DNA of 64,000 nucleotides from a candidate division FCPU426 bacterium (lineage in GTDB: Bacteria > Oederibacteriota > Muellerivitia > Muellerivitales > Muellerivitaceae), in contig CAWCKJ010000003.1 of assembly GCA_963796105.1 (NCBI GenBank), positions 376,353 through 440,352 of the forward strand. Reading direction: 5' to 3'. The notes under the pieces were generated by a model. It did not search any database and was not told the DNA's origin. It saw only the letters and a list, made by a program, of their open reading frames with translations. This document shows positions 1 through 64,000 of this stretch, in pieces. Positions within the stretch are counted from its first letter, which is position 1. Every line of letters begins with the position of its first letter. The translations under genes and the position numbers were made by a program.

Positions 1-209
1 GCGCCGTATTGACGGGTAATTTCCCGGAATTCATGGGCCATCTTCAGGAGAACCGCGTCCTTGACGGAATAATCCCTCAGTTGCACGATATCCACGCCTC
101 CCATTAAGGCCTCTTCCACCAAACGGTAAGCGGTCCCTTCGCCGGATGAAATCCCGCCCGCGACTAGGAACAAGCGCGCTTTCGCGAGGGCCTTCGCCGG
201 ATCGCTCAT
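1..209 (-). CDS. thiE: Thiamine-phosphate synthase ThiE, N-terminal part (3'-truncated by window edge)
   Basis: Reverse-strand translation from the ATG at 209 gives MSDPAKALAKARLFLVAGGISSGEGTAYRLVEEALMGGVDIVQLRDYSVKDAVLLKMAHEFREITRQYGA, matching the ThiE N-terminal layout (GGVDxVQLR motif). An AAGGAG Shine-Dalgarno lies 7 nt upstream. It is not in the ORF track because it runs off the window without a stop. Confidence 0.55.
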   Translation of the reverse strand, partial: MSDPAKALAKARLFLVAGGISSGEGTAYRLVEEALMGGVDIVQLRDYSVKDAVLLKMAHEFREITRQYG

Positions 210-334
210 GTTGTTGCTCCTTAGTCGCCAAACTTAAAGTGATGGATGAGCGACATAACAGCTCATCGACCCTTGTGGTTTAAGTTGTTGAATGGCGGGT
301 CGGTTATTCCCGGATCAATTGTTCGGGAATTTCA

Positions 335-748
335 CTACCGCCCTTTGAGATGACGGAGGGTTTCTTGGAGGATGCTTTCCAGCTCTTTTTCCTCGGGGGT
401 CATCGGCAGGTTCAACATCCTGTTTAAGGCGAGCCGCAGGATCGGGCTTCTTCTCAAGTGCTTATTATGCGATAGGAGCTTTTCCAGGACTTTCAATTGA
501 TGAAATGTCAGCCTGACAGCCTTGGTTTTCCCCTCAATCGGGCGTGGTTGATGGAATTCCGCGGCCTTGGCGGCAGGCTCAACCGGAACTTCAACCTTTT
601 CCAATTTCGGCTCAACCGCGCTTATCTCGGCTTTTGTTTCAACAGGGTCTGTTTCCGGGGAGGGCTCGGAAGGATTTTGGCTCCGCAGGGATTGCAGTCT
701 CCTGATTTGTCTTTCTGCAAGGGTCAATGGCTTTTCTGGTTCGTTCAA
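335..748 (-). CDS. Hypothetical protein (Glu/Pro/Lys-rich N-half, basic helical C-half)
   Basis: 137-aa ORF. No recognisable family. The C-terminal LKVLEKLLSHNKHLRRSPILRLALNRML segment might bind DNA or RNA. Confidence 0.3.
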   Translation of the reverse strand: MNEPEKPLTLAERQIRRLQSLRSQNPSEPSPETDPVETKAEISAVEPKLEKVEVPVEPAAKAAEFHQPRPIEGKTKAVRLTFHQLKVLEKLLSHNKHLRRSPILRLALNRMLNLPMTPEEKELESILQETLRHLKGR

Positions 749-811
749 GTGGATCGCCTCTCTGGTTTAATGATTTTAATGTTCTAGAATTCAACCGTTA
801 GGGTCGAAACC

Positions 812-1759
812 CTATCGTTTGTTCAAAAGGACATCGGGTCGTCCGAATACAATTCCCTTCTCGATGGTCACGCGGGGCCATTTTCTCTCAATCCATGGCC
901 CGATGAAATAACAGCATAAACCTACCCCCAAACCAGCCAGGACATCAACGAAATAATGGTACCTTCCGTATATGGTCCCAAAAAACAGGGAAAGAATCAT
1001 CAAGAAGACGAAAAACCGCCATTTTTTCAAATAAGGAAAGGCCATGCAGCAAATGATGGACGCAGCGATATGGGAACTGGGAAAGGACCCTCCTGGAAAG
1101 GCGTTGTTTTCCATGGTCATTTGAAGCCAATCGGAAATCCAATAGCCCTTAAGGGATTCCCTGAGGCCCGGCATGTAAAACCGGGGGCTCTCGGCCGGGA
1201 GGAGGATAAATAAAAAATAATGCAAAAAATAGGTGAAGCACAGGGTAAACATGAATGCCCTGAAAACACTCCTGGGCGCTTTTAAATAAATCACGATGGA
1301 GGAAAGCGGCAGCAGGATGAAATAAAAACTGTAACCCATGCTGAAAATCTCGTTCATAAGCCGATAGGGGGAATAAAACTGCTGGAAATTCCAAATCGAG
1401 GGTCCGATTCGGCCCAGTTGGTAATCCCACTTGACGAGCCTCTCATCCAGCGTCCAATCGAAATAAAGGTGAATCAAATTGCCCATTTCGCGGTAGAAAT
1501 AAATGATGAGAACCAGGGGATAAACATGCCGTAAAAATTGGGTGACCGGCTCCTGGGTGTTCCGGAGGGCCCAAAGGGCGCCGATCAGAAACAGGGAAAA
1601 CAAGACATGATAGCTGATGAGCCGGCTCTTGAGCTCCGTGGATAGGTTGCCCCCCGCGATCAGGATCGAAAGGACGATTTGATAAACCAGGATCAAGGAA
1701 TCGACCGAGTTGATCCATGTTTCCTCCTGCCTGGGGTTGTGACGCGTTTTGGGGTTCAT
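812..1759 (-). CDS. PAP2-family (type 2 phosphatidic acid phosphatase superfamily) integral membrane protein
   Basis: Multiple predicted TM helices. PAP2 motif 2 appears as FPSSHIA, and motif 3 (SRxxxxxHxxxD-like) as GRYHYFVDVLAG. The start overlaps the stop of the upstream gene by ATGA, indicating translational coupling. Confidence 0.6.
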   Translation of the reverse strand: MNPKTRHNPRQEETWINSVDSLILVYQIVLSILIAGGNLSTELKSRLISYHVLFSLFLIGALWALRNTQEPVTQFLRHVYPLVLIIYFYREMGNLIHLYFDWTLDERLVKWDYQLGRIGPSIWNFQQFYSPYRLMNEIFSMGYSFYFILLPLSSIVIYLKAPRSVFRAFMFTLCFTYFLHYFLFILLPAESPRFYMPGLRESLKGYWISDWLQMTMENNAFPGGSFPSSHIAASIICCMAFPYLKKWRFFVFLMILSLFFGTIYGRYHYFVDVLAGLGVGLCCYFIGPWIERKWPRVTIEKGIVFGRPDVLLNKR

Positions 1760-4167
1760 GGTTTCAAGACCGTTTTTTGGTAAGGAAGACCCTCTTTGGC
1801 CATTTTAGAGGTATAGAGCAGCGCCTCGCCGGGGCTATGGTCGGCGTGCAGGGTCAGGCAGGAAACGCTGTAGTAAGGAACCTCATAGTCGAAGTCCCGG
1901 CTCATGCCCGCCTCAACCACCACGTCGGATTCCTCCCCGTTCAAGGATATTCGCGGATGGCAATAACGGTCCCCCTCGTTGATCAACACCAATACCACAT
2001 CCCGATTCTCGGGATCCTGGCGGGCGTAAACCGTGAGATCCCTCATTTGGGTTTGCGCCTGGACCGCCCGGCCTTTAAACTTCTCCGCGATCATTTTCAG
2101 GACCCAATAGGCGGAATGGGGCCCCTTTTCAGAGATATATTCCAGTCCATCCCTTCCCCAAAAATGAGTGAATATACCGAAGTTAAAGCCTTCCCCCGAA
2201 ATCAGCCCCATTTCATTGGCCTCCCAAAGGCCGGCCCAAATTCCCCTGGGATCGACGGCATCCTTCTGGACGCTGGTCACTCCCGCTGAGCATAAATTGC
2301 CCCCCGTGACCAGGACCGGGACATATACGTCGGTGTTTTCATAAACAACATCCCTTAACTCCCTCAGCAGGATCGGTTCCGCCCTTAAAAGCCCCCTGAG
2401 TTTTCTCAGGGAAAGATCGGCCCCATCAGTGATTCCAAACCTGTGGAGGGAAACCATATCGATAATGTCTCCGTTGTACTTTAAGAACGGCCTCAGCCAA
2501 TCCCCCTGGGAGGCGCTGTATTTAAAAGCCAACTCCGGTCCCAGCACGTAGAGGGTGGGGTCCTGGAGTTTCATGGCATTGTAATCGGCCCGGAAATCAT
2601 TGATGTAATCGTAAGCCGAGTAATTTTCATACGCCGGATTTATGCTTTTGCTTTCATACAAGTCCGGCTCATCGCCGACGGTCCAATACTTGACGTTGAG
2701 TTTTTTTTCGATATTGCAGTACCTCACCCAATCCGCCGCCTCTTCGGGAAAGCCAGCCCGGACTTGCAGGATGGGTTCGACCCCGGTGCCGCGGGCAAAA
2801 AGGACGAATTTCTCCAATGCCTGGCGTTTCTGTTCCGGGGTTCCGCCGGAAGATTCCATTCCTTCCAGCCGCAGAATTTTGATCCCCGAGGTCTTGATCC
2901 AATCGCTCATGGCCTTTGGGTTTTGATCAAGCCACTCCTGGCTAGTGGATGATAGGTTCAACCCGTAATAGGTCGGAACCGCCGCCCCTTTTTTGGGAAG
3001 CATATCCTCCGGCAGGCGTGAAAGCATGAGGGTGGCGGGTTTGCTTTTGGCGGGCCGGGGGCAGAGCGAACAGGCAAATCCGTTTTTCCTCGCGTAGATT
3101 ACGGTCAAGTCATAAAGCCGGATGCCCTCCAATTCAAAAGCGCCGTTGGAGTCCGTGACCGTTTCCTTGGTGCGTGGCCAGGTCGTCACTTTGGCGCCGG
3201 AGACGGGCTTTCCAAGGCTGTCCAAAGCGAGGCCGGTGACCTTCTTGACGCCCAGGTAAGTCGCGTCCGCGGTCCCGTCCTTGACAGACCCGGAATTGGG
3301 ATCAGCGTTTTCGCTGGCCGGAATGGAGGCCTTGGCCTGGCTGGCCCACTCCACTGCGGGCCAAAGAATCGGTTTTTCCCAGCTATCCGGGTCCCCGGTC
3401 AGGTCAAGCTGGACGCAGCGGTCCCCGTTGACCCCCCCCTCGTTCAGGACCAGGTTAATGGCCGATTTCTTGCCGGGTCCCAATTTCATGCCCTCAAAAA
3501 AAGCCCAGGGGATTCCCGCCTCCAGGATATAACCCGATTTGGTCAAACGGGAGATGACCCGCCCCCCGGCGATCTCCTTATCCAGGTTCAGGCAGTAAAT
3601 CCTCGGATTTTTGCAGTCCGTTCCCGGGGAAATGGCGATCCGAAAGTCGCCGCGGGATAGTTTTTGCCTGTCCTGGACGCCCGCGTCCGTCGAGATGTAA
3701 AACTCCAGGCAATCCCCGTTCCAGAGGGAAAGCCCGCTTCCCTGGTTGACGACATGGATGGTCGTGGAGGCGGTCGGGGACACGGCTTGTCCGGGGTAGG
3801 CGTCCTCCAAAGGCAAATATGGGTTTCCCCCCGGTTTTTGGACGATAGCGGCGATGTAGAGAAATTGTTCGTTGTAAGTCAAAAAGACCCTGCCGCTGAA
3901 ATCATCCTCCCCCTTCCAAAAGGCTTTTCCCTCGGTGACTTGGGACCGTTGGTCCAAGAGGACCATCCTGGCGTTGGGCCACTCGATGAGATGTCCGTCC
4001 ACCCGGATGGGAAGCGGGGTTCCATCGATGGTCAGGGGTGTGGGCTGGGGGGTCTGGGCTCGAATGGGCCCGCAGAGAAAGAGGAAAAACAATGAGAAGG
4101 CAAATCCCCGCAAGACTGGAATCGCGGTTCGGAGGGAGTTTAGGGAGAAGTCGGTCATAAATTTCAT
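1756..4167 (-). CDS. Secreted multidomain glycoside-hydrolase-like protein (signal peptide, CBM9/DOMON-like domain, carboxypeptidase-regulatory-like beta-sandwich, TIM-barrel GH-like C-terminal region)
   Basis: 803 aa with an N-terminal signal peptide (FLFLCGPIRAQTP). A DGHLIEWPNAR...FLYIAAIV block resembles CBM9-like domains. DSNGAFELEGI resembles a CarbopepD_reg motif. The C-terminal W-T-V-G-D-E-P-D block resembles the WxxGNEP acid/base motif of clan GH-A hydrolases. Confidence 0.5.
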   Translation of the reverse strand: MKFMTDFSLNSLRTAIPVLRGFAFSLFFLFLCGPIRAQTPQPTPLTIDGTPLPIRVDGHLIEWPNARMVLLDQRSQVTEGKAFWKGEDDFSGRVFLTYNEQFLYIAAIVQKPGGNPYLPLEDAYPGQAVSPTASTTIHVVNQGSGLSLWNGDCLEFYISTDAGVQDRQKLSRGDFRIAISPGTDCKNPRIYCLNLDKEIAGGRVISRLTKSGYILEAGIPWAFFEGMKLGPGKKSAINLVLNEGGVNGDRCVQLDLTGDPDSWEKPILWPAVEWASQAKASIPASENADPNSGSVKDGTADATYLGVKKVTGLALDSLGKPVSGAKVTTWPRTKETVTDSNGAFELEGIRLYDLTVIYARKNGFACSLCPRPAKSKPATLMLSRLPEDMLPKKGAAVPTYYGLNLSSTSQEWLDQNPKAMSDWIKTSGIKILRLEGMESSGGTPEQKRQALEKFVLFARGTGVEPILQVRAGFPEEAADWVRYCNIEKKLNVKYWTVGDEPDLYESKSINPAYENYSAYDYINDFRADYNAMKLQDPTLYVLGPELAFKYSASQGDWLRPFLKYNGDIIDMVSLHRFGITDGADLSLRKLRGLLRAEPILLRELRDVVYENTDVYVPVLVTGGNLCSAGVTSVQKDAVDPRGIWAGLWEANEMGLISGEGFNFGIFTHFWGRDGLEYISEKGPHSAYWVLKMIAEKFKGRAVQAQTQMRDLTVYARQDPENRDVVLVLINEGDRYCHPRISLNGEESDVVVEAGMSRDFDYEVPYYSVSCLTLHADHSPGEALLYTSKMAKEGLPYQKTVLKP

Positions 4168-4238
4168 TCTTTTAAGACGTCATCGCGGTTGGCTACGTGT
4201 TGCTGGAAATTTTCAAGTTCAGAATGCCCCCATGGGGT

Positions 4239-5720
4239 TCAAGCCCTTGAGGATTTGACGGTTTGCTTTTCGCTTTCAAAGGGGCTTGGCAGGCTCGTCT
4301 CGCCCATCAGCCACAAGTCGACCCCCCTGGCCGCCGCTCTTCCCTCCGCGATGGCCCAGACGATCAGGGATTGTCCCCGGGTCATGTCTCCCGCCGTGAA
4401 AATTCCCGGCACGTTGGTCATCTTGTTGGCGTCCCCCTTCACGTTGGTTCGCTGGTCCTGCTCCACCCCCAGCTTGGCGAACAGGGGGTTCTTTTCGGGG
4501 CCCAGGAATCCCATGGCCAGGAAAACCAGGTCCGCGTCGATGGAGAACTCGCTTCCGGCGATCTCCTGCATCTTCGGGGGGCCAGAGGGCTGGGAAACCC
4601 AGTTCAGCTTGACCGCGTGGAGCTTTTTCACCATTCCGTTCTCACCCGTGAGTTTCTTGGTCAGGACGCTGTAGATACGCTCCCCGCCCTCCTCGTGGGC
4701 CGGGGCCGTGCGGAATACGCGCGCCCATTGGGGCCAGGGGTTGTCGGAAGGCCTCTGGTCGGGGGGCTGGGGCAGAAGCTCGAAGGAGGTGACGCTCTTG
4801 GCGCCCTGGCGGTGCGCCGTCCCGATGCAGTCCGCCCCCGTGTCCCCGCCTCCCAGGATGACCACATTCTTGTCCTTGGCCGAGATCTGGTTCTCCACCT
4901 TGTCGCCCTCGACCACCCGGTTGGACTGGGTGAGGTACTCCATGGCGAAATGGACGCCCTTTAATTCCCGCCCCGGCACCTCCAGGTTGCGGGGCTGGGT
5001 CGCTCCGCAGGAGAGCACGATGGCGTCGAAATTCTTCCGCAGGTCCTCGATGGGGACGCTCACTCCGATATTCGCGTTCACCTTGAACTCCACGCCTTCC
5101 GCCTTCATCTGCTCGATTCGAAGGTTCAAGTGGCGCTTTTCCATCTTGAATTCCGGGATGCCGTACCTCAAGAGGCCCCCGATCCGGTCGTCCCTCTCGA
5201 AAAGAGTGACCTTGTGGCCCACGCGGGCCAACTGCTGGGCGCAGGCCAGGCCGGCGGGCCCGGAGCCAACGACCGCCACTTTCTTGCCGGTGAGCTTCTT
5301 GGGGGGAAGGGGCTTGATGTTCCCCTCGTCCCAGGCCCGGTCGATGATGGAAAGCTCGATCTGCTTGATGGTGACTGGCTGTTGGTAGACATCCATGGCC
5401 AGGGTGCAGGAATTCTCGCAGGGGGCCGGGCAAAGCCTGCCGGTGAAGTCAGGGAAATTATTGGTGGCGTGGAGCCGGTCGATGGCTTCCCTCCAGCGGT
5501 CGCGGTAAACCAGGTCGTTCCAGTCGGGAATGATGTTCCCCAGGGGGCATCCCTGGTGGCAGTAAGGTACCCCGCAGTCCATGCAGCGGGCGGCCTGGGT
5601 TTTCAGGCTCGAGGGTTCCGGGGCGAGCATGTACTCTTTCCAGTCCCTCACCCTCTCGGCGACGGGCCTCTTGTGGGGCAGGTCCCGTCCCGCTTCCATG
5701 AATCCAGTTGGTTTACCCAT
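4239..5720 (-). CDS. gltD: Glutamate synthase (NADPH) small subunit
   Basis: 493 aa. N-terminal Cys cluster CMDCGVPYCHQGCPLGNIIPDWN...CPAPCENSC. Two dinucleotide-binding folds (VAVVGSGPAGLACA, VVILGGGDTGADC). Located immediately downstream of gltB. Confidence 0.92.
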   Translation of the reverse strand: MGKPTGFMEAGRDLPHKRPVAERVRDWKEYMLAPEPSSLKTQAARCMDCGVPYCHQGCPLGNIIPDWNDLVYRDRWREAIDRLHATNNFPDFTGRLCPAPCENSCTLAMDVYQQPVTIKQIELSIIDRAWDEGNIKPLPPKKLTGKKVAVVGSGPAGLACAQQLARVGHKVTLFERDDRIGGLLRYGIPEFKMEKRHLNLRIEQMKAEGVEFKVNANIGVSVPIEDLRKNFDAIVLSCGATQPRNLEVPGRELKGVHFAMEYLTQSNRVVEGDKVENQISAKDKNVVILGGGDTGADCIGTAHRQGAKSVTSFELLPQPPDQRPSDNPWPQWARVFRTAPAHEEGGERIYSVLTKKLTGENGMVKKLHAVKLNWVSQPSGPPKMQEIAGSEFSIDADLVFLAMGFLGPEKNPLFAKLGVEQDQRTNVKGDANKMTNVPGIFTAGDMTRGQSLIVWAIAEGRAAARGVDLWLMGETSLPSPFESEKQTVKSSRA

Positions 5721-5787
5721 ATATCCTCATTAAGAATCTTGTGTGGCCGTGAACTTAAAATTCTAAATTTAAAATTCAAAATTTCCG

Positions 5788-8700
5788 TTAGGCTACCGCC
5801 ACTGGCTTGGAAGCCGCTTCCTTTTGCGCCTGAAGGGCCTTCTTGTAGTCGATCGGCATGACCTTGACGAACTGCCCGGAAGTCTTGGCCCAGTTCTTGA
5901 GGATTCCCTCGGCGACAGTGCTCCCGGTGTATTCCTGGTGCTTGCGGATCATGTCCTGGATGAGCTTCAAATTCTCCTCGTCCGGGCGCTCCAGCTCCAC
6001 CATTTCCTTGTTGCAGTGGATATCGAAATCCCCGCTCCTGTTCCAGACGTAGGCGACCCCGCCCGACATGCCGGCCGCGAAATTGCGGCCCGTGTCGCCG
6101 ATCACCACCACCCGCCCGCCGGTCATGTACTCGCATCCGTGGTCCCCCACGCCCTCCACGACCGCGTGGACGCCCGAATTCCTCACGCCGAAGCGCTCCC
6201 CGGCCTTCCCACGGATATAGCCTTCCCCGCTGGTGGCCCCGTAAAAGAGCACGTTGCCCACCAGGATGTTCTCTTCCGGCACGAAGGTGGCCTCTTTGGG
6301 CGGATACACGATGATCTTGCCCCCGCACAAACCCTTGCCCAGGTAGTCGTTGGCGTCCCCTTCCAGCCTGAGGGTCATCCCCTTGGGCACGAAAGCCCCG
6401 AAGCTTTGTCCCGCCGAGCCCTTGAAGGTGATCTGGATGGTGTCGTCCGGCAGGCCCTTGGAGCCGTGCTTGCGGGAGATCTCGGCCCCCAGCATCGTTC
6501 CCACCGTGCGGTTGATGTTGCGGATGGGCACCTCGAACTTCACGGGCTTCTTCTCCTCCAGCGCCCCCTTGCAGCGCTCGATCAGAACCTCGTTGTCCAG
6601 GGCCTTGTCCAGCCCATGGTCCTGTTTTTGCACGCAATAGACGGGCCCCAAATTGGATTCCTCCGGCTTGTAAAAGATGGCGGAGAAGTCGAGCCCCTTG
6701 GATTTCCAATGGGCGATGGCCTCGTTCATTTCCAGCATCTCAGAATGGCCGACCATCTCGTTAATGGTCTTGAAGCCGAGTTCCGCCATGATCTCGCGGA
6801 TTTCCTCCGCCACGAACATCATGAAATTCACGACGTACTCGGGCTTGCCGGTGAATTTCTTCCTCAGCTCCGGGTTTTGCGTGGCGATCCCCACGGGACA
6901 GGTGTCCATGTGGCACACCCTCATCATGACGCATCCCTGGGACACCAGGGCCGCGGTCGCGAACCCGTACTCCTCGGCCCCCAGCAGGCAGGCCACAACG
7001 ACGTCCCGACCCGTCTTCATCTGTCCGTCGGTCTGCACCGTGATGCGGTCCCTCAGGCGGTTTTTCACGAGGATCTGGTGGGTCTCGGCCAGCCCCAGCT
7101 CCCAGGGGATGCCGGCGTGCTTGATGGAGGAAAGGGGCGAGGCCCCCGTGCCGCCGTCGTAACCGCTGATGAGCACGTGGTCCGCGTGGGCCTTGCAGAC
7201 GCCCGCCGCGACGGTTCCCACCCCGACTTCGGCTACCAGCTTCACCGAGATGCGGGCGTATTGGTTGGCGTTCTTGAGGTCGTGGATGAGCTGGGCCAGG
7301 TCCTCGATGGAGTAGATGTCATGGTGGGGCGGGGGCGAGATGAGCCCCACGAAGGGAGTGGAAAACCTCGTCTTGGCGATCCAGGGATAGACTTTCCGGC
7401 CCGGAAGCTGGCCTCCCTCCCCCGGCTTGGCGCCCTGGGCCATCTTGATCTGCAGTTCCTTGGCGTTGACCAGGTAATGGCTGGTCACCCCGAAGCGCCC
7501 CGAGGCCACCTGCTTGATGGCGGAGTTGCGGGAGTCCCCGTTGGGTTCCTTGATATACCTGGCCTCGTCCTCGCCGCCCTCGCCGGTATTGGACTTTCCG
7601 CCCAGGCGGTTCATGGCGATCGACAAATTCTGGTGGGCTTCCTGGCTGATGGAGCCGTAGGACATGGCCCCCGTTGCGAAACGCCTCACGATTTCCTTGG
7701 CCGGCTCCACCTGGTCCAGGGGGATGGGGTTTCCCTTCTTGAACTTGAACAGTCCCCTCAGGGTGCAAAGGGCCGTGGTCTGGTCGTTGACGTCCCTGGA
7801 GTATTCCTTGAATTTCTTGAAATCGCCTGTCCGGACCGCCTGCTGGAGCTTTTGGACCGTGTCGGGGTTGAAGAGGTGCTTTTCCCCGTCCCTGCGCCAT
7901 TGGTAGCGCCCTCCCCAATCGAGATCCAGCTCCCGGTCCGGCCTTTCCGGGAAGGCTCCCCTGTGCCTCTGTTCCATCTCGGCGGCCACCTCGGCCAATC
8001 CTATGCCCTGGATGCGGGAGGGGGTCCAGGTGAAATACTTGTCCACGAACTCCTTGTTCAAGCCGATGGCCTCGAAGATCTGGGCGCCCCTGTAGCTTTG
8101 GATGGTGGAAATGCCCATCTTGGACATGACCTTGACGATGCCCTTGTTGGCGGCCTTGATGTACTTCTTGACGGCGGTCTTGTGGTCCGTGTCGGGCGGG
8201 AGGATTTTCCGGCGGATCATGTCATCAAGGGTCTCGAAAGCCAGGTAGGGGTTCACCGCGTTGGCGCCGTATCCCACCAGCAGGGCGAAATGGTGCACTT
8301 CCCTGGGCTCTCCCGTCTCCAGGATCAGGCCCGCCTTGGTGCGCTCCCCCTTCTTGATCAGGTGGTGATGCACGCCGGCGGTCGCAAGCAGGCTGGGTAT
8401 GGGGGCCAGGTCATGGTTCATTCCCCGGTCCGTCAGGATGATGATTTGAAAGCCTTCCTTTACCCCCTGGCTGGCCTTTTCGCAGACGCCTTCCATGGCC
8501 TTGGCCAGTCCCGCGCCCCCCTCGGATACCTTGAAGAGGATGGGAATAGTGAGTGCCTTGTAACCCCTGTGGGAAAGATGGGTGAACTTGGCCAGTTCGT
8601 CGTTATCCAGCACGGGGCTTTGAAGCTCGATCTGCCCGCAGCTTTGGGGGGTGGGCTTCAAAAGGTTGCCCTCGGGACCCAGGGTGGTGTTGACCGACGT

Positions 8701-10317
8701 CACCAATTGCTCGCGGATGGCGTCCAGGGGCGGGTTGGTGACCTGGGCGAAAAGCTGCTTGAAATACTGGAACAGGGGCTGGGGGTGGTTGGACAGCACC
8801 GCCAGGGGCGTGTCCTCCCCCATGGAGCCGATGGGCTCCTCGCCGTTCGTGGCCATGGGGGCCATCAGGAAGCGGATGTCCTCGTGGGTGTAGCCGAAAG
8901 CCCTCTGGCGCCTCAGGACCGTGTCATGGTCCGGCTCCGGCACGTGCGGGGCCGCGGGCAGCTGCTCCAGGGGAATCAGGTTTTCCTTGAGCCAGTCCCC
9001 GTAAGGGTGGGCCTTGGAGATTTTTTCCTTCAATTCCAGGTCGTCGATGATCCTGCCCTCGCCCAGGTCGATGAGGAACATCTTGCCCGGTTCCAGCCTT
9101 CCCTTCTTGAGGATGCGCTTGGGATCGACTTCCAGGACCCCGACTTCGGAAGCCATGATGACCAGGTCGTCCTTGGTCACGTAATAACGCGACGGCCGGA
9201 GGCCGTTCCGGTCCAGGACGGCGCCGATGACCCTGCCGTCGGTGAAGGCGATGGAGGCCGGGCCGTCCCAGGGCTCCATCAGGCAGGAATGGTAGTGGTA
9301 GAAATCCTTCTTGTACTGGGGCATGGTGGCGTGGCCGCTCCAGGCCTCGGGGATGAGCATCATCATGGCGTGGGGCAGGCTTCTTCCGGCCAAAAGCAGG
9401 ATTTCCAGGGCGTTGTCGAAAGTGGCGGAGTCCGACTGGCCTTCCCTGACGATGGGGAGCAGGCGCTTGATCTCCTCCTTCGTATAGTAATCGCTCTCGA
9501 ACAGGGCCTCCCTGGCGTGCATCCAGTTGATGTTCCCCCTGAGGGTGTTGATTTCCCCGTTGTGGGCGATATAGCGGTAGGGGTGGGCGAGGTCCCAGGA
9601 GGGGAAGGTGTTGGTGGAGAAACGGGAATGGATCAAGGCCAGGGCCGAGTCCATGTCGTGGTCGCGTAAATCGGGGAAATAGGAGGCTTCCTGGCTGGGC
9701 GTCAGCATGCCCTTGTAAACCACCGTCCTGCAGGAGAGGCTGGCCACGTAAAAGAGCTTTTTTTCCTTGATCCCGGCCGTATTGACGGCGTTTTCGACCC
9801 TCTTTCGGATCAGGAAAAGCTTGCGCTCGAAGGAATCCTCGTCCTTGAGGGAGTGGGACCTTCCGATGAAGATCTGCTTCATGACCGGCTCGCAAGCCCT
9901 GGCGCTGGGGCCGACGTCCGAGTTCTCCGTGGGAACCAAACGCCAGCCCAGTAGTTCCTGTCCTTCTTCCTTAATGGTACGGCTGAAGATATCCTCGCAA
10001 GTCCTGGCCTCGTCCGGGTCCCGCGGCAGGAAAACCATTCCGACCCCGTAATGGCCCTCGGCGGGAAGCTTGATGTCCCATTTGGATGCGTTTTTCCGGA
10101 AAAACCTGTCGGAGACCTGGATCAAAACGCCCGCGCCGTCGCCCGTGTTGCTCTCGCATCCGCAGGCGCCCCTATGGGCGAGGTTGAGGAGGATTTCCAC
10201 GCCCTTTTCCACGATCTCATGGGACTTTTTGTTCTTGATGTTCACGACGAAGCCCACGCCGCAGGAATCCTTGCCGGCGTCGAAGGGATGGAGAAGATTT
10301 TCAGGTTGGTTTGACAT
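5788..10317 (-). CDS. gltB: Glutamate synthase large subunit (Ntn amidotransferase, FMN/3Fe-4S and GXGXG domains)
   Basis: 1509 aa. Propeptide plus catalytic Cys ([10 protein letters not shown]). Central FMN-binding region. C-terminal GXGXG beta-helix region ([18 protein letters not shown]). Full-length colinearity with GltB/GOGAT. Confidence 0.95.
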
Positions 10318-10351
10318 GCGTCACTCCCCGTTAATAGGGTTATATGGAGTT

Positions 10352-10382
10352 AAAAAAAGCGGCCACTCGAAGGGCGCCGCTG
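10352..10382 (-). terminator. Rho-independent terminator-like hairpin (GC stem AGCGGC..GCCGCU followed by U7 on minus-strand RNA), 35 nt upstream of the gltB start
   Basis: The plus strand reads aaaaaaagcggccactcgaagggcgccgct. Its reverse complement forms a GC-rich stem followed by a U-run. Confidence 0.45.
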
Positions 10383-10466
10383 ATCTAAAGCATAAATTTT
10401 AAGTGGTTTAAATTACAATAGAATCAACGCATTTTCAAGGAAAGTCAGATAAACCGTAATTCACCC

Positions 10467-10633
10467 CAGGGACACAGAGACCCGGCCAAAAACACCAATT
10501 TATAATCGATTTTCCCTGCTGAGCTTGATTGAAAGAAAGAAGAATAATTAGTTTTTTATAATCATTGGTTCTTCAAATGAATTTGTTTGATTATGCGTAA
10601 TGATTTGGTTTTCTCTGGGTCTCTGTGTCCCTG
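10467..10633. repeat. Perfect 17-bp inverted repeat pair (cagggacacagagaccc / gggtctctgtgtccctg) flanking a 133-bp AT-rich spacer; MITE-like or large regulatory hairpin
   Basis: Arms at 10467-10483 and 10617-10633 are exact reverse complements. Flanks extend the match to about 20 bp with 1 mismatch. The element lies in the tgt-gltB intergenic region. Confidence 0.5.
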
Positions 10634-10649
10634 TGGTAAAAGTCGGGTT

Positions 10650-11801
<1,152 letters not shown>

Positions 11802-11830
11802 TCAAATCAAATAACTTAAGAAGGAACGCA

Positions 11831-12448
11831 TTATAAGGCCGGATCGGATCTGCCAGTCCGAATTTTCGCTAATAACGGATCTAAGGAAGACCTTGTTCTT
11901 GGTCCCATGACAGCATGCGGGAAAACACCAGGCTGGTTCTTCAAGGCTTGTTTTTCTTCCGGGGAGGCTTTGGTCCCTTGGTCTTCCCATTTCACCGGAA
12001 TTTTCGGGAGAAGGGAAGACGCTGGACTCACAGCCTGGCTGGGAGGGGGCGGGACCATCGGGGCCTGACTTCCCGGATTCCGCCTGCAAATGGCGCAGAT
12101 GCAAAAAGCCTCGTTCCGTTTTTTGACGTTGTTCGCGTAGTCCCTGATTAAATAGCCCTGTTTTGAGGCTTTTTGTATCAAGGTCTTGAAGCCGGGGATC
12201 TGCCTCAAGTGAAGCAGGGCTTGGTCCACGTTGTTGATGCCGACCGCGTTTTCCCACAAGGCCAGCAAATCGGCCCGGGTGACCGGCACTCCCTGCCTCT
12301 CGAGCAGGCAATTCAAGATGTTACGGCTCATTTCATTGATGTCGGAAACGGCCCCATCGATGAACAAGTGGCTTTCTTTCCTGGGCATTTCAACGTACAC
12401 GAAACAGCAGCATTTGGTTTCAGGGTTATTGATCTCATAAACGGGCAT
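11831..12448 (-). CDS. Stand-alone OmpR/PhoB-type winged-helix (trans_reg_C-like) DNA-binding protein without receiver domain
   Basis: Residues ~40-105 (ILNCLLERQGVPVTRADLLALWENAVGINNVDQALLHLRQIPGFKTLIQKASKQGYLIRDY) follow the trans_reg_C pattern (LL..W......VD..I.RLR.K...I.TVRG.GY.L). The C-terminus is Pro-rich. An alternative overlapping frame (11802..12311) was judged less likely. Confidence 0.4.
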   Translation of the reverse strand: MPVYEINNPETKCCCFVYVEMPRKESHLFIDGAVSDINEMSRNILNCLLERQGVPVTRADLLALWENAVGINNVDQALLHLRQIPGFKTLIQKASKQGYLIRDYANNVKKRNEAFCICAICRRNPGSQAPMVPPPPSQAVSPASSLLPKIPVKWEDQGTKASPEEKQALKNQPGVFPHAVMGPRTRSSLDPLLAKIRTGRSDPAL

Positions 12449-12695
12449 GGCACAGCTCCGTTAACGGCATGGGTCGCGGGAAAATTTCCGGCGGAGAGAA
12501 GGTCCTTCGAACCGCAGGCACGGGATCAAAAGCGGGGTGAAAACAATTCATTAAATGGATTATACCTCTTCCGGTTCATTTTGGCTTCCGGCAGACGTTG
12601 AAAACCCGCTTAAAAATAACTGAGTGATAACTTAACGGGAACTTAAAACATTATTCAGTTTATATTCAGGACGCGCCGTTACTTTTCGTGGCCTA

Positions 12696-13664
12696 ATGGA
12701 TTCCAGAAAAGATCCCTGGAGGAAAAACATGGCTGAGACAAACAATGAGATCAGCATCAAGCCGGAGGCCACCTTCGCGAAGCTGGCCGCCATTTTGGAG
12801 GCGGCATATGACTTGGGCATTTTACTGCGCCGGCCGGTCGGCGTGGAGGAGGCTGCGCTTTACTTCGCCAGGATGCGGGAGGCCGAGTTTTGGAATATCA
12901 AGGCCCAAAATGACCACGAGGAGCAAATGAAAGAGGTGGGCATATATTTATACGGGGAGAACACAAGGCTCAAAACCGATATCGGCCAGCTCCGCGCCGA
13001 GCGGGAATGGACCGCGAAATACGCCGAGGCCTTCCGCCGGTACCGGGAAAGCCCGGGGCGCAACGGCTTCGTATTCATCGCCAAGCATATCGTCAACAAT
13101 TACGGTTTACATATGAGGCCCTCCCACGAGGTCTCGGAAGCGGTGAACAACTTTTTTTGCAACGTGTTCGTGAACCATGAGCGGGTCCAGGACCTGTTGT
13201 TGAGGGATTTCATCCTTTCCCTGACCCCCGACGAGCAGGCCTTCATCCAGGAGCTCATGCCGGATTCGGACATCGTGAACCTCTCCGCCCTGGCCGCCAT
13301 CCGGATCGCCAGGGCCAAGGACCCCGGGGTGGATCAGTTGCGGAAGGACCGTGAATTGAAGCTGATGGGCTCCATCACCATGAAATACCGGGACTATCAC
13401 CAGGGGGAAATCCCGGAAAACGTGACTGAAATGAGGGACTACGACCTCGTCATCAAGGATGAATTCGGCACCAAACGGCCTTACATGGAGCTTTCCTTCC
13501 GGAAACACAAGGGCGGAGGCACAGTCCTGCAGGATCTCATATCATTGGTGGCCACTCCGGGAAACATCCTTCGATTCGTCTTTTACGGTCAGGACAAGGA
13601 CGCGGCATGTTCCAAGATTCTATATATCCTCGGTAAACGCTACGATGGCCGATCGGATCAGTGA
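12696..13664 (+). CDS. Hypothetical protein with an internal HPr-like segment (GLHMRPS motif)
   Basis: 322 aa. Residues ~135-190 (IVNNYGLHMRPSHEVSEAVNNFFCNVFVNHERVQDLLLRDFILSL) mirror the HPr His15 region (GLHARPA...V.V..NG..V..KS...SLG). The rest has no recognised family. Confidence 0.45.
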   Translation: MDSRKDPWRKNMAETNNEISIKPEATFAKLAAILEAAYDLGILLRRPVGVEEAALYFARMREAEFWNIKAQNDHEEQMKEVGIYLYGENTRLKTDIGQLRAEREWTAKYAEAFRRYRESPGRNGFVFIAKHIVNNYGLHMRPSHEVSEAVNNFFCNVFVNHERVQDLLLRDFILSLTPDEQAFIQELMPDSDIVNLSALAAIRIARAKDPGVDQLRKDRELKLMGSITMKYRDYHQGEIPENVTEMRDYDLVIKDEFGTKRPYMELSFRKHKGGGTVLQDLISLVATPGNILRFVFYGQDKDAACSKILYILGKRYDGRSDQ

Positions 13665-13684
13665 GCTGAGGTATACTTCTTTCC

Positions 13685-14077
13685 ATGAAAGTCATTAAAA
13701 TCCACTCCAGCAAGCGCGAGCAGGTCCTGGATATCACTCCCCAGGTCAAGGAGTTCGCGGCCCAAAACGGGCAAAAGTCCGGGCTGATCGCGGTCTATTG
13801 CCCCCACACCACCGCCGCGGTGACGGTCAATGAGAACGCCGATCCGGATGTGAAAACGGATCTTCTTTATCACCTGAAGAAAACCATCCCCCAATCACCG
13901 GAGTTCCAGCATTCCGAGGACAACTCGGACGCCCACATCAAGGCGGTCTTAAGCGGTTTATCGCAGGTTTTTATCGTGGAGGAGGGCAAGTTGATGCTGG
14001 GCCAGTGGCAGGGGGTTTATTTCCTGGAGTTCGACGGCCCCCGTGAGCGCGAGGTGTGGTTGAAATTTATTTCGTGA
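13685..14077 (+). CDS. yjbQ: YjbQ/UPF0047 family protein (secondary thiamine-phosphate synthase enzyme family)
   Basis: 130 aa. CPHTTAAVTVNENADPDV, DNSDAHIKAVLSG and GQWQGVYFLEFDGPREREV match UPF0047 conserved blocks. Confidence 0.85.
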   Translation: MKVIKIHSSKREQVLDITPQVKEFAAQNGQKSGLIAVYCPHTTAAVTVNENADPDVKTDLLYHLKKTIPQSPEFQHSEDNSDAHIKAVLSGLSQVFIVEEGKLMLGQWQGVYFLEFDGPREREVWLKFIS

Positions 14078-14223
14078 CTCACAACCGCGCGGATAATCCG
14101 CTGTTCGCAACGGCTTGCAAACGCCCATTCAATTGAAACTGGAGAACCCAGCCAAAAAAAAGCCCCCGGCTGAGAAACCGGGAGCTGTCAAAAACCGCGT
14201 TCTAATGGTTTTGAGGTTACCGC

Positions 14224-15483
14224 TTAAAAGCCGAACCCGACTCCCCCTCCCACCTGGGTGTAATCCGCGCTTCCATTGCTGGAGGCACTGATGGTGGCGG
14301 ACCATCCCTCGAATGCCCTTTGATAGGCCACCCCGATCCCTGCCTGCCCGCCCATGACGCCCACCCCCACGGCCAGCCGGTTGTCGCCCCTCTGGCCCAC
14401 CGCCGCCACCGCCGCGTTGGCCGCCGCGGCCACCACCGCGCCGGAGGACTGCGCCTGGGTCTTGGAAAACACCTGGTTCTGTTGGGAAATGGAATTCAAC
14501 TGCCCGACGTTGGCGGCATCCGTGCTGTTGACGCCGTCCGCCACGTTGGTGATTCGGCGCGTTAATCCCGTGCTGGAGTTCCCGACTGAGACCGTGTTGG
14601 TCTGGTTGGCCGCGGAACCGGCCCCCAGGGCGACGCTGTTGGCCCCTGTGGCGGAGCTGTTGGCCCCGATGGCCGTGCTGTTGGCGGCGCCGGCGGCGCT
14701 ATTGCTTCCCACCGCCGTGCTGTTGGCCCCGCCCGCGTTGCTGTTGAAACCGTTGGCGGTGCTGGAAGTCCCGGTGGCGAGGCTTCCCCCACCGGCGGCG
14801 GTGCTGTCATCCCCGCTGGCGGTGCTGGATATCCCGACCGCGACGCTGGAAACCCCGGAGGCGCCGCTGGAGCTTCCAACGGCCGTGCTGTAGTCGCCGC
14901 CGGCGGCGCTGTTAGACCCATTGGCGGTGCTGGAAATCCCGATGGCGTTGCTGTGCATCCCGGTGGCGGTGCTGTTGTCCCCGCTGGCGGAGCTGAGCAA
15001 TCCGGTGGCGGTGCTGTTATCCCCGCCGGCGGTGGAATCCGCCCCGTAAGCGGAGCTGTCGGTTCCTATAGCTTGGCTGTTATATCCATTGGAGGTACTG
15101 GCGATCCCGACCGCGGCGCTTCCCGCCCCCGTGGCGGTGCTTTGCATTTTGCTGGCATAGCTGTTGTAGCCGTTGGCGGTGCTGTCCTCGCCGTTGGCGG
15201 CGCTTCCGACTCCGGCGGCGGTGGAGTTATCCCCGCTAGCGGCGCTGTTTGCCCCAGTGGCGGTGCTGTTCGCCCCGCTCGCGGCGCTGCTTCCCCCGGT
15301 GGCGGTTCCGTAATCACCGCTGGCCGTGGCGGACGCTCCATAGGCGGAGCTGTTGATCCCGCTTGCGGAGGCTCCTGTTCCATTTTGTGTGTCTTGCGCC
15401 CATAACCGCGAGTCTTTTCCCGTCAATCCAATTATGAGGAATAAAACACAGGCTAGGCTGAACAACCTCATCGACGTTTTCAT
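14224..15483 (-). CDS. YadA-like trimeric autotransporter adhesin (Hep_Hag heptad head repeats, neck, C-terminal YadA membrane anchor)
   Basis: Signal peptide. Dozens of xNSxAxG 7-residue repeats (GDNSTATG, GANSTAIG, NSVALGAGS). Neck-like ITNVADGVNSTDAANVGQL. The C-terminal beta-barrel anchor ends in GGGVGFGF. Confidence 0.8.
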   Translation of the reverse strand: MKTSMRLFSLACVLFLIIGLTGKDSRLWAQDTQNGTGASASGINSSAYGASATASGDYGTATGGSSAASGANSTATGANSAASGDNSTAAGVGSAANGEDSTANGYNSYASKMQSTATGAGSAAVGIASTSNGYNSQAIGTDSSAYGADSTAGGDNSTATGLLSSASGDNSTATGMHSNAIGISSTANGSNSAAGGDYSTAVGSSSGASGVSSVAVGISSTASGDDSTAAGGGSLATGTSSTANGFNSNAGGANSTAVGSNSAAGAANSTAIGANSSATGANSVALGAGSAANQTNTVSVGNSSTGLTRRITNVADGVNSTDAANVGQLNSISQQNQVFSKTQAQSSGAVVAAAANAAVAAVGQRGDNRLAVGVGVMGGQAGIGVAYQRAFEGWSATISASSNGSADYTQVGGGVGFGF

Positions 15484-15830
15484 AAACTCTCCTTGATCCG
15501 AAATGGACTTGAAGACATTTAACCACTGGTTTCCATCTTAGTAAACCAGGTCCATGTCCGGGAAAATGCCTGAATCATTTTCCCTTTTAACCTTTTTACA
15601 GGACTCGGGAGAGTACTTATCTGAATTTTTTATGGATGATTGGAATATACCGTTAGATGAGCCTAAACAACCGTTAGGAGGTGATTTCACCAGACTTTAT
15701 TGGGCAGTCGGGCTGTGTAAATAGCTGGGGATTGGGTGTAAACAGTCGTTTTAGGCCTAATTAATCCCCCGCCCTTAAAAGACTGTTAGAATAGAAAAAA
15801 CGAACTCAATTACTTTCCATAGGTGATTTT

Positions 15831-16016
15831 ATGATTTGGATGTCTTTAGCTATCTTGGCTGTGCTTTCCATTTGCTTCTGGCTGTTTAACCTGATTAACA
15901 CGAAAAATACCGATCAGAACTATATCCAAGACCGTAAAAAGTATTTCCCCACCCGTTTGATACTACCATCCAAAGCTCCCGTCCCGGTAAACCCGAAAAT
16001 AAAGGACGTAAAATAA
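15831..16016 (+). CDS. Putative small membrane protein (single TM helix)
   Basis: 61-aa ORF with an AGGTGA Shine-Dalgarno and a hydrophobic N-terminal helix (ILAVLSICFWLFNLI). It sits in an AT-rich islet within GC-rich DNA. Confidence 0.25.
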   Translation: MIWMSLAILAVLSICFWLFNLINTKNTDQNYIQDRKKYFPTRLILPSKAPVPVNPKIKDVK

Positions 16017-16112
16017 GTATCGGGAAATGAAAAATGAATTTTCGAGGAAAATTTATTTCATGAAACTAATATGAAATTCGAGTCGATTGGCTCCCAGATT
16101 GCCTTTTGAATT

Positions 16113-16403
16113 CTACTTATACCTAGTTTTAGCCAATTGAATGGAATCATCTAAAGATTTCCAAGCCGCCTCGACCCCCACCTGCAAATCTCCCCAGGCT
16201 TCCTCGGTGGCTTTGTTTAGGCGGCCCAATTTGTCCTGAAAATCCCTTCGCTTTTCCTTCAAATCATCCACGTGTTTTTGCATTTCCACGCGGGCCGAAG
16301 CCCCAGCCCGGACGGCGTTGGACTGAAGCTTATCCATATCGTTATTCCACTGATCCATGCTGGCTTTCATCTTTTTCACGAAAGCGTCCCTGACTTCCCC
16401 CAT
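16113..16403 (-). CDS. Small coiled-coil hypothetical protein
   Basis: 96 aa, highly charged and helical (MDKLQSNAVRAGASARVEMQKHVDDLKEKRRDFQDKL). No recognised family. Confidence 0.35.
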   Translation of the reverse strand: MGEVRDAFVKKMKASMDQWNNDMDKLQSNAVRAGASARVEMQKHVDDLKEKRRDFQDKLGRLNKATEEAWGDLQVGVEAAWKSLDDSIQLAKTRYK

Positions 16404-16671
16404 GATTGATATCTCCCCTTAATTGGATTTACGGCCAAAGCGATTATAGGAATATTACTTAAAAATAAGTGGGAATTAGGCCCCCCCATTGCCGGCTGGC
16501 TCATGGCGGTTTACGAATTTCCACCAGGTTTTATCGGAGAACCCATTTTAGGCTCTTCCGAAATAGTTAAACCCATTCTATTCTTCTAGGTGAATAATAA
16601 GGCCGGATTCGATATAATTAAATCGTTTTAATTAGTTGTTTTAACACTATCCCCTCGTTTGGAGCCGCCTC

Positions 16672-19600
16672 ATGAAAATCTTCCTAGGAAAGTTTTGTCC
16701 CAAAATGAAACCGCTTTTATCCGGATCCCGTATTAGATACTTTTCTTTCTTTGCCCTCGCTTTATTATTCCTGCGGGTAGGCGGTGCTTTCTCCCCCGCC
16801 TCCGCGAACGTTCTCTTCTCCAACGTCTTCGGTTCCAACATGGTTCTCCAGCAGGGCGTGTCGATTCACGTGTGGGGTACAGCCAACACCGGGGAGGCAG
16901 TCACTGTCTCTTTCGGCGCAACGACCGTGACCGGAGCCGGAGACAATAATGGCAACTGGTCTCTATATCTACCTTCTAATACAGCCAACGCCACCGGCCA
17001 AAACCTTTCCGCGTCGGGCCCCTCTAATTCCCAACCCCTCACCAATGTAGTAATCGGCGACGTCTATCTTTTATCGGGCCAATCCAACATGTGGTACGTT
17101 TGGAGCAACTGCACTGATAGATCAGGAACTGTGACCATAGGGCTTTCGGAGGCCGCTACCGCCACCTTCCCGAACATGCGGATCAGGCACGTCAATTCGG
17201 CGGCTTCGCAAACCCCCGTGGCGGATGTGCCGACGGGCCAATGGTATCAATATATTCCCGGCAATGACGCTAATACTCTCAGTTACACGGGCCTGGGCTA
17301 TTACATCGGCAGGGATATTTCCCAGGCCACCACGAACACCATTCCAATTGGTCTGTTAGAATCGGATTACCCTGGAATGCCACTGGAGATTTTTTTAAGC
17401 ACGGACGCCATCCAGGCTGACCCGATCCTGGCGCCGGCCATTATCACCCCCTCCTCCCCCGCGACCTATACGGCTGAGGTTTACAACGCCATGATCGCGC
17501 CCCTGACGCCCTTCAACATCCGGGCAGTGGTTTGGGACCAGGGCGAGTCCAACGAGGGCGCCCCTTCTTATTTCCCCTCCTACGAATACGATTATCTCCT
17601 GCCGGAACTCATCAAGAACTGGCGCGAGAAATGGAACCAGAATTTTCCCTTCTACATTATCCAGCTCCAGAACATCGCCAACATGAACCCCGCGGTAATC
17701 CCCACTCCCATTCCCACCGGTCTCCCCTGCACCTACTGGAATGGCACGGAACCCTATAGCACCGCTTACAGCGTGGGGATCGCCGATGTGCGTTTTGGGC
17801 AATTCACTACCTTGAAGATGCCATTCACCGGCATGAGCGTGAATTTCGACTTGAACCCCCGCGCGCTCAATTGCGACTCTTCCCTTTCCTACCACCCTCC
17901 CGACAAGCAGGATTTCGCGGCCCGCATCGTGCCCTGGATCCTGCGGGATATTTACGGGCAGTCCCCCCTATCCATGACCGGCCCCCTTTATCAATCCTCC
18001 CAAACCCAGGGTTCCACAATTATCTGCCATTTCACATCCCCCAGCGGCGGGGCTTTTAGCCTTTCCACAAGCGATTCGAATCCCGTCACCGCGTTCCAAA
18101 TCGCCGATTCCAGTAATTCCACGAATTACTATTGGGCCAATGCCGCCATTTCCTCCGACGGGCAAAGTGTTTCGGTTTGGAGCCCCTCGGTAACGACTCC
18201 TATCTCGGCGCGCTATGCCTGGGGCTGGGATCCGGTTGATCCCAACGGCCCCGTGGCCAACCTCTCGGACACCAACGGCTACCTGGCCTCCCCCTACCAA
18301 ACCTATAACTTCTCAAATATGCTCGTGACTGGCAACGGCAGCGCCGCCGTTTCCGACATGAACCTGACGCCATCCACCGGCAACGGGACGGATCTTGGAA
18401 CTTTAGGCTTATGCCAAGCCGTGATTGAAACCTTCACCATCACCAACGACCCAGCCGCCCTCGCGAACCTCAACTTGACCGGCGGCCCCAATTACGTCCG
18501 GATCACCGGCGCTAACGCGGCGGATTTCACGGTCGTTTCACAGCCATCGTCTTCTTCCCTAATACCCGGCGCCAGTGAGATCTTCCAGATCCGGTTCCAA
18601 CCAGGCTCAACAGGCTTACGGCAGGCCATTCTTCAAATTCCCTGCGACACGCCTCAAAAAACCCCCTATACCATCTATATTCAGGCCACAGGCGCGGATA
18701 ATTGCACCGCGACACCGACCTACACCGGCACCTGGTACTCCCCCACTCCCACTAATACGAACACCCCCACCATCACCCCTTCCCCCACCCTTACTCCCTC
18801 CGTGGCGGTAAGCATGATCGACAATTTCGACACGAATACCATCCAACCCGCGTCAAGCCGGCTGAATCTTTGGGGACAACCCTGGGGCGCTTATTCCGGA
18901 AGCGGGGCAACTATAGGGGTCACTTACTTCTCGCCAGGGGACGATGGGACAGCCGATTGCGTCAGCCTTTTCGGGAACGTTCCCGCCAACGGTTATTGCA
19001 ATTACTTGTCCTATCTTTTGAGCAATAAAGCCACCTTCAACGCTTTGACGGCGGGTTACACAGGTATCATATTCGAGGTGAACGACAGTGACGGCAGCCA
19101 AATCCGGGCCCAAGTCATGTCCCAAGCCGTTACTTCCAATGATTATTTCGGCTCCTACTACACGGCGCCCCATACCGGACAATGGTACCCTGTGACGATT
19201 TTATTCTCGCAAATGTCCCAAGCTGGGTGGGGACACGATGTGCTTCCCACTGCGTATAATCCCGCCACGGAAATTACGGGCGTGAAATTCGACATTACCT
19301 CTACAGGTAATTACGCATTTCTCCTGGACCAAGTCGCGTTTTTCGGTCCCTTGCCCACTGCCACGCCCACAGGAACATGGTACACCGCGACTCCCACCGT
19401 CACGGCCACCCCCACCATCACTCCCACCCCGACGGTCTCTCCTACCTTCACCCCGACCGGCTCCGCGACGCCCACAAAAACCAGCACACCCCCGCCGGAC
19501 ACCACTCTTTATAACTTCGAAAACGGCACGGTCATGGGTTGGAGTAACGTTATTCCCTCAACGGACACCACACAAAATTCCTCCACGATGTCCTTTCTGG

Positions 19601-20469
19601 GGAACCACTCCCTGGCGGTAAGCTTGAATTTCCCTTGGACCGCCACCGGCGACAATGAATTCGGGGTAGAACCCCAGGCGAACCTGCTTTCCCCGGTTAC
19701 CAATTTAACCGGAAAAACCTTGATCGCCCACCTCTGGGTGCCGTCCAACTTCCCCGTTTCGCTCCAGGCGGACATTTATTTTAAAAGCGGTGGATCCTGG
19801 GCCTGGCAAACCGGCCCCTCGACGACCCTGGTGCCAAACACCTGGAACACTCTGACTTTGGACCCAACCGTGTCCTTTAACGTGAGCGGTACTCCTGATA
19901 TCACCAATGTGCTGGGGATCGGGATACAGATACTTTATTCCGGGACTTGGACAGGCACGGTTTACATGGACTCCATGGACGTCCTCTACGTTGGAGGATC
20001 GCCCACCCCGACACCCACGGTTTCACCGACCATAACACCCAGTCCAACCTTGACACCCACCCCGTCCCTGACATCCACCCCCACTCTTACACTCAGTCCC
20101 ACGCCCAGCCCGACCAACAGTCCGACCCCCACCAACACCCCTACTCCGTCCCCTACGCCGACCCTGACGCAAACCCCGACACCCACGACGGCCTGTGTGG
20201 CTCCCCTGCTTTACCCGAATCCCGTCAGGGGAGACACGATGCAAATACGCCTGTCTCCATGCTCGATTACCCCCCACGTATCGGTGAAACTTTTCACGGT
20301 TTCATTCCGGAAAGTGATGGACTTGGATGTCAACCCGATTCCATCGGCCGGGAATTTCTCGCTTCCCCTGTTGGATAATTGGAACAAGCCTCTCACGAAC
20401 GGCTTGTATTACCTGGTGATTACCACGCCCCAAGGAAGGACCATCACCAAGATGCTGGTGATACGGTAA
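16672..20469 (+). CDS. Secreted SASA/SGNH-type carbohydrate esterase (sialate O-acetylesterase-like GQSNM motif) with multiple beta-sandwich/ASH-like domains, Thr/Pro linkers and a T9SS-type C-terminal sorting domain
   Basis: 1265 aa. Signal peptide. [10 protein letters not shown] (nucleophile Ser motif). TPT-rich linkers. Final ~80 aa [15 protein letters not shown]...ITKMLVIR matches the Por secretion C-terminal domain pattern. The true start may be the internal Met (MKPLLS...). Confidence 0.7.
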
Positions 20470-20472
20470 AAA

Positions 20473-20508
20473 GCAATTTTAAATTCTCGATTTTGAATTT
20501 TAAATTGC
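20473..20508. terminator. AT-rich 14-bp near-palindrome (gcaattttaaattc-N8-gaattttaaattgc) between convergent genes; possible bidirectional terminator
   Basis: 13 of 14 arm positions pair. It lies 4 nt after the stop of the 16672..20469 gene and before the stop of the convergent SDR gene. Confidence 0.35.
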
Positions 20509-20581
20509 TGGGGATTAACAAGTTACGAAAAACACGGATTATTTCATTTATCTAATGCCGATAAGCCCTATTTGCCATTTC

Positions 20582-21481
20582 TCACTGCCGTTGGGCATTG
20601 TCAGGGTCCAGGGCGTAAGGCGCGACTCCTCCGTTGAAATCCCTTGGCCGTTGGGTAACGACCGGTACCTCGTTGCAGTCCTCGAAGTACTTTCCCCCTA
20701 TTTCCTCCAGAAGCGGCGAACCAGCCAAGAGGACCGAGGTTGCGGCTCCCTGTTGCGGGGTTTTCCGCTTTTCGGGAGGCGTTTTGAGGCCTCCCGTGTA
20801 TCTCTGGAGGTTGGTCGGAATTGCCCCGGGATTCAAGGCGTTGGCGAAAATGCCATCCCCCGCCCACCTTCTGTTCGCCTCCACCGCCAGAAGGACATCC
20901 GCCGTCTTGGACTGCCCATACGCCGCAAAAGGCTCATAGGGCTTGAAGTTGAAGTGGGGATCGTCAAACAGGACTGGCGAGATCAGGTTCGCGCTGGAAC
21001 TTACCGACACGATTCGCGCGCCCTTGGAGGATTTCAAAGCGGGATACAAGCGCGTCGTCAGGGCGAAATGGCCAAGGAAATTGGTCGCAAACTGCTTTTC
21101 CCATCCCTGGGGGGTCCTTTCCAGCGTGGGAATGGCCATAACGCCGGCGTTGTTAACCAGGATGTGGAGCGGACCTTCCCATTGATCCGCGAACTTTCGA
21201 ATGGAATCCAGGTCGAGCAAATCGAGCAGGCGCAGCAAAACTTTCAGGTTCCCTGCAGTATTTTTGATCTCTTCCGCCGCCGATTGCCCAGCCTCGAACC
21301 TTCGGACCGCCAAGGTCACTTCAGCCCCCGCGCTAGCCAGCGCCCGGGCCGTCTCTAACCCGATCCCAGAGGCCCCTCCCGTGACAATGGCTCGCTTACC
21401 GGTGAGATCGACGCCCTGAAGGATGTCGCTGGCAGTCGAATGGAAGCCGAAAGGCGTAGTGATAGGGGGCAATGAAGACAC
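20582..21481 (-). CDS. Short-chain dehydrogenase/reductase (SDR) family oxidoreductase
   Basis: 299 aa with the TGGASGIG Rossmann motif and a catalytic YGQSK (YxxxK) motif. Confidence 0.85.
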   Translation of the reverse strand: MSSLPPITTPFGFHSTASDILQGVDLTGKRAIVTGGASGIGLETARALASAGAEVTLAVRRFEAGQSAAEEIKNTAGNLKVLLRLLDLLDLDSIRKFADQWEGPLHILVNNAGVMAIPTLERTPQGWEKQFATNFLGHFALTTRLYPALKSSKGARIVSVSSSANLISPVLFDDPHFNFKPYEPFAAYGQSKTADVLLAVEANRRWAGDGIFANALNPGAIPTNLQRYTGGLKTPPEKRKTPQQGAATSVLLAGSPLLEEIGGKYFEDCNEVPVVTQRPRDFNGGVAPYALDPDNAQRQ

Positions 21482-21512
21482 TCTTTATAAGAAATTATTC
21501 AGGAGCCTTCAA

Positions 21513-22121
21513 TTAAAAATTAAACGCCAGGAAATTCGCCTTGAGTTCCGGCTGGTTGATGTTCCAGGTGATAGTCTCATCTTCCCCGCGGATGACCGCG
21601 TTATAACGCTGGACCGCCGCGAACTTGGAAGTTTCAGCCTGAGCCAGCTCAAACGCCCCCACATATTCCAACACCAGTCCTACAAGGCCCACCCCGATAC
21701 CCGCGCTCACTTGAGAATCGATTTGACCGTTGCCCGTCTGGAGGTTGTTGTCGGACGCAATCACGCTAAGACCCAGGACTAAAACCCCGATCCCTCCCAC
21801 AAGCAGGGGCACGCCGACATCCCCTGAGCTTTTGGATACGCCCAACAAACGGTTGGCCTCGGCGTCATTCAAGGTGCGAATGAGCTTATCCACGCTCACA
21901 AAATCCTTAAGCTCCTCTTTCGCGTAATAGTACCGGAGGCCTTCCACAGTCGTAAATTTCACGACTATGGCCTTGCGCTTTTTCACGGACTTGGAAACTT
22001 TCGGCAATTTCGGAACCTTGTGAACTTCCGGCGTCGGAATGGGTGTCTGGGCCAGGACTAAGGAATGAATTAAAAACGCTCCCACGAGAACAGCGGCAAG
22101 AGTAAGCGGTCTTTTAAACAT
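21513..22121 (-). CDS. Secreted hypothetical protein
   Basis: 202 aa. Signal peptide (LAAVLVGAFLIHSLVLAQTP). Gly/Val-rich central hydrophobic stretch. No recognised family. Confidence 0.45.
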   Translation of the reverse strand: MFKRPLTLAAVLVGAFLIHSLVLAQTPIPTPEVHKVPKLPKVSKSVKKRKAIVVKFTTVEGLRYYYAKEELKDFVSVDKLIRTLNDAEANRLLGVSKSSGDVGVPLLVGGIGVLVLGLSVIASDNNLQTGNGQIDSQVSAGIGVGLVGLVLEYVGAFELAQAETSKFAAVQRYNAVIRGEDETITWNINQPELKANFLAFNF

Positions 22122-22246
22122 ATTCTTCTTCCTTGAATGTTGCGCTGATAAAAACCTTGAAATAAGCGTCCCGTCCCGGATCGGGGAAAATAAGTAGCCT
22201 ATTTTCGGAAATAAATGGTTCCATAAAACTCCCGATAGTTACAAAT

Positions 22247-23197
22247 TCACTTTGTGCATTCCTTATAAAAGTCGTAGCAGTTGTCCTTGTTCACCTTGTC
22301 ATCGCGCCATTTCATGGCGTCCCGCGGGTGCTGGTTGAGAAGGCCTGAAATGCCGTAAATGTCGTTGAAGCCCCACTCCATCTTTTCCCGGAGCGGGACG
22401 AACTGCTCCTGGATGACCTTGTAGATGGGCCGGACGTCGAATTTCGGGTTTTGCAGGAACCCCAGCAGGAGCTCCAGGGGGCAGTTGCCCGCTCCCCGGC
22501 CCATGCCGTTGATGGTGGCGTCCAGCATGTTCACGCCCTCGATGATGCACTGCTGGGTGTTGGCGTAGGCCAGCTGGATGTTGTTGTGGCCGTGGAAACC
22601 CAGCTTCTCGATGGGGACGTACTTCTTGTAGAGGGTCAGGTAATGGGTGATCTGCTCGGAGTAAAAGGCCCCGTAGGTGTCCACCAGGTACAGGCAGTCC
22701 ACCTCCGGCGACTTGGAAACGTCCTCCAGCGCCTCGTTGAGCTCCGTCTCGATGGCGGCCGATACCGCCATGATATTGAGGGATGTCGAGTATCCCTTGT
22801 CCTTGGAGCGCTTGACCGCGTCCAGGGCCTTGTCGATCTGGGGCACGTAGCAGGCCGTGCGGATCATGTCCACGGGGCTGTCCTTCTTGTTCTTGAGCCC
22901 GTTGAGATCGATGCGTCCGATGTCAAACATGACAGCGAGCTTGGGACGGTTGCTCCCCTTGTAGTTCCCTACCACCCGCTTCAGGAGCTCCTCGTCGCAA
23001 AAATTCCAAGGGCCGAACTTGGAGCGCGGGTACTCGTCGCTTTCCACGAGCTTCTTGCCCAGCTCGATGATGTCCACCCCCGCCTCGCAGACGGCGGCGT
23101 AAACCGCCTTTACGAAATCCTCGGCGAACTGGTAATTGTTGATCAATCCCCCGTCGCGGATGGTGCAATCCAAGACCTTGAGCTCTTTTCGAAACAT
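22247..23197 (-). CDS. DRE-TIM metallolyase / HMGL-like aldolase catalytic-domain protein (4-hydroxy-2-oxovalerate aldolase-like, lacking the DmpG C-terminal domain)
   Basis: 316 aa. LDCTIRDGG (DxTLRDG metal-binding motif) and GFHGHNNIQLAYANT...GMGRGAGNCPLE match DmpG/BphI-type aldolase catalytic-domain blocks. Confidence 0.6.
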   Translation of the reverse strand: MFRKELKVLDCTIRDGGLINNYQFAEDFVKAVYAAVCEAGVDIIELGKKLVESDEYPRSKFGPWNFCDEELLKRVVGNYKGSNRPKLAVMFDIGRIDLNGLKNKKDSPVDMIRTACYVPQIDKALDAVKRSKDKGYSTSLNIMAVSAAIETELNEALEDVSKSPEVDCLYLVDTYGAFYSEQITHYLTLYKKYVPIEKLGFHGHNNIQLAYANTQQCIIEGVNMLDATINGMGRGAGNCPLELLLGFLQNPKFDVRPIYKVIQEQFVPLREKMEWGFNDIYGISGLLNQHPRDAMKWRDDKVNKDNCYDFYKECTK

Positions 23198-23238
23198 GGG
23201 ATGTCCTTTTAAAGAATTGGTATGTGTACGATAAACAA

Positions 23239-23263
23239 GGGCCGGGACTCACCCTCCTGGCCC
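23239..23263 (-). terminator. Rho-independent terminator candidate downstream of the hemerythrin gene (GGGCCAGG..CCCGGCCC stem followed by U-rich tract on minus RNA)
   Basis: The plus strand reads gggccgggactcaccctcctggccc. The reverse complement forms a GC stem followed by UUGUUUAU. Confidence 0.4.
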
Positions 23264-23357
23264 TTCCAAACACCGACACATCCTAAACCGACTGGCTTTG
23301 GGCGTAAATCTGAATGTTTGTTGTTGCTTGCTTTAGGGAAAGGCTTTTTCAGCGATT

Positions 23358-23765
23358 TCAGCGGATCCCATGCTTGTTGAGAAAGGGACCGTATTCCCTG
23401 TCGATAACCTTGATGTGCTGGGTCAGCCATTCCTTGAGGTAATTCATCACCTTTTGGGAGATCAGGTATTCCCCGGCGTCATACTCGGAACGCAGTTTTT
23501 GAACCTGTCGGATGAACACCTTATGCTCGAGCCGGTGCAGGGCCAGGTCTGGATAGCTGAATTTTTCCAGCAGGCCTTCCTCGTAGGAAAAATGCTTCTG
23601 AATGTAAAGCGACAAACCTTTGAATGTGGCTTCCATCTCGTTCCAGCCATGGCCCTCGGTCATGGCCTGGTGCAGGCCATTGACCAGATCGATCAGGTTT
23701 TGGTGCTGGTCGTCGATTTCCGCGACACCCACCGAAAATTCACTGGTCCATGCGATAAAAGCCAT
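23358..23765 (-). CDS. Bacteriohemerythrin (hemerythrin-like metal-binding domain protein)
   Basis: 135 aa. WTSEFSVGVAEIDDQHQNLIDLVN and the His/Glu ligand spacing (H..E...H....H....D) are typical of hemerythrin. Confidence 0.8.
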   Translation of the reverse strand: MAFIAWTSEFSVGVAEIDDQHQNLIDLVNGLHQAMTEGHGWNEMEATFKGLSLYIQKHFSYEEGLLEKFSYPDLALHRLEHKVFIRQVQKLRSEYDAGEYLISQKVMNYLKEWLTQHIKVIDREYGPFLNKHGIR

Positions 23766-23952
23766 GTGTTCCGATCCTCAAGAAGTTCACACAAGGGCGC
23801 CAGGGATGGCCCCGCGGTCAGTAGATTATAGAATGAAATCCGGAAACCGGAGTTGGAAATGAGGGGCCCAACAACATCGGCCCTGGGAATCACTTCTGGG
23901 CGGGTTTAGAACCTAGAATCAAAAGGCGGGAATCAGAAATAAACTTCGGGAA

Positions 23953-24327
23953 TTACCTGATTTTAGCGGACCATCGAATCAGGTAGTTTTTCAATAAGTC
24001 CGCGTCCTCTTCCTTAATGGCCTCGAAATGCAGGCCTTCTCCATTCTCCATTGCCCAGACCACTTCTCCGAACGCCGAAAGGATATTGGAAGTTTCAGGA
24101 AGGTTGATCTCAAGGCGGACGATACTGCCCACACTCATACCCGAATTTCCAGCCAGGCAAAGACCACCCAGGCTTACATTGACGGTATGGCTGACTCTCT
24201 CTCCGCTTTTGCGGTCAAATATCGTCTTCATTTCCCTTTGCTCGTCCAGAACCCTGTGTTTGACAGGAATGTTGAGCGGAACCCTGGGATGGATTCTTTT
24301 CTCTGTGAACCTATTCGCGTCGGTCAT
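23953..24327 (-). CDS. PilZ domain protein (c-di-GMP receptor family)
   Basis: 124 aa. RxxxR motif (EKRIHPRVPL) and D/NxSxGG motif (NVSLGGLCL). Confidence 0.65.
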   Translation of the reverse strand: MTDANRFTEKRIHPRVPLNIPVKHRVLDEQREMKTIFDRKSGERVSHTVNVSLGGLCLAGNSGMSVGSIVRLEINLPETSNILSAFGEVVWAMENGEGLHFEAIKEEDADLLKNYLIRWSAKIR

Positions 24328-24820
24328 ATAGGGCTTCCTTGAATTCGAAATATATTTGTGCCGGCTGAATCAGACGGCACAATTTATAAAATCAACTCCA
24401 TTAACATTCTGAGGATAATGTGGCAAGAGAAAAAAATCCTCATCAAACGTGTGATAAAAGTGTTAAACGGTTTATCTCATTTGCGGGTCGTAAACTTAAA
24501 ATGAGGACAAAAAAGAGTTTTCCCATATTCATTTTCGTTGGAAAGTCGGCCGAACCTGACTTAAAACCCTATCAACCTTTCAAATTATTCCAAAATGACG
24601 CTTGTAGGGTCTAACTTTGCGTGATTTAGGGACGTAATTGAGCGTTGTTGACCTAAATAGGGGTTTAACCCTTTTCTTAAAAACCCCGGAAATCAAAGCC
24701 TAAAAATTCAGTCAGAACCCCGCGAAGACTTTAATTCCGTTAGTTCTCGAGACTTCCTGAGTGGATTGGATTTAGATAAATGGTATTTCAAATGTTGGAA
24801 AAGAATGACCCGGAGATAAG

Positions 24821-24896
<76 letters not shown>

Positions 24897-25028
24897 ACAA
24901 AAAGGGACGCTTAAGAGAGCGAATTATTCTGGAATAACTCAGAATGGTTTTGAAGATTATCAAGACATAAAGGACTTGTCAACCCAAGACACCGGCCTGC
25001 ATTGCCGTGAATAGGCCGATTTGTTATT

Positions 25029-26060
25029 TCAAAAAATGCGGAACTGGTTGAATCTCATGTTAAGAGCGAAGTAAAAAGTATCCTGGCTGGTGGTTTGAAA
25101 ATCAGCGGGGTCATAAGCGATATCGACTGAGAAATCGTTGTCATCAATGGCACGGGTTAAACTGCATCCTAGCGTGTAATTTTCAAAAACATTGCCCGTA
25201 AACTGCGAAAAGGATTGAAACTGGTACCCCCCGCGGACGCAGAACAGTTTCGGGAAGACCCAAACCTCGCCGCCTATGCCCATTTTCATGCCTTGATCCG
25301 AAGGTTTGAAAACCTCTAAACCCAGGTTCATGTCTTTTTGGTTCCCTAGATCCTGATGGATGCCAACCCCCAAGCGGATGAACATGGGAAGGGGATCCGC
25401 GCTCCCGGTCAAAGCCTGGTCGAATTTCATGCTGGTCCCTATGTTCAAGATCGAAAGGCCAGCCTTGATCCCGTAGGGTAATTTTTCCAATGTCGCGCCG
25501 ACGTTAAAACCTAGTGCCTCGGAGGAATAGGACGCTAAATCGCTTTGGATGTATTCCAACGTGCCCCCCAAACGGATCGCGGGTGAGACTTTCGTGGCGA
25601 ATGTCCCCGAAACCAATATGTCGTCCGCGTTAACCGGCGGAGCGCCGTTCTGGTTGTCCACTGGAGGCATATGGCGGTACTCGAAATTGAGCGCAGCCGC
25701 GGTCTCAAAACCAATCGCCGAGGCGAAGGTCAAGTATTCATACTGGATCTGAGCCAAACTATCTAAATGGTAGATGAGTAATTGGGAGGCTTTCAAGTTT
25801 GACAAACCAGCGGGATTATAATCAATGGAATAGGCGTCATCCCCCATTGCGGTATAAACACCGGCCATCCCGGCAGGACGCACTCCCTGAGTGATTTTTA
25901 AAAGGTCAGCCGTCGTGGTACCGACAGTTTGGGAAAAGGTCCGGCAGAACCCCGCCGCCACAAAAAATACAAATAACCATCCGATAATTGATTTTGATCT
26001 GAACATATTTTCTAGTTTCATCATTCCTTCCCTCCTAAAAACCTTATATAAAAAAATCAA
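25029..26060 (-). CDS. PorV-like (T9SS shuttle family, FadL-fold) outer-membrane beta-barrel protein, paralogue 1
   Basis: 343 aa with a signal peptide. N-terminal motif LLKITQGVRPAGMAGVYTAMGDDAYSIDYNPAGLS matches the PorV hallmark (FLxISPxARSxGMGxAGxAxxxDAxSxxWNPAxL). Alternating beta-strand pattern and C-terminal aromatic residue. Confidence 0.5.
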   Translation of the reverse strand: MIFLYKVFRREGMMKLENMFRSKSIIGWLFVFFVAAGFCRTFSQTVGTTTADLLKITQGVRPAGMAGVYTAMGDDAYSIDYNPAGLSNLKASQLLIYHLDSLAQIQYEYLTFASAIGFETAAALNFEYRHMPPVDNQNGAPPVNADDILVSGTFATKVSPAIRLGGTLEYIQSDLASYSSEALGFNVGATLEKLPYGIKAGLSILNIGTSMKFDQALTGSADPLPMFIRLGVGIHQDLGNQKDMNLGLEVFKPSDQGMKMGIGGEVWVFPKLFCVRGGYQFQSFSQFTGNVFENYTLGCSLTRAIDDNDFSVDIAYDPADFQTTSQDTFYFALNMRFNQFRIF

Positions 26061-27028
26061 AATTTGGTGCTGATGGAAATTCGATGCGTGTCCCCGAAGA
26101 CATCCTCGGGAGCGTAAGCATAATCCAGGAAAGCCACTGTGCCGTTGAAATCAAGTCCATAACCGGCCCCTAGCGTGGGGCCCACCCCGCTGAGGGAAGT
26201 GTCCAAAAACTGGTAGCCGCCCCGCAAAGTGGCCCTGTTGCCAATCCATTTCAAATTATACTCTACACCAACCCGCATCCCAACCTTGTCTTCAATGGGT
26301 TGGATGGGGAAAATAGCGTCCACGCTGATGGCGCCGTCATCCTGGTCGGAAAAAAGCTCATAACGCCTGTAAGAAATCCCCGTATTGAGGCTGAAAGGTA
26401 AATCAAAGCTGGATTCCTGCGCTCCAAGGTTTTTAAGCGCTATTCCGACTCTCATTCCGTCAAATGGCGGCAGGACAATCAATCCCGCGTCTAAGCTGAA
26501 AAGGGACGAGGAAAGGGTATCAATCTGTTGTTGCATTAATTTCCCAGTCAAGCCGAAGTGCACCGCTTGGCTGATTTCATGGGCGTATGAAAGGGTGAAT
26601 ATACTGTCGCCGCTGGAAAAAGTCCCGACTGTCTGGCCCTGGTCGTTCGTCCTGGGCATATTTCCCGGCTGGAGAAGGTTCACGCTGATGGCCGCGACCC
26701 CTCCGATGGAGGGGGAGAAAGACCCCACGGGGGTGGCAAAAGCGACGAACTCATAACTCATCTGCTGATAAAGCGAAAGATATGTCAAATTTAATTCATT
26801 AGTGAGAACGCTGGCCAACCCCGCGGGATTGTAATATACAGCCCCGACGTCATCCCCCATGGCCGTATAGGCCTCGCCGCTTCCCATCGCCCTGGATACG
26901 GGAGAAATTTTCAAGAAATCAAAAGCACTACGCCCAGCGTTCGCTGTTTGAGCCTGAGAACTGCCAGAAAGACCGAGGGCAAAGAATAGAAAAGAGAAAC
27001 ATATGCGCTTCAAAAAAACGCGATTCAT
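26057..27028 (-). CDS. PorV-like outer-membrane beta-barrel protein, paralogue 2
   Basis: 323 aa with a signal peptide. FDFLKISPVSRAMGSGEAYTAMGDDVGAVYYNPAGLAS is a very close match to the PorV N-terminal signature. C-terminal ...ISISTKF. 4-bp overlap with paralogue 1. Confidence 0.55.
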   Translation of the reverse strand: MNRVFLKRICFSFLFFALGLSGSSQAQTANAGRSAFDFLKISPVSRAMGSGEAYTAMGDDVGAVYYNPAGLASVLTNELNLTYLSLYQQMSYEFVAFATPVGSFSPSIGGVAAISVNLLQPGNMPRTNDQGQTVGTFSSGDSIFTLSYAHEISQAVHFGLTGKLMQQQIDTLSSSLFSLDAGLIVLPPFDGMRVGIALKNLGAQESSFDLPFSLNTGISYRRYELFSDQDDGAISVDAIFPIQPIEDKVGMRVGVEYNLKWIGNRATLRGGYQFLDTSLSGVGPTLGAGYGLDFNGTVAFLDYAYAPEDVFGDTHRISISTKF

Positions 27029-28591
27029 TTAGGCTCCGTTCCGCGAGCGGGAGATTGCGATCTTGCCAAACTGTTTAGATCCATTTGGTCCCTCAATCAG
27101 ATACAGGTAAAAACCCGAGGAAACTGGATTACTGTCGCCATTCGTCCCATCCCAGATAAAAGTTCCTAGGTTTAAATTGGAAGAAATCAAGAATACACTG
27201 GGATCAGTTGAGTTCAATACTTTCACTAATTCGAGCTTGATGGTGTAAATTTTCAAGGTTGATCCGACCGGCACGCAGGCGAATTTGATACAACCATGCG
27301 AACCGCATGAACCAAGAGTGCCAGAGGGCAAGTGGTTATTCGGTGGACTTGCCTGGAAATCCATTGGATTGGGATAGATGTAGATGGGACAAGGAGTCTG
27401 GGTCGGCGGAGGCGTCATGGTAAATGTACCCGTGGGGGTGATGGTAAAAGTGTTGGTCGGAGTATCGGTGATGGTCGGTGTATAGGTGAAGGTGTATGTG
27501 TATGTGTTTGTAAAAGTGTTAGTGTATGTATAAGTGGGGGTGTAAGTATATGTGTATGTGAATGTGTTGGTAAAGGTCGGGGTGCTAGTCCAAGTATAAG
27601 TATAGGTATAGGTGTTGGTAACAGTCGGAGTGCCGGTGAAGGTACTTGTGAACGGCGGAGTCCAGGTGCCCGTCGGGGTTTGCGTAAGCGTGGGAGTTTG
27701 AGTTGGGCTCAAGGTGGCCGTTGGAGAGTCTGTTTGGGTCGGAGTCTGGGTGAACGTATTGGTTGGAGGCGGGGTCGGGGTGTTCGTTGGAGATAACGTG
27801 GGTGTGAATGTATCTGTATTTGTCGGCGTAGGGGTAATGGTGGGAGTATTCGTTTTAGTGGGTGTTTCAGTGACGGTATAGGTAAAAGTCGGGGTGGGGG
27901 GCACGATGCAGGGCAATGTGCCGGACCACCTCAGGTTGTCCATATAAACCAAGTTGGAATCCATTTCATCAGCAAATCCTGAAGGAATGATGACCTGGAC
28001 CAAACTAACCGGATGTGTCAAACCTGACACATCAACAAAAATCGTCGACCAAGTATTGGCAATTGTGGAACCAGCTAAAATACCGGAAACGGCGCAATTA
28101 TAAACAAGGTCATTATCCGTAACGGCGGTAACCGCACCGCTTGTATCAATTACTGTAATATCCATTTTTCTTCCTATATTGGCAGTATATACATCCAATT
28201 CGATAAAACTTTGGGTCGATTGAACTGTTGCGGCAGTTCCCGGATGAGGATCGGTATAAGTCAATGTAACACCACAATCTTCACAATCCTGGCTTGCATT
28301 GGTATACCCCGTTGTTAAGGGTGAGGTTTCGCCCAGATTCAAATTATCCGGATTTGTGGTGTTATTAGTGAGTACCCCCAATGAGAAAACCGTTCCGGTT
28401 CCCGAGGGGTCGGAATTAGTAACCATCCAACTTGTTATAGCATTGTCGAAATGCTGGTTCGGGTCGTTTGATAGCGGATAACAGGTTATCCCAAAAGCAG
28501 AAGAATATCCGGAAAGGAAAGTCAAAATAAAAAGAATTGAATAACCCAACCCCAGGGATTTAACAGAAAACAAATCTCGTTTTAAAAACAT
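27029..28591 (-). CDS. Secreted protein with long Thr-Pro / Thr-Tyr low-complexity linker and T9SS-type (FlgD-Ig-like) C-terminal sorting domain
   Basis: 520 aa. Signal peptide. ~230-aa N-terminal globular region. ~170 aa of TPTxT/TYTYTYT repeats, visible in the DNA as a GT-rich microsatellite-like tract at 27480-27640. C-terminal IYPNPMDFQAS...GTFIWDGTNGDSNPVSSGFYLYLIEG...KIAISR matches the Por_Secre_tail / FlgD_ig pattern. Confidence 0.55.
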   Translation of the reverse strand: MFLKRDLFSVKSLGLGYSILFILTFLSGYSSAFGITCYPLSNDPNQHFDNAITSWMVTNSDPSGTGTVFSLGVLTNNTTNPDNLNLGETSPLTTGYTNASQDCEDCGVTLTYTDPHPGTAATVQSTQSFIELDVYTANIGRKMDITVIDTSGAVTAVTDNDLVYNCAVSGILAGSTIANTWSTIFVDVSGLTHPVSLVQVIIPSGFADEMDSNLVYMDNLRWSGTLPCIVPPTPTFTYTVTETPTKTNTPTITPTPTNTDTFTPTLSPTNTPTPPPTNTFTQTPTQTDSPTATLSPTQTPTLTQTPTGTWTPPFTSTFTGTPTVTNTYTYTYTWTSTPTFTNTFTYTYTYTPTYTYTNTFTNTYTYTFTYTPTITDTPTNTFTITPTGTFTMTPPPTQTPCPIYIYPNPMDFQASPPNNHLPSGTLGSCGSHGCIKFACVPVGSTLKIYTIKLELVKVLNSTDPSVFLISSNLNLGTFIWDGTNGDSNPVSSGFYLYLIEGPNGSKQFGKIAISRSRNGA

Positions 28592-28600
28592 TCACTTCTC

Positions 28601-31600
28601 CTAAAGCACTATATCCAGCAAATTGAATGCCCCCACCGCGACCAAATCCGACCTTTCGGGTGTCGGTAACCGGTTCAAAGCCGGAATATTGGGTGTTGAA
28701 ACCGTAAGATTCCCCAGAACCTGTTGGTTTTCCGGCGCCAATCGATTCGGAACACCATTGGAAGGAGTTCCTAAAACCGCCTGGCTCTCCGAAGTAGCCC
28801 TATTATCCCTATTTGGAAGGGTTCGCGCAACTGATTCAAAGGCTGAAATTTGTGGGGTTGAAAATATGGGATTCAGCAACGGTGGAGGTTGCTGACTTGT
28901 GACGGTTTGGACTGGAGGGGCAGATGTGGCAAAAAAACCCTGACTTGAGGGTGAAAAGGTGTTCAAAGAGGCGATTTGAAGGGCACTTAGGGTTTCCTGC
29001 AACCTTTGACTCAAAGCTTTTCTACCGACTTCCCTGATCCGATCCTGAATAAGTTGGTCCTGGGTTTCCTGGCTTAAAGCATCCGGTCCGGGACCCACGT
29101 TCGGGATAATCACGAATGGTTTGGCTCCTGTCAATTGGTCCTGCGTATTCTCAGTGGTCGAACCCTGAAGAGGGGCGGAAATATTGATATTAAGGTTTGT
29201 CGTCAAGGGAACAGCCGGCAATGGGGAGGGCGCCACTAACCTGGAATGAACCGGAACTTTGTTCTCAGCGATGACCACTTCACTATTAGTCACATTGGAA
29301 AAGGTGGGTCCCTGGTTTGGTTGAAAGGGATTTAACAGCCCTGGATACGCTGCTTGTCCGGGATTGGGAATATTGGGCATCTGAGCGGGCTCCAAATTGA
29401 CATTGTTTTGAGGCGCAACGGGAGTCTGGATACCTTTTGCTCCCACTTGAGGACTCCTTCGCCTGGAATCAAGACCTATCGTTACGGGTGGATTTTGATT
29501 TGAAAATTGGTTATTTAGGGTCGGTGTTTTTCCTGGGCCAATTTCCTTATTCCCCATGGTTTCGGGATTGGGATTAGAAATGGGCTGAACAGCCTCAGGA
29601 GTTAAAGTTCGAGGATTTAGAGACTCTGTTTCCGGAAGGTTGACGGCTATTAAATTTTGATTCGAAGGCCCGCCAGCCATTACCCGAAAATTCGGCTCCC
29701 GTGTCCCTGTCAGCGCGAATTGCTTAGGTTGGTTCTGTGTACCAGCCTGAGTAGTAGGTCTCACCGCAACCGGCTGGTTTTGAGTCCTTTCAGGATTGGT
29801 TTGGGGCATTTGAACCTTGGTTTCCTTCTGTTCCTCATTGGCGGTTGTTCTCAAATTTTGATTGGCAATGGGTTGAACCGCTTCCGGAGGAGCCGGTCTT
29901 GAAGGCTGATTCGAGTTTACAGGCGCTTGATTAATGATCGGATTAGTTTGAACCGGCCCGCCCGCCACAACCCTGAAATTAGGCTCCCGAGTCGCAGTCC
30001 GAGCTGATTGCGTAGGTTGGTTCTGTGTACTTGTTTGGGAAGTAGGTCTCACCGCAACGGCCTGGTTTTGAGCCCTTCCAGGATTGGTTTGGGGCATTTG
30101 AACCTTGATTTTCGGTTGCTCCTCGTTGGGGGTCGTTCTCAAGTTTTGATTGGCAATGGGTTGGACCCCTTCCGGAGGAGCCGGTCTTGAAGGCTGATTC
30201 GAGTTTACAGACGCTTGATTAACGGCCGGATTAGTTTGAACCGGCCCACCCGCCACAACCCTGAAATTAGGCTCCTGAGTCTCAGTCCGAGCTGATTGCG
30301 CTGGTTGGTTCTGTATACCAGCCTGGGTATTAGGTCTCACCGCAACCGGCTGGTTTTTAACCCTTCCAGGATTGGCTTGGGGCGTTTGAACCCTGGTTTC
30401 CGGTTGCTCCCAGTTGGAGGTTGTTCTCAGGTTTTGATTGGCAATGGGTTGAACCGCTTCTGGAGGCGCCGGTCTCGAAGGCGGATTCTCGTTTACCGGC
30501 GTTTGATAAACGGCCGGATTAGTTTGAACCGGCCCGCCCGCCACAACCCTGAAATTAGGCTCCCGAGTCGCAGTCCGCGCGGATTGCGCTGGTTGGTTCT
30601 GTGGACCTGTTTGGGTATTAGGTCTCACCGCAACCGGTTGATTTTGAACCCCTCCAGAATTTGCATGGGGCGTTTGAACCCTAGTTTCCGGCCGCTCCTT
30701 GTTAGTAGTTGTTCTCAAGTTTTGATTGGCAATGGGTTGAACCGCTTCCGGAGGCGCCGGTCTTGAAAGCGGATTCTCGTTTACCGGAGCTTGATTAACG
30801 GCCGGATTAGATTGAACCGGCCCACCCGCCACAACCCTGAAATTAGGCTCCCGAGTCACAGTCCACGCGGGTTGCGTTGGCTGCTTCTGAGTTCCAGCCT
30901 GGATATCAGGCACCACCGCAACCGGCTGGTTTTGAATCCTTCCAGGATTGGTTTGGGGCGTTTGAGCCCTGGTTTCCGGACGCTCATTGTTGACGGTTGT
31001 TCTCGAGTTTTGATCGACAATCGGTTGGATTGTTTCAGGATTCCCTGGTTTTAGAGCCGCCCCGGAGGACTCAATCCTAGAATTGGAATTGGTCGCGGCA
31101 GGGATTACGGTTCCCCGAGCAACGGCTTGCGCGCTTTCAAATTGAAGGTTATTACTTCCGGTACCAGGTTGGATGAGATTTATTTCAACCCCGCCTTTTC
31201 CCGCCATATTGGGAAAGGCCTGGCCCCGATTAACGGGACCCTCCAAGCGTGAATGACCTGTTGTTTCCGCTGATACGGTTTTGGCATTAGCCCCGGGAAT
31301 TTTGGAATTTTCACCCACAACTCTTGAATTTCGAGCGTCATTGAAACGGTTATTGGGAAGATTTGTTTCAGCTGGATTCCCGCTGGGATGAATAATATTT
31401 TGATTACCGGCCGTCTGACCAGTCACCCCGCCCTCCATTACAGGGAAATCCTGTTTTGAAAATCGATCCGCCGGCGGAGGAAGAAGAAGATTTTTTAATT
31501 GATTCAATCCGCTTTGAAGGGTTTGAACCCCCTGGATGGCGTCTTGGATGACCATCGGGAGGGGTCCGAATTTCTGGGTTAAAAAATTAACGGCTTTTAC

Positions 31601-31756
31601 TGAAAGTTTTTCATCCCGTGACGCCTCCGGCTTGGGGTCCTGATTGATTTTCCTCAAGGCGGGGTCTGTCCCCAGAACAAGGGGTTGAACCGTTAGATCG
31701 TCCTTTCTCCTGACGGAACCGATGGAGTTATTTCCAATGAATGAGTATCCAGCCAT
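28601..31756 (-). CDS. Large Pro/Gln/Asn-rich tandem-repeat protein of unknown function located immediately downstream of flbD
   Basis: 1051 aa with no clear signal peptide. About five tandem 96-aa units (REPNFRVVAGGPVQTNPAVNQAPVNENP.SRPAPPEAVQPIANQNLRTT.N.E.PETRVQTPQ.NPGR.QNQPVAVRPNTQ.G.QNQP.QSARTAT). Unique ~235-aa N-terminal and ~300-aa C-terminal regions. Confidence 0.5.
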   Translation of the reverse strand: MAGYSFIGNNSIGSVRRKDDLTVQPLVLGTDPALRKINQDPKPEASRDEKLSVKAVNFLTQKFGPLPMVIQDAIQGVQTLQSGLNQLKNLLLPPPADRFSKQDFPVMEGGVTGQTAGNQNIIHPSGNPAETNLPNNRFNDARNSRVVGENSKIPGANAKTVSAETTGHSRLEGPVNRGQAFPNMAGKGGVEINLIQPGTGSNNLQFESAQAVARGTVIPAATNSNSRIESSGAALKPGNPETIQPIVDQNSRTTVNNERPETRAQTPQTNPGRIQNQPVAVVPDIQAGTQKQPTQPAWTVTREPNFRVVAGGPVQSNPAVNQAPVNENPLSRPAPPEAVQPIANQNLRTTTNKERPETRVQTPHANSGGVQNQPVAVRPNTQTGPQNQPAQSARTATREPNFRVVAGGPVQTNPAVYQTPVNENPPSRPAPPEAVQPIANQNLRTTSNWEQPETRVQTPQANPGRVKNQPVAVRPNTQAGIQNQPAQSARTETQEPNFRVVAGGPVQTNPAVNQASVNSNQPSRPAPPEGVQPIANQNLRTTPNEEQPKIKVQMPQTNPGRAQNQAVAVRPTSQTSTQNQPTQSARTATREPNFRVVAGGPVQTNPIINQAPVNSNQPSRPAPPEAVQPIANQNLRTTANEEQKETKVQMPQTNPERTQNQPVAVRPTTQAGTQNQPKQFALTGTREPNFRVMAGGPSNQNLIAVNLPETESLNPRTLTPEAVQPISNPNPETMGNKEIGPGKTPTLNNQFSNQNPPVTIGLDSRRRSPQVGAKGIQTPVAPQNNVNLEPAQMPNIPNPGQAAYPGLLNPFQPNQGPTFSNVTNSEVVIAENKVPVHSRLVAPSPLPAVPLTTNLNINISAPLQGSTTENTQDQLTGAKPFVIIPNVGPGPDALSQETQDQLIQDRIREVGRKALSQRLQETLSALQIASLNTFSPSSQGFFATSAPPVQTVTSQQPPPLLNPIFSTPQISAFESVARTLPNRDNRATSESQAVLGTPSNGVPNRLAPENQQVLGNLTVSTPNIPALNRLPTPERSDLVAVGAFNLLDIVL
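29600..31050. repeat. Tandem direct repeat, unit 288 bp, ~4.5-5 copies (coding repeats inside 28601..31756)
   Basis: The string ccacaaccctgaaattaggctcccgag recurs at 29966, 30254, 30542 and 30830, with a degenerate copy near 29690. Antisense ORFs at 29657, 30008, 30296 and 30791 on the plus strand are shadows of the same periodicity. Confidence 0.8.
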
Positions 31757-31788
31757 TTTTCCATCCTTCTAGTCAAACCAGACCTTGC

Positions 31789-31989
31789 TTAATGGTTTTC
31801 CACCACTTTGGGATAACAGCGGGACTTATACTCGACGATATGTCCTACTACTTGGGAGATGGTTTCCTTGACGGTCATTTTCTTGCCGTTTTGGAGTGTA
31901 AGTATCGTCTCAGGTGAGCTCTCCAGAAAAAGAATTAAATCGGCGTTGACATAAACTTCCCGTCCGTCTAATCGGGTTACTGGTATCAT
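31789..31989 (-). CDS. flbD: Flagellar protein FlbD
   Basis: MIPVTRLDGREVYVNADLILFLESSPETILTLQNGKKMTVKETISQVVGHIVEYK matches FlbD (MIKLTRLNG.EFYLNPDLIE.IE.TPDTVITLTNGKK). The internal ATG at 31989 with an upstream GGTGAGG Shine-Dalgarno is preferred over the longer ORF from 32043. Confidence 0.75.
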   Translation of the reverse strand: MIPVTRLDGREVYVNADLILFLESSPETILTLQNGKKMTVKETISQVVGHIVEYKSRCYPKVVENH

Positions 31990-32223
31990 TGCCTCACCTT
32001 CAATGCCTTCAACTTCTATTTTATCACAAGATACCCAGGCCATGGCCCAATTACAAGACCAGTTGACTCATGCCGACATCGATGGAGCAACTTGATAAAC
32101 CCAAATTTTTCCAAGTGAGTCTAAAAAAAACGGCGCCCCCCGTGAAGGAAAGCGCCGCCTATTCCAACAAAACCGTGCTTCCGGTTGCCCGGAAGCACGG
32201 CCTCAATCTTTAAAACTCAGTTA

Positions 32224-34182
32224 TCAACCACCCTGGCCCAATTGGGTCAGGACCTGCAGGTTGGCGTTCTCAACCGCGATCACGCGGGAATTCACGTCAA
32301 ATCCCCTTTGCGCGATGATCATATTGGATAACTCCGTCGTCAAATCGACGTTCGAAGCCTCCAAAGCGCCTCCCTCAATGGTCCCAAGGCCGAGCTTTCC
32401 GGCCGTTCCCACTGTTTCCGCACCCGCGTTAGTCGAAGCTTGATAGTAATTGTTCCCAACGTTATCTAAACCGCCCTCATTCTCAACGTTCGCCATGGCA
32501 ATCTGCCCCAAAGCCGTGGTCTGACCGTTGGAGAACGTCCCTTGAATCGTCCCAGTGGCGTCAAAAGCGAGGCTTTGCAGGGTGCCGTCAGCGTAACCGT
32601 TCTGTGTTTCCGTGGCGTGGCTGTCCGGAACATAAGTGTTGACCCCGTTCACGATCTGGTAGGAACCTTCCGCGTCCCCGGTCAAGCCGTCCCGCTTGCC
32701 GTAGATATAGGAAGTGCCATTGACGCTGCTTTCCGAACCGGCGGTGCCAAAATTCATGTTGACTGCCATGATCTCGGCCCCGAAAGTAGGAATAGGTGAT
32801 ACAGGATTTGCGCCCTCGTTAATGGGTGCCAAGTATATGGTGGCTTGGCTTTGCACATCTTGATTCGTAGCGGCAATGTTACGAACTCCACCCATCGAAG
32901 CCAAGGAGCCATCGGTATTGAAATAGATGAAATCTCCCCAATACTGGTCGCCGGCTGTACCCTTATCATAACCAGCCAAAGCGGCTAGAGGGGCTGGCAC
33001 AGGTTGTGGTTGTCCCGGGGGTGTTCCAATTCCGCCAATCTCACCTTGGGTAATTCCAGTGCCGCCAACCAAAGTCGCGTCGCTGACTTTGCCTCCGTTG
33101 GTGGTGTCAAAAGCGTACCAAGCATAACAAGTCTGGTTTGGCCCTGCCAGATTGTTAATAGGCGGATTGGCCGTACCCAGATCCATGACCTGGTAGAACT
33201 GGGTGGTGATCTGCCGAGCGGTCCCAGTCGAATCATAAACAGTCGTGGTAGTTGTCAAAGCCGGAGGAATCGGCGGGTTTTGATCCCAAGCGTAATTCCC
33301 GCCGTCGGCTACCACGTCAGCCAAGTCTTGTCCTTGCGTCATGACAGGCGTCGTCGGCTGGAAAGTAGCGGTCGCCAAGGGATTGTTCGGGTCAGGCGGC
33401 TGGCTCAGATTCCCCAACTCTATCATGGCAAACGTTCCATTCGCATTTCCCGGGGGATAGGGTACCAGTGCCGCTTTCGCGGCATTCATCTGGGCGGTTT
33501 GGAACATGAATGGGAGAACCGGTGCCAAATTGCTCCCCACATTCAAAGGATCGGCTTGTTGGAAGGAATCCAGATTTCCGACAAAGTTAAGCTGGGTCGT
33601 AGCCTTGGCTGGTTCCACGAAATTCGGGCTGATCTGGATTTTCCCGATGTTAGCCGGGTTGGAATTATCCAGTACCAGGCTCGCGGTCGTGATCACTGAG
33701 GGCTGTTGGCCAAGAGGTCCCCGAGTGTCCAGGATTTGGGTCGAATACTCGGTCTGGGCGCTCCATCCCTGGATCAACCCACCGTTCTGGTCGACCAAGT
33801 TTCCGACGCTGTCAAAGGTCAAGTTGCCGGCCCTGGTCAAATAGGTTTGACCGGCCTTGTTTGACATCAGGAAGCCGTTGCCGTTGATGGCGATGTCCGT
33901 CGAAAGCCCGGTTTGTTGGATGGCCCCTTCCGTCCATAAAGTGGTAATGGAAGCGACTCTTGTTCCCAATCCCACCTGCTGTGGATCGACCCCGCCGAGA
34001 TTACTGCCGGTGTTGTCCCCCTGGCCGGAATAAAGCGTTTGACTCAACGCATCCTCAAACTCCACTCGGCTGGCCTTGTAAGCCACCGTGTTGGTGTTGG
34101 AGATGTTATTTCCGATCACATCGAGCCAAGTGCTATTGGCTTCCAGGCCGGAAATGGCGCTAAACATGTCTCGAAGACCCAT
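32224..34182 (-). CDS. flgE: Flagellar hook protein FlgE
   Basis: N-terminal MGLRDMFSAISGLEANSTWLDVIGNNISNTNTVAYK and C-terminal ASNVDLTTELSNMIIAQRGFDVNSRVI are canonical FlgE termini. The start at 34182 has a perfect AAGGAGG Shine-Dalgarno 6 nt upstream, so the ORF-track start at 34242 is probably too long. Confidence 0.9.
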   Translation of the reverse strand: MGLRDMFSAISGLEANSTWLDVIGNNISNTNTVAYKASRVEFEDALSQTLYSGQGDNTGSNLGGVDPQQVGLGTRVASITTLWTEGAIQQTGLSTDIAINGNGFLMSNKAGQTYLTRAGNLTFDSVGNLVDQNGGLIQGWSAQTEYSTQILDTRGPLGQQPSVITTASLVLDNSNPANIGKIQISPNFVEPAKATTQLNFVGNLDSFQQADPLNVGSNLAPVLPFMFQTAQMNAAKAALVPYPPGNANGTFAMIELGNLSQPPDPNNPLATATFQPTTPVMTQGQDLADVVADGGNYAWDQNPPIPPALTTTTTVYDSTGTARQITTQFYQVMDLGTANPPINNLAGPNQTCYAWYAFDTTNGGKVSDATLVGGTGITQGEIGGIGTPPGQPQPVPAPLAALAGYDKGTAGDQYWGDFIYFNTDGSLASMGGVRNIAATNQDVQSQATIYLAPINEGANPVSPIPTFGAEIMAVNMNFGTAGSESSVNGTSYIYGKRDGLTGDAEGSYQIVNGVNTYVPDSHATETQNGYADGTLQSLAFDATGTIQGTFSNGQTTALGQIAMANVENEGGLDNVGNNYYQASTNAGAETVGTAGKLGLGTIEGGALEASNVDLTTELSNMIIAQRGFDVNSRVIAVENANLQVLTQLGQGG

Positions 34183-34269
34183 TGTCTTCCTCCTTGAAAT
34201 TAGGCGGGCATTAAACCCGCCGGGTTTTCGGGCTTCCTCCAAGAGGTCCAGCCCGTTCGCTGCTTAAGA

Positions 34270-34680
34270 CTAAACAATCACCGCGCTATCGATATTCGTG
34301 AAGACATTTTCTTTCATACTGCCCCCATCCAGCGCGGTTATGACCGTCCGATTCGTTACGCTGACAATGAAGGCCTGACTATCCATCACCAGAAGGGACT
34401 GTTTCGCGCCCTTGGCCGCGGCCTTATTCACCCCGGTCGTGATGCGATCCATATCATCCTCTGAAAGCTGGATGTTTCTCAGGCTCAACCGCTCCTTCGC
34501 GTGAGCGGAAAACTTCAAAGACTCTCCCTTTCCCACCGCCGTCTGGAAAACCGTCTGAAAAGGCTGTACGCCCTCCGCCGCCCGGCTCGCCTGCTGCTGG
34601 ATCACCTTCAACTGAGCCTGGCTTTGGACCTTGTCCACGGGATTGAGATGGGAATCGTTAAAGTTCACTTGTTGAACCAC
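34270..34680 (-). CDS. Flagellar operon protein (TIGR02530-like, found between flgD and flgE in Firmicutes-type loci)
   Basis: 136 aa. The KFSAHAKERLSLRNIQLSEDDMDRI block resembles this family (KFSKHAQERL.QRNI.LS). Position between flgD and flgE is conserved synteny. Confidence 0.5.
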   Translation of the reverse strand: MVQQVNFNDSHLNPVDKVQSQAQLKVIQQQASRAAEGVQPFQTVFQTAVGKGESLKFSAHAKERLSLRNIQLSEDDMDRITTGVNKAAAKGAKQSLLVMDSQAFIVSVTNRTVITALDGGSMKENVFTNIDSAVIV

Positions 34681-34747
34681 TTTGTCTTCACCTGCCCTTC
34701 ACCGGCCCGGACCTAACCAAGCCAAAATTAAAAACTCACACTACACC

Positions 34748-35188
34748 TCAACCACCAGATGCTGAAACAACATTCCCCACATTTTGTACAGATGACAAAG
34801 GATAATTCACCCCGTTCACCTGAACAGCAGGACCGTTCGCGTAATAAACAATTCCGCTGACTTGCCCAGTCGTAAACCCGCTCGGCTGACTCGGATCCGC
34901 CACTGTGACAGTTTGCCCAATCATTGAAACGGCTGAGTTTTCCAAAACCGTTTCCATGCTTGTATTCATGTTGGACATTTGTTCCAGGGACGAAAACTGA
35001 GCCAATTGAGCGACAAACTGGCTGCTATCCTGCGGATTCATCGGGTCCTGGTTCTTCAGCTGTGTGATCAGGAGCGTTAAAAAAGTGCTCTGGGACACAA
35101 ACTGATTATTCGCGGTAACTGCGCCGGCCAAAGCGTTACTGTTGCTAGAACTTGAACCACTTACCCCGCTGATTGCCATTAAAATCAC
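34748..35188 (-). CDS. flgD: Flagellar hook capping (scaffold) protein FlgD
   Basis: 146 aa. FLTLLITQLKNQDPMNPQDSSQFVAQLAQFSSLEQM is the FlgD signature block. Confidence 0.85.
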   Translation of the reverse strand: MILMAISGVSGSSSSNSNALAGAVTANNQFVSQSTFLTLLITQLKNQDPMNPQDSSQFVAQLAQFSSLEQMSNMNTSMETVLENSAVSMIGQTVTVADPSQPSGFTTGQVSGIVYYANGPAVQVNGVNYPLSSVQNVGNVVSASGG

Positions 35189-35267
35189 CCCGCTTTCGAT
35201 TCCAACTCTTACGTAAACTAACGGCTTAAATCGTTAAAACTTAACCTTTTTTCGCTAAAAAAACCAC

Positions 35268-38200
35268 TTAAACCAACATATCCACCAAAGAAGTTCGCAG
35301 GGACATAGGCGCTAAAACATCAATATTTTCAAGCGTTTCAGAGGATTGGAGCGCCAAATCGGACAAATAACCCTTGTTAGAAGGGCCAAAACCTTCCCTC
35401 TGATATTGGAAATATTGGGCCAAAAGGTTCGTGGACCCGCCTTGAACATGGACTTGGAGCTGGTCAATCTGGAGGCCCGATTGGCTTAAGGCGGCCTTTA
35501 AATCGACCAAGTTATGCTGAAGGGCTTCCTTGACATCAGGATTGGACACTGTAATCCTGGCTGATACAGCCTGATCCACCAGTGAAACCTGCACGGTAAC
35601 CCGGCCTAAGTTGGCGGGGACCAATTGGAAGTTGAGCGAAGTTACCATTTTTGCATCTGCGGCGTGAGCCGTGATTTGATCCGTAACTTGCCGGAATAAC
35701 GTCACATTATCCAAAGTATTATTCTGCTGATTCAAAACCGCGTTATTCCCGGCAGACAAGATAACTTTATCAGCATCTCCATTATCCCCGGACGTTTTTA
35801 GGTTTGGATTGGTTAAGTCCTTATTCCCGGAGCCGGTCAACACGGAATTGCTTGAAATCAATTCGTTCATTTGCGAGGAATTTCCTGTGTTGGCAACTGC
35901 GATTACAGCCTGAGGCGTCAACGGTTGGACCACCGATGTAGTTTCGACATTCAAGTTGCCCAGAGAAGTATTGTCAGTAGATTTCAGCAGGTTCTGAGTT
36001 GTAACCTGAGTTTTGCTCGCGTTCAACGTTGACATTGAACCAGTCAAGTTTTGAGCGTTTGTAACCTGGGGTGCTAAGGAAGCGGGATTAAATGTTTGAT
36101 CAACAGCTTTCCTAGCGCCGGGATTACTCTGATTTTCAAGTGAATAAGCGGGATCATTGTTGGTAAGATTTTTCGAATTTCCAGGAGAATGATTGCCCAT
36201 GGAAACTGATAAATTTATTCCCGGAGATAAACTTTGCTGAGAGGCATTCGTGTTTTGCAGATCCAGGCTTGAAGCAATCAAGTTTTGTGCGGTGATATCA
36301 GAAATACTGTCACTTAAAGGATTTTCTGGAATCGAAGGGTTCGAATTATTCATTGATATTCCCTGATTCGAGGAACTATTTAGAATTATCGAAACTGGTT
36401 GAGCAGTCGATGGATTTGATTGCTTTTGTCCATTATTTTCTAAAATTGTTTGATTTTGTTCTTTAGGCTCAGATAGCAAAAGTTGATTTTCATCTTTTTG
36501 GCCGTTCAAAGAAGCAATCGGGATTTGCCGTTGTGAAGTCTGAAGCGCATCTTTCGGAATCACTGAGACTTCGGCAAAAATTGCGGTTTCGCTAAGCACT
36601 TTTGAATTTTGTGAGTTGGGCGATCCAACTTCAATATTAGGAATAATCAAGCCTGTGCTTGTCGTCAACCTTGACCGTTTGTCGCCGCCATCAATGGTTA
36701 GACCACTCTGGCCAGAAGTTTGATCATTTTGGCTCTTCACATCCGGTGTCCTTGTTACCGGCTTCGTAGGTTGCACATCAGCTAATATGTCGATTGGGGC
36801 GGAAATAACATTTGAAATTTCAGGATCGGAGATTACAGCATTCTGTTGTTGAACCGAGTTATTTATTGTTCCCACATTATTTTGCTCGTTTCCATTGTTG
36901 GGCGCAGAATTCGTTCCTGCCGGAGTAAAATTCCGGAATTGAGAAGAGTTATTAATCTTAATTGAATTTCCAACTGCTTCGCTAAAATTCAACAAATTCC
37001 TCTGGGCCAGCAAATTATTGATTTGGTTTATCTCATGCGTGTCCCACGAACCTAAAGCCTCGAAATGGCTCGGAAAACCCTTTTGATTCAAGGTTGAATT
37101 TTGCGATGCCAAGAGCGCTTCAGCATTCAAATTGTTATTTATGGTTGGAGTTTTTCCATCTTCGATCGGCAGTACAAGATTATTAACCTGAGAAGAGACA
37201 TTATTCTTAGAAGAAATTTGGCTCAAGATTGTTCCCAATTGAATATCTTGATTCTCCCGCAAAATGCTAGTCGTTTGATTTGTGGGCAAAGGACCGTCAT
37301 CGGTTTTGCCCGCAGGGATTGAAAGGTATTCATCAGGAGTTTGATGACTGGGAGCAGCTAGCAATTTTGAATCCGGCGAATTATTTTTGTTGCCATTTTG
37401 CGAGGTGTTTAAAACCACCTGATTCGCGCCAACTTTAGTAAGTAATTGAACTAAATTTTTTAAGTTTTGGACGTCATTTGAATTAGAAGTGCCGGCTTGA
37501 ACAGGTTCTTGGATTACAGTTATCGGCTGGTATTGAGTTCCATTTGCGCCCAATTCCGATAAGGTTTTCAAAACAGCATTTACCTTTTCTTGAGAAATGG
37601 TTCCATTAGTGTCCAAAGGAACTCCCGGACGGGGAGTGAATAAAAAGGGCTCTTGAATTCCATTTGTCAGGCTTTGGTTTACTTGTTGACCCGAATCAAC
37701 ACTGGCGGCAAAATCAGAAATAGTTTGATTCGTTTCGGATGTTGCACTATTGAAATTCAAGTCCTGGTTTGGCTGATTTAACAGAGTTAGCAATTGCGTG
37801 TTTTGAGACAAGATTTGCTGTAAAAGATTCCAAGCGTTGTTTTGGATCCCTGTAGAGGTCTGTATTCCAGGATTAGTTTTATCTGTCAGTTCAGCGTTTT
37901 TCAAATCGCTTAAAATTTCAGCGGCATCCGCTGAACTTATTTTTCCTCCCCCAAGCGATGCAAGAAGGTTTTGAGCTTGGGCCGGATCATTTTGAGCGAG
38001 ATTTAAAAGACGGCTAATAAATTCTTTTAAATCAGGCATCTGCTGAACCGAAGGTATTAATACAGAAGCATTGCCGTTTATTATAGCGTTCCCATGATTA
38101 TCTTGAATTAAGCCCGAATCGTTTGATTTTGAATTCTTATTGAATACAGCACTGTTGTTATCATTTGAATTACCATTACCAGATGTAAATACCTTGCCCA

Positions 38201-38327
38201 TAACGTCATCAAAAGAGTTACCCTGCGAATTGCCACCCCTAGGAGACACAATAGAACTCTTCAAGAAAGCCGAGCTCTCACTAGGTGCAGCTTGAAATAA
38301 ACTTAAAAGTTCACTGACGTTTTTCAA
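35268..38327 (-). CDS. fliK: Flagellar hook-length control protein FliK (unusually long, Asn/Gln/Ser-rich)
   Basis: 1019 aa. C-terminal LVPANLGRVTVQVSLVDQAVSARITVSNPDVKEALQHNLVDLKAALSQSGLQIDQLQV matches the FliK C-terminal (Flg_hook) domain. Position fliK-flgD-flgE is standard synteny. Confidence 0.7.
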   Translation of the reverse strand: MKNVSELLSLFQAAPSESSAFLKSSIVSPRGGNSQGNSFDDVMGKVFTSGNGNSNDNNSAVFNKNSKSNDSGLIQDNHGNAIINGNASVLIPSVQQMPDLKEFISRLLNLAQNDPAQAQNLLASLGGGKISSADAAEILSDLKNAELTDKTNPGIQTSTGIQNNAWNLLQQILSQNTQLLTLLNQPNQDLNFNSATSETNQTISDFAASVDSGQQVNQSLTNGIQEPFLFTPRPGVPLDTNGTISQEKVNAVLKTLSELGANGTQYQPITVIQEPVQAGTSNSNDVQNLKNLVQLLTKVGANQVVLNTSQNGNKNNSPDSKLLAAPSHQTPDEYLSIPAGKTDDGPLPTNQTTSILRENQDIQLGTILSQISSKNNVSSQVNNLVLPIEDGKTPTINNNLNAEALLASQNSTLNQKGFPSHFEALGSWDTHEINQINNLLAQRNLLNFSEAVGNSIKINNSSQFRNFTPAGTNSAPNNGNEQNNVGTINNSVQQQNAVISDPEISNVISAPIDILADVQPTKPVTRTPDVKSQNDQTSGQSGLTIDGGDKRSRLTTSTGLIIPNIEVGSPNSQNSKVLSETAIFAEVSVIPKDALQTSQRQIPIASLNGQKDENQLLLSEPKEQNQTILENNGQKQSNPSTAQPVSIILNSSSNQGISMNNSNPSIPENPLSDSISDITAQNLIASSLDLQNTNASQQSLSPGINLSVSMGNHSPGNSKNLTNNDPAYSLENQSNPGARKAVDQTFNPASLAPQVTNAQNLTGSMSTLNASKTQVTTQNLLKSTDNTSLGNLNVETTSVVQPLTPQAVIAVANTGNSSQMNELISSNSVLTGSGNKDLTNPNLKTSGDNGDADKVILSAGNNAVLNQQNNTLDNVTLFRQVTDQITAHAADAKMVTSLNFQLVPANLGRVTVQVSLVDQAVSARITVSNPDVKEALQHNLVDLKAALSQSGLQIDQLQVHVQGGSTNLLAQYFQYQREGFGPSNKGYLSDLALQSSETLENIDVLAPMSLRTSLVDMLV

Positions 38328-38337
38328 TCATTTCACC

Positions 38338-40935
38338 TCAAGTTGATTTAGGCTGGAAAATACTGGTCGACGTAGACCCACCAACCACATTCACCAAATC
38401 GGAATACATTTGATCGATCACCTGAAGAACTTGCAGTAAGGCGTTGTAAGTAATTAAAGATTGCATTGCCTGTTGTTCAATATTCGCGATGGGCACTCCC
38501 GGGGTTGATGTGGTGGAAGTTGAACCACTTGTAGTACCAGTCGAAACACCCGCGATATTGGCCTGGGCGTCATTCAATTGTGTTAGGGAATCTGAAGCCT
38601 GATTAGTAAGTAATTCCTGATTTGAAACATCTCCTCCAATTTGAGTCAATAATCCGGCAGCAATATTCCCTACAGAAGTAAGATTACCGTTTAAACCAGT
38701 GAAATCGGTAAAATTTCCGGAATTATCGAGGATTGTTATAGGTTGAGGGGTATGGTCGAACAGAGTCAACGTCTGGGTTCCAGTATTAAAACTGGCAGTA
38801 ATGGCGTTACCCGTAGCCGTTGCGATCTCCTGAGCGATCGCAGATAGGGACATCGTATCAGTCCAAAGTATTTGGTAAGTTTGATTATTCCCCGCCGTAA
38901 TGGTAAAAGTTCCACTTGTTCCTGGAATAACACGGTAAGCCTCGGCATTGGGACCTGTGTTGAAATTAGTGGCGATACCAATTGAATCCAAAGCGGTTGA
39001 AGCCGGGAAAGTTGCATCAACATAGTCGATCTTAGGCTCCGAACCGGCAAAACTATTATTCATCCGGATGGAGCTGGACAGGACATTGGACAGGTTACTC
39101 CAATTCGAAACACCACCTATGAAATTCCCGGAGACATTAACCAGGCTTATGGGATTGTTGGAAAAAATGAAAAACTGCCGAGCAGTGGCGTTATAAACAG
39201 CGTTGACGTTAGGGTCTGCCGCGTTGATTTTTGCGAGGATGCTGTCTATTGAGTCCGCGAGAGTATAAGTTACCAATTGTTGATTAACGGTAAACGACCC
39301 GGCGACGGGCGGCGTGGAAAAAATTAATGTCCCGATGGGTTGGGTAGGATCAAGAATAGCTCCAGCAATTGCCGGTTGGCTTTCCATGAGGTTGTTTCCC
39401 AAAAGATTCGGAAGATTGCCAAGGAATTTGGCGATAGTCCCATCGGCGGTATCGTTAGGATTAATTGCGGCAGCTAACAATTCATTATTGGAAATTAATC
39501 CGCCATTAACGCTTATATTACCGGCGCCAAAACCAGTGAAAAATGCAGTACCGGTGGTAGTTCCATTAGCCGCATAACCTGCTTCATGAAGAGTATTGGT
39601 AACATTAATTACCGATGTGGCAATTTGGTCCACTTGGTCTTTATAGGATTCTAAAACGACATTCGATGATTGAAGTTCCCCAGCAAGATTCCCCCCCGTG
39701 ATCAAAGAACTTATGTCATTGTCAACTATCGCGGAGGGCGAAAAAGTAACTGTATTAGCCCCGGGATCAATTTGAGACCAACTTAGAAAGTTATCTCCAC
39801 CAATTTCCGTGATGACAAGCGGATTGGGTCCTGTGCCATTAATCATAATTTGTTGCGCAACAGGGTTAAAAGTTGCAGTAACGTTTTGTATAGCGTCAAT
39901 TTGAGCAATGATAGAATTAATTGAATCAACCGCGGGATTATAGGCAACGACCGTTCCATTAATAGTAAAGGAACCGCCTGTAGGAGCCACAGTAAACAAC
40001 CCGGCTTGGCTGGCTAGGGTTGCCGCCGCATTGATCTTATTCGGTGCTGGCAGTAAAGGATTATTAATCGGGCCCCCACCCGCGGCGGTGACCCAAGTCG
40101 TAAGCGATCCATAAGGTGTCCCATTAGCCAAAGTAAGCGTCACAGAAACCAAATTCGGGTTATGCTGGTTATCAATGGAAGTTTGCAAAGTCGTAGCGCC
40201 CCCGGAATCAAGCAAGGCAACCCCGCCCAAATACACACTGACGGTTCCGTTGTTCCCAATAACAACCTGATTATTAATTAACATCGAGAGTAGGTCTAAT
40301 GCGTAATCGCGGGCATCTAGAAGACTGTTTTGATTGGAGCCTTGTGTAGTGTTCAGCTGTTGATTAATCGAGGACAATTGTTGAAGTAGTTGATTGATTT
40401 GAGTCACCGTTGAATTAATCTGACCATTTATATTCAATTGATCGTTCTGCAAAGCCTCATATTGGGAATTTGCCAACTGAGCAAAAGTTACGCCATCATC
40501 AATAACATCGGTTCGCAAACCGTTATTTAATGGATTCGCGGATAAATTCGTCCAATCTTGAGCGAAAGTTGACAACGCCCCGCTTAAGGTTGCGTTCCCA
40601 TTGACGATGCTATTAATATTAGCGAGCGTCTGGTTTAAAATTTCGGCCTTGCCCAAAACCGAACTTTCCTGCTGAATTTGTTGGTCCAAATATAAGTTTC
40701 TTAATCGTGTAATGCTTTCCACGTAAGGACCGCTTCCAACATATTGAATTCCAGTGCCTGAATAAAATGGCGTTGATATTCCATCGCTTACATTAACTCG
40801 TTCAAGACTATTCATCAAATAACCTTGCGAGTCTAAAGATGGCTGTGCCAAATTAGAGGCCGTAACATCTTGTTCCAATTGTTGGAGAAGCAAAGCGCTT
40901 GTTATCGTATTAAGACTTTGAAAACTATTAATCAT
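38338..40935 (-). CDS. flgK: Flagellar hook-associated protein 1, FlgK (long form)
   Basis: 865 aa. N-terminal SFQSLNTITSALLLQQLEQDVTASNLAQ...DSQGY and C-terminal ANIEQQAMQSLITYNALLQVLQVIDQMYSDLVNV match the FlgK termini. It is preceded by flgN and flgM as in Bacillus. Confidence 0.8.
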   Translation of the reverse strand: MINSFQSLNTITSALLLQQLEQDVTASNLAQPSLDSQGYLMNSLERVNVSDGISTPFYSGTGIQYVGSGPYVESITRLRNLYLDQQIQQESSVLGKAEILNQTLANINSIVNGNATLSGALSTFAQDWTNLSANPLNNGLRTDVIDDGVTFAQLANSQYEALQNDQLNINGQINSTVTQINQLLQQLSSINQQLNTTQGSNQNSLLDARDYALDLLSMLINNQVVIGNNGTVSVYLGGVALLDSGGATTLQTSIDNQHNPNLVSVTLTLANGTPYGSLTTWVTAAGGGPINNPLLPAPNKINAAATLASQAGLFTVAPTGGSFTINGTVVAYNPAVDSINSIIAQIDAIQNVTATFNPVAQQIMINGTGPNPLVITEIGGDNFLSWSQIDPGANTVTFSPSAIVDNDISSLITGGNLAGELQSSNVVLESYKDQVDQIATSVINVTNTLHEAGYAANGTTTGTAFFTGFGAGNISVNGGLISNNELLAAAINPNDTADGTIAKFLGNLPNLLGNNLMESQPAIAGAILDPTQPIGTLIFSTPPVAGSFTVNQQLVTYTLADSIDSILAKINAADPNVNAVYNATARQFFIFSNNPISLVNVSGNFIGGVSNWSNLSNVLSSSIRMNNSFAGSEPKIDYVDATFPASTALDSIGIATNFNTGPNAEAYRVIPGTSGTFTITAGNNQTYQILWTDTMSLSAIAQEIATATGNAITASFNTGTQTLTLFDHTPQPITILDNSGNFTDFTGLNGNLTSVGNIAAGLLTQIGGDVSNQELLTNQASDSLTQLNDAQANIAGVSTGTTSGSTSTTSTPGVPIANIEQQAMQSLITYNALLQVLQVIDQMYSDLVNVVGGSTSTSIFQPKST

Positions 40936-40944
40936 TTTTTCTCC

Positions 40945-41430
40945 CTAAACCGTACGATTCACAAAAGAGCGTCTATTCATTTCCGGATCGTGTCCTGGAT
41001 AAAAAGATTTCTTTACTCCGCCGTCTGCAACTATTTTCAAAGTAAAATTTACATAAGAAAGAGCATTGTTTAATAACTTTTCGTTCCGCTGATTAAATTC
41101 TTCGAGTTTTTTGGCAGCCTGAGTTAACTCCAATAAGGATTTTTTTAATTCCTCAACAACCTCCAAGGGGCATCTCACTATTAATTCCGTTAGTGAAACT
41201 TTCTGAAGCTTGTAAATTTGAGCTAGTTTTTTCAACACATCATTCCTTCGTCCTGAAAGCGGGCCAAGAGCAAACACTTCTTTCTCTTCCAGCCTCACGT
41301 TATCAGGAAGAGTTTCAACTTTTCCAGACATCAATAGCTCCCTTTGCAAACCAGCAAGATGTAATAAACTTCTGTAATGTTCAGTTTCTTTTTTCAAACA
41401 ATCAATTAAAGTTTGAAATAATTCATTCAT
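40945..41430 (-). CDS. flgN: FlgN-family flagellar export chaperone
   Basis: 161-aa helical protein (LIDCLKKETEHYRSLLHLAGLQRELLMSGKVETL). Located between flgM and flgK, the yvyG/flgN position. Confidence 0.6.
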   Translation of the reverse strand: MNELFQTLIDCLKKETEHYRSLLHLAGLQRELLMSGKVETLPDNVRLEEKEVFALGPLSGRRNDVLKKLAQIYKLQKVSLTELIVRCPLEVVEELKKSLLELTQAAKKLEEFNQRNEKLLNNALSYVNFTLKIVADGGVKKSFYPGHDPEMNRRSFVNRTV

Positions 41431-41438
41431 TCTTAGGC

Positions 41439-41723
41439 CTAGAGATCGATAATTTTCATATCAATGAGACGGGCCGCAAGCTTGTTTGCATCAATTGCAA
41501 ATTTCCCCGTTTGGACTAATTGTGACAATTGTTCCACCTTCGCGTTTTGTGCCGCTTCCTGTTTTAATACTTCTCTATGAATCGACTGGAAAACTTCTGC
41601 AAACGAACTAAATGAAACAGATGATGACTGAGAATTTGAAGGCTCAGGTAGGATACTTTTTGATTTATCCGATTTAAAAGTTTGGAGAACAGCAGGAATA
41701 CTTTGAAAGCCATCGATCCTCAT
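41439..41723 (-). CDS. flgM: Anti-sigma-28 factor FlgM
   Basis: C-terminal KVEQLSQLVQTGKFAIDANKLAARLID matches the FlgM C-terminal sigma-28-binding helix region. The ATG at 41723 has an AAGGAG Shine-Dalgarno 6 nt upstream, so the ORF-track TTG start at 41729 is probably wrong. Confidence 0.75.
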   Translation of the reverse strand: MRIDGFQSIPAVLQTFKSDKSKSILPEPSNSQSSSVSFSSFAEVFQSIHREVLKQEAAQNAKVEQLSQLVQTGKFAIDANKLAARLIDMKIIDL

Positions 41724-41752
41724 AGGCAACTCCTTATGTTTTCTTAAGTTAC

Positions 41753-41779
41753 CTAACGGGTTTTAATTCAAAAACTTTA
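41753..41779 (-). promoter_or_regulatory. Putative sigma-28 (FliA) promoter upstream of flgM: TAAAGTTT-N11-CCCGTTAG
   Basis: On the minus strand the -35 TAAAGTTT (rc of 41772-41779) is an exact match to the TAAAGTTT-N11-GCCGATAA consensus. The -10 CCCGTTAG (rc of 41753-41760) matches 5 of 8 positions at exact 11-nt spacing, ~25 nt upstream of the flgM ATG. Confidence 0.35.
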
Positions 41780-42029
41780 GTAAATTAATTAAATATTGAA
41801 TTTTTATTATTTTTTAGGTTGAATTTTAAAAGATTTTAAAATCAATAAATATAACTCGACAAATATATTGACTCATCAATTTTTGGTTTCTTATTTTTGG
41901 GGGAATTGTTCAATAAAATCAAATTTGATATCAGCTAAACGAGGAATTGTTATTTACGTTATCTAATTAATCAAAAAACTATGTCTTTATAGGGGTTATA
42001 ACGATAAAACTTATGAATCAAGATATAAA

Positions 42030-42458
42030 TCAATTTGAATGAATGTTTTTATATCTCTTTGGTTTTGTAACCTTTTGATTAATAAAATTTTCGTCTTTTA
42101 AAGTTTTTTGATTTTTAAATTTGTCTATATCATTTTTCAGTTCTTCCGAAAGGGTTTTTATGCATTTCTCGCACATCTTTCCTTGGGAAATGGGAATTCC
42201 ACAGCTTTCACAGTACAACCCTGTATCAACCTTTACAAGCCTAAGACGATTTTCACGAACATATCTAAATATTTCTTTTATATCAATACCTGTTTCCTGA
42301 GAAATTTCTTGTGCGGTTGCACTTGGGCGGGTCGACAAAAAATGGAAAATTTTCGTGTAATTGTTTTCTTCTTCTTTAATACAAATAAGACAAATATCCC
42401 TTCCGCCAGGAACTTGATTAAATACTTTGCCACATTTTGTACAATTTGCCCAACTCAT
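42030..42458 (-). CDS. yvyF: YvyF-like flagellar operon protein (TIGR03826-like, zinc-ribbon)
   Basis: MSWANCTKCGKVFNQVPGGRDICLICIKEEENNYTKIFHFL...IFRYVRENRL closely parallels the YvyF family N-terminus (CxxCG...C.C.KEEE). A second CxxC lies C-terminally. Position upstream of flgM as in Bacillus subtilis. Confidence 0.7.
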   Translation of the reverse strand: MSWANCTKCGKVFNQVPGGRDICLICIKEEENNYTKIFHFLSTRPSATAQEISQETGIDIKEIFRYVRENRLRLVKVDTGLYCESCGIPISQGKMCEKCIKTLSEELKNDIDKFKNQKTLKDENFINQKVTKPKRYKNIHSN

Positions 42459-42940
42459 GAAAAGATTTTCTGATGGATTTCAGTTGCTCCCTTTAATCTT
42501 TCATAAAGCATATGACTAATACCAATACCACCAACGGAGGCCAACTGGGTACTTAGTTGTTCATCATGCATAGACTCAAAAAAACCATACGCCTGCGAAT
42601 TCCCCAATAAACCGGATTTTTGTACGGAATTTCTCATTTCTTTTAAGAGCATTTGAAGGAATAACGACTCAAAATCTTTTGAAACCTTTTGAATTTCAGA
42701 ATCGGAATGGAGATGAACCCCAGATACTGGATTTATGTGGTTCAATGGACTTAAAGATTGGGTCGAAGGGCTAGAAGGCAAATGAGAAATATAAGTATTG
42801 TTAATAATAGCATCCCCAGCCATTTGTGAAGTTATATTTGATTTTGAAGTTTGATTCGGTTGAAGTGAATTTCGATAATTAAAATCGGTTCTGTTTTGAA
42901 GGGGTAACAAGGGTTCTATGGGTTGAGAATATAAATTCAT
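42455..42940 (-). CDS. flgJ: Rod-binding protein (FlgJ N-terminal domain-like, no peptidoglycan hydrolase domain)
   Basis: 161 aa. KDFESLFLQMLLKEMRNSV...SQAYGFFESMHDEQLSTQLASVGGIGISHMLYERL matches the Rod_binding domain pattern (FE..FL..MLK.MR). Confidence 0.75.
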   Translation of the reverse strand: MNLYSQPIEPLLPLQNRTDFNYRNSLQPNQTSKSNITSQMAGDAIINNTYISHLPSSPSTQSLSPLNHINPVSGVHLHSDSEIQKVSKDFESLFLQMLLKEMRNSVQKSGLLGNSQAYGFFESMHDEQLSTQLASVGGIGISHMLYERLKGATEIHQKIFS

Positions 42941-42958
42941 GTAATCAATCTCCGAATA

Positions 42959-44080
42959 TTATATGATTTCAAGCTCCGCATGTAAGGCGCCAGCTGCTTT
43001 AATGGCTTGAAGAATTGAAATCAAATCCCTTGGGGTAGCTCCTACAGCGTTAATCGCCGAAACCACATCAATTAAAGATGCGCCCTCAGGCAAAACAATT
43101 AAATTGCCCTGTTTACCAGTATCCTCAGCGCTTAATGTAGTTGTGTGAGTTAATTCATCATGACCAAAAACAGCGTCATGGGAAATTTGTGTGGTCTTTT
43201 TAACTACTAAATGTAAATTTCCATGAGCAATTGCAACCGCTTCAATCCGAACATCTTGCCCTAGTACTACTGTTCCTGTACGCTCATTAACAACAACACG
43301 GTTTTCAGAAGAATCAGTCAAAACAGGGGTGTCTTCAACCGCTGCTATGAAATCAACGACATTATCTTTGTAATTGTTCGGGATTTTCACTTCAATTTGT
43401 CCGCCATCAGTTGCCTTTGCAACTTGTTCTCCAAATTGCTGGTTTATAGCTTGCGTGGCTAAAGAAGCCTGCCCGAAATCAGGATGATTTAATAATATTG
43501 CGATTGTGTCATTATCAATAAAAGTGGAAGGAACTTCTCGCTCCACCAAAGCACCATTTGGAACTCTCCCAGTTGATGTACTATCAACTTGAACCAATGG
43601 AAATTCACCAGTGTTGTCAGAAAATCCACCAACCGCAAGCGGACCTTGAGCAACAGCATAAACCTGTCCATCAGGCCCTTGTAGAGGGGTCATCAAAAGA
43701 ACACCCCCTTGCAAACTTCTAGCGTCCCCTACTGAAGAAACGATAACATCAATTTTATCTCCTGATTTTAACAATGGGGACAATTGTGCAGTCGCCATAA
43801 TAGCAGCAACATTTTGAGTTCTAATTTGATCCGGACCAATTTTAATTCCAAATTGATACAACATATTGGTAATGCTTTGTAACGTTGATACGACTCTCTG
43901 CGTATCACCAGTTCTTTGTAATCCAACAACCAGACCATATCCAATCAGCTGATTTTCGCGAACTCCCTTTACCTTCCCAATAGTTTTCAATCTCACCTGA
44001 GCGGCATTTAATGGCAAAAATATAAAGCATAATAAAAATACGCTTAATACAAACTTTATCCAATTTAATGATTTGTTCAT
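42959..44080 (-). CDS. flgI: Flagellar P-ring protein FlgI
   Basis: VRLKTIGKVKGVRENQLIGYGLVVGLQRTGD and full-length colinearity with FlgI. The start at 44080 (MNKSLNWIKF... signal peptide) has a GAGGAG Shine-Dalgarno, so the ORF-track start at 44119 is probably too long. Confidence 0.9.
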   Translation of the reverse strand: MNKSLNWIKFVLSVFLLCFIFLPLNAAQVRLKTIGKVKGVRENQLIGYGLVVGLQRTGDTQRVVSTLQSITNMLYQFGIKIGPDQIRTQNVAAIMATAQLSPLLKSGDKIDVIVSSVGDARSLQGGVLLMTPLQGPDGQVYAVAQGPLAVGGFSDNTGEFPLVQVDSTSTGRVPNGALVEREVPSTFIDNDTIAILLNHPDFGQASLATQAINQQFGEQVAKATDGGQIEVKIPNNYKDNVVDFIAAVEDTPVLTDSSENRVVVNERTGTVVLGQDVRIEAVAIAHGNLHLVVKKTTQISHDAVFGHDELTHTTTLSAEDTGKQGNLIVLPEGASLIDVVSAINAVGATPRDLISILQAIKAAGALHAELEII

Positions 44081-44100
44081 TCTCAGCTCCTCACTAAAAA

Positions 44101-44721
44101 CTAAAATAAACCAAGCCAACTCATTATCCTTGTCAAAATTCCAGGTTTCGCAGATTCCGATGCAGGCCCGGTGCCCGTTATTTTTATTTTCGCATTGGCG
44201 ACCCTAGAAGATAAAACCATGTTATCACGAGTAATATCATCAGGCCGGATTTCACCGGTAACTTCGATTGTTTGCTTATCGTCATTTACTTCGACATATC
44301 TATTTCCATCAATTAAATAGTTACCATTCGGAAGAACCGAAATAATTTTTGCAGTCATTTCACCCGTAATAGTTGTGCTTCTACTTGAAGTACCCTGTCC
44401 CTGATGAGCCGAACTGGCGCCGACTCCAATTTGATTATTTGTATTTAAAACATTTGCCCCGTATACGCCTGCACCCATATACCCTGTTCCAGCGCCTATA
44501 GCTAAACTGGAAGTTTTTTGGTTTTGACTACTAGCGGCCTGTGTTGCCTGTGTATCCTCTTGTATCATAACAGTTATTACATCGCCCACTCTTCTTGCTC
44601 TTTTTTCGTTATAAATTGAACTTGTTCCTTCTAAAGGGTAAAGAGAATCTGCCATCAACTTTTGAATCAAAGGCATTATTAGAATCACTATAAAAAAGAA
44701 AATCACTTTACGCATGATCAA
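44101..44721 (-). CDS. flgH: Flagellar L-ring lipoprotein FlgH
   Basis: 206 aa. Signal peptide. SLYPLEGTSSIYNEKRARRVGDVITVMIQEDTQA matches the FlgH signature (SLF....LF.D.RA...GDIITV.I.E). Confidence 0.85.
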   Translation of the reverse strand: MIMRKVIFFFIVILIMPLIQKLMADSLYPLEGTSSIYNEKRARRVGDVITVMIQEDTQATQAASSQNQKTSSLAIGAGTGYMGAGVYGANVLNTNNQIGVGASSAHQGQGTSSRSTTITGEMTAKIISVLPNGNYLIDGNRYVEVNDDKQTIEVTGEIRPDDITRDNMVLSSRVANAKIKITGTGPASESAKPGILTRIMSWLGLF

Positions 44722-44734
44722 CCCCTATCCCGAA

Positions 44735-45709
44735 CTACTGTTTTTCATCAATTAAAACAGTTTTTTCGTCTAAAACCTTCCCATGTAATACTTTACCAGA
44801 ATCCGTATTTAATACCTGAATATTATCCCCCGCTTTTCCATCAAAAAGAGCTTTTGCTTGAATGCTTAATTCTATATTTCCCTTATGGACAATCGCCTGT
44901 ATCAATTGGGCTCTTTTTATAACAGGTGGATCGTTTAGTTCACTAAGTCGAATTATTGAACCTATTGGCAATGAGTAAGCTGCTGTTCTTCCCAAAACAT
45001 TTTCTGCTTTTTGTAAAAAACCCGGAAGAATTTTTGAACTTTGCATTCTAACCAATCCAACATTAGAAGCTTTAAATTTTTCCCCTTTTTCGACCATTTT
45101 TGTTGTTGTCACAACTGATCGGTATATTTCCGAATCGACTCGCAAAGGCAATACGCGCACAATGCGACCATCCACAGATAATTCAGTCGTTAGTAATACT
45201 GAACCCTCATACTTTCCTGAAAAAGAAGGACGAAAACTTGCAGTTACGTTGCCGGCCGGTAAAACTATTTTCTTGTTCCCGCCCAATACTTTTACTTCAA
45301 CATTTGCCGGCTGGTCTTGAATTTGCTTCAAAATAAAATTTTTTATTCCAGGCAATAAACTTTGAGGTGAAAACTCTTGCCCTCGAGTCATTACTTGAAC
45401 CAATTCAGGGCCCTGAAATGCAAAATCTTCAATATTACAACCTTCTCGCCGAAGAACAATCCTAACGTATCCCTTTGTTATCTTAATAACATTACCAGCC
45501 GGCGCAGTCCTTCCGATTTTAATTTTGCTTAACTTATCAATAACCGTTTTATTGTTTCCTATTAAGTCCGCGACATCACCTAAAGTAATATCAGGCCCAA
45601 CTACATTCGTTTTTTCAACGAATTTAATTATTAATTGCCCATTTGCGGCCAGAAGCAAATTAGTAAAAGAAAAAAACACAAAAAACAAAACGGTTACTAT
45701 TTTATTCAT
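44735..45709 (-). CDS. flgA: Flagellar P-ring assembly chaperone FlgA
   Basis: 324 aa. Signal peptide. C-terminal SAF-like region (VEKGEKFKASNVGLVRMQSSKILPGFLQ...AAYSLPIGSIIRLSELNDPPVIKRAQLIQAIV...DGKAGDNIQVLNTDSGKVLHGKVLDEKTV) matches FlgA. Confidence 0.7.
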   Translation of the reverse strand: MNKIVTVLFFVFFSFTNLLLAANGQLIIKFVEKTNVVGPDITLGDVADLIGNNKTVIDKLSKIKIGRTAPAGNVIKITKGYVRIVLRREGCNIEDFAFQGPELVQVMTRGQEFSPQSLLPGIKNFILKQIQDQPANVEVKVLGGNKKIVLPAGNVTASFRPSFSGKYEGSVLLTTELSVDGRIVRVLPLRVDSEIYRSVVTTTKMVEKGEKFKASNVGLVRMQSSKILPGFLQKAENVLGRTAAYSLPIGSIIRLSELNDPPVIKRAQLIQAIVHKGNIELSIQAKALFDGKAGDNIQVLNTDSGKVLHGKVLDEKTVLIDEKQ

Positions 45710-45724
45710 GCCGCTAAATCAATA

Positions 45725-46522
45725 TCATGGAAATTGCTTCATAGTTGAAATGTCATACAGCATTGAATCGGAAGTTGAAACAGCCTTGGAATTTAACTCA
45801 TATGCCCTTTGTGCGACTATCAAATTAACCATTTCACTCACCACATCAACATTGGATGCCTCTAATTCACCCTGTTGAACTTGTGGAAAACCTACTGAAC
45901 CAGGGGTGCCTTGAATCGGCGACCCGGAAGCGGGTGTCTCTTGATAAAGATTATTTCCTAATGCCTCTAACCCCGCAGGATTAACAAAGCGAGTTAATTC
46001 AAGCTGTCCAACTTGTGCCTGTTGGGTTCCACCAGCGGTTTGGATCATAATCTGACCCGTTGCGGTTATCTGAATCTGCGAGGTATCAGCTGGAAGTTGA
46101 ACAGGGGGATCTAAAAAATACCCATTTGCAGTAACCAGATTTCCATTAGCATCCTGGGTAAATGAACCATCCCTCGTATATGCAGTAGTTCCATTAGGAA
46201 GAGTTACCTGAAAAAAACTATTATCTCCCGCAATCAACAGATCAAGAGGATTATTCGTGTTTTGGATAGGGCCTTCAGTGAAAATCCTCTGCGTGGAAAC
46301 CGGCTTGACACCTTCTCCTACTTGAAGACCTACAGGTGTGTTCGTGTCCGGAGACGTCGGATTACCAGCAGGCTTAAGATCCCGATATAAAAGATCCTGG
46401 AAATCAACTCTTTGCTTTTTAAAACCCGTTGTACTGACATTGGCAAGGTTGTTTGAAATTGTATCAATATTTAACTGTTGCGCAGCCATACCAGTTGCTG
46501 CTGTGTACAGTGACTGCATCAT
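45725..46522 (-). CDS. flgG: Flagellar distal rod protein FlgG
   Basis: 265 aa. N-terminal MQSLYTAATGMAAQQLNIDTISNNLANVSTTGFK and C-terminal ASNVDVVSEMVNLIVAQRAYELNSK are canonical. Confidence 0.9.
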   Translation of the reverse strand: MMQSLYTAATGMAAQQLNIDTISNNLANVSTTGFKKQRVDFQDLLYRDLKPAGNPTSPDTNTPVGLQVGEGVKPVSTQRIFTEGPIQNTNNPLDLLIAGDNSFFQVTLPNGTTAYTRDGSFTQDANGNLVTANGYFLDPPVQLPADTSQIQITATGQIMIQTAGGTQQAQVGQLELTRFVNPAGLEALGNNLYQETPASGSPIQGTPGSVGFPQVQQGELEASNVDVVSEMVNLIVAQRAYELNSKAVSTSDSMLYDISTMKQFP

Positions 46523-46672
46523 AAAAGCCTCCTAAAGTTCATCGCTCTGGGAATAAACAAAATAACCAGAACTCTGATTTTTTTCACCGTATCAATCGAT
46601 CCACGGTGAGAACGGTCTCCGCTTTGCAGTCCAACCGTTTTAAAACCCAAAATCAAATGATCGACAAACTTA

Positions 46673-47458
46673 TTAAACCCTTAAGGTCCCAATTTCAGTT
46701 GCAGCTTCATTTAAAACATGGTCATAAGTAGAAATAACCCTTGAATTCAACTCATAATTTCTATAAGTATCAATCATGTTTACCATTTCCATCATTGAAT
46801 TAACGTTTGATTGCTCTAAATAACCTTGCTGAACTTGAATTCCATCCGGTGAACTATCTATTTTGTTTTGTGTTTTAACCTCGAATAAAGAATGTCCAAC
46901 TTTATTGAGTTGATTTTCATTTTGAACTTTAACAATTAACAATTGATCCAAGGCTTTCCCGTCAACCATCAAATTCCCTTGTTGATCAGAAGTAACCTCA
47001 GTTCCATCAATATAAATTTCGCCATTATGTCCCAAGACCGGTAAACCATCCTTTGTTACCAGTCGCCCATTTGAATCTAAGCTAAAGTTACCATCTCGAG
47101 TTAACCAAGTTTTTCCATCTGGTCCTAAAACCGAGAAAAAACCGGAACCATTGAGTGCAAAATCAAGGGGACTTTTAGTCTCAAGGTGTGACCCTTGTGA
47201 ATAATCAGTGGTTATCGTTTGTGGTATTACTCCTCCTCCCATAACTCCAATATTTGGCCTCAACTCAGCAGTACCATCCATCACATTAATTCGTTGATCA
47301 TGAATTCTGGCAATTAAATAAGTTGGAAAAGCTACATCCACAGACCGGTTTTGCTTAAATCCAATAGTGCTGACGTTAGCCAAGTTGTTAGCAATAACGT
47401 CTTGTCGCGCAAGTGTAGAGTTCAAGCCAGATGCAGCAATGTATAGTCCGCTCGGCAC
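46673..47458 (-). CDS. flgF: Flagellar proximal rod protein FlgF (or second FlgG-type rod protein)
   Basis: 261 aa. LYIAASGLNSTLARQDVIANNLANVSTIGFK and C-terminal EQSNVNSMMEMVNMIDTYRNYELNSRVI. Confidence 0.8.
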   Translation of the reverse strand: MPSGLYIAASGLNSTLARQDVIANNLANVSTIGFKQNRSVDVAFPTYLIARIHDQRINVMDGTAELRPNIGVMGGGVIPQTITTDYSQGSHLETKSPLDFALNGSGFFSVLGPDGKTWLTRDGNFSLDSNGRLVTKDGLPVLGHNGEIYIDGTEVTSDQQGNLMVDGKALDQLLIVKVQNENQLNKVGHSLFEVKTQNKIDSSPDGIQVQQGYLEQSNVNSMMEMVNMIDTYRNYELNSRVISTYDHVLNEAATEIGTLRV

Positions 47459-47492
47459 TTTATAAACTCCTTAATGATTTATACTTTAAATA

Positions 47493-49067
47493 TCAACGGC
47501 TATGCACTGGCACAGCAGTTCCAGCTGCTTGAATAACGGTACTATAGGGTAATGCAACAGCACTTATTTCTTTGGATCTTGAACTTTCTGTTCCATCGTT
47601 TCCAACTGTCGTTAAAGAAAAGAAATATCTTTGTCCGACTTTTAACTTCCGAACCAGATAGGTTGGAACATTACTAATGGGCTGAGCATTTACTTTTTCA
47701 AACCGCCCACCTGAAACTTCTGAAATGTAAATATTATACCCTTTTGCACTGATCTTTCCCGGATCAGCCAACCCCGCTATTCCGGCTTGCTTAGCAATAT
47801 CAATGACACCCTCATTTTGAAGCTCGCTTTGAACCACAACCGGTGCGCCAGGAGCAGATGTCGTGCCAGCTATTATCTCTCTTGAATATTGACTTTCAAC
47901 TGGAGGTACAGTATTGGTTATTGAACTTACCACAAAATAATAATGAGTATTTTTCTCTAATCCACGTAGCGAATAATAATTTGCCTTTACCGGTTTTTGG
48001 TTGATTTTTACATAACCTCCACCAGAAGTTTTAGTGAAATAAACGTTATATCCAGCCAAGGAAAGGGACGGTGAATTTACCCACCTAAGGGTAATAATAT
48101 CGCCATCCACTGATGCATTTAAACCTTCCGGAATAAAACTTTTCACTTTCCCCAAGAAAGACTCGCCAAACCGCCAATTGGCAGAGATCCGATGCGTTGC
48201 TCCTAGAAATTCAGCATGACCCATATAAGCATAATCAATTCCCCAAGATTTTGAACGATAACTGATCCCAGCAGTAAACTGTCCAGGAAGTGTCATAAAA
48301 TCACTATACCCGGTTCTGATTCCAAGTTGGTCCTCAAAAAACCAGCCTTCAATACCTGCGTGCAACAGTGTATGATCCCCTACTGTTTGGTCACTAATGC
48401 TTTCAAATTCCCAAGCTGTAACTAAATCGTCAGTAAACTCATAACTAAATCCACCCCTGACACTCAATGCAACCGGATCAACGTTTCCACCCTGCCAACG
48501 AATAGTTGTGTCCACATCTTGAGCGCATAAACCAATATTTATTTGTTTTCCATATCGAGGATTCAAAATTGGCATATGATATAGAAAACCCAGATCAAGG
48601 CCCCAACCAGTAGCTTGAAGTCCTGGTTGATTTGACGAATCCGCACCATAAAGTTTTAAATTCAGCCCGCAAGAAATAGACTTATCAATCGCTAATGGCG
48701 CTGCAAAAGACCCATAATAAATCCGTTCATTCAAGGAGCCGTCAGTAAAAAAATGTTGTTGAGTGGCAATTGCCCACGCCATTTGATCGCCAAAAGGCTG
48801 CACATACACGCCTTCAAAATCATCCTCTTTTCCGTTTAAAAGAATTGCGGCCATTCCTGATATTTCAGGGCGTAAAACTTGAACAAGACCAGCAGGATTG
48901 AAAAAAACCGCATCACCAGAATCCGCTACTGTTGTAAATGCCCCACCCATTCCCAAAGGTCGAGCACCAATACCCGTAACGCCGCCTTTAGCAAAAGTCT
49001 GTGCTTTCACAGAAGTTATCGGCAGCAAAAGCAATAATAGGATGGCAGCTAAATTCCTAATAACCAT
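47493..49067 (-). CDS. PorV-like outer-membrane beta-barrel fused to two C-terminal fibronectin type III-like domains (paralogue 3), within the flagellar rod/ring operon
   Basis: 524 aa. Signal peptide. VTGIGARPLGMGGAFTTVADSGDAVFFNPAGLVQV matches the PorV N-terminal signature. The C-terminal ~200 aa contain two Fn3-like units (IITLRWVNSPSLSLAGYNVYFTKTSGGGYVKIN...NTHYYFVVSSIT and KGYNIYISEVSGGRFEKVNAQPIS...GQRYFFSLTTV). 11-bp overlap with the upstream gene. Confidence 0.5.
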   Translation of the reverse strand: MVIRNLAAILLLLLLPITSVKAQTFAKGGVTGIGARPLGMGGAFTTVADSGDAVFFNPAGLVQVLRPEISGMAAILLNGKEDDFEGVYVQPFGDQMAWAIATQQHFFTDGSLNERIYYGSFAAPLAIDKSISCGLNLKLYGADSSNQPGLQATGWGLDLGFLYHMPILNPRYGKQINIGLCAQDVDTTIRWQGGNVDPVALSVRGGFSYEFTDDLVTAWEFESISDQTVGDHTLLHAGIEGWFFEDQLGIRTGYSDFMTLPGQFTAGISYRSKSWGIDYAYMGHAEFLGATHRISANWRFGESFLGKVKSFIPEGLNASVDGDIITLRWVNSPSLSLAGYNVYFTKTSGGGYVKINQKPVKANYYSLRGLEKNTHYYFVVSSITNTVPPVESQYSREIIAGTTSAPGAPVVVQSELQNEGVIDIAKQAGIAGLADPGKISAKGYNIYISEVSGGRFEKVNAQPISNVPTYLVRKLKVGQRYFFSLTTVGNDGTESSRSKEISAVALPYSTVIQAAGTAVPVHSR

Positions 49068-51237
49068 TCGGGCCTACCTTCTCACCATTTATATGGATGT
49101 CCGAAAGCTGCAAAAACTGTAACTGATTTATTTTCCCAACAGCAAAATTAGCAGCCACTTGGGTTGGAGTAATTATAACCAATTCATTTTTTCCATAATA
49201 TACACGAGTTGATATCTCTTTTAAACCTGTTCCTACTGAATTCACACCCGTTTTTACCACTTCTCCCGCTTCTTGGAATATATAAGGGACATATGTCAAA
49301 TGGGAACGATAATTTATAATAATAATAGCGTCCCCATTAAGGTTTTTATCAAAATGAGCATTTAGCACTTGATCTGGGTTCAAATGGTTAAATCCCATTA
49401 CCGGAACATTACCAGCTTCCGGATAACCCGTATTATTGGCAGAATCAGTCGGGTTAACATTTTTCTGCTGAGCATTAGCGGTATTGGATACTAATTCCAT
49501 GGATTCAAGCATTTTCTTGAGATTTTCCTGAGCCAAAGTTGTAAGTTTTTTCCGTTCTTGCTCAAGTAATGATTGTTGTTGTCGGCGAATGTTGATAAGT
49601 TTAGCCGAGTCTTTAATTGATCCCTCATTTACAGAGGATAATATTTCAATTGTTTGAACGGGGGTTGAACCAATATGTTCTAATTGATCTTGGACTTGAA
49701 AAGCCCAAGTATAAACACCCGGCGGTAAGGGTTGATACTCATCATCTTCACCACTCCAAAGCAATTTAGTTGTAGGTGATCCAACCCCTCTTAAACCCCT
49801 CACCAAATGGTTGTTTTTATCATAAATTAATACGCTCCAACGATTAACTGTAACATCCTCAGTTGTATCTAAATGAAATTCCGCTTTTTCACCTTGAGCA
49901 GGAAAAAATGAGGCCGGTTGAACATAAGCTCCTACTTTAGGTGGCGGCAACTCCTCTCCTCCGCCAAAGCGATAAGCCATTCCAATATAAAAATTCTCAA
50001 AATTTATACCACCCGTGTCATATGAACCAATAGCTGATCCCGCTGTTACACTCGCAGAAGGAGAAACTGGCAAAAGATAAGCCGCATCTGTTTGAAAATC
50101 TCCGTTGAAAGCTCTTAAGCTTAATCCTAATGAAAAAATTCCGGGACGACTTAAAGGCGTTGAATAACCCCCACGTACGGCCATAACGTCCCTAAAAAAC
50201 CAGAATTCTGTTCCGAAACGAAGATATTTATTATCGGAATCCGAAAATCTCGGATCAGAAATTTGGTCAAAATCAATTGCAGTAATATTTCGTATTTTAA
50301 ATAAGTAAGCATTTTTATACGCAAATCCTAATGTGATTTCTGGCGGAATGTTAGCTTGATATCCTGGTCCCACATTAAAAGTAATGGGGGTAGCACCAGG
50401 AGGAATGTACAAGATATTAGAACCCGCAGTTAGGCCATTTGGATATTGCGCCAAACCCACTAAATCGTTCAAAGCTAAACCAATTCTAAATTCCTCTGAA
50501 TATTTAGTTATTGGAATTCTATAAAGGATACCAACATCCACTCCAAATCCGGTAACTTGAGTCGCATTATTAAGTGCCTTTGCCAAACTAGGGTCATTTC
50601 CAAAATATCGTATGTAATAAGGATCGTTTGTAATTCTTTTTATATTAACTCCAACCGAAAAATTCCTAACAGCAGAAAAACGAGCCGCATAAGAAAGAAG
50701 AATTTCACTTTGTTGAAAACTCGGATTTTGAAGATAACTAAATTGCGACGATGTCGGTTGATCTAAAAAATTATTTCCAATATATAAATTGCGTTGATCG
50801 TGAAAGGGCCGGAAAAGAGATATCCCTAATGTATTTTCTTTTGCAAGTGGAGCAATAAATTGGAAGGAAGCGTACCATGGAAATCCAAATCCAGGCTTTC
50901 CATTAACCTTGTCCATGAAATAATCGGGAGCACTTGAGATTGATAATTCGTAAGATGAAAGCTGAGCCAAACCAGCAACATTCCAATAAGCTGCTGATGC
51001 ATCATCCGAAATTGCGACAAATGCCCCACCCATTCCAATAGCCCTGGGACCAATTCCTGAGGTTTCCTTCCATCCGAAAATAGGGTTGATCGTTTGAGAA
51101 TAAGCAACATTTGCAAATAAAATAATAAATAAAAAACCAATTAATAAATTAAGATTTCGTTTATGCGCATTCGAGTACCGAATAATTCTTTTATTTAATT
51201 TTTGCACCTTTATCATCACCCTTCTTGTTTTACCCAA
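49057..51237 (-). CDS. Large PorV-like outer-membrane beta-barrel protein with C-terminal extension (paralogue 4), within the flagellar operon
   Basis: 726 aa. Signal/TM segment then TSGIGPRAIGMGGAFVAISDDASAAYWNVAGLAQL matches the PorV-like motif. ~400-aa barrel region, then ~300-aa C-terminal region of unknown fold. Confidence 0.45.
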   Translation of the reverse strand: MGKTRRVMIKVQKLNKRIIRYSNAHKRNLNLLIGFLFIILFANVAYSQTINPIFGWKETSGIGPRAIGMGGAFVAISDDASAAYWNVAGLAQLSSYELSISSAPDYFMDKVNGKPGFGFPWYASFQFIAPLAKENTLGISLFRPFHDQRNLYIGNNFLDQPTSSQFSYLQNPSFQQSEILLSYAARFSAVRNFSVGVNIKRITNDPYYIRYFGNDPSLAKALNNATQVTGFGVDVGILYRIPITKYSEEFRIGLALNDLVGLAQYPNGLTAGSNILYIPPGATPITFNVGPGYQANIPPEITLGFAYKNAYLFKIRNITAIDFDQISDPRFSDSDNKYLRFGTEFWFFRDVMAVRGGYSTPLSRPGIFSLGLSLRAFNGDFQTDAAYLLPVSPSASVTAGSAIGSYDTGGINFENFYIGMAYRFGGGEELPPPKVGAYVQPASFFPAQGEKAEFHLDTTEDVTVNRWSVLIYDKNNHLVRGLRGVGSPTTKLLWSGEDDEYQPLPPGVYTWAFQVQDQLEHIGSTPVQTIEILSSVNEGSIKDSAKLINIRRQQQSLLEQERKKLTTLAQENLKKMLESMELVSNTANAQQKNVNPTDSANNTGYPEAGNVPVMGFNHLNPDQVLNAHFDKNLNGDAIIIINYRSHLTYVPYIFQEAGEVVKTGVNSVGTGLKEISTRVYYGKNELVIITPTQVAANFAVGKINQLQFLQLSDIHINGEKVGPNGY

Positions 51238-51268
51238 ATCATATTGAATAAAACGATTATTTTATATT

Positions 51269-51568
51269 TTATTTCACTTTTTCGCCAGTATCTGTTTTGT
51301 AAATCGCCACCAAAATTTCCGCAACAATTTGATATAGGTTAGATGGTATATCTTGGTTTATGTTTAGTTTATCGAGCATATCGACAAGTAACCTGTCTTC
51401 TAAAACAGGAACTCCATTTTTTTTTGCGATATTTATTAATCTTTCCGCAATCATCCCTTTCCCTTTTGCAATAATGCGTGGTGCAGGCATTGTTTTCTTA
51501 TCATACCTAAGTGCGATAGCAGTTTTACGAAGAATTCTCTTTCGCGGCAAAGATTCCGGAGGGCTCAA
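51269..51568 (-). CDS. FlhB C-terminal domain-like protein (EscU/YscU/FlhB substrate-switch domain paralogue, YlqH-like)
   Basis: 99 aa. KTAIALRYDKKTMPAPRIIAKGKGMIAERLINIAKKNGVPVLEDRLLVDML...IPSNLYQIVAEILVAIYK parallels the stand-alone FlhB-C domain family (KAVAL.YD....AP.VVAKGKG..AE.I...A.E.GIP..ED). Confidence 0.75.
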   Translation of the reverse strand: MSPPESLPRKRILRKTAIALRYDKKTMPAPRIIAKGKGMIAERLINIAKKNGVPVLEDRLLVDMLDKLNINQDIPSNLYQIVAEILVAIYKTDTGEKVK

Positions 51569-51721
51569 ACCTCATCCAATCCATTTCAGTAGTGGCCCTA
51601 CAGGGACACTTATTCCCGCTTCAAAACAATGGTTATACTCATAAATTAAAAAACAGTTTATCTTATAAATTTTACTCTAAACGCATTTTATATCTCATTG
51701 TTTAACCCTTTTCCATTTTAG

Positions 51722-51880
51722 AAGTGAAACATCTCCACGGGCGTAAAGGTCGGGGCTTCGGGCCGTGGTGGGATCTAAAAACAAGAGCAAATCAAAGTTC
51801 CTCACCTGCGGACCGCCTAAACCCGTCAGCCCTCCGAGCTGCCATTCATCCCTAGGTTTAAAAGCCTGGGGATTAACTGG
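51722..51880. other. GC-rich (~60% GC) structured segment inside a ~33% GC intergenic leader; candidate cis-regulatory RNA or small ncRNA
   Basis: Contains nested complementary blocks: ccacgg...ccgtgg enclosing ggggcttcgggcc; gaccgcctaaacccgtcagccctccgagctgcc; and the hairpin cctaggtttaaaagcctggg followed by a T-rich tract. Its composition is sharply discordant with its flanks. Confidence 0.25.
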
Positions 51881-51941
51881 CGATTTTTAATAGACTAACT
51901 TTATTTATCATGAATTGACAAAATAAGGTTTTACTTTAAGC

Positions 51942-52559
51942 TCAATTCGGCGTTGTAAAATTTCTTCCCCTTAAATTTAAAATCAGTTGTATCTCCGCCA
52001 AACTCAATTTTGTTATTTTCGCAATTTCGTTTAATTCGTAATCATCATCAACCAAACGATAAATTTCTTTTACAATTGATGAAGAAAAACTTACCATTTC
52101 CTCGCCTTGTATGAATTGCGGTTTTTTAAAACCTTTTTTCGGTACATTTATAATTTCATTTGTCCCACGGGTATTTTTTTTAATACCATTGTCCGTATTA
52201 TTCGATCCTTTAAACATCGCAGTATTATCAGGCAATAGACATTTTAAATCATTAGTTGATTTATTAATTTTGGAGTGCAAAATTTTCATATTGTGAATAT
52301 TTATTTCTAGTTCTTCTTTTTTTTTATCCGCAGATTCAACTTGAGCTCGAACTTCATCTGTAACTTTTTTTCCAACTTCTTTCATAATTAATAATAATTC
52401 TTGAAGATTATTTTTCATTTCTTGGATCTGAATATCATTAATCAAATCAATATCCTCTTTTTTGCGAGAGATTAAACTAGTGGAATAATGAAACAAAAAA
52501 AGAATAGAAAACAGTAAAACTGTGTCAAATAAAACTTGAGTAATTATAAAAATTACCAC
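51942..52559 (-). CDS. Membrane-anchored protein with C-terminal helix-turn-helix-like segment (hypothetical)
   Basis: 205 aa. N-terminal TM helix. Coiled-coil middle. C-terminal EIYRLVDDDYELNEIAKITKLSLAEIQLILNLRG resembles sigma-70 region 4 or other HTH. Sits between fapA/fliA and the flhB-C-domain operon. Confidence 0.35.
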   Translation of the reverse strand: MVIFIITQVLFDTVLLFSILFLFHYSTSLISRKKEDIDLINDIQIQEMKNNLQELLLIMKEVGKKVTDEVRAQVESADKKKEELEINIHNMKILHSKINKSTNDLKCLLPDNTAMFKGSNNTDNGIKKNTRGTNEIINVPKKGFKKPQFIQGEEMVSFSSSIVKEIYRLVDDDYELNEIAKITKLSLAEIQLILNLRGRNFTTPN

Positions 52560-52560
52560 T

Positions 52561-52881
52561 TTAAACCTTTATGTCGATGTGGTTTTTACTACTTTTTACA
52601 AAATTCGATTCCTCATTCTTAATGTTCTTATCCCCTTCGTAATAACCTTCTTCGCCATTAAATTGTTGATGACTCGATTGATCTTCGTCCTGAATCAGAC
52701 TCAGATGGTTTGAATTTGATTTTTCCGATTCTTGAACTTGTTCCCTTATTTTTCTTAAGTGCTCCATCGATTCCAATTGCGTTAAAATTTGTTTTCTGTT
52801 TTGTTCCGATTGAAAAACCACCTGCATTTTAGCTAGCGCATCCCCCTGCATTTTTAAATAATTACCATCTAAACCGTACAT
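52561..52881 (-). CDS. Hypothetical acidic coiled-coil protein
   Basis: 106 aa, Gln/Glu-rich. No recognised family. Stop/start abut neighbouring genes. Confidence 0.3.
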   Translation of the reverse strand: MYGLDGNYLKMQGDALAKMQVVFQSEQNRKQILTQLESMEHLRKIREQVQESEKSNSNHLSLIQDEDQSSHQQFNGEEGYYEGDKNIKNEESNFVKSSKNHIDIKV

Positions 52882-52888
52882 TTTTCCC

Positions 52889-54595
52889 TCAATTTCCTCT
52901 AAAAGGCCCGACTTTTATTTCCCCATCTGATTCAGTAAGTGTGCAATATTTCAACTCCTCCGTTATTTGACGAGAAGATCTATTGATCGTAATTTTAACA
53001 CCCGTATGAATTATTCCCATGCAAGTCACTTTTGCTCTTTTTCTTCTATCTTCAGCCGCATCCTGATCACGTTTTTCCAATTCTTGTTTTTTTTCTGTTA
53101 GAGTTTTAGTATCAGCAATTAATTTAAATTGAGCCCTCGTCAATTTTGTAAAAAGTTCCTTTTTATCCGGGGGCAAATTACCGCCCATTTTATTTTGTAA
53201 ATCTTTTAAAAACTGGACACCTTTTCGGGTCTTATCAAGATTTTCTATGGAGTTTTTTAATTCAGTCTCGATTTTATGCAATTCATCTCTCAATCCAATT
53301 GCTTCACCAACAATAACTTCTGTTGGGGTTGCGAAATTGGATCCCATTGATGCTGCGTTAACCTCGTATCCAGCAATTACCTGTCCACCGACAATAACGC
53401 CTTTTCTTCCAGCCACGGTTATTTTCCCGCCTACGGTTATTTTGCTGTGCATAATAGCTTGAGAGCAATTGAGGTTACCAGCAGCCTCAACTGTTGCATT
53501 ACGAATGTATTTAATAATCGCATCACCCTGACAAGTTATTTTCGCCTTGTCATTTCCACTTACACCACCAGCAATTGTCAATTTTCCACCGCTTTTAATT
53601 TCCGCACCTTCTACTACACCATTAACAATTACATCTTCTCCCGCATAAAGTTTAAATCCATCTTTCACATCACCACGAACAATAACAGTTCCTATAAAAT
53701 CGATGTTACCAGTAGACAAATTGATGTCTCCCGGAATTTCAAACAACGCCATTACTGATATTTTATTGTCTTTAACTATTACCTGCCCATCTGCATCAGC
53801 AATAAACTCATCTTTGTTTTCAGGGTTTAGAACAACACCCTTAGCGGCAATTATTTCTATATCTTTGCCATCTTTAGCCTCTATTGGCTTCCCAGTTACA
53901 GTCATTCCGTGAGTACCTTTAGTAGGTGGGATTTTACGAGCCAATAAAGTACCTTTAGTTATATTATCGATCTTATGAACTGCACGATAATCCACTCTTC
54001 CGTCTTCAGTCTCCTCAAGAACAGGAACTTGGGTTTCCTCTTCCACCTTCTTTTTGTAAAGATATTCAACTCGAGCATCTTCCCCATTGTTCACGGGTGT
54101 ACCAAAAGCAATTTCCATTTCTACTGGTTCAATAAAATTTTTCAATTCAGCTAATTTTATTAATTTTTCAGATAATTCACTCACACGAGTTTCATCAAGG
54201 CCATAAATAACATTTCTGTTCTTCAAAGTTTCACGGACTTCTTCTATAGTTGAAAAATGTCCATTTTCACCTTGTGGCGGAACTATTGTTACCTTAGCAA
54301 GCATTTCATCATCACTGATCTCAACAAAAATCTGTTCCTGACCGTCGATTAACGCGAATTTATTTTGGGCGATTTTTTGAGCGCGACCCGCCGCTTGAGA
54401 AATAATTTGATTTAATAAATTTGGGTTGTTAATTTCCACTTTGAATTTTGCCAATTCTTTTTTGACATCCTCTAGAACAACCCTATTTCCTTTTCCAGTG
54501 GGAGGAAACACCGTCAAATAAATACCATCGTTTTCTTTGGTAACAGTTATGTAGCCATTTATATCTTTAGTTCCGACCATGTTTCCTCCTCTCAC
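52889..54595 (-). CDS. FapA/DUF342-family flagellar assembly protein (beta-helix repeat protein)
   Basis: 568 aa. N-terminal INGYITVTKENDGIYLTVFPP. Long run of bactofilin-like short beta-helix repeats (GTVIVRGDVKDGFKLYAGEDVIVNGVVEGAEIKSGGKLTIAGGV). C-terminal coiled coil. Immediately downstream of fliA. Confidence 0.5.
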   Translation of the reverse strand: MRGGNMVGTKDINGYITVTKENDGIYLTVFPPTGKGNRVVLEDVKKELAKFKVEINNPNLLNQIISQAAGRAQKIAQNKFALIDGQEQIFVEISDDEMLAKVTIVPPQGENGHFSTIEEVRETLKNRNVIYGLDETRVSELSEKLIKLAELKNFIEPVEMEIAFGTPVNNGEDARVEYLYKKKVEEETQVPVLEETEDGRVDYRAVHKIDNITKGTLLARKIPPTKGTHGMTVTGKPIEAKDGKDIEIIAAKGVVLNPENKDEFIADADGQVIVKDNKISVMALFEIPGDINLSTGNIDFIGTVIVRGDVKDGFKLYAGEDVIVNGVVEGAEIKSGGKLTIAGGVSGNDKAKITCQGDAIIKYIRNATVEAAGNLNCSQAIMHSKITVGGKITVAGRKGVIVGGQVIAGYEVNAASMGSNFATPTEVIVGEAIGLRDELHKIETELKNSIENLDKTRKGVQFLKDLQNKMGGNLPPDKKELFTKLTRAQFKLIADTKTLTEKKQELEKRDQDAAEDRRKRAKVTCMGIIHTGVKITINRSSRQITEELKYCTLTESDGEIKVGPFRGN

Positions 54596-55373
54596 CCACT
54601 AATTCCTGTAACCGATAAACAGCCATATTATGAATCTGGCAAATACGAGATTCACTAACTTTCAAAATCTTTCCAATTTGCTTAAAAGTTAAATTTTCAA
54701 CATAATATAAATGTAAAACATTTTGTTCAGACTCTTTAAGCAGAAGTAAAGCTTTCGCAACTCGATCAATTTTCTCTTGTTTTTCAACTTTATCAAGAGG
54801 ATTTTCAACCCCATTATCCGACAATAAATCGGCTAAAGTATCACCTTCTAGACCATTTTCAACATACGCTACGTCCAACGAAAGAAGGTTAAGCATATTG
54901 ATTTCTGCAATCCAATCATAAAGATCTCCAAGACAAATTCCTAAATATTTAGCAATTTCTTCTTCACGGGGTAATCTTCCAAATTTACCTTGTAATTTTT
55001 TTTCAGCTTCCTTTATTGCCCTTCCTTGCTTTCGTAAATTCCTTCTTGCAAAATCAAGGTTCCGTAGTTCATCTATCATTTGGCCCCGAATACGATATCG
55101 AGCATATGATTCAAAAGCAATTTCCGGATTTAACACTTTTTCTTTAGGCGGAATAAAACGATCAATAGCCTGCAAAAGACCAATTACACCAGCAGAAACT
55201 AAATCTTCTTTCTTTTCTAAGTAAGCATTCAATGGTAACCTTGATAATAATCTTCTGCTTTCGCCATCAACTAAAAAATAATACTCCAATGCTATTTTGT
55301 CACGAACAGCTAAATCCTTCTTGTTTTTTAAAAATCTTAGCCACAGTGAATGTGATTTCCCTCCAGTGTTCAT
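54567..55373 (-). CDS. fliA: Flagellar sigma factor sigma-28 (FliA/WhiG/SigD)
   Basis: 268 aa. Sigma-70 region 2 (LVSAGVIGLLQAIDRFIP...FESYARYRIRGQMIDELR), region 3 and region 4 (LTFKQIGKILKVSESRICQIHNMAVYRL). Confidence 0.8.
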   Translation of the reverse strand: MNTGGKSHSLWLRFLKNKKDLAVRDKIALEYYFLVDGESRRLLSRLPLNAYLEKKEDLVSAGVIGLLQAIDRFIPPKEKVLNPEIAFESYARYRIRGQMIDELRNLDFARRNLRKQGRAIKEAEKKLQGKFGRLPREEEIAKYLGICLGDLYDWIAEINMLNLLSLDVAYVENGLEGDTLADLLSDNGVENPLDKVEKQEKIDRVAKALLLLKESEQNVLHLYYVENLTFKQIGKILKVSESRICQIHNMAVYRLQELVGERRKHGRN

Positions 55374-55388
55374 TTACCTTAACGGTGT

Positions 55389-55796
55389 TTACTTATCAGG
55401 GGAAAATTCAGGGAAAGTAAAATCAATTGTTTTACCTTTATCATTATTGTCGTCAGAAGTATTTTCTTGACCTGATCTAGTTTCTTGCTGTTCCGTTTTG
55501 AACCTCATATCAATTGAAACATCCTTTAACAAGTTTTCACGATTTAATAAATTTATAAAATAACGAAGAAAAAACCATAATATAACCACTCCCAAAAGAA
55601 AACCCGCAAAAGAAGCGCCTAAAAATGCTAATACTAAACTATCCATAGGCACCCCCTGGTAAGCTCCAATCATTGTTATAATTAAAAAACCAAATGCCGA
55701 ACCAATTGAACCAGAAACCATATACATTCTAACTAAACTGGATGGTTTCTCTTTGGTGATTTCATAGTATTGTTTATTTTTGGGCCTGTCAGACAT
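55389..55796 (-). CDS. Hypothetical membrane protein (in the position where flhG/ylxH is usually found)
   Basis: 135 aa. Three predicted TM helices. Acidic C-terminal tail. No MinD/ParA Walker motifs. Confidence 0.4.
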   Translation of the reverse strand: MSDRPKNKQYYEITKEKPSSLVRMYMVSGSIGSAFGFLIITMIGAYQGVPMDSLVLAFLGASFAGFLLGVVILWFFLRYFINLLNRENLLKDVSIDMRFKTEQQETRSGQENTSDDNNDKGKTIDFTFPEFSPDK

Positions 55797-56045
55797 AACA
55801 ACTCCTCTAATTCATTTTTTAAACATTTTTATTTTTTTCAACATCAATTATCAAACTTGCTTTGACTCACTTTTTGTTATACCCATTTTCATCATACCAG
55901 TTAAGTGAATTTTAAGGCATGAAGAAAATCTTTATAATCGTTAAAAAATAAATAAATTAAAATATAAAATAAATTTCACAAGATTCACTCCAATAAACCA
56001 ATCCGAAACTTCTCAGGAACCGCCAGAAATAAATCACTTTAGAAT

Positions 56046-57245
56046 TTAACTTAATAGTGACCTTACAATCCTTTCTGATAATGTATTTACTTCAGCAATC
56101 TCAAGATCATCAGGAACGTTTTGTCCTGTTGCGTAATAAGACAATGGAATTTGAAAATTATTCATCAAATTCAAAAAAGCTCCATAATATCGCGTTTCGT
56201 CCAATTTCGTAAAAATCATTCTATTGATTGGGACTGCAAGACCAAAACATTCTATGATTCTTATCATGTCATAGTATTTAGTAGTTGAAGACAGAACAAG
56301 GTGAATTTCATCGGGCTGACTTTTTGTTATAAATAACTTTAATTCATCTAATTGTTCGTTATTGGAAGGACTACGCCCAGCAGTATCAAGCAAAACCAAA
56401 TCCACACCTTTATGCCGTTCAATTATTCCCTCAATCTCGTCGGAAGAATTCGCTACCTCAACAGGTATTCCCATAATCCTCCCATATGTTTTTAATTGTT
56501 CAGTTGCAGCAATTCTGTATGTATCTGAAGTAATTAAAGTAACTTTTTTCCTATTTACCAAACTAAATTTCGCCGCAAGTTTAGCTAAGGTGGTTGTTTT
56601 CCCAACGCCGGTGGGGCCAACAAAAGCAATAACTTTTTGAAACCCATTGAAAGTTAAAGGACTTGCCACCTTTATTAAATTTGATACAAATCGTTGCAAC
56701 CAAAATTGAACTTCCTCATTTTTTTCAACATTAATTTTTTCATTTATCATCCCACGAACAATTCTTTGAATTAGGAACTCCTCAATTTCTTGTTTTACCA
56801 TTTTTTTCTTAAACCTTGCCAACCCTTCGGCGATTATTAGATTTGTATCATTCGGGGTATATTCTTTCATTACAGTTGGCACGGTTGAAGTTTTCATTTC
56901 ATTAAGTTCCCGCTGTAATGCTTTCACTTTAGTTCTATTCGGATCTAAATTTTCTATTACTAGCGTAGAATCTCTACTCAGCATGTTATGTCTTGAAATT
57001 TGATGATCTTTTTTTTCAATAGGTATTTGAAGTGATAGAGAGGTATTTTTTCTCTTAGCAAAATCATCTAATAAATTCAAATCTAACCCGGCAGTTATTT
57101 CCGCCATATGTTTACCAAAAAGACCTAAAACACCCCCTTTGCGAAAAGTTTTAGTATATAAGATCACAGCTTCTGGGCCCAAGTCCTTTTTCACTTTCAC
57201 TAAAGCTTCTTGAATAGTTGGCGCTTCATACCTTTTTATTCTCAT
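56046..57245 (-). CDS. flhF: Flagellar biosynthesis GTPase FlhF (SRP-type)
   Basis: 399 aa. N-terminal MRIKRYEAPTIQEALVKVKKDLGPEAVIL. G1 motif IAFVGPTGVGKTTTLAKLAA. DTAGR G3 motif. Confidence 0.88.
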   Translation of the reverse strand: MRIKRYEAPTIQEALVKVKKDLGPEAVILYTKTFRKGGVLGLFGKHMAEITAGLDLNLLDDFAKRKNTSLSLQIPIEKKDHQISRHNMLSRDSTLVIENLDPNRTKVKALQRELNEMKTSTVPTVMKEYTPNDTNLIIAEGLARFKKKMVKQEIEEFLIQRIVRGMINEKINVEKNEEVQFWLQRFVSNLIKVASPLTFNGFQKVIAFVGPTGVGKTTTLAKLAAKFSLVNRKKVTLITSDTYRIAATEQLKTYGRIMGIPVEVANSSDEIEGIIERHKGVDLVLLDTAGRSPSNNEQLDELKLFITKSQPDEIHLVLSSTTKYYDMIRIIECFGLAVPINRMIFTKLDETRYYGAFLNLMNNFQIPLSYYATGQNVPDDLEIAEVNTLSERIVRSLLS

Positions 57246-59323
57246 GCACCAACCTCAATAGAACCAACAGATTGTATTTCCGTTCTCGGCAAAAGTTCGC
57301 TAAATGACAAAACTGTTAAATGAGGGATAAAACGCTCAATGATTTTTTTAAAATAGGGACGAACATTCGGTGAACACAAAACCAAAGGCTGCTGATTGTT
57401 TCCCGCCATTTTCTCAATCCCGTTTGATAGGCTCCTGAAAATCTGTTGTAAAAGCCTGGGATCTAATGCTGTAAACGAACCACTTTCAGCAGCTTGTATT
57501 GATTCTAATATTGTTTTTTCCAATTTTGGATCTAGAGTTAATGCATAAATTTTCCCATCGTTTGACTGGTGAGATTTTGTAATTGAACGCGACAATGCTC
57601 TTCTTGCATATTCTGTCAATATTTGAGTATCTTTTGTTTCGCGTATATGATCCGCAACAGCCTCTAATATTGTTTCCAAATCGCGTATTGGGATATGTTC
57701 CTTTAAAAGGTTTTGAAGGATTTTTTGCAAATCACCAACTAATAAATGCGATGGAACTGTTTCATCAATAACAGCAGGTGTATCTTTTTTAAAAGTTTCT
57801 AATAGTTTTGAAACACTTTGCCGAGTTAAAAACTCATGTGCCTGATTTCTTATAATTTCAGTTAAATGTGTTGAAATGACAGTCGAAGCATCTACAACTG
57901 AATATCCCGCCTGCTCAGCTATTAGCTTTTCATCATCCGTTATCCAATACGCAACCAAATTAAAAGTCGGCTCTTTTGTTTCAATCCCTTGAATTTTTAC
58001 CAAGTTAGGACCAGTCGCCATTGCCAATAGATGTCCTGGCATAATCTTCCAACGTGATACTTCCACTCCTTTAATTTTAATAATATATTCAGATGGTTGT
58101 AATTGCATATTGTCGCGAATTCGAATTGGAGGAACAACTAAACCCAAGTCACTTGCCATTTGACGTCTAATACTCGTAATTCTTTCAAGCAAATCACCAC
58201 CTTGAGCTTCATCAACCAAAGGTATCAAACTATAACCAATTTCGATTTCTAAATGGTCAACCTGTAATAACGATGAAACATTTTCAGGCTCCTTTTTCTT
58301 TTCAGGAATAAGTTGGTTTGCTTTTTCCACTTCTTCTTTTTCCCTTTTAACAACAGATCGAAGGTAGAATGCCAAAAAACCAGATAACAACGAAATGAAA
58401 ATAAAAGCAACATGAGGCATTCTGGGAAAGAGTCCGAAAAAAAACATAACGCCAGAGGTAATCCAAAGAGCCCTTGGTTGTGCAATAATTTGTTTGATAA
58501 GATCTGTTCCAAGATCGCTTTCCGAAGCTGCTCGAGTAACAACAATACCTGTTGCGGTTGATAGCATAAGCGCAGGAATTTGAGTTGCTAAACCACCACC
58601 TATAGTTAATAGAGTATAACGTGTTAAAACTTCTGCCCAGCCTAACCCCCCTACATAAAACCCCATCGCAAATCCACCTAATATATTAATGATAGCGATA
58701 ATAATAGCCGCAATCGCATCCCCACGAACAAACTTGCTGGCTCCGTCCATTGCACCATAAAAATCAGCTTCTCTTTCAACCTCCTTGCGTCTTTTCCGAG
58801 CTTGATCATCGGTGATTAGACCTGAATTCAAATCCGCATCAATCGCCATTTGTTTTCCTGGCATTGCATCTAAAGTAAACCGAGCTGCAACCTCCGCAAC
58901 CCGTTGAGCACCATTGGTAATAACTATAAATTGAATGATAATTAGAATCAGGAAAACAACAAACCCAACTATTGGGCTGCCTCCAATAACAAATTGCCCT
59001 ATCGATTCAATAACTTTCCCAGCTGCATCTGAACCCTCGTTACCATGTAAAAGAATTAATCGTGTCGCAGAAACTTCTAATGCAAGGCGGAAAAGCGTTG
59101 TTATTAAAAGTAAAGTAGGAAAAATTGAAAATTGCAAAGGTTCAAGCGTATACATAGTTACCAAAACAACAACAAGAGCCAAAGTAATGTTAAATGAAAT
59201 AAGAATATCCAAAACGATACTTGGCAATGGAATAAACAACATGAGAATAACCATGACTAAGGCAAACGCAATAATAAGACCGCTTTTCTCTTGAATTGTT
59301 TTTATAGTGATCGCTTCAGGCAT
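57242..59323 (-). CDS. flhA: Flagellar export apparatus protein FlhA
   Basis: 693 aa. Eight TM helices and the conserved FHIPLV-like N-terminus. A large cytoplasmic C-terminal domain. Colinear with FlhA. Confidence 0.9.
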   Translation of the reverse strand: MPEAITIKTIQEKSGLIIAFALVMVILMLFIPLPSIVLDILISFNITLALVVVLVTMYTLEPLQFSIFPTLLLITTLFRLALEVSATRLILLHGNEGSDAAGKVIESIGQFVIGGSPIVGFVVFLILIIIQFIVITNGAQRVAEVAARFTLDAMPGKQMAIDADLNSGLITDDQARKRRKEVEREADFYGAMDGASKFVRGDAIAAIIIAIINILGGFAMGFYVGGLGWAEVLTRYTLLTIGGGLATQIPALMLSTATGIVVTRAASESDLGTDLIKQIIAQPRALWITSGVMFFFGLFPRMPHVAFIFISLLSGFLAFYLRSVVKREKEEVEKANQLIPEKKKEPENVSSLLQVDHLEIEIGYSLIPLVDEAQGGDLLERITSIRRQMASDLGLVVPPIRIRDNMQLQPSEYIIKIKGVEVSRWKIMPGHLLAMATGPNLVKIQGIETKEPTFNLVAYWITDDEKLIAEQAGYSVVDASTVISTHLTEIIRNQAHEFLTRQSVSKLLETFKKDTPAVIDETVPSHLLVGDLQKILQNLLKEHIPIRDLETILEAVADHIRETKDTQILTEYARRALSRSITKSHQSNDGKIYALTLDPKLEKTILESIQAAESGSFTALDPRLLQQIFRSLSNGIEKMAGNNQQPLVLCSPNVRPYFKKIIERFIPHLTVLSFSELLPRTEIQSVGSIEVGA

Positions 59324-59431
59324 TTTCCCCTCAAAAATCCGAGTTAAAAGAACTTCTGATTTAACCCTTTTAAAATTTTATAATTCATTTCATATTTTCC
59401 ACAATTACCTTGAATTATCATCTCCCAATTC

Positions 59432-60508
59432 TTACATAGCTGTAGCATATGTTTTTTCTTCTTCTTTTTTGTTCATACGATAAACAAATGCAAGGATTTC
59501 AGCAACGGCTTCGAATAAATCCGGAGGAATCGGAGCGCCCACAGGACAAGATTTTAAAAGAGCTCGTGCCAGAGGTGGATTCTGTACTATTGGAATTTTA
59601 CATTTATTCGCCATTTCCTTAATTCTTTCCGCAATAACTCTTTCGCCCTTAGCTAAAACAATTGGAGCTTGCATACCTTTCTTATATTCTAATGCAACTG
59701 CTATGTGAGTTGGATTTGTTATAACTACATCTGCATTGGGAATAGCGTCAAACATTCGCCTTCGAGCCATTTCTCTTTGTATTTGACGAATCCTCGCCTT
59801 AATCATTGGATCACCTTCAGATTGGCGGTATTCATCCCTAACCTCTTGTCTAGTCATTTTAAGGCCTTCTTCGTATTCCCATTTTTGATAAAAATAATCC
59901 AAAATTGCCAATATCACCAATATTAATATGATACTATTTAAAATTTTCATAGTAAGGGATCCTATAAATTTTAAAGATTCAATACCTTGCATATCAATAG
60001 TTGGAATTAAATTGGGCATAGAATTCTTTACCCCTAAATAACCAATCCATCCAATGATTAGTAATTTTAAAATGGCCTTTATAAACTCGACCAATGATCG
60101 TCTTGAAAATAAACGTTGAAATCCTGTCGCTGGATTAATGTTAGTTATTTTAGGTGTTAGCGGTTTTAAACTAAAGAGAACACCAACCTGAAAGTAATTA
60201 ACAGCAAAACCAGCTAATAAAACCACTCCCAGTATTGGTGCAAGAATTTTAAAAATTTGCCACATAAAAAAAATGCCAAAAGAGTAAATGTTTTCCAACC
60301 CTAAACTAATTCCCATATTCTGATAAGCAGTCACCATTAAAAGACCTAATGAATTAATAATATAAGCGCCGGCATATCGAAAAGTCAGGATTGCCGCCAA
60401 CAAAATTACAACTGAGTTAATCTCGATAGAACGCATGACTTGACCACGTTCACGCGCTTCTTGCTTTCTTTTTGGTGTTGCTTTTTCAGATCTTGCTGGA
60501 TCAGCCAT
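59432..60508 (-). CDS. flhB: Flagellar export apparatus switch protein FlhB
   Basis: 358 aa. N-terminal SEKATPKRKQEARERGQVMRS. Four TM helices. NPTHIAVAL autocleavage motif. Confidence 0.9.
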   Translation of the reverse strand: MADPARSEKATPKRKQEARERGQVMRSIEINSVVILLAAILTFRYAGAYIINSLGLLMVTAYQNMGISLGLENIYSFGIFFMWQIFKILAPILGVVLLAGFAVNYFQVGVLFSLKPLTPKITNINPATGFQRLFSRRSLVEFIKAILKLLIIGWIGYLGVKNSMPNLIPTIDMQGIESLKFIGSLTMKILNSIILILVILAILDYFYQKWEYEEGLKMTRQEVRDEYRQSEGDPMIKARIRQIQREMARRRMFDAIPNADVVITNPTHIAVALEYKKGMQAPIVLAKGERVIAERIKEMANKCKIPIVQNPPLARALLKSCPVGAPIPPDLFEAVAEILAFVYRMNKKEEEKTYATAM

Positions 60509-60532
60509 TTAAACCTCTAATTTTCCAGAAAA

Positions 60533-61318
60533 TCACCTAATGAATTGGATTATTGAACTCAAATCACCTTTTAATCCTTTAAACATATCTTGTAAAATGT
60601 AAACGAAAAATGACATTGACATAGCCACAATTATTAAACCAACTGCCATATTTAATGGCAATCCAACAATAAATACATTCATTTGTGGGACAGTGCGAGC
60701 AATTATTCCCAAAGCAAGATTGGTTATAAAAAGTGCTCCAATCACAGGAGCTCCTACACGAAATGATATGAAAAATACTTTTGAAAATAAATGCATCATT
60801 TCAGTTCCTAGTGATGGAGAAAAATGAGCTTGTCCTAAATTAATGGCAGTAAAACTATCGACAACAGCTCTCAATAGAATATGATGCCCATCTACAGCAA
60901 GAAAAACCAATGTTGCGACCAAATAATAATATTGCCCCATAACAGAAATTTGAGTGCTCGTAACCGGGTCAATGATATTTACCATTCCGAGCCCCATTTG
61001 GATATCTACTATCTGCCCTGCCAACTGTATGCCGGTGAAAAGAAGAGTTGCACCCAAACCAATGCACAAACCGATTAATAATTCCCTGGAGACCGCCAAA
61101 CCTAATTGCAAACCCGAAAAAGGTAACTTATCTGTGGTAATCGCAACTATCGGAAAAACCAACAATGTTATAAGTAAAGTCCAAGAAGCTTTTAGCTGGA
61201 CAGGAATGTTACGACTAGCAAAAACAGGTGCGGTAAAGAATATACCTGCAATTCTCATAAGAATTAAAACAAAAGCAACTACGTCTTTCGTTTGGAAAGC
61301 AAAAGGATTGGTTGGCAT
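60533..61318 (-). CDS. fliR: Flagellar export apparatus protein FliR
   Basis: 261-aa polytopic membrane protein with FliR-like helix pattern. Located between flhB and fliQ. Confidence 0.8.
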   Translation of the reverse strand: MPTNPFAFQTKDVVAFVLILMRIAGIFFTAPVFASRNIPVQLKASWTLLITLLVFPIVAITTDKLPFSGLQLGLAVSRELLIGLCIGLGATLLFTGIQLAGQIVDIQMGLGMVNIIDPVTSTQISVMGQYYYLVATLVFLAVDGHHILLRAVVDSFTAINLGQAHFSPSLGTEMMHLFSKVFFISFRVGAPVIGALFITNLALGIIARTVPQMNVFIVGLPLNMAVGLIIVAMSMSFFVYILQDMFKGLKGDLSSIIQFIR

Positions 61319-61325
61319 CTATTTC

Positions 61326-61595
61326 TCACTTAAAGTAGTTTGGAAGATTTATCCATAAATTTGAAGTGTAGTTTAAAAGAATAAGCATCATCCACTTTCC
61401 GAAAATTAATATAGCAAAAAAAATTGCAACAATTTTAGGGATAAAAGTTAAAGTCATTTCCTGAATTTGTGTAACCGCCTGAAATATCGAAACTGCCACA
61501 CCCACGGCCAATCCGAGCCCTAGTATAGGAGCTGAAATTAACAAGGTTATCCATAAAGCTCTATTTGCTAAATCCGCAATAAAATCAACACTCAT
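61326..61595 (-). CDS. fliQ: Flagellar export apparatus protein FliQ
   Basis: LGLAVGVAVSIFQAVTQIQEMTLTFIPKIVAIFFAIL matches the FliQ core. The ATG at 61595 has a GAGGAAA Shine-Dalgarno and gives the typical ~89 aa, so the ORF-track start at 61652 would add a non-conserved 19-aa extension. Confidence 0.85.
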   Translation of the reverse strand: MSVDFIADLANRALWITLLISAPILGLGLAVGVAVSIFQAVTQIQEMTLTFIPKIVAIFFAILIFGKWMMLILLNYTSNLWINLPNYFK

Positions 61596-61612
61596 TACTT
61601 TCCTCGCATTAA

Positions 61613-62365
61613 TTAAAAACTTAAAGCAATGGAACGCACAATCATATTCCAACCATCGACCATAATAAAAAGAAGAATTTTAAAAGGAAGGGATATTAAT
61701 ACTGGTGGCAACATCAGCATACCCATTGACATTAAAACTGAAGCAACCACCATATCGATTATCAAAAAAGGAATAAATATAATAAAACCCATTTCAAAAC
61801 CTCTTTTCAACTCACTTATAATGAAGGCTGGAATTAATACCCATGTGGATATATCTTCCGGTGTTTTGGGTCTAGTTGATTTAGATAAAGCTACAAAGAG
61901 AGCCAAATCTTTTTCGCGAGTTTGCTTAAGCATAAATTGTCGAATGGGACTTTCAGCATTTTTCAATGCTTCAACAGTTCCTATTTTATTTGAAAGAAAA
62001 GGAGTTATTGCCTCCTTATCAATTTTTGAAAACGTTGGTTGCATCGTAAAAAAAGTTAAAAACAACGCCAGGCCAACAAGGACCTGATTTGGGGGTACTT
62101 GTTGAGTCCCCAAAGCTTGTCTTAAAAAAGCTAAAATAACAACAATTCTTGTAAAAGAAGTCATCATTATCAATATCGCAGGAGCCAGGGATAATACTGT
62201 TAATACGAGAAGAATTTGAATGCTCATTGCAATATCTTGTGAATTTTTTGCCTGGTCTATACCAATTCTGATACTGGGAAAAGGAAAATCAGCAGCAAAA
62301 TTCAAGGAAGGAATAAAAAAACAAAAAATAATAACCGAATATATGAATTTATTCCCAGCCTTCAT
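61613..62365 (-). CDS. fliP: Flagellar export apparatus protein FliP
   Basis: 250 aa. Signal peptide. FTRIVVILAFLRQALGTQQVPPNQVLVGLALFLTFFTMQP is the FliP signature region. Confidence 0.9.
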   Translation of the reverse strand: MKAGNKFIYSVIIFCFFIPSLNFAADFPFPSIRIGIDQAKNSQDIAMSIQILLVLTVLSLAPAILIMMTSFTRIVVILAFLRQALGTQQVPPNQVLVGLALFLTFFTMQPTFSKIDKEAITPFLSNKIGTVEALKNAESPIRQFMLKQTREKDLALFVALSKSTRPKTPEDISTWVLIPAFIISELKRGFEMGFIIFIPFLIIDMVVASVLMSMGMLMLPPVLISLPFKILLFIMVDGWNMIVRSIALSF

Positions 62366-63057
62366 TGTTCCTCCGATTTATCCACATTTTCTTTTCTAAC
62401 CTTGATAATATTTTTTAAATTATTCAAATAACCACTTATGGCATCAGTACTTTCGCGAATTGAATTTTCAGCTCCATTTTTTTTAAAATTGATATCTTGT
62501 TTTTGAAGTTCACGGTTAAATATATTTTGAAATGCTTTTGGCAAATTTGTTTTTAAAGCTTCAATCTCTTCTGGCAACGTAATTATATCTAAACAATTTA
62601 TTTCCTCACGCCCCAAGCCAAGTATTAAAATTTTTCTTCCCACTTCAACTAAAAAAATCGCCTTTTGTGGGGCCAAATAAAGAGAAGTTAATACTTTAAC
62701 CGGTTTTCCTTCATTAAATTGCCTGGCCCAACCTCTTCTTTCCCAAATAACCTTTAATCCCCAAAGAGTTAAATAAATTATCGTAATAATTAGAACCAGA
62801 GCAAAAAGAATTTTTCCCATTGTATAAAATATACTTGGTGATGGGGTTTGATTTTCTAAAGGCAGGTTTAAAGGAAGGAGCGTATTTTCTTGGTTGTTTT
62901 TTATAATTTGATCTGTTTGAAAAATCAAACTTTGGGAGTCAACGGCGATTAATTTAGAAAGATTTAATACAAATATAAAAAAAACAAATAATGTCATCCG
63001 TCCAACCAATAAAAACAACTTTACAGAACGGTTAATATTAATCTTTATTAAAACCAT
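62362..63057 (-). CDS. fliO: FliO/FliZ-family flagellar biosynthesis protein
   Basis: 231 aa. Single TM helix. LYLAPQKAIFLVEVGRKILILGLG matches the FliO core. Position between fliN and fliP. Confidence 0.5.
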   Translation of the reverse strand: MVLIKININRSVKLFLLVGRMTLFVFFIFVLNLSKLIAVDSQSLIFQTDQIIKNNQENTLLPLNLPLENQTPSPSIFYTMGKILFALVLIITIIYLTLWGLKVIWERRGWARQFNEGKPVKVLTSLYLAPQKAIFLVEVGRKILILGLGREEINCLDIITLPEEIEALKTNLPKAFQNIFNRELQKQDINFKKNGAENSIRESTDAISGYLNNLKNIIKVRKENVDKSEEQ

Positions 63058-63083
63058 TGAAATTAGGCCACGCCTATTTGAAA

Positions 63084-63974
63084 TCAGGATTGAACCGCAG
63101 TTAACCGTTCCTCAGGATTCAGAATTTCCGTAATCCTAACACCAAAATTCTCATCGATAACAACAACTTCACCCTTTGCTATCAATTTTTCATTTATTAA
63201 TATATCAACAGCTTCTCCGGCTAATTTATCTAGTTCTACAACAGAACCAGGGGCCAATGCCAATATTTCCTTGACCAATTTTGTTGTTCTCCCCAATTCA
63301 ACTGTCATTTTTAAGGGGACATCCAGTAAAAGTCCAATATTTCCCTCAAGTGGACGGTTTGTTACCACGCTATCATTATTTTCCAAAACTACACCTCCTG
63401 CGATCTTTTTTTTATTCTCAAGTATAAACTCATCATTTGTTCCACTCAAAACCTGAAGAGCTTCTGATTCTTTATTAATAAATAAAGAACTTGCGACAAG
63501 ATCAGGAATACAAAACATAATTTCGCTTGATAATAGACCTTGAATAAATATTCCGAATGTTATAACAATTAAATTGTTTTCTTTTAAAAACAAAGTGCTT
63601 TTCGACAAAGAGGAATCAAAAAGTGAAATATCAACCAATTCTAAAGACTTGTTCGTTGTTGAATTTCTGATTCCATTATCCAGAGATTCAAGTAACTGTT
63701 GAACCACTTCTCGATACGCCGAAAAATGAAGTTCACTCATGATTTCAGCAGGTTGAGACCCGTCTTGCCCAATTAAAATGTCTGAAATTATAGTACAATC
63801 TCTCTCCTTCATTAAAAAAAGACCCGATGAATTCACTATACTAGAACTTTTAAATCTTGCGCAAACATATTTCCCACTTAAACTAAAAGATACGGAATTT
63901 AAGTCCTTATTAAATACATCAGAAAAGCTTACAGAAACATCCCTACCTAAAAGTTCAGTTAAAGAATGCGCCAT
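63084..63974 (-). CDS. fliN: Flagellar motor switch protein FliN/FliY-type (CheC-like N-terminal region + SpoA C-terminal domain)
   Basis: 296 aa. C-terminal [69 protein letters not shown] is a canonical FliN (SpoA) domain. The N-terminal half resembles FliY/CheC-like extensions. Confidence 0.7.
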
Positions 63975-64000
63975 GCCAGAGGCTACGGACTCAGCGATAT

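What the first reader, a model, noticed from the sequence alone, without database searches (positions are those of the whole stretch)
25029..28591. Second PorV-like pair plus a T9SS/FlgD-Ig-type CTD cargo protein at the 3' end of the flagellar locus, next to tRNA-Phe
Two tandem PorV-like barrels (343 and 323 aa) share the same N-terminal signature, FLKISPVSRAMGSGEAYTAMGDDVGAVYYNPAGL being a near-textbook PorV motif. They directly follow a secreted protein whose C-terminus (IYPNPMDF...FIWDGTNGDSNPVSSGFYLYLIEG) matches the Por secretion tail / FlgD-Ig-like fold. This is a PorV-plus-cargo arrangement. It continues the flbD-containing flagellar operon without an obvious break and ends 130 bp from a tRNA gene. 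The cargo protein's linker is an unusual Thr-Tyr dipeptide repeat (TYTYTYT...), encoded by a GT-rich microsatellite-like tract at 27480-27640 that could undergo slipped-strand length variation.
Basis: partly seen in the sequence, partly recalled or inferred. Interest (0 to 1): 0.7.

Follow-up and report, generated by a model that had tools for sequence, protein, structure and literature searches.

The report
Surface lectin with two PorV-like anchors
In an uncultured soil/peat bacterium of candidate phylum FCPU426, a secreted sugar-binding-type protein on a long threonine stalk is encoded with two PorV/PorQ-type outer-membrane barrels in a unit headed by the flagellar gene flbD; such parts are usually described only for Bacteroidota-type (type IX) secretion, so finding them conserved here is moderately interesting.

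Summary
The three ORFs exist as described. Both barrels pass NCBI's curated PorV/PorQ-family model but fail the PorV and PorQ equivalog cutoffs. Barrel A's best structural matches are solved PorV chains. The "cargo" has four parts: a signal peptide, a CBM-like jelly-roll domain, a 178-aa linker with Thr at every second position, and a 121-aa C-terminal domain. That domain belongs to the T9SS-CTD/FlgD-Ig superfamily only below threshold; its closest match is the uncleaved CTD of PorZ.

The flagellar operon does break: strong terminators follow flgE in the window and in 16/16 related loci. The next unit starts with its own extended −10 element and an overlooked flbD gene. The "microsatellite" has no perfect tandem tract above 16 nt.

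The order flgE, terminator, flbD, (Pro-rich protein), cargo, barrel A, barrel B, tRNA-Phe is conserved across 24 FCPU426-type loci. CTD-protein/PorV-family-barrel pairs also occur in Elusimicrobia, Margulisiibacteriota, Spirochaetia and Krumholzibacteriota MAGs.

Best reading: a dedicated module in which the barrels anchor the protein by its CTD, as PorQ anchors PorZ. Whether these genomes hold T9SS core genes could not be tested.

The parts
32128..32199 (-). Two tandem Rho-independent terminator hairpins directly after the flgE stop (32224). They mark the end of the flagellar hook operon.
   Evidence: 14-bp stem with 8 GC pairs followed by a T-run, at 32160-32128; a second hairpin of -26.7 kcal/mol at about 32199-32170. 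An equivalent hairpin (-19 to -32 kcal/mol plus a T-run) lies 29-69 nt after flgE in 16/16 related loci.
32018..32028 (-). Extended -10 sigma70-type promoter element TGTGATAAAAT, about 30 nt upstream of flbD.
   Evidence: The same TG-n-TA-n-AAT element (GTGGTAAAAT, GTGATAAAAT, GTGGTAGAAT) was seen by eye in the 9 sequences (window + 8 loci) where flbD has its own intergenic region. No sigma28 or sigma54 consensus was found. Function is inferred, not shown.
31789..31989 (-). flbD/swrD (66 aa), the first gene of the unit. It was missed as a separate ORF by the 120-aa ORF list.
   Evidence: PF06289 FlbD at 77.3 bits (cutoff 24.7); found by tblastn in 18 FCPU426-type loci at 59-82% identity, always just upstream of the Pro-rich protein or the cargo.
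28601..31756 (-). 1051-aa Pro/Gln-rich protein with no visible signal peptide. It contains 4.7 copies of a 288-bp repeat at 29667-31027. The gene is variable: a long ORF is present in only part of the related loci.
   Evidence: Only weak similarity to the counterparts: a shared N-terminal motif (BLASTP E 6e-5 and 4e-4), a further 77-aa match to L004 within the C-terminal fifth (E 2.7e-6), and a shared C-terminal '..LDLVL' ending seen by eye. No Pfam or NCBIfam hit. A 9-nt gap separates it from the cargo start.
28490..28591 (-). Cargo residues 1-34: Sec-type signal peptide (read by eye).
   Evidence: Sequence: a basic N-terminus, a hydrophobic core and ...SSAFG. The model shows a helix at 13-32. 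Orthologues have the same layout. No signal-peptide predictor was available.
27929..28489 (-). Cargo residues 35-221: beta-jelly-roll domain of carbohydrate-binding-module type.
27395..27928 (-). Cargo residues 222-399: (Thr-X)n linker. It is predicted disordered, and all Thr sit in one alternating register.
   Evidence: 79 Thr in one register and 0 in the other, with a strict (T-X) run of 80 aa; pLDDT about 30; linker length is 41-302 aa in orthologues, and the longest perfect DNA tandem tract is 16 nt. TRF period 6 with 65% matches.
27032..27394 (-). Cargo residues 400-520: long C-terminal domain (CTD) of the T9SS-CTD/FlgD-Ig superfamily, with a Cys-containing insert after the YPNP strand.
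   Evidence: PorZ C-terminus in 18/19 orthologues (best 1.4e-8; window 1e-4), FlgD_ig in 17/19 and TIGR04183 in 5/19, none reaching its curated cut-off; the best PDB sequence match is PorZ 5M11; seven strands at pLDDT 70-86; about 20 dedicated orthologue clusters inside a superfamily of 5,531 clusters.
26057..27028 (-). Barrel A (323 aa), a PorV/PorQ-family outer-membrane beta-barrel. Its start codon abuts the cargo stop.
   Evidence: NF033709 at 123.2 bits (cutoff 90), PorQ 108.3 against 220, PorV 37.2 against 250; best folds are PorV 8GL6_F and 6H3I_F (E 1e-8, TM 0.61), then OmpG and FadL. PorV is the only PDB sequence hit; about 79 orthologues at 51-86% identity, then a drop to about 30%.
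25029..26024 (-). Barrel B (331 aa from the ATG at 26024; the TTG-start ORF runs to 26060), a second PorV/PorQ-family barrel and an ancient paralogue of barrel A.
   Evidence: NF033709 at 122.9 bits. Pfam PorV 28.4 against 27, and UPF0164 26.5 against 21.4; 25% identity to barrel A. Searches support the ATG start. Present in all 24 loci.
24821..24896 (-). tRNA-Phe(GAA), the conserved downstream neighbour. A sigma70-like promoter (TTGACA-N17-TAATCT) lies in the 132-nt gap.
   Evidence: (tRNA-Phe follows barrel B in 17 of 20 loci).
47493..51237 (-). The 'first pair': two overlapping ORFs (726 and 524 aa). Their N-termini are PorV-family-like barrels, fused to a weak FlgD_ig-like domain and an fn3 domain respectively. 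They lie just upstream of flgF.
   Evidence: NF033709 at 88.2 and 57.8 bits, both below the cutoff of 90. E 1e-8 to 1e-13 against the barrel A and B profiles; fn3, and FlgD_ig at E=0.0096.
20173..20466 (+). Conventional type A CTD at the end of a 1265-aa esterase/mannanase-GBD protein (16672-20469). It shows that this genome has other CTD-tagged proteins.
   Evidence: TIGR04183 at 24.1 bits (cutoff 23); the sequence ...LLYPNPV...[23 protein letters not shown] follows a Thr/Pro linker. One search gives the N-terminal domains.

Best explanation
This is a dedicated module made of a surface protein and its outer-membrane anchor. It is built from the same parts as the attachment and shuttle pairs of type IX secretion.

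Shown: the cargo consists of a signal peptide, a CBM-type jelly-roll head, a disordered linker of about 180 aa with Thr at every second position, and a long C-terminal Ig-like domain.

Inferred: the cargo is exported by Sec and reaches the cell surface. Its CTD is probably not cleaved and docks non-covalently onto barrel A, with barrel B as a second subunit. This is the way PorZ is held by PorQ, and the way type B CTD proteins are held by PorP/SprF-like barrels. The stalk, possibly glycosylated, then holds a glycan-binding head away from the cell.

Shown: the genes are translationally coupled. They lie in a unit headed by flbD, separated from the flgE operon by terminators, and the arrangement is conserved across the phylum.

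Inferred: the unit is co-expressed with motility functions.

Not known: how the cargo crosses the outer membrane. No SprA-type translocon could be looked for.
For: Family and fold. Both barrels exceed the curated PorV/PorQ-family cutoff. Barrel A's best PDB fold matches are PorV in the SprA translocon complexes, and PorV is its only PDB sequence hit.

The CTD. It is related to T9SS CTDs and is closest to PorZ's uncleaved CTD. The model shows seven strands at pLDDT 70-86, matching the 3+4 sandwich described for CTDs (PMC11285876). It spans about 113-121 aa. [quoted passage not shown]

One dedicated copy per genome. The CTD profile gives a single strong hit per locus and about 20 dedicated clusters worldwide.

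Gene linkage. The cargo/barrel A/barrel B order holds in 24 loci. The cargo-to-barrel A junction is -4 to +5 nt in 21 of 22 loci.

Recurrence elsewhere. A protein with a TIGR04183 CTD above cutoff sits next to a PorV-family barrel in Margulisiibacteriota, Elusimicrobia, Spirochaetia and Krumholzibacteriota MAGs.

Co-variation. CTD and barrel A divergences correlate at r=0.83, and at 0.74 after controlling for FlgE (p=0.0005).

Precedents. PorQ-PorZ (PMC10947112), PorP/SprF with cognate type B substrates (PMC9143113, PMC12618676), and the PorV shuttle (PMC5562754).

Against: No physical interaction was shown or modelled, because no multimer prediction was available. The barrel model has only moderate confidence (pLDDT 61). 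The CTD fold was never matched on its own, since the fold searches were dominated by the N-domain. The window's CTD fails every curated CTD threshold. The barrels fail the PorV and PorQ equivalog cutoffs. The PorV/FadL superfamily also contains uptake channels. Co-variation of neighbouring genes can simply reflect a shared local history; N-domain and barrel A also correlate at 0.61. A route across the outer membrane is not identified. Published surveys place T9SS genes only in FCB phyla (PMC11285876). The need for two barrels is unexplained.
Confidence: 0.5

Rival explanations
1. The module is a flagellum-associated outer-membrane structure. In this reading the barrels, and possibly the Ig/CBM-domain protein, form part of an outer-membrane collar, disk or bushing around the flagellum, so the module is a flagellar accessory rather than a general surface anchor.
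For: The unit is headed by the flagellar gene flbD and follows flgE in every FCPU426-type locus with enough flank. A second pair of PorV-family-like barrels, fused to Ig-like and fn3 domains, lies in the flagellar gene cluster just upstream of flgF. In an Elusimicrobia MAG the CTD-protein/barrel pair lies next to flbD-motA-motB, in convergent orientation. The CTD shares its fold family with the FlgD Ig domain. The N-domain matches the spirochaete sheath protein FlaA1.
Confidence: 0.2
2. The genome has a complete type IX secretion system, the barrels are its PorV-type shuttles, and the 520-aa protein is an ordinary T9SS cargo whose CTD is recognised by SprA and then removed.
For: The same window encodes a 1265-aa esterase-like protein whose C-terminus passes TIGR04183 (24.1 against 23 bits), so a general CTD-dependent pathway probably exists. 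Both barrels are PorV/PorQ-family members. The best fold match is PorV bound to SprA.
Against: Both barrels are far below the PorV equivalog cutoff. The cargo CTD is a single-copy, family-specific, unusually long variant closest to the uncleaved PorZ CTD, not a generic type A tag. Tight one-to-one genetic coupling is typical of cognate anchors, not of the general PorV shuttle (PMC12618676). FCPU426 is not an FCB phylum, and the literature reports no T9SS genes outside FCB (PMC11285876). No core T9SS gene was seen in the sequence examined here: the 64-kb window (a few smaller ORFs were not scanned), 9.7 kb beyond its start (precomputed Pfam marks), and the few neighbours of the third barrel paralogue that were scanned.
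Confidence: 0.12
3. The barrels are FadL-type uptake channels for hydrophobic or other small substrates, and the upstream protein is a surface substrate-capture protein, comparable to a surface glycan-binding protein working with a transporter.
For: PorV_fam belongs to the FadL superfamily. Barrel B passes Pfam UPF0164, the Treponema FadL-like family. Barrel A hits Toluene_X weakly. FadL, TodX and TbuX are among the fold matches. The N-domain resembles CBMs and Bacteroides SGBP-B.
Against: The PorV chains outrank FadL in the fold search. The NCBIfam PorV/PorQ family model scores far higher than the FadL-type Pfam hit. FadL-type channels carry hydrophobic molecules, not glycans. This model does not explain why the partner carries a T9SS-type CTD, nor why that pairing recurs across phyla.
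Confidence: 0.08
4. The genes are neighbours by descent only, with no functional relation between cargo and barrels.
For: The whole block, including tRNA-Phe, is syntenic in the phylum, so gene order alone could be inherited.
Against: Overlapping or abutting stop and start codons occur in 21 of 22 loci. Independent recurrence of CTD-protein/barrel adjacency occurs in at least four other phyla with unrelated N-terminal domains. Co-variation exceeds that with FlgE.
Confidence: 0.03

Closest known systems
PorQ-PorZ subcomplex of the Porphyromonas gingivalis T9SS attachment complex
   Same: A PorV/PorQ-family outer-membrane barrel is paired with a secreted protein whose long CTD is not cleaved and which stays on the surface bound to the barrel (PMC10947112, PMC11285876). 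Here the cargo CTD's best profile and PDB matches are the PorZ C-terminus. Both barrels score higher against the PorQ model than against the PorV model.
   Different: The barrels are far below the PorQ equivalog cutoff (108 and 73 against 220 bits). The cargo has no PorZ beta-propeller body; the PorZ match covers only model positions 686-755. There are two barrels instead of one. The organism is outside the FCB group. The genes share a unit with flbD. No PorU, PorV, SprA or A-LPS context is known.
PorP/SprF-like barrels with cognate type B CTD substrates (SprB-SprF, PG1035-PorP)
   Same: One substrate pairs with one dedicated outer-membrane barrel encoded next to it, and the barrel serves as a specialised shuttle or anchor (PMC9143113, PMC12618676). 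The logic is the same as the tight cargo/barrel A coupling seen here.
   Different: The barrel family differs: PorP/SprF versus PorV/PorQ. The CTD here is not type B; CHU_C hits are only weak, with the best at 1.1e-3. Gene order and phylum also differ.
PorV, the general shuttle for type A CTD cargo (Flavobacterium johnsoniae; PDB 6H3I and 8GL6)
   Same: It is the best structural match for barrel A and its only PDB sequence hit. The N-terminal conserved motif and the NF033709 family are shared.
   Different: Identity is about 14%. The equivalog score is 37-53 against a cutoff of 250. PorV serves many cargos and is not encoded next to each one. The CTD here is a single-copy variant.
FadL family and Treponema UPF0164 outer-membrane proteins
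   Same: They share the 14-stranded barrel superfamily with an N-terminal NPA-type motif. Barrel B passes Pfam UPF0164, and FadL, TodX and TbuX appear among the fold matches. They also show that this superfamily exists in bacteria without a described T9SS.
   Different: Those proteins are uptake channels with no CTD-bearing partner. The PorV/PorQ family model fits much better here.
Outer-membrane accessory proteins encoded in flagellar loci, such as Vibrio FlgO/FlgP/FlgT (H-ring) and the Campylobacter basal disk (from my own knowledge, not tested here)
   Same: Non-core outer-membrane proteins are encoded with flagellar genes. That is comparable to the flbD-headed unit here and to the barrel pair upstream of flgF.
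   Different: No sequence or fold relation was tested or found. Terminators separate this unit from flgE. The same kind of module occurs without flagellar neighbours in other phyla.

Membership tests
PorV/PorQ family (NCBIfam NF033709) | Score at or above the curated family cutoff of 90 bits | tested here: met
   Barrel B scores 122.9 bits and barrel A 123.2 bits, both full-length matches.
PorV/PorQ family (NCBIfam NF033709) | 14-stranded FadL/PorV-type outer-membrane barrel fold | tested here: met
   The barrel A model (pLDDT 61, pTM 0.59; about 14 long strands) best matches PorV 8GL6_F and 6H3I_F (E 1e-8, TM 0.61), followed by OmpG and FadL. Confidence is moderate. Barrel B was not modelled.
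T9SS PorV (NF033710, equivalog) | Score at or above 250 bits | tested here: not met
   53.0 bits (barrel B) and 37.2 bits (barrel A).
T9SS PorQ (NF033711, equivalog) | Score at or above 220 bits | tested here: not met
   73.0 bits (barrel B) and 108.3 bits (barrel A), matching only the N-terminal two thirds of the model.
T9SS type A CTD (TIGR04183 / Pfam PF18962 Por_Secre_tail) | Profile score above the curated cutoff (23 and 27 bits) | tested here: not met
   The window cargo gets no hit at E<=1 as a whole protein or at E<=0.1 as the CTD alone. Among 19 orthologues, 5 hit TIGR04183 (best 3.9e-4) and 1 hits PF18962. By contrast, the esterase-like protein at 16672-20469 does pass, with 24.1 bits.
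T9SS type A CTD (TIGR04183 / Pfam PF18962 Por_Secre_tail) | Seven-stranded Ig-like beta-sandwich at the extreme C-terminus of a protein with a Sec signal peptide | tested here: inconclusive
   The model has seven strands at residues 435-513 with pLDDT 70-86. The YPNP, G-x-Y and GK-x-A-I motifs are visible in the sequence. However, no fold search of the CTD alone was possible, and the signal peptide was judged by eye.
FlgD Ig-like domain (Pfam PF13860) | Score at or above 27 bits | tested here: not met
   The window CTD scores 14.5 bits (E=0.034). 17 of 19 orthologues hit the model, and none is shown to reach the cutoff (best E 9.7e-6).
Type IX secretion system (whole system) | Core genes sprA/sov, porK/gldK, porL/gldL, porM/gldM, porN/gldN and porU in the same genome | not testable with these tools
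   Only the 64-kb window, 9.7 kb beyond its start and about 20-kb loci from related MAGs were available. No T9SS core gene appeared among the ORFs scanned; a few smaller window ORFs were not scanned.
Flagellar hook (flgE) operon | Co-transcription with flgE, meaning no terminator or promoter in between | tested here: not met
   Terminator hairpins follow flgE in the window and in 16/16 loci. A conserved extended -10 element lies upstream of flbD. Read-through cannot be excluded without RNA data.
FlbD/SwrD (Pfam PF06289) | Score at or above 24.7 bits | tested here: met
   The ORF at 31789-31989 scores 77.3 bits (E=6.8e-22).
Slipped-strand (phase-variable) simple sequence repeat | A long perfect tandem tract of a short unit | tested here: not met
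   The longest perfect tandem tract is 16 nt, or 2.7 hexamer units. The TRF array has 65% matches. Read-level heterogeneity could not be tested.
Carbohydrate-binding module (fold level only) | Beta-jelly-roll fold matching solved CBMs, plus ligand-binding residues | tested here: inconclusive

The most novel reading that the evidence does not exclude
Pairs of a CTD protein and a PorV/PorQ-family barrel may form an autonomous surface-display or export module that is older and more widespread than the Bacteroidota T9SS. Such pairs are present in FCPU426, Elusimicrobia, Margulisiibacteriota and Spirochaetia. In that reading they work without SprA and the PorKLMN motor, with the barrel pair itself receiving or even passing the CTD protein. 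In FCPU426 the module would additionally be tied to the flagellar programme through flbD, linking surface glycan binding to swimming.
Probability: 0.15. Interest if true: 0.8.

Novelty: new variant of a known kind. Interest (0 to 1): 0.52.

Why it matters
Papers on type IX secretion state that its genes and its CTD-tagged proteins are confined to Bacteroidota and other FCB phyla (PMC11285876). Here a cognate CTD-protein/PorV-family-barrel pair is conserved throughout a non-FCB candidate phylum, and similar pairs appear in MAGs of at least four other phyla.

If complete genomes of these groups lack SprA and PorKLMN, the pairs would be a free-standing anchoring or export device, and a plausible evolutionary precursor of the T9SS attachment and shuttle complexes. 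If the genomes do have the core genes, the known range of T9SS expands.

Either result can be obtained from existing MAGs. The flbD linkage, the two-barrel arrangement and the strictly alternating Thr stalk are further features with no described counterpart that I could find.

Tried and rejected
(1) Microsatellite or phase variation. Rejected on TRF at 65% matches and a longest perfect tract of 16 nt.

(2) Sigma28 or sigma54 promoter upstream of flbD.

(4) Assembly chimera as the cause of the GC3 gradient. An independent 21.7-kb contig spans the shift, so this is unlikely. The gradient remains unexplained.

(5) Fold search of the CTD alone. This was not possible, because model ids cover the whole chain and the N-domain dominated both searches.

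(6) Detecting T9SS core genes. I looked at neighbours of the third barrel paralogue (PpiD-like, Obg, ProB), at 9.7 kb beyond the window start and at the distant-phylum loci. None was found, but the sample is far too small to conclude absence.

(7) Literature on FCPU426 biology or on PorV outside FCB. Only surveys and 16S placement near Goldbacteria turned up.

(8) Source names for the proteins. None is recorded.

(9) First version of the co-variation test. It used a poorly chosen FlgE control and was repeated with BLAST-verified FlgE.

(10) The CTD profile search of the word-indexed database returned mostly truncated gene calls. The exhaustive search was needed to see the superfamily.

Full report
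WHAT IS THERE

On the minus strand the window holds ORFs at 27029-28591 (520 aa), 26057-27028 (323 aa) and 25029-26060 (343 aa from a TTG start). tRNA-Phe(GAA) lies at 24821-24896. Upstream is a large flagellar cluster running FliY/N, FliO, FliP, FliR, FlhB, FlhA, FlhF, FliA, FapA, then FlgF, FlgG, FlgA, FlgH, FlgI, FlgJ, FlgM, FlgN, FlgK, FliK, FlgD and FlgE.

Barrel B almost certainly starts at the ATG at 26024, giving 331 aa. An AGGAGG ribosome-binding site precedes that codon, orthologue N-termini agree, and public gene calls are 330 and 331 aa.

THE BARRELS

Both pass NCBI's curated PorV/PorQ family model NF033709 (122.9 and 123.2 bits; cutoff 90). Both fall far short of the PorV equivalog (53 and 37 against 250) and the PorQ equivalog (73 and 108 against 220). 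Barrel B also passes Pfam PorV and UPF0164.

They are ancient paralogues at 25% identity (E=9e-22), and both are kept in every related locus.

An AlphaFold model of barrel A has moderate confidence (pLDDT 61, about 14 long strands). Its best PDB matches are the PorV chains of the F. johnsoniae translocon complexes 8GL6 and 6H3I (E 1e-8, TM 0.61), ahead of OmpG and FadL-family barrels. PorV is also the only PDB sequence that the barrel A profile hits (E=0.047).

THE CARGO

The model and the sequence give four parts.
- A signal peptide (judged by eye).
- A disordered linker at residues 222-399.
- A seven-stranded C-terminal domain at residues 435-513 (pLDDT 70-86).

All 79 Thr occupy one alternating register, with none in the other, and one strict (Thr-X) run is 80 residues long. 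X is mostly Pro, Tyr, Phe or Asn. At the DNA level there is no microsatellite: TRF reports period 6 at 65% matches, and the longest perfect tandem tract is 16 nt. Linker length does differ between orthologues, from 41 to 302 aa.

IS THE C-TERMINUS A T9SS CTD?

It carries the familiar motifs (YPNP..., G-F-Y-L-Y, GK-I-A-I-S-R) plus a Cys-containing insert. The window protein nevertheless gets no TIGR04183 or Por_Secre_tail hit. FlgD_ig scores only 14.5 bits against a cutoff of 27.

Across 19 orthologues the most consistent match is the C-terminal domain of PorZ (18/19, best 1.4e-8). FlgD_ig follows (17/19), then CHU_C (15/19), with TIGR04183 in 5/19. PorZ (5M11) is the top PDB sequence match.

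An exhaustive profile search found about 20 clusters of true orthologues inside a superfamily of 5,531 clusters. Many of those clusters match exactly at the C-terminus of proteins of very different sizes. Distant hits in the indexed database carry precomputed Por_Secre_tail, FlgD_ig or CHU_C domains.

So the domain is a divergent, family-specific, single-copy-per-locus member of the CTD/FlgD-Ig superfamily. At about 113-121 aa it is longer than cleaved CTDs (67-88 aa) and resembles the uncleaved CTDs of PorZ and PorU (96 and 108 aa; PMC11285876).

OPERON STRUCTURE

Two strong terminator hairpins lie at 32199-32128, right after flgE. An equivalent hairpin (-19 to -32 kcal/mol plus a T-run) follows flgE in all 16 related loci tested.

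The supposed intergenic gap contains a 66-aa flbD/swrD gene at 31789-31989 (PF06289, 77.3 bits). An extended -10 element, TGTGATAAAAT, precedes it at 32018-32028, and the same element recurs in the eight related loci where flbD has its own upstream region. No sigma28 or sigma54 consensus was found.

The unit is therefore flbD, a 1051-aa Pro/Gln-rich repeat protein (28601-31756), cargo, barrel A and barrel B. The gaps are 32, 9, 0 and 32 nt, with good ribosome-binding sites.

CONSERVATION

Barrel A has about 79 orthologues at 51-86% identity, followed by a drop to about 30%. The genomic loci holding them are MAGs labelled candidate division FCPU426, with one labelled Firestonebacteria and several only as 'uncultured bacterium' or 'proteobacterium'. 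NCBI does not place FCPU426 in the FCB group.

In 24 loci the order cargo/barrel A/barrel B is kept. Where the flank suffices, FliK-FlgD-Flagellar_put-FlgE lies upstream. flbD sits directly before the cargo or the Pro-rich gene in 18 loci. tRNA-Phe follows barrel B in 17 of 20 loci.

Two elements vary. A Kelch-repeat lipoprotein lies between the flgE terminator and flbD in many loci but not in the window. The Pro-rich protein is long in the window but short or absent elsewhere.

The cargo-to-barrel A junction is -4 to +5 nt in 21 of 22 loci. Pairwise divergences of CTD and barrel A correlate at r=0.83, and at 0.74 after controlling for FlgE (p=0.0005). This fits the module evolving as a unit but is not specific proof of contact.

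BEYOND THE PHYLUM

The protein directly next to a PorV-family barrel carries a TIGR04183 CTD above cutoff in four MAGs:
- Margulisiibacteriota (30.3 bits);
- Elusimicrobia (33.2 bits, on a PARCEL-repeat protein);
- Spirochaetia (42.8 bits, also Pfam 29 against 27, on an FG-GAP protein);
- Krumholzibacteriota (36.3 bits).

Only the Elusimicrobia example has flagellar neighbours: flbD-motA-motB in convergent orientation.

The window itself encodes a 1265-aa esterase-like protein (16672-20469) with a Thr/Pro linker and a short, conventional type A CTD that passes TIGR04183 (24.1 against 23 bits). CTD-tagged proteins are therefore not unique to the flbD unit.

INTERPRETATION

The best-supported reading (confidence about 0.5) is a cognate surface-protein/anchor module. 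It works like PorQ-PorZ, or like the PorP/SprF pairs with their type B substrates (PMC10947112, PMC9143113, PMC12618676). The long, probably uncleaved CTD docks on barrel A, perhaps in a barrel A/B heteromer, and the Thr stalk displays a glycan-binding-type head.

Shown here: family membership of the barrels, the superfamily relation of the CTD, the domain layout, the coupling and conservation, and the recurrence in other phyla. Inferred: the physical docking, the surface location, CTD retention and glycan binding. Unknown: the route across the outer membrane.

The main rival (about 0.2) is a flagellum-associated outer-membrane structure. It is suggested by the flbD linkage and by a second pair of PorV-family-like barrels (88.2 and 57.8 bits, below cutoff) fused to Ig-like and fn3 domains just upstream of flgF. 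The two ideas are not mutually exclusive.

A literal full-T9SS reading (about 0.12) and a FadL-type uptake reading (about 0.08) remain possible.

LIMITS

I could not search the source genome for sprA, porKLMN or porU. No multimer modelling was available. The CTD fold was not matched separately. The barrel model is of moderate quality.

The literature I could search contains nothing on secretion or flagella in FCPU426, and it states that T9SS genes are absent outside FCB phyla.

VERDICT

This is a real, conserved module. It is a new variant of the known pairing between a CTD protein and its cognate barrel, in an unexpected phylum and genetic context. Interest is moderate. The key question, whether the module is autonomous or part of a full T9SS, can be answered from existing MAGs.

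Noticed in passing
window 1-64000 (gene by gene): There is a strong GC3 gradient. It is 0.23-0.29 in flhF through flgI, about 0.40 in flgK and fliK, 0.52-0.62 in flgD and flgE, 0.46-0.59 in the flbD unit, and 0.76-0.87 in housekeeping genes (gltB, tgt, HMGL-like). An independent 21.7-kb contig spans the shift, and other FCPU426 loci lack such a gradient. Foreign origin of the flagellar genes is possible but untested.
   Followed up: partly
window 16672-20469 (+): A 1265-aa secreted protein carries a SASA-type carbohydrate esterase domain, a mannanase galactose-binding-like domain, a Thr/Pro linker and a C-terminal type A sorting domain that passes TIGR04183 (24.1 against 23 bits).
   Followed up: yes
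window 47493-51237 (-): Two overlapping ORFs (726 and 524 aa) have N-terminal PorV-family-like barrels (88.2 and 57.8 bits, below the cutoff of 90). They are followed by a weak FlgD_ig-like domain and an fn3 domain respectively. They lie just upstream of flgF (35-nt gap), downstream of fapA.
   Followed up: partly
window 28601-31756 (-); repeats at 29667-31027: A 1051-aa Pro/Gln-rich protein has no visible signal peptide and contains 4.7 copies of a 288-bp (96-aa) repeat at 86% matches. It shares only an N-terminal motif and a '..LDLVL' C-terminal ending with counterparts in some FCPU426 loci, and there is no long ORF in that position in others. Its function is unknown.
   Followed up: partly
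window 27395-27928 (-): In the cargo linker, all 79 threonines fall in one alternating register over 178 residues, with a strict (Thr-X) run of 80 aa. The part nearest the CTD is enriched in Thr-Tyr and Thr-Phe. Aromatic residues make up 15% of the linker here, against 3-11% in orthologues. The reason for strict period-2 spacing is unexplained.
   Followed up: partly
L003:5379-6374 and equivalents in many FCPU426 loci: A Kelch-repeat beta-propeller protein of about 340 aa has a lipoprotein-like N-terminus (judged by eye). It is inserted between the flgE terminator and flbD in many loci and is absent from the window.
   Followed up: partly
L035:8300-10924 (also L032, L033, L036, L041): A third conserved PorV/PorQ-family paralogue (306 aa, 125 bits) occurs in FCPU426 and Firestonebacteria MAGs. 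An unannotated protein of 450-570 aa precedes it. The pair lies between a PpiD/SurA-like isomerase gene and obg.
   Followed up: partly
L026:2800-10711 (Margulisiibacteriota MAG): Two consecutive pairs of an Ig/CTD protein followed by a PorV-family barrel. The first is a TIG+FlgD_ig protein followed by a barrel whose C-terminal part weakly matches RlpA-family models. The second is a 1302-aa CTD protein followed by a barrel with TPR-like matches.
   Followed up: partly
window 24897-25028 (-): A good sigma70-type promoter (TTGACA-N17-TAATCT) lies in the gap between barrel B and tRNA-Phe, so the tRNA probably has its own promoter.
   Followed up: no
window 14224-15483 (-): A 419-aa protein has seven YadA head repeats and a YadA stalk motif, making it a trimeric-autotransporter-like adhesin. 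Its C-terminal anchor was not examined.
   Followed up: no
window 34270-34680 (-): A 136-aa ORF between flgD and flgE matches the short Pfam 'Flagellar_put' motif (PF12611, 55 bits). It is 62-82% identical across FCPU426 loci, making it one of the most conserved genes in the block.
   Followed up: no

Follow-up and report, generated by a model that had tools for sequence, protein, structure and literature searches.

FliK is a disordered flagellar protein that works through its length, serving as a molecular ruler in the control of hook length. HubP and FimV, both large, have many tandem repeats within a disordered region and organise the flagellar and chemotaxis machinery by multivalent binding; they carry an N-terminal signal or LysM domain, a transmembrane (TM) anchor, acidic repeats and a FimV C-terminal domain. 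The spacers of TonB, TolA, ZipA and FtsK are Pro-rich or Pro/Gln-rich and flexible, and tether two docking modules across a distance. PopZ, which is also multivalent, consists of an N-terminal helix joined by a Pro-rich disordered linker to a C-terminal helical module; it has about 180 aa, is acidic and contains no repeats. FlbD (SwrD), a small factor associated with the motor, assembles into hexameric rings; MotA is a predicted, unvalidated partner (PMC13232269). The canonical order in which flbD is followed by motA, motB, fliL and fliM, as stated in an earlier note on the DNA described here, is seen in locus L002.

The window, that is, the whole analysed stretch of 64,000 nucleotides, contains the genes flgD, a 136-aa gene with the Pfam family Flagellar_put, flgE and flbD, directly followed by a gene termed X here (28601–31756(-), where (-) denotes the minus strand). 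The 1051-aa gene reported earlier is borne out by an ORF running from ATG to stop, with an AGGA ribosome-binding site before the ATG and an in-frame stop 15 nt 5′ of it. The product is Cys-free and predicted to be intrinsically disordered. It is rich in Pro (12.9%), Asn (10.7%) and Gln (10.1%), as had been claimed, with a Q+N content of 21%; aromatic residues make up 2.8%, and the net charge per residue of +0.016 is slightly basic. Both X orthologs have no Cys against about 8 expected (P about 3e-4, with the window's own proteins as background), a lack that is also typical of disordered proteins generally. No hydrophobic segment of the signal-peptide or TM type was found in protein X (maximum 19-residue Kyte-Doolittle hydropathy 0.74), in agreement with the earlier view that it has no signal peptide. 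Comparison with the single ortholog gives dN/dS values of 0.16 (N-terminus), 0.14 (C-terminus) and 0.38 (repeats), while the window and the ortholog locus give 0.17 for FlgE and 0.20 for FliK. Gene X is therefore under purifying selection, and it is a genuine protein-coding gene. Long ORFs are also present on the strand opposite to the repeats, and GC content shows large heterogeneity across the window.

Tandem Repeats Finder, the register and the pairwise identities define five tandem repeats of 96 aa (288 bp) at aa 233–712 (29621–31060(-)). The program reports a 288-bp array at 29667–31027 with 4.7 copies and a score of 1861; at the protein level, five units follow in an exact 96-aa register (30773–31060, 30485–30772, 30197–30484, 29909–30196 and 29621–29908, all (-)). 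About five near-identical units had been described earlier. Their number and length stand, whereas the near-identity does not, as the units share 57–83% identity in protein and 68–88% in DNA. Since the units are 12–32% diverged in DNA and the longest exact word common to them is 63 bp, collapse or expansion of the array during assembly is unlikely. Two motifs occur in each unit, PxPExxQPIxN and PNFRVVAGGP..NP. The former and the PNFRVVAGGP core show little or no variation across all 12 units aligned from the two genomes, in contrast to the diverging sequence between them, and neither motif was found elsewhere in the sequences compared. The relative carries 8 repeats of 92 aa versus the 5 repeats of 96 aa in X; this difference in number and period fits the earlier suggestion that the repeat count is a likely source of strain-to-strain length variation.

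The N-terminal module (aa 1–100; 31457–31756(-)) is conserved, with 68–71% identity to the ortholog at the low dN/dS given above. It holds a predicted helical hairpin (aa 47–63 and 68–91; 31484–31618(-); pLDDT 54–59), and its conserved first 30 residues are rich in Ser, Asn, Gly and Ile. The variable N/G/A-rich stretch before the repeats (aa 111–232; 31061–31426(-)) aligns poorly between the orthologs and has no Pfam match at E<=10; read by eye, NSRVVGENS and AVARGTVIP within it may be remnants of degenerate repeats. The Pro/Asn-rich stretch after the repeats (aa 713–832; 29261–29620(-)) starts with a partial sixth PEAVQPI motif and leads into the conserved C-terminal module (aa 833–1051; 28604–29260(-)), which is 65–67% identical to the ortholog. 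This module includes a predicted amphipathic helix (aa 896–927; 28976–29071(-); pLDDT up to about 70) and ends in a hydrophobic tail that is invariant in both orthologs, RSDLVAVGxFNLLDIVL. The AlphaFold2 model has a mean pLDDT of 29.7 and places helices only at aa 32–38, 47–63, 68–91 and 896–927. Protein X is predicted to be almost wholly disordered, save the N-terminal hairpin and one C-terminal helix.

Searches of about 15 billion proteins found one relative of X, also encoded directly after flbD. The whole protein retrieved only itself and this relative (P0002) from 5.8 billion clusters, and exhaustive HMMER searches with the termini against 1.84 billion representatives retrieved X itself, P0002 and P0003, with no accepted third member. 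P0003 was rejected as a Cys-rich satellite-like repeat in which many weak matches are summed and which has no flagellar context. A profile of the N- and C-termini returned nothing from the 5.8 billion clusters, the query's own proteins included, and is hence uninformative. No relatives were found among viral contigs. No significant match was obtained in Pfam (E<=0.01 for whole X, E<=10 for four of its sub-regions), NCBIfam, PHROGs, PADLOC or PDB sequences, and the earlier statement that X lacks detectable homology to known flagellar proteins holds in these searches. Matches to DUF6806 (0.27), 3icc (0.023) and phrog_17036 (0.065) are at chance level; PEP-CTERM, LPXTG and similar C-terminal sorting signals were unsupported by eye and gave no NCBIfam match.

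The family can be described by an N-terminal module SVRR..L.VQPLVLGTDPAL ... AVNFL.QKFG ... IQGVQ.LQSG.NQLKNLLLP, repeats of 92–96 aa with PNFRVVAGGP and PEA[VI]QPI, a C-terminal module ending in RSDLVAVG.FNLLDIVL, and a gene position directly after flbD. All of these features are present in both P0001 and P0002. The X family is new, has two members and is confined to one narrow lineage; the two genomes are fairly close, with FlgE 79% identical. Orthologous loci were checked for X, as the earlier note had proposed, and the gene is kept in the only orthologous flagellar locus found (L001).

X appears to be co-transcribed with flbD, a 520-aa gene and two PorV-like genes. flbD (31789–31989(-)) encodes 66 aa from the ATG at 31989, with a ribosome-binding site and a Pfam FlbD match at E=1.3e-21; it lies 32 bp upstream of X, and its L001 ortholog likewise has 66 aa. 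The gene for the 520-aa secreted protein (27029–28591(-); syntenic in L001; dN/dS 0.10) starts 9 bp after X. Read by eye, its product seems to comprise a signal peptide, an N-terminal domain, a Thr/Pro-rich linker and a T9SS-type C-terminal domain, and it matches the C-terminal region of PorZ weakly. The next gene follows with a gap of 0 bp and encodes PorV-like outer-membrane protein 1 (26057–27028(-); 323 aa; syntenic in L001 with 86% identity; dN/dS 0.04); its FadL-family match is only sub-threshold (Toluene_X, E=0.006), and the label PorV-like refers to an apparent likeness to its neighbour, judged by eye. PorV-like outer-membrane protein 2 (25029–26060(-); Pfam PorV and UPF0164; syntenic in L001; dN/dS 0.06) is encoded by an ORF that overlaps the preceding gene by 4 bp, and translation probably begins at the ATG at 26024. 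Ribosome-binding sites are present in the unit, and gene order and spacing are the same in L001. The synteny stops right after the second PorV-like gene, at a tRNA gene (24824–24896(-); Rfam tRNA, 74.6 bits) that marks the end of the conserved block.

Directly 3′ of the flgE stop codon lie two conserved hairpins (32120–32204(-)), both stems of which are kept in L001; the second, with T8 behind it, looks like an intrinsic terminator. About 29 nt 5′ of the flbD start codon, the TTGTGATAAAATA element (32017–32029(-)), conserved in L001, resembles an extended -10 promoter, a putative assignment made by pattern match. flbD would then be the first gene of a five-gene transcription unit. A second pair of PorV-family genes is located within the flagellar cluster, between fapA and flgF, which makes a flagellar link of such envelope proteins plausible in this lineage. 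A search of one literature library for "flagellar gene cluster" and "PorV" as paired phrases found no paper.

None of the scanned in-window ORFs is MotA, MotB, FliL, FliM or FliG. The absence of these genes from the 64-kb window, as reported earlier, thus holds for the scanned ORFs; the accompanying view that both ends of the flagellar locus are covered does not. The low end is covered, with the tRNA gene at 24824–24896 followed by housekeeping genes. At the high end, fliN/fliY (63084–64000(-); Pfam FliMN_C) is cut by the window edge with its frame open to base 64000, and the flagellar locus therefore continues upstream. Relatives with an informative gene order, reached via the FliO homologs P0008 and P0011, carry fliE, fliF, fliG, fliH, fliI, fliJ, motA, motB, fliL and fliM directly upstream of fliN, and share with the window the order fliN, fliO, fliP, fliQ, fliR, flhB, flhA, flhF ... 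fliA, fapA. P0005, a stand-alone FliO-like gene next to rho, was set aside as a guide to locus order. The apparent lack of stator and switch genes is most likely an artefact of the window edge, with the genes lying just beyond it. Since motA directly follows fliJ in the relatives, in this lineage the fliK-flgD-flgE-flbD block has been relocated from its canonical position; within the window it is found at the distal cluster end, with X as the next gene downstream. A metagenome scan with FlgE yielded only a 2.9-kb contig ending at flgE and an irrelevant 2172-aa ORF.

These results bear on what X might be. A functional replacement of MotA, MotB, FliL, FliM and FliG by X is suggested by position only, as motA canonically follows flbD in L002, and it is scarcely conceivable: the window ends within fliN/Y, relatives of the same order hold fliG, motA, motB, fliL and fliM upstream of fliN, and X lacks TM segments as well as any MotA_ExbB, OmpA, FliL or FliM/N domain. 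Pfam and NCBIfam detected in X neither the MotA_ExbB four-TM channel nor the plug, TM segment and OmpA-like domain of MotB; likewise, FliM, FliMN_C, FliG_N/M/C and the TM segment plus periplasmic domain of FliL were not found in it. The implication of the earlier note that X displaced stator and switch genes, or that these are missing, is therefore contradicted within the reach of these analyses. It is also very improbable that X is an artefact, whether a mis-assembled repeat, a spurious low-complexity ORF or a decaying pseudogene. The ORFs opposite the repeats and the GC heterogeneity would agree with such an origin, yet the called frame evolves with a dN/dS far below 1, an independently assembled contig with a matching GC gradient carries an intact ortholog, conservation extends to the start codon, the ribosome-binding site and the N-terminus, and the repeat units differ to the extent described above, sharing no word longer than 63 bp. 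We tentatively favor a third reading, while regarding it as far from assured, in which X is a lineage-specific flexible multivalent tether or scaffold with a role tied to the flagellum or its envelope surroundings. X would dock through its two terminal modules, the repeated pairs of motifs would capture several molecules of a single partner, and the number of repeats would set reach and valency. The co-transcription of X, this mechanism and any flagellar role are what we infer from several observations: dN/dS values comparable with those of FlgE and FliK, predicted disorder with the low mean pLDDT, 13% Pro and few aromatics, two motifs kept in 12 units amid diverging sequence, a repeat number and period that differ between orthologs, operon spacing that is tight and the same in L001, a terminator and a -10-like element both placed before flbD, synteny ending at the tRNA, and the further PorV-family pair inside the cluster. 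On the other side, no homology or experiment supports a function, the occurrence of X in two fairly close genomes makes conserved synteny a weak sign of functional linkage, and the promoter and terminator near flbD are pattern matches only. Moreover, X has no signal peptide while the three genes downstream encode secreted or outer-membrane partners, such that a shared compartment would need non-Sec export, and the place of X at the extreme end of the flagellar cluster means that it may be unrelated to flagella.

This last point leads to a rather doubtful alternative, namely that X is the first gene of a cell-surface module abutting the last flagellar gene and comprising X, a T9SS-type C-terminal-domain cargo and two PorV-like shuttles. 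In the type IX system, PorV-family proteins shuttle cargo. X lies at the cluster edge without a flagellar family signature, is most tightly spaced with the 520-aa gene (9 bp) and through it with the PorV-like genes, and the 520-aa protein has a putative T9SS-type C-terminal domain. However, the 32-bp gap between flbD and X is too short to hold a terminator or promoter, the conserved terminator/promoter-like pair is upstream of flbD and not of X, and further PorV-family genes lie well inside the flagellar cluster. Nor is X itself a cargo, since it has neither a Sec signal peptide nor a C-terminal sorting domain, both of which can be discerned by eye in the 520-aa protein. It is unlikely, too, that X is a substrate of flagellar type III export, secreted unfolded and acting, like FliK or FlgM, as a ruler, tether or regulator; such export would let it meet the downstream secreted and outer-membrane products in the periplasm or outside. 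X directly follows the fliK-flgD-flgE hook block, all of whose products are substrates of flagellar export, and it resembles the neighbouring FliK (1019 aa, Q+N 22%, 0 Cys, 49% identity between the two genomes) in size, Q+N content and divergence rate. It is encoded with secreted and outer-membrane partners yet has no Sec signal; this, the zero Cys in both orthologs, the disorder predicted throughout and the Ser/Asn/Gly/Ile-rich first 30 residues point the same way, although the features that bear on export are indirect and the lack of Cys, being typical of disordered proteins, weakens the argument. Even at E<=10, X yields neither a Flg_hook C-terminal domain nor a FlgM domain; it has no similarity to FliK, and genuine FliK and FlgM are both encoded in the window. 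FxxxPhi is the gate-recognition motif of hook-type substrates; by eye it is not clear in X, where FLTQK has Lys at the fifth position. Quite improbable is the more specific proposal that X is an exported disordered flagellar accessory tether, with its length set by the repeats, that joins the basal body or rod to the co-encoded PorV-family barrels and the T9SS-type secreted protein. If this proposal is true, X would pass the flagellar type III gate, and X, the secreted protein and the two PorV pairs would together define an undescribed outer-membrane flagellar accessory of this uncultured lineage, assembled from parts of the type IX secretion kind. If X is indeed a flagellar protein, it would exemplify a lineage-specific disordered part added to a conserved machine, with a length tunable by repeat number and a gene encoded alongside those of PorV-type outer-membrane proteins, and would hint at an undescribed envelope accessory of the flagellum in an uncultured group. 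The present value of the analysis is mostly corrective: the apparent loss of stator and switch genes is an artefact of the window edge, and X is an orphan.

Among the known systems, FliK resembles X in that both are long, largely disordered, Q/N-rich and Cys-free, have no Sec signal, belong to the hook-gene block, evolve fast and vary in length. The genuine fliK of the window (35268–38327) has the type III secretion specificity-switch domain Flg_hook (PF02120, E=8.5e-18), whereas X has none at E<=0.01, nor its C-terminal 218 aa at E<=10; conversely, X has long tandem repeats with conserved motifs and FliK has none. Parts of X compared by BLASTP with all window ORFs showed no similarity, and X was rejected as a paralog of FliK or of any other window ORF. 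Similarly, the FlgM domain (PF04316) was not found in X, while the window has a typical 96-aa flgM ORF (41439–41729) at whose position L001 carries FlgM with the Pfam domain. Like HubP and FimV, X is large with tandem repeats in a disordered region; it differs in being slightly basic and in having no N-terminal signal, LysM domain, TM anchor, acidic repeats or FimV_C. X shares with TonB, TolA, ZipA and FtsK an extended flexible Pro/Gln-rich segment, but these proteins are membrane-anchored with recognised terminal domains and X is neither; hydropathy, Pfam and NCBIfam gave no TM anchor, LysM, FimV_C or TonB_C in it. The architecture of X is similar to that of PopZ, except that PopZ is acidic, about 180 aa long and not built of repeats, with no detected sequence relationship to X. 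FlbD is unrelated to X, yet it is the only annotated flagellar operon partner of X and a candidate for its ligand.

The flagellar genes of the window lie on the minus strand. In order of falling coordinate, a fliN/Y gene truncated at the window edge is followed by fliO, fliP, fliQ, fliR, flhB, flhA and flhF; a 135-aa membrane protein gene, fliA and fapA; two genes of no known identity and two PorV-family genes; flgF, flgG, flgA, flgH, flgI and flgJ; a YvyF-family gene, flgM, flgN and flgK; and fliK, flgD, a 136-aa Flagellar_put-family gene, flgE and flbD. Then come the repeat-protein gene, X, a gene for a 520-aa protein and two PorV-like genes, followed by a tRNA and by PilZ, hemerythrin and housekeeping genes. 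The fliN/Y frame is open to base 64000, so the locus runs past the window at its high end and is not, as the earlier note had supposed, covered at both ends. Two more distant relatives (FliO ~43% identical) share the order from fliN to fapA and carry fliE, fliF, fliG, fliH, fliI, fliJ, motA, motB, fliL and fliM directly upstream of fliN. By this synteny, the stator and switch genes of the locus almost certainly lie just beyond the window, and their apparent loss or replacement is an artefact of the window edge.

In the same relatives motA comes straight after fliJ, whereas a canonical locus reads fliK, flgD, flgE, flbD, motA, motB, fliL, fliM. The comparison of gene orders thus indicates that the hook block was relocated in this lineage from where it canonically stands; the window has it behind flgK, closing the cluster. 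X had been placed where motA normally follows flbD. That is correct for the canonical order, but the hook block itself has moved, and X is simply whatever lies downstream of it. The hook and axial proteins are unusually large (32224–40935, minus strand: FliK, 1019 aa; FlgE, 672 aa; FlgK, 865 aa). flgK is not followed by an flgL, and the window ORFs that were scanned include no flagellin, fliD or fliS gene. Between flhF (56046–57245) and the 135-aa gene (55389–55796), the interval 55796–56046 lacks flhG, encoding a MinD-like ATPase, and a PilZ gene, both of which lie between flhF and fliA in two relatives (L007 and L008).

X is a 1051-aa ORF at 28601–31756 on the minus strand, with an in-frame stop 15 nt 5′ of its ATG and an AGGA ribosome-binding site before the start codon. 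By Tandem Repeats Finder, a 288-bp array spans 29667–31027 (4.7 copies, 86% matches, score 1861). In the protein, aa 233–712 (29621–31060) form five units in exact 96-aa register, directly followed by a partial sixth motif. The units are not near-identical, as first described; pairwise identity is 68–88% in DNA and 57–83% in protein. Given this divergence, and a longest exact common word of 63 bp, assembly collapse or expansion of the repeats is unlikely. The protein is rich in Pro (12.9%), Asn (10.7%) and Gln (10.1%), has only 2.8% aromatics and no Cys, and a hydrophobicity scan found no segment sufficient for a signal peptide or a transmembrane helix. The earlier observation of a large repeat ORF devoid of a signal peptide is largely right.

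Searched against 5.8 billion protein clusters, X matched only itself and one relative, P0002, of 1090 aa and 40% identity in the BLASTP local alignment. Its gene comes from a metagenome contig of 115 kb that was assembled independently (L001), where the order matches that of the window, namely flgM, flgN, flgK, fliK, flgD, the 136-aa gene (Pfam Flagellar_put), flgE, flbD, X, a 518-aa gene and two PorV-like genes; X follows flbD at this orthologous locus too. The N-terminal ~100 aa are 68–71% identical and the C-terminal ~220 aa 65–67%; the centre is alignable only via short motifs, with eight units of ~92 aa (276 bp) in P0002 against five of 96 aa in X. In codon-level comparison with the L001 orthologs, dN/dS is 0.16 for the N-terminal 100 aa, 0.14 for the C-terminal 219 aa and 0.38 for the repeats, beside 0.17 for FlgE and 0.20 for FliK. 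The called frame is thus under purifying selection, and the long ORFs opposite the repeats are by-products of them.

The GC content steps across the window from 50–63% at 1–24 kb (gltB GC3 0.86) through 47–54% at 24–36 kb to 33–43% at 36–64 kb (flhA GC3 0.26). L001 (1–23273) has a matching gradient from flgM to PorV, so the step does not reflect a chimera at X; a horizontally acquired island is one possibility for the AT-rich flagellar cluster beside its GC-rich housekeeping flank. Encoded in that flank are a trimeric autotransporter adhesin of YadA type and a protein of 1265 aa that bears SASA esterase and mannanase-type binding domains (14224–15483, minus strand, and 16672–20469, plus strand). 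Another contig from the sample of L001 carries, at 10001–10723 beside rho, a stand-alone FliO-like gene outside any flagellar operon, 58% identical to the window FliO.

Two hairpins follow the flgE stop (32120–32204, minus strand), and both are kept in L001 (~9500–9600). A GNRA-like loop caps the first, reading GCAA in the window and GTGA in L001, and only the window copy keeps a T-run; the second ends in T8 in either genome and looks like an intrinsic terminator. The pair may combine a transcript-stabilising element with a terminator or attenuator. A conserved TTGTGrTAAAATA, ~29 nt 5′ of the flbD start codon, resembles an extended -10 promoter. From flbD on, the genes are tightly packed (gaps of 32, 9 and 0 bp, then a 4-bp overlap) with ribosome-binding sites, and the spacing is identical in L001, in keeping with a putative five-gene unit flbD–X–520-aa–PorV–PorV. 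Recent work (PMC13232269) showed that FlbD/SwrD, the upstream partner of X, assembles into hexameric rings, and named MotA as a predicted, unvalidated partner. Synteny stops right after the second PorV-like gene, where the window has the tRNA (24824–24896, minus strand) and L001 has TraG/TrwB-type coupling-protein genes (17385–20035), which suggests insertion of an integrative element there. A further pair of PorV/PorQ-family outer-membrane protein genes lies within the cluster between fapA and flgF (47493–51237, minus strand), one with an FlgD-Ig-like region and the other with an fn3 domain; a literature phrase search for "flagellar gene cluster" with PorV found no paper pairing them.

As the earlier note held, X has no detectable homology to known flagellar proteins. 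Nothing significant was returned by Pfam for the whole protein or, at E<=10, for four sub-regions, by NCBIfam, PHROGs or PADLOC, by PDB sequences searched with the single protein and a profile of its termini, or by viral contigs; no paralog occurs among the window genes, neighbouring FliK included. A profile of the joined termini recovered nothing from the 5.8-billion-cluster database, not even its source proteins, and this negative is not counted as evidence. Exhaustive HMMER with the same termini against 1.84 billion representatives recovered both orthologs and otherwise only P0003, a Cys-rich satellite-like repeat protein rejected as spurious. The family has two known members among ~15 billion proteins. 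When 12 units from both genomes are aligned, each is seen to hold two conserved islands, PxPExxQPIxN and PNFRVVAGGP..NP, separated by sequence homogenised within each genome and diverged between them; neither motif was found anywhere else in the window or the retrieved loci. AlphaFold2, run on the two-sequence alignment, gave a mean pLDDT of 29.7, with no notable predicted secondary structure beyond a short helix at aa 32–38, a helical hairpin of aa 47–63 and 68–91 (pLDDT 54–59), and a helix at aa 896–927 (up to ~70). The prediction is thus of a protein that is intrinsically disordered, with a small docking module at each end and a flexible, repetitive centre that bears the motifs.

The best-supported reading, which we hold tentatively, is that X is a flexible, multivalent tether or scaffold specific to this lineage and tied to the flagellum or its envelope surroundings. 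The terminal modules would dock it, several molecules of a single partner would attach to the repeated motif pairs, and repeat number would set reach and valency. A more specific version, export by the flagellar type III system, is unlikely. In its favour, X lacks a Sec signal though the products of its operon partners go to the outer membrane or are secreted, both orthologs have zero Cys (~8 expected, P about 3e-4), disorder is predicted throughout, and X lies beside fliK, flgD and flgE and resembles FliK in size, composition and evolutionary rate. Against it, X has no FliK or FlgM domain and no clear gate-recognition motif, and a genuine FliK and FlgM are already present.

A third possibility, which is somewhat unlikely, is a surface module unrelated to the flagellum, made up of X, the cargo-like 520-aa protein and the PorV-like proteins as shuttles. 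Replacement of stator or switch proteins by X has practically no probability and is effectively excluded. So is an artefact, a very improbable account of an ORF with diverged repeats and a selected frame. With these set aside, X stands as a real orphan, a disordered repeat protein encoded in a suggestive operon.

By analogy, the tether or scaffold proposed here would work most like the disordered rulers and tethers, among them FliK, the repeat regions of HubP/FimV, the Pro/Gln-rich spacers of TonB, TolA, ZipA and FtsK, and PopZ. X fails the defining domain test of each comparable family that could be tested; the two orthologs make up a new sequence family whose general kind is familiar.

Follow-up and report, generated by a model that had tools for sequence, protein, structure and literature searches.

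A pair of PorV-like outer-membrane barrel proteins encoded ahead of the flagellar rod and ring genes in candidate division FCPU426

In this study, we report two outer-membrane proteins, PV726 and PV524, from an uncultured bacterium of candidate division FCPU426, which are paralogous 14-stranded barrels of the FadL superfamily, PorV/PorQ-like by profile and by fold, and whose genes lead into the flagellar genes flgF-flgG-flgA-flgH-flgI. A flagellar outer-membrane accessory is considered the best reading of the pair because this linkage is conserved far beyond the source genome. We put at about even the chance that the two proteins form an outer-membrane-anchored accessory scaffold around the L and P rings, whose contact with the motor we infer. 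Flagellar motors have diversified through lineage-specific periplasmic and outer-membrane structures, and to our knowledge the characterised lineage-specific additions are all lipoproteins or soluble proteins and come from a few cultivated phyla.

Gene order and transcription of the locus

The pair was located between a stand-alone FlhB C-terminal-domain gene and flgF in the window, that is, the whole stretch of 64,000 nucleotides analysed here, and the block from flgF to flgI lies directly downstream of it (Table 1). The calls of flgA, flgH and flgI were based on window translations, tblastn synteny and the ChapFlgA, FlgH and FlgI Pfam labels of the orthologues in related loci. For PV726, the public annotation places the start 10 codons downstream of the TTG given in Table 1, at a GTG (51207), and the resulting protein of 716 aa is likely the true product.

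Table 1. Features of the PV726/PV524 locus, with positions in the window
Feature	Position	Strand	Remarks
flhB C-terminal-domain gene (flhB_rel/YlqH-like; flhBc)	51269-51568	-	Bac_export_2 E 1.2e-20; TIGR00789 E 1.3e-26
PV726, large PorV-like barrel protein	49057-51237	-	726 aa from TTG
PV726 N-terminal hatch motif, residues 58-95	50953-51066	-	GIGPRAIGMGGAF..DDASAAYWNVAGL
PV726 14-stranded β-barrel, residues 96-424	49966-50952	-	β-signal-like end ...AYRF
PV726 FlgD_ig-type Ig-like domain, residues 434-532	49642-49938	-	Pfam FlgD_ig E 0.003; predicted periplasmic
PV726 long α-helix 544-578 and disordered linker 579-610	49408-49608	-	AF2
PV726 C-terminal α/β domain, residues 612-726	49060-49404	-	AF2 pLDDT 88-96
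PV524, small PorV-like barrel protein	47493-49067	-	524 aa from ATG
PV524 signal peptide, residues 1-22, then hatch		-	
PV524 14-stranded barrel, residues 68-299	48171-48866	-	
PV524 Fn3 domain 1, about residues 313-401	47865-48131	-	
PV524 Fn3 domain 2, about residues 417-505	47553-47819	-	
flgF-flgG-flgA-flgH-flgI block	42959-47458	-	
flgF (distal rod)	46673-47458	-	NCBIfam and Pfam
flgG (distal rod)	45725-46522	-	NCBIfam and Pfam
flgA (P-ring chaperone)	44735-45709	-	translation, synteny, Pfam of orthologues
flgH (L ring)	44101-44721	-	translation, synteny, Pfam of orthologues
flgI (P ring)	42959-44119	-	translation, synteny, Pfam of orthologues

The stop of PV726 and the start of PV524 overlap by 11 nt (ATGGTTATTAG), and flgF begins 34 nt after the stop of PV524, at a GTG with a GGAG ribosome-binding site ahead of it. 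Terminator-like hairpins were not enriched in the region (10 found, 12.1 expected from shuffled sequence), and an Rfam search of the flagellar region at gathering thresholds found no RNA. The overlap, the spacing and the hairpin count agree with the claim of a preliminary description of this DNA that the two genes are, almost certainly, transcribed together with those of the rod and rings.

In some clades, the operon opens with the pair, preceded by a promoter of the sigma-70 type; in clade B, this promoter (TTGACA-N14-TGTTAAAT) stands directly upstream of the large barrel gene. A simple pattern search identified no sigma-28-like site upstream of the pair (clades B-D) or of flhBc in the window; a sigma-54-like pattern was matched once (L089).

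Fold and domain architecture of PV726 and PV524

The PorV_fam profile of NCBIfam was the best match of both proteins (PV726, E 7.4e-25; PV524, E 1.3e-15) and was also matched by 11 of 11 divergent homologues, with a best E of 5.6e-30; moreover, two relatives carry the NCBI name 'PorV/PorQ family protein'. The cut-off of the PorV/PorQ family model NF033709 (90 bits) was narrowly missed by PV726 (88.2 bits) and also missed by PV524 (57.8 bits). Scores against the equivalog models were far below the cut-offs, PV726 reaching only 26.5 bits with the PorV model NF033710 (cut-off 250 bits) and the best relative only 31.5 bits with the PorQ model NF033711 (cut-off 220 bits). A search of the full-length family profile against PDB sequences gave no match. 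In the AF2 models (pLDDT 81 for PV726 and 83.7 for PV524), each barrel has 14 strands of the FadL type and an N-terminal hatch, and PorV was the top solved structure for both proteins, the best Foldseek hit of PV524 being 6h3i_F. Each protein has a Sec signal peptide, a FadL/PorV-type hatch and a barrel that ends in a BAM β-signal-like motif (…YRF or …WRF). The profile searches and the structure prediction proposed in the preliminary description therefore bear out its assignment of the two proteins as PorV-like outer-membrane barrels.

The N-terminal signature, which had been taken as specific to PorV, appears to be a general FadL-superfamily hatch. The weak Pfam matches to Toluene_X (PF03349, FadL/TodX) and UPF0164 coincide exactly with this stretch; Toluene_X scored 13.6 bits against a cut-off of 29.7, over residues 63-101 only. 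The motif itself, G-x-G-M-G-G-A ... N-P-A-G-L, is one that we take to be common to the superfamily, and in PV726 of the window it reads N-V-A instead of N-P-A. Across the deep clades, the hatch is the best-conserved region of PV726 (majority fraction 0.70), followed by the FlgD_ig-type domain (0.53), and these two and the C-terminal domain are better conserved than the surface loops.

FlgD-family NCBIfam matches were found in 5 of 11 divergent members, down to E 2.6e-7. The helix that follows the Ig-like domain (35 residues) and the linker (pLDDT <50) are poorly conserved and vary in length between clades. The 115 residues of the C-terminal domain are arranged in the order β-β-α-β-β-α-α-β-β and have no match in Pfam or among PDB sequences; in a set of 1.84 billion representatives, the domain was found only at the end of barrel fusions of 650-750 aa or in short fragments. 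By sequence, it appears to be a novel domain specific to this family.

Two fn3 stretches were identified in the C-terminal half of PV524 (Pfam fn3 E 1.8e-9). One barrel had been described as fused to Fn3 domains; this holds for the 524-aa protein, but the 726-aa protein is also extended, by the Ig-like domain, helix, linker and novel domain. The statement that such a fusion is not a described PorV architecture was overstated: barrels joined to Fn3 or Ig domains are common in public sequence data. Unlinked barrel-Fn3 paralogues are present in genomes that carry the pair, for example at L028, where a protein with a barrel, Fn3 and TPR is encoded between rsfS and purA, a housekeeping context.

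As evidence on topology, long variable loops alternate with short turns. A sister family (P0299, P0303, P0316, P0319 and P0325) has the barrel-Ig-helix layout of PV726 and ends in OmpA_C, a peptidoglycan-binding domain that stands where PV726 has its novel domain. Because the sister family carries this domain there, the extensions of PV726 and PV524 were placed in the periplasm, and the C-terminal modules of both proteins are predicted to be periplasmic and not surface-exposed. OmpA-type proteins and the sister family (P0299, P0303, P0316) likewise combine a barrel at the N-terminus with a C-terminal module in the periplasm; however, OmpA_C is absent from PV726, which ends in the novel α/β domain, and from PV524, which ends in Fn3, and the sister-family locus L091, unlike that of the pair, is not flagellar. 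An inverse autotransporter with Ig/Fn3 passengers at the surface was also considered and was rejected on the 14-strand barrel, the hatch-filled lumen and the OmpA domain at the same site in the sister family.

Conservation of the linkage across clades

A synteny survey, also proposed in the preliminary description, showed that the pair recurs ahead of flgF far beyond the source genome. The order pair-flgF-flgG-flgA-flgH-flgI was found in more than 35 loci from five deep clades (A, A', B, B' and C), down to 22-30% identity. The complete arrangement with flhBc in front was found unbroken in the FCPU426 genomes at species level (L001-L025 and L055), as far as the contigs reach, and in four metagenome contigs (L095-L098). 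The position between the flhB C-domain gene and flgF was correctly described for the window, but this gene directly precedes the pair only in the clade of the window and its nearest sister (A and A'; L001-L025, L088), and the constant neighbour of the pair across clades is flgF. Among clades B and B', at 25-30% identity, the pair stands at the head of flgF-flgK, and the genes upstream of it are unrelated (L080, L083, L084, a JGI contig, L093 and L094). In clade C, the pair of L090 and of L103 also leads into flgF; a gap of 541 nt separates the two in L090, which counts against the accessory reading. There are two exceptions to the linkage, which likewise count against the accessory reading: in a complete genome of 2.88 Mb (L086/L087), the pair lies between metK/ahcY and ribD with no adjacent flagellar genes, and in L082 (GCA_975905565.1) it lies beside DUF11 surface-protein genes, again with no flagellar genes.

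Possible roles of the pair

Accessory rings associated with the outer membrane are known from other flagella and protect the membrane during rotation (PMC11756786, PMC12222027). The Vibrio H ring (FlgT/FlgO/FlgP), the Campylobacter basal disk (FlgP/FlgQ) and Helicobacter FapH surround the L and P rings at the level of the outer membrane or beneath it, and a role in bracing the bushing or shielding the membrane has been proposed for them (PMC12222027, PMC11756786); the known accessories are lipoproteins or soluble periplasmic proteins with SHS2-like folds (PMC12222027). Like PV726 and PV524, these structures are lineage-specific and encoded with flagellar genes, and such operon linkage is seen for the pair in all five clades, apart from the two exceptions. 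In contrast, the pair consists of integral β-barrels and has no kinship in sequence or fold with these accessories, whose place in the motor has been shown, whereas that of PV726 and PV524 is deduced. Searches of Pfam and NCBIfam with the full-length proteins revealed no homology to FlgT, FlgO, FlgP, FlgQ or FapH at E up to 0.01, and the barrel and C-terminal segments scanned separately matched no known flagellar accessory family at E up to 5-10. No relevant paper linking PorV or FadL barrels to the flagellar basal body was found and, because all organisms that bear the pair are uncultured, no image of their motors exists.

As flagellar accessories, PV726 and PV524 would be made from one transcript with FlgF, FlgG, FlgA, FlgH and FlgI. 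Both barrels would sit in the outer membrane surrounding the L ring, and their periplasmic domains would encircle the L/P-ring bushing as a strut or collar, steadying it and the membrane around it while the motor rotates. The helix of PV726 (about 5 nm) and its linker could bring the C-terminal domain to the depth of the peptidoglycan and the P ring. The pair would then be a functional analogue of the H ring, the basal disk and FapH, anchored by integral β-barrels and not by lipoproteins. A more specific form of this proposal, in which the barrels build an outer-membrane-integral ring or collar of the basal body, as the first β-barrel outer-membrane proteins known to be structural components of a flagellar motor, and the C-terminal domain of PV726 docks on the P ring or the peptidoglycan, is offered tentatively and is somewhat doubtful.

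The pair may instead be OmpA-like struts that join the outer membrane to the peptidoglycan, with a housekeeping role in the envelope, its position before flgF reflecting inherited order or convenient co-expression. The genuine OmpA_C end of the sister family on the same barrel-Ig-helix layout, the housekeeping surroundings of the pair in L086/L087 and of the barrel-Fn3-TPR paralogue in L028, and the clade B promoter, which is of the sigma-70 type and not of the flagellar sigma-28 or sigma-54 types, would all suit such a role. We nevertheless consider it unlikely, since PV726 ends in a domain that is unlike OmpA and matches nothing elsewhere, and since linkage to flgF has been kept in spite of deep divergence and the complete replacement of the upstream neighbours, a persistence that would be difficult to account for if co-expression were not under selection.

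Of two further explanations, a T9SS-type anchor or shuttle is improbable and a FadL-like channel very improbable. In the former, the barrels would bind Ig-like C-terminal sorting domains (CTDs), for example those of DUF11 fibre proteins, and hold them at the surface, with expression tied to motility. PorV is the nearest profile and the nearest structure, and PorV/PorQ (6H3I chain F, 8GL6 chain F; NF033709) are likewise 14-stranded barrels with an N-terminal hatch. Additionally, the neighbours of the pair in clade C encode small DUF11/CLIPPER proteins and a giant DUF11 protein with FlgD_ig/CTD-like repeats at its end (L082, L085, L090), and a surface protein of 1265 aa in the window has a weak type A sorting domain (Por_Secre_tail, 19.1 bits; cut-off 23). 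However, the equivalog cut-offs are missed by a wide margin, cargo-like genes are absent beside the pair in clades A and B, and no core gene (SprA, PorK/L/M/N) was seen within the loci of about 20 kb. The CTDs of T9SS cargo bind the outer face of PorV, whereas the Ig and Fn3 domains joined to the barrels are predicted to lie in the periplasm, and the Ig domain of PV726 is no closer to CTDs than to generic Fn3 or PKD domains. Unlike PorV, the two proteins carry C-terminal periplasmic modules, are linked to flgF-flgI and not to T9SS genes, and belong to FCPU426 and not to Bacteroidota. In this clade, nothing ties the pair to T9SS cargo display, and the coupling to such display raised in the preliminary description was not supported.

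As channels, the barrels would import or export a lipid, a signal or another small hydrophobic compound needed at the flagellar base, which the periplasmic domains would hand over. PV726 and PV524 have the superfamily fold and hatch motif in common with the FadL/TodX channels, but the profile match is below the cut-off and confined to the hatch, PV726 of the window has N-V-A where the motif has N-P-A, and the pair has no transport context and no linked lipid-handling genes. Moreover, PorV and BamG-type barrels have the FadL fold, yet are not transporters. As flagellar accessories, PV726 and PV524 would, like PorV, PorQ and the BamG of Bacteroidota, not be transporters but serve a larger outer-membrane machine as structural partners.

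Such an accessory role would extend an emerging theme, that FadL-like barrels serve as accessory subunits of outer-membrane machines; if the barrels do build a ring or collar of the basal body, the FadL/PorV barrel would be a bolt-on subunit taken up more than once by large outer-membrane machines, in the T9SS translocon, the BAM of Bacteroidota and the flagellum. The two proteins and the one orphan domain are concrete targets for complex structure prediction and for imaging environmental cells by cryo-ET. Should the link be one of co-expression only, the pair would still be an undescribed family of OmpA-like envelope struts. As a flagellar accessory, a conserved pair of integral barrels at the start of the rod and ring operon in an uncultured phylum would represent a new structural way to brace the bushing within the outer membrane.

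Gene order of the flagellar run

The window carries, from 32 to 64 kb, a long minus-strand run of flagellar genes (Table). Both flagged open reading frames, PV726 and PV524 (named for the lengths of their products; together, the pair), proved to be real; the public gene call for PV726 starts at a GTG ten codons after the TTG used here. The ATG of PV524 lies within the last codons of PV726 (ATGGTTATTAG), giving an 11-nt overlap, and the GTG start of flgF, preceded by a GGAG site, is located 34 nt from the PV524 stop. Terminator-like hairpins were not enriched (10 found, 12.1 expected from shuffles). Taken together, the overlap, the short gap and the hairpin counts lead naturally to the inference that the pair would be co-transcribed with flgF and the following genes.

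Features of the window and of related loci (L numbers)
Feature	Position	Strand	Remarks
fliN/Y, fliO, fliP, fliQ, fliR, flhB, flhA, flhF	run to flgK 63974 -> 38338	-	head of the run, in this order
135-aa membrane protein, fliA, FapA-family protein, two small unknown ORFs		-	after flhF, in this order
flhF to 135-aa ORF gap	55797-56045
205-aa ORF to flhBc gap	51569-51941
flhBc (stand-alone FlhB C-domain gene)	51269-51568	-	just ahead of the pair
PV726	49057-51237	-	726 aa from TTG
PV524	47493-49067	-
flgF, flgG, flgA, flgH, flgI, flgJ, zinc-ribbon protein, flgM, flgN, flgK		-	after the pair, in this order
FliK-like gene	35268-38327	-	farther downstream of flgK; 1019 aa
flgD, flgE			farther downstream of flgK
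1051-aa protein	28601-31756	-	just downstream of flgE
1265-aa predicted surface protein	16672-20469	+	choice-of-anchor D domain
419-aa protein	14224-15483	-	weak matches to trimeric autotransporter adhesins YadA, BimA (E 2e-17 to 6e-12, far below cut-offs)
Clade B promoter/5'-UTR regions	L080 7720-7892; L084 7730-7819; L093 700-809; L083 about 7640-7772
Clade C DUF11/CLIPPER array	L082 11687-21361; L085 1815-2974; L090 18-3312
Barrel-Ig-OmpA_C family member	L091 769-2712		adjoins AsmA/DUF748-family gene

Between flhF and the 135-aa ORF, 20 related loci carry flhG, the gene of a MinD-like regulator of flagellar number, and an AT-rich gap of 250 nt is all that the window has there; nine of these 20 loci also have a PilZ-domain gene at the flhG position, and neither gene turned up in the rest of the 64 kb. 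Seventeen related loci have, between the 205-aa ORF and flhBc, a conserved ORF of 183-238 aa, function unknown, of which the 373-nt gap of the window holds no trace; this gap includes a patch that looks GC-rich by eye, and Rfam gave no match at gathering scores. In the FliK-like protein, which is of unusual length, the Flg_hook domain is confined to residues 891-966. The 1051-aa protein, without an NCBIfam match, consists of Q/P/N/T-rich repeats of roughly 80 residues (…REPNFRVVAGGPVQTNP…). In the gltB/gltD and tgt region (1-22000) the G+C content is about 0.50-0.63; it drops to 0.33-0.43 in the flagellar region (36000-64000), and ranges widely (0.36-0.66) among intergenic samples of related flagellar loci.

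Fold and predicted topology of the barrels

The PorV/PorQ family model of NCBIfam (cut-off 90) was the top profile for the barrels, with 88.2 bits (E 7.4e-25) for PV726 and 57.8 bits (E 1.3e-15) for PV524; the equivalog models of PorV and PorQ proper were missed widely (26.5 bits vs 250). Pfam had nothing better than weak matches to TraF_2, UPF0164 and FadL/TodX, the last two restricted to the N-terminal motif. Structures were predicted using AlphaFold2 from family alignments, giving confident models, and a Foldseek search identified PorV of the Flavobacterium type IX secretion (T9SS) translocon as the best solved structure for both. Based on the profile and structure matches, both barrels are FadL-superfamily members nearest to PorV/PorQ, in agreement with the preliminary description; the N-terminal motif, taken there as a PorV signature, looks instead like the hatch motif of the superfamily.

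In the PV524 model (pLDDT 83.7), two Fn3 domains follow a 14-stranded barrel (residues 68-299). In PV726 (pLDDT 81), residues 96-424 form the 14-stranded barrel, 434-532 an Ig-like domain, 544-578 a helix of 35 residues and 579-610 a disordered linker, which leads to a compact alpha/beta domain (about 612-726). Pfam assigns the Ig-like domain to the FlgD_ig type (E 0.003), and FlgD-family NCBIfam models matched 5 of 11 divergent homologues, with E values reaching 2.6e-7. The C-terminal domain has no counterpart in Pfam or among PDB sequences; an exhaustive phmmer search of 1.84 billion representatives found it solely as the last domain of barrel fusions of 650-750 aa and in short fragments, and these hits make up roughly ten 50%-identity clusters. 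The Ig domain on its own, by contrast, recurs commonly as a repeat within very large proteins.

Long, poorly conserved loops alternate with short turns in both models, the standard pattern of outer-membrane proteins, and both barrels terminate in a beta-signal-like ...YRF or ...WRF. Because the barrels have 14 strands, the chain is predicted to exit on the periplasmic side. A sister family (P0299, P0303, P0316, P0319, P0325) shares the barrel-Ig-helix layout and ends in a bona fide OmpA_C domain (E 4e-27), and this peptidoglycan-binding domain lends independent support to periplasmic extensions. Conservation across deep clades was 0.70 in the hatch, 0.53 in the Ig domain and 0.44 in the C-terminal domain, and lower in the surface loops (0.28-0.41, many gapped); combined with the topology, this suggests that the conserved business end of the barrels faces the periplasm. 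The sister proteins represent a wider, apparently undescribed family that combines a PorV-like barrel with one or more FlgD_ig/CHU_C-like Ig domains and OmpA_C.

Distribution and context of the pair

Clades of the large protein were defined by pairwise identity. In clade A (50-77% to the window), the order flhBc-PV726-PV524-flgF-flgG-flgA-flgH-flgI is unbroken wherever a locus extends far enough to reveal it (L001-L011, L013, L015-L020, L022, L023 and metagenome contigs L095-L098), and clade A' (30-36%; L024, L025 with L055, L088) retains flhBc upstream and flgF downstream. In clades B/B' (25-29%; L080, L083, L084, L093, L094 and a JGI contig) the operon begins with the pair, which lies between unrelated upstream genes (miaA, MFS transporter, pyruvate kinase, transposase) and flgF through flgK. 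In clade C (about 22%) it leads into flgF-flgI in L090 and L103, and in L082 adjoins DUF11/CLIPPER genes without flagellar genes; in clade D (27%; complete 2.88-Mb genome) it lies between metK/ahcY and ribD. With two exceptions, the linkage to flgF thus persists although the sequences have diverged almost completely and the genes upstream have been entirely replaced. Of the position between flhBc and flgF described earlier, the flgF side recurs in clades A, A', B, B' and C, whereas the flhBc side holds for clades A and A' and fails in B/B'. The same genomes also have unlinked paralogues, a barrel with one Fn3, in housekeeping contexts, so the barrel-Fn3 architecture is not exclusive to flagellar loci. 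A scan of one genome per species assigned the window to candidate division FCPU426; a few MAGs with the same locus were labelled Proteobacteria or Firestonebacteria.

A canonical TTGACA-N14-TGTTAAAT promoter was found just upstream of the large barrel gene in clades B/B'; the one shared in clade B is of sigma-70 type with an extended -10 (TGTTAAAT). L080, L084 and L093 have in common a 5'-UTR element, the palindrome GTTGCAAC followed by TTTTTTA(T/C)ATATTGGAA, ahead of a GGAGGA ribosome-binding site, which could be a regulator binding site.

In clade C, small DUF11/CLIPPER proteins (about 175-210 aa) are encoded in an array flanking the pair; they share an N-terminal motif resembling T-G-T-L-L-T-N-x-A-S-A-T-Y, and the array also encodes a giant DUF11 protein bearing terminal FlgD_ig/T9SS-CTD-like repeats. 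In L090 the block is directly upstream of the pair and flgF. A T9SS type A sorting domain scores below threshold in the 1265-aa protein of the window (19.1 bits, cut-off 23), a hint that the host organism may employ T9SS-type sorting signals.

Proposed role at the basal body

Based on fold, topology and gene order, we propose, with about an even chance of being right, that the pair serves the basal body as an accessory anchored in the outer membrane. The barrels would be embedded there beside the L ring, with the Fn3 and Ig domains along the L/P-ring (FlgH/FlgI) bushing, and the helix, linker and C-terminal domain of PV726 would extend as deep as the peptidoglycan and P ring, where the sister family has its OmpA domain. 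Such an assembly might brace the bushing or keep the membrane intact during rotation, as has been proposed for the H ring, basal disk and FapH (PMC12222027, PMC11756786). Those are unrelated lipoproteins or SHS2-fold proteins, so the pair would be an analogue, not a homologue.

The sister family with OmpA_C, the clade D context and the sigma-70-type promoter would also suit a general OmpA-like envelope strut merely co-expressed with flagellar genes, which we consider unlikely. It is less probable still that the barrels act like PorV/PorQ and anchor surface proteins bearing Ig-like sorting domains: the DUF11 neighbours in clade C and the weak T9SS-type tail in the window point towards this reading, but the predicted periplasmic topology of the modules argues against it, as do clades A and B, which have no cargo genes next to the pair. 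A FadL-like channel appears very improbable.

Database records leave these proteins without a name or call them 'hypothetical' or 'PorV/PorQ family protein'. Full-text searches yielded no publication that connects PorV or FadL barrels with flagellar motors, and, by title and abstract, none of the FCPU426 literature found concerns flagella or motility. The pair would represent a new, putative lineage-specific flagellar accessory, a PorV-like barrel with a new domain architecture.
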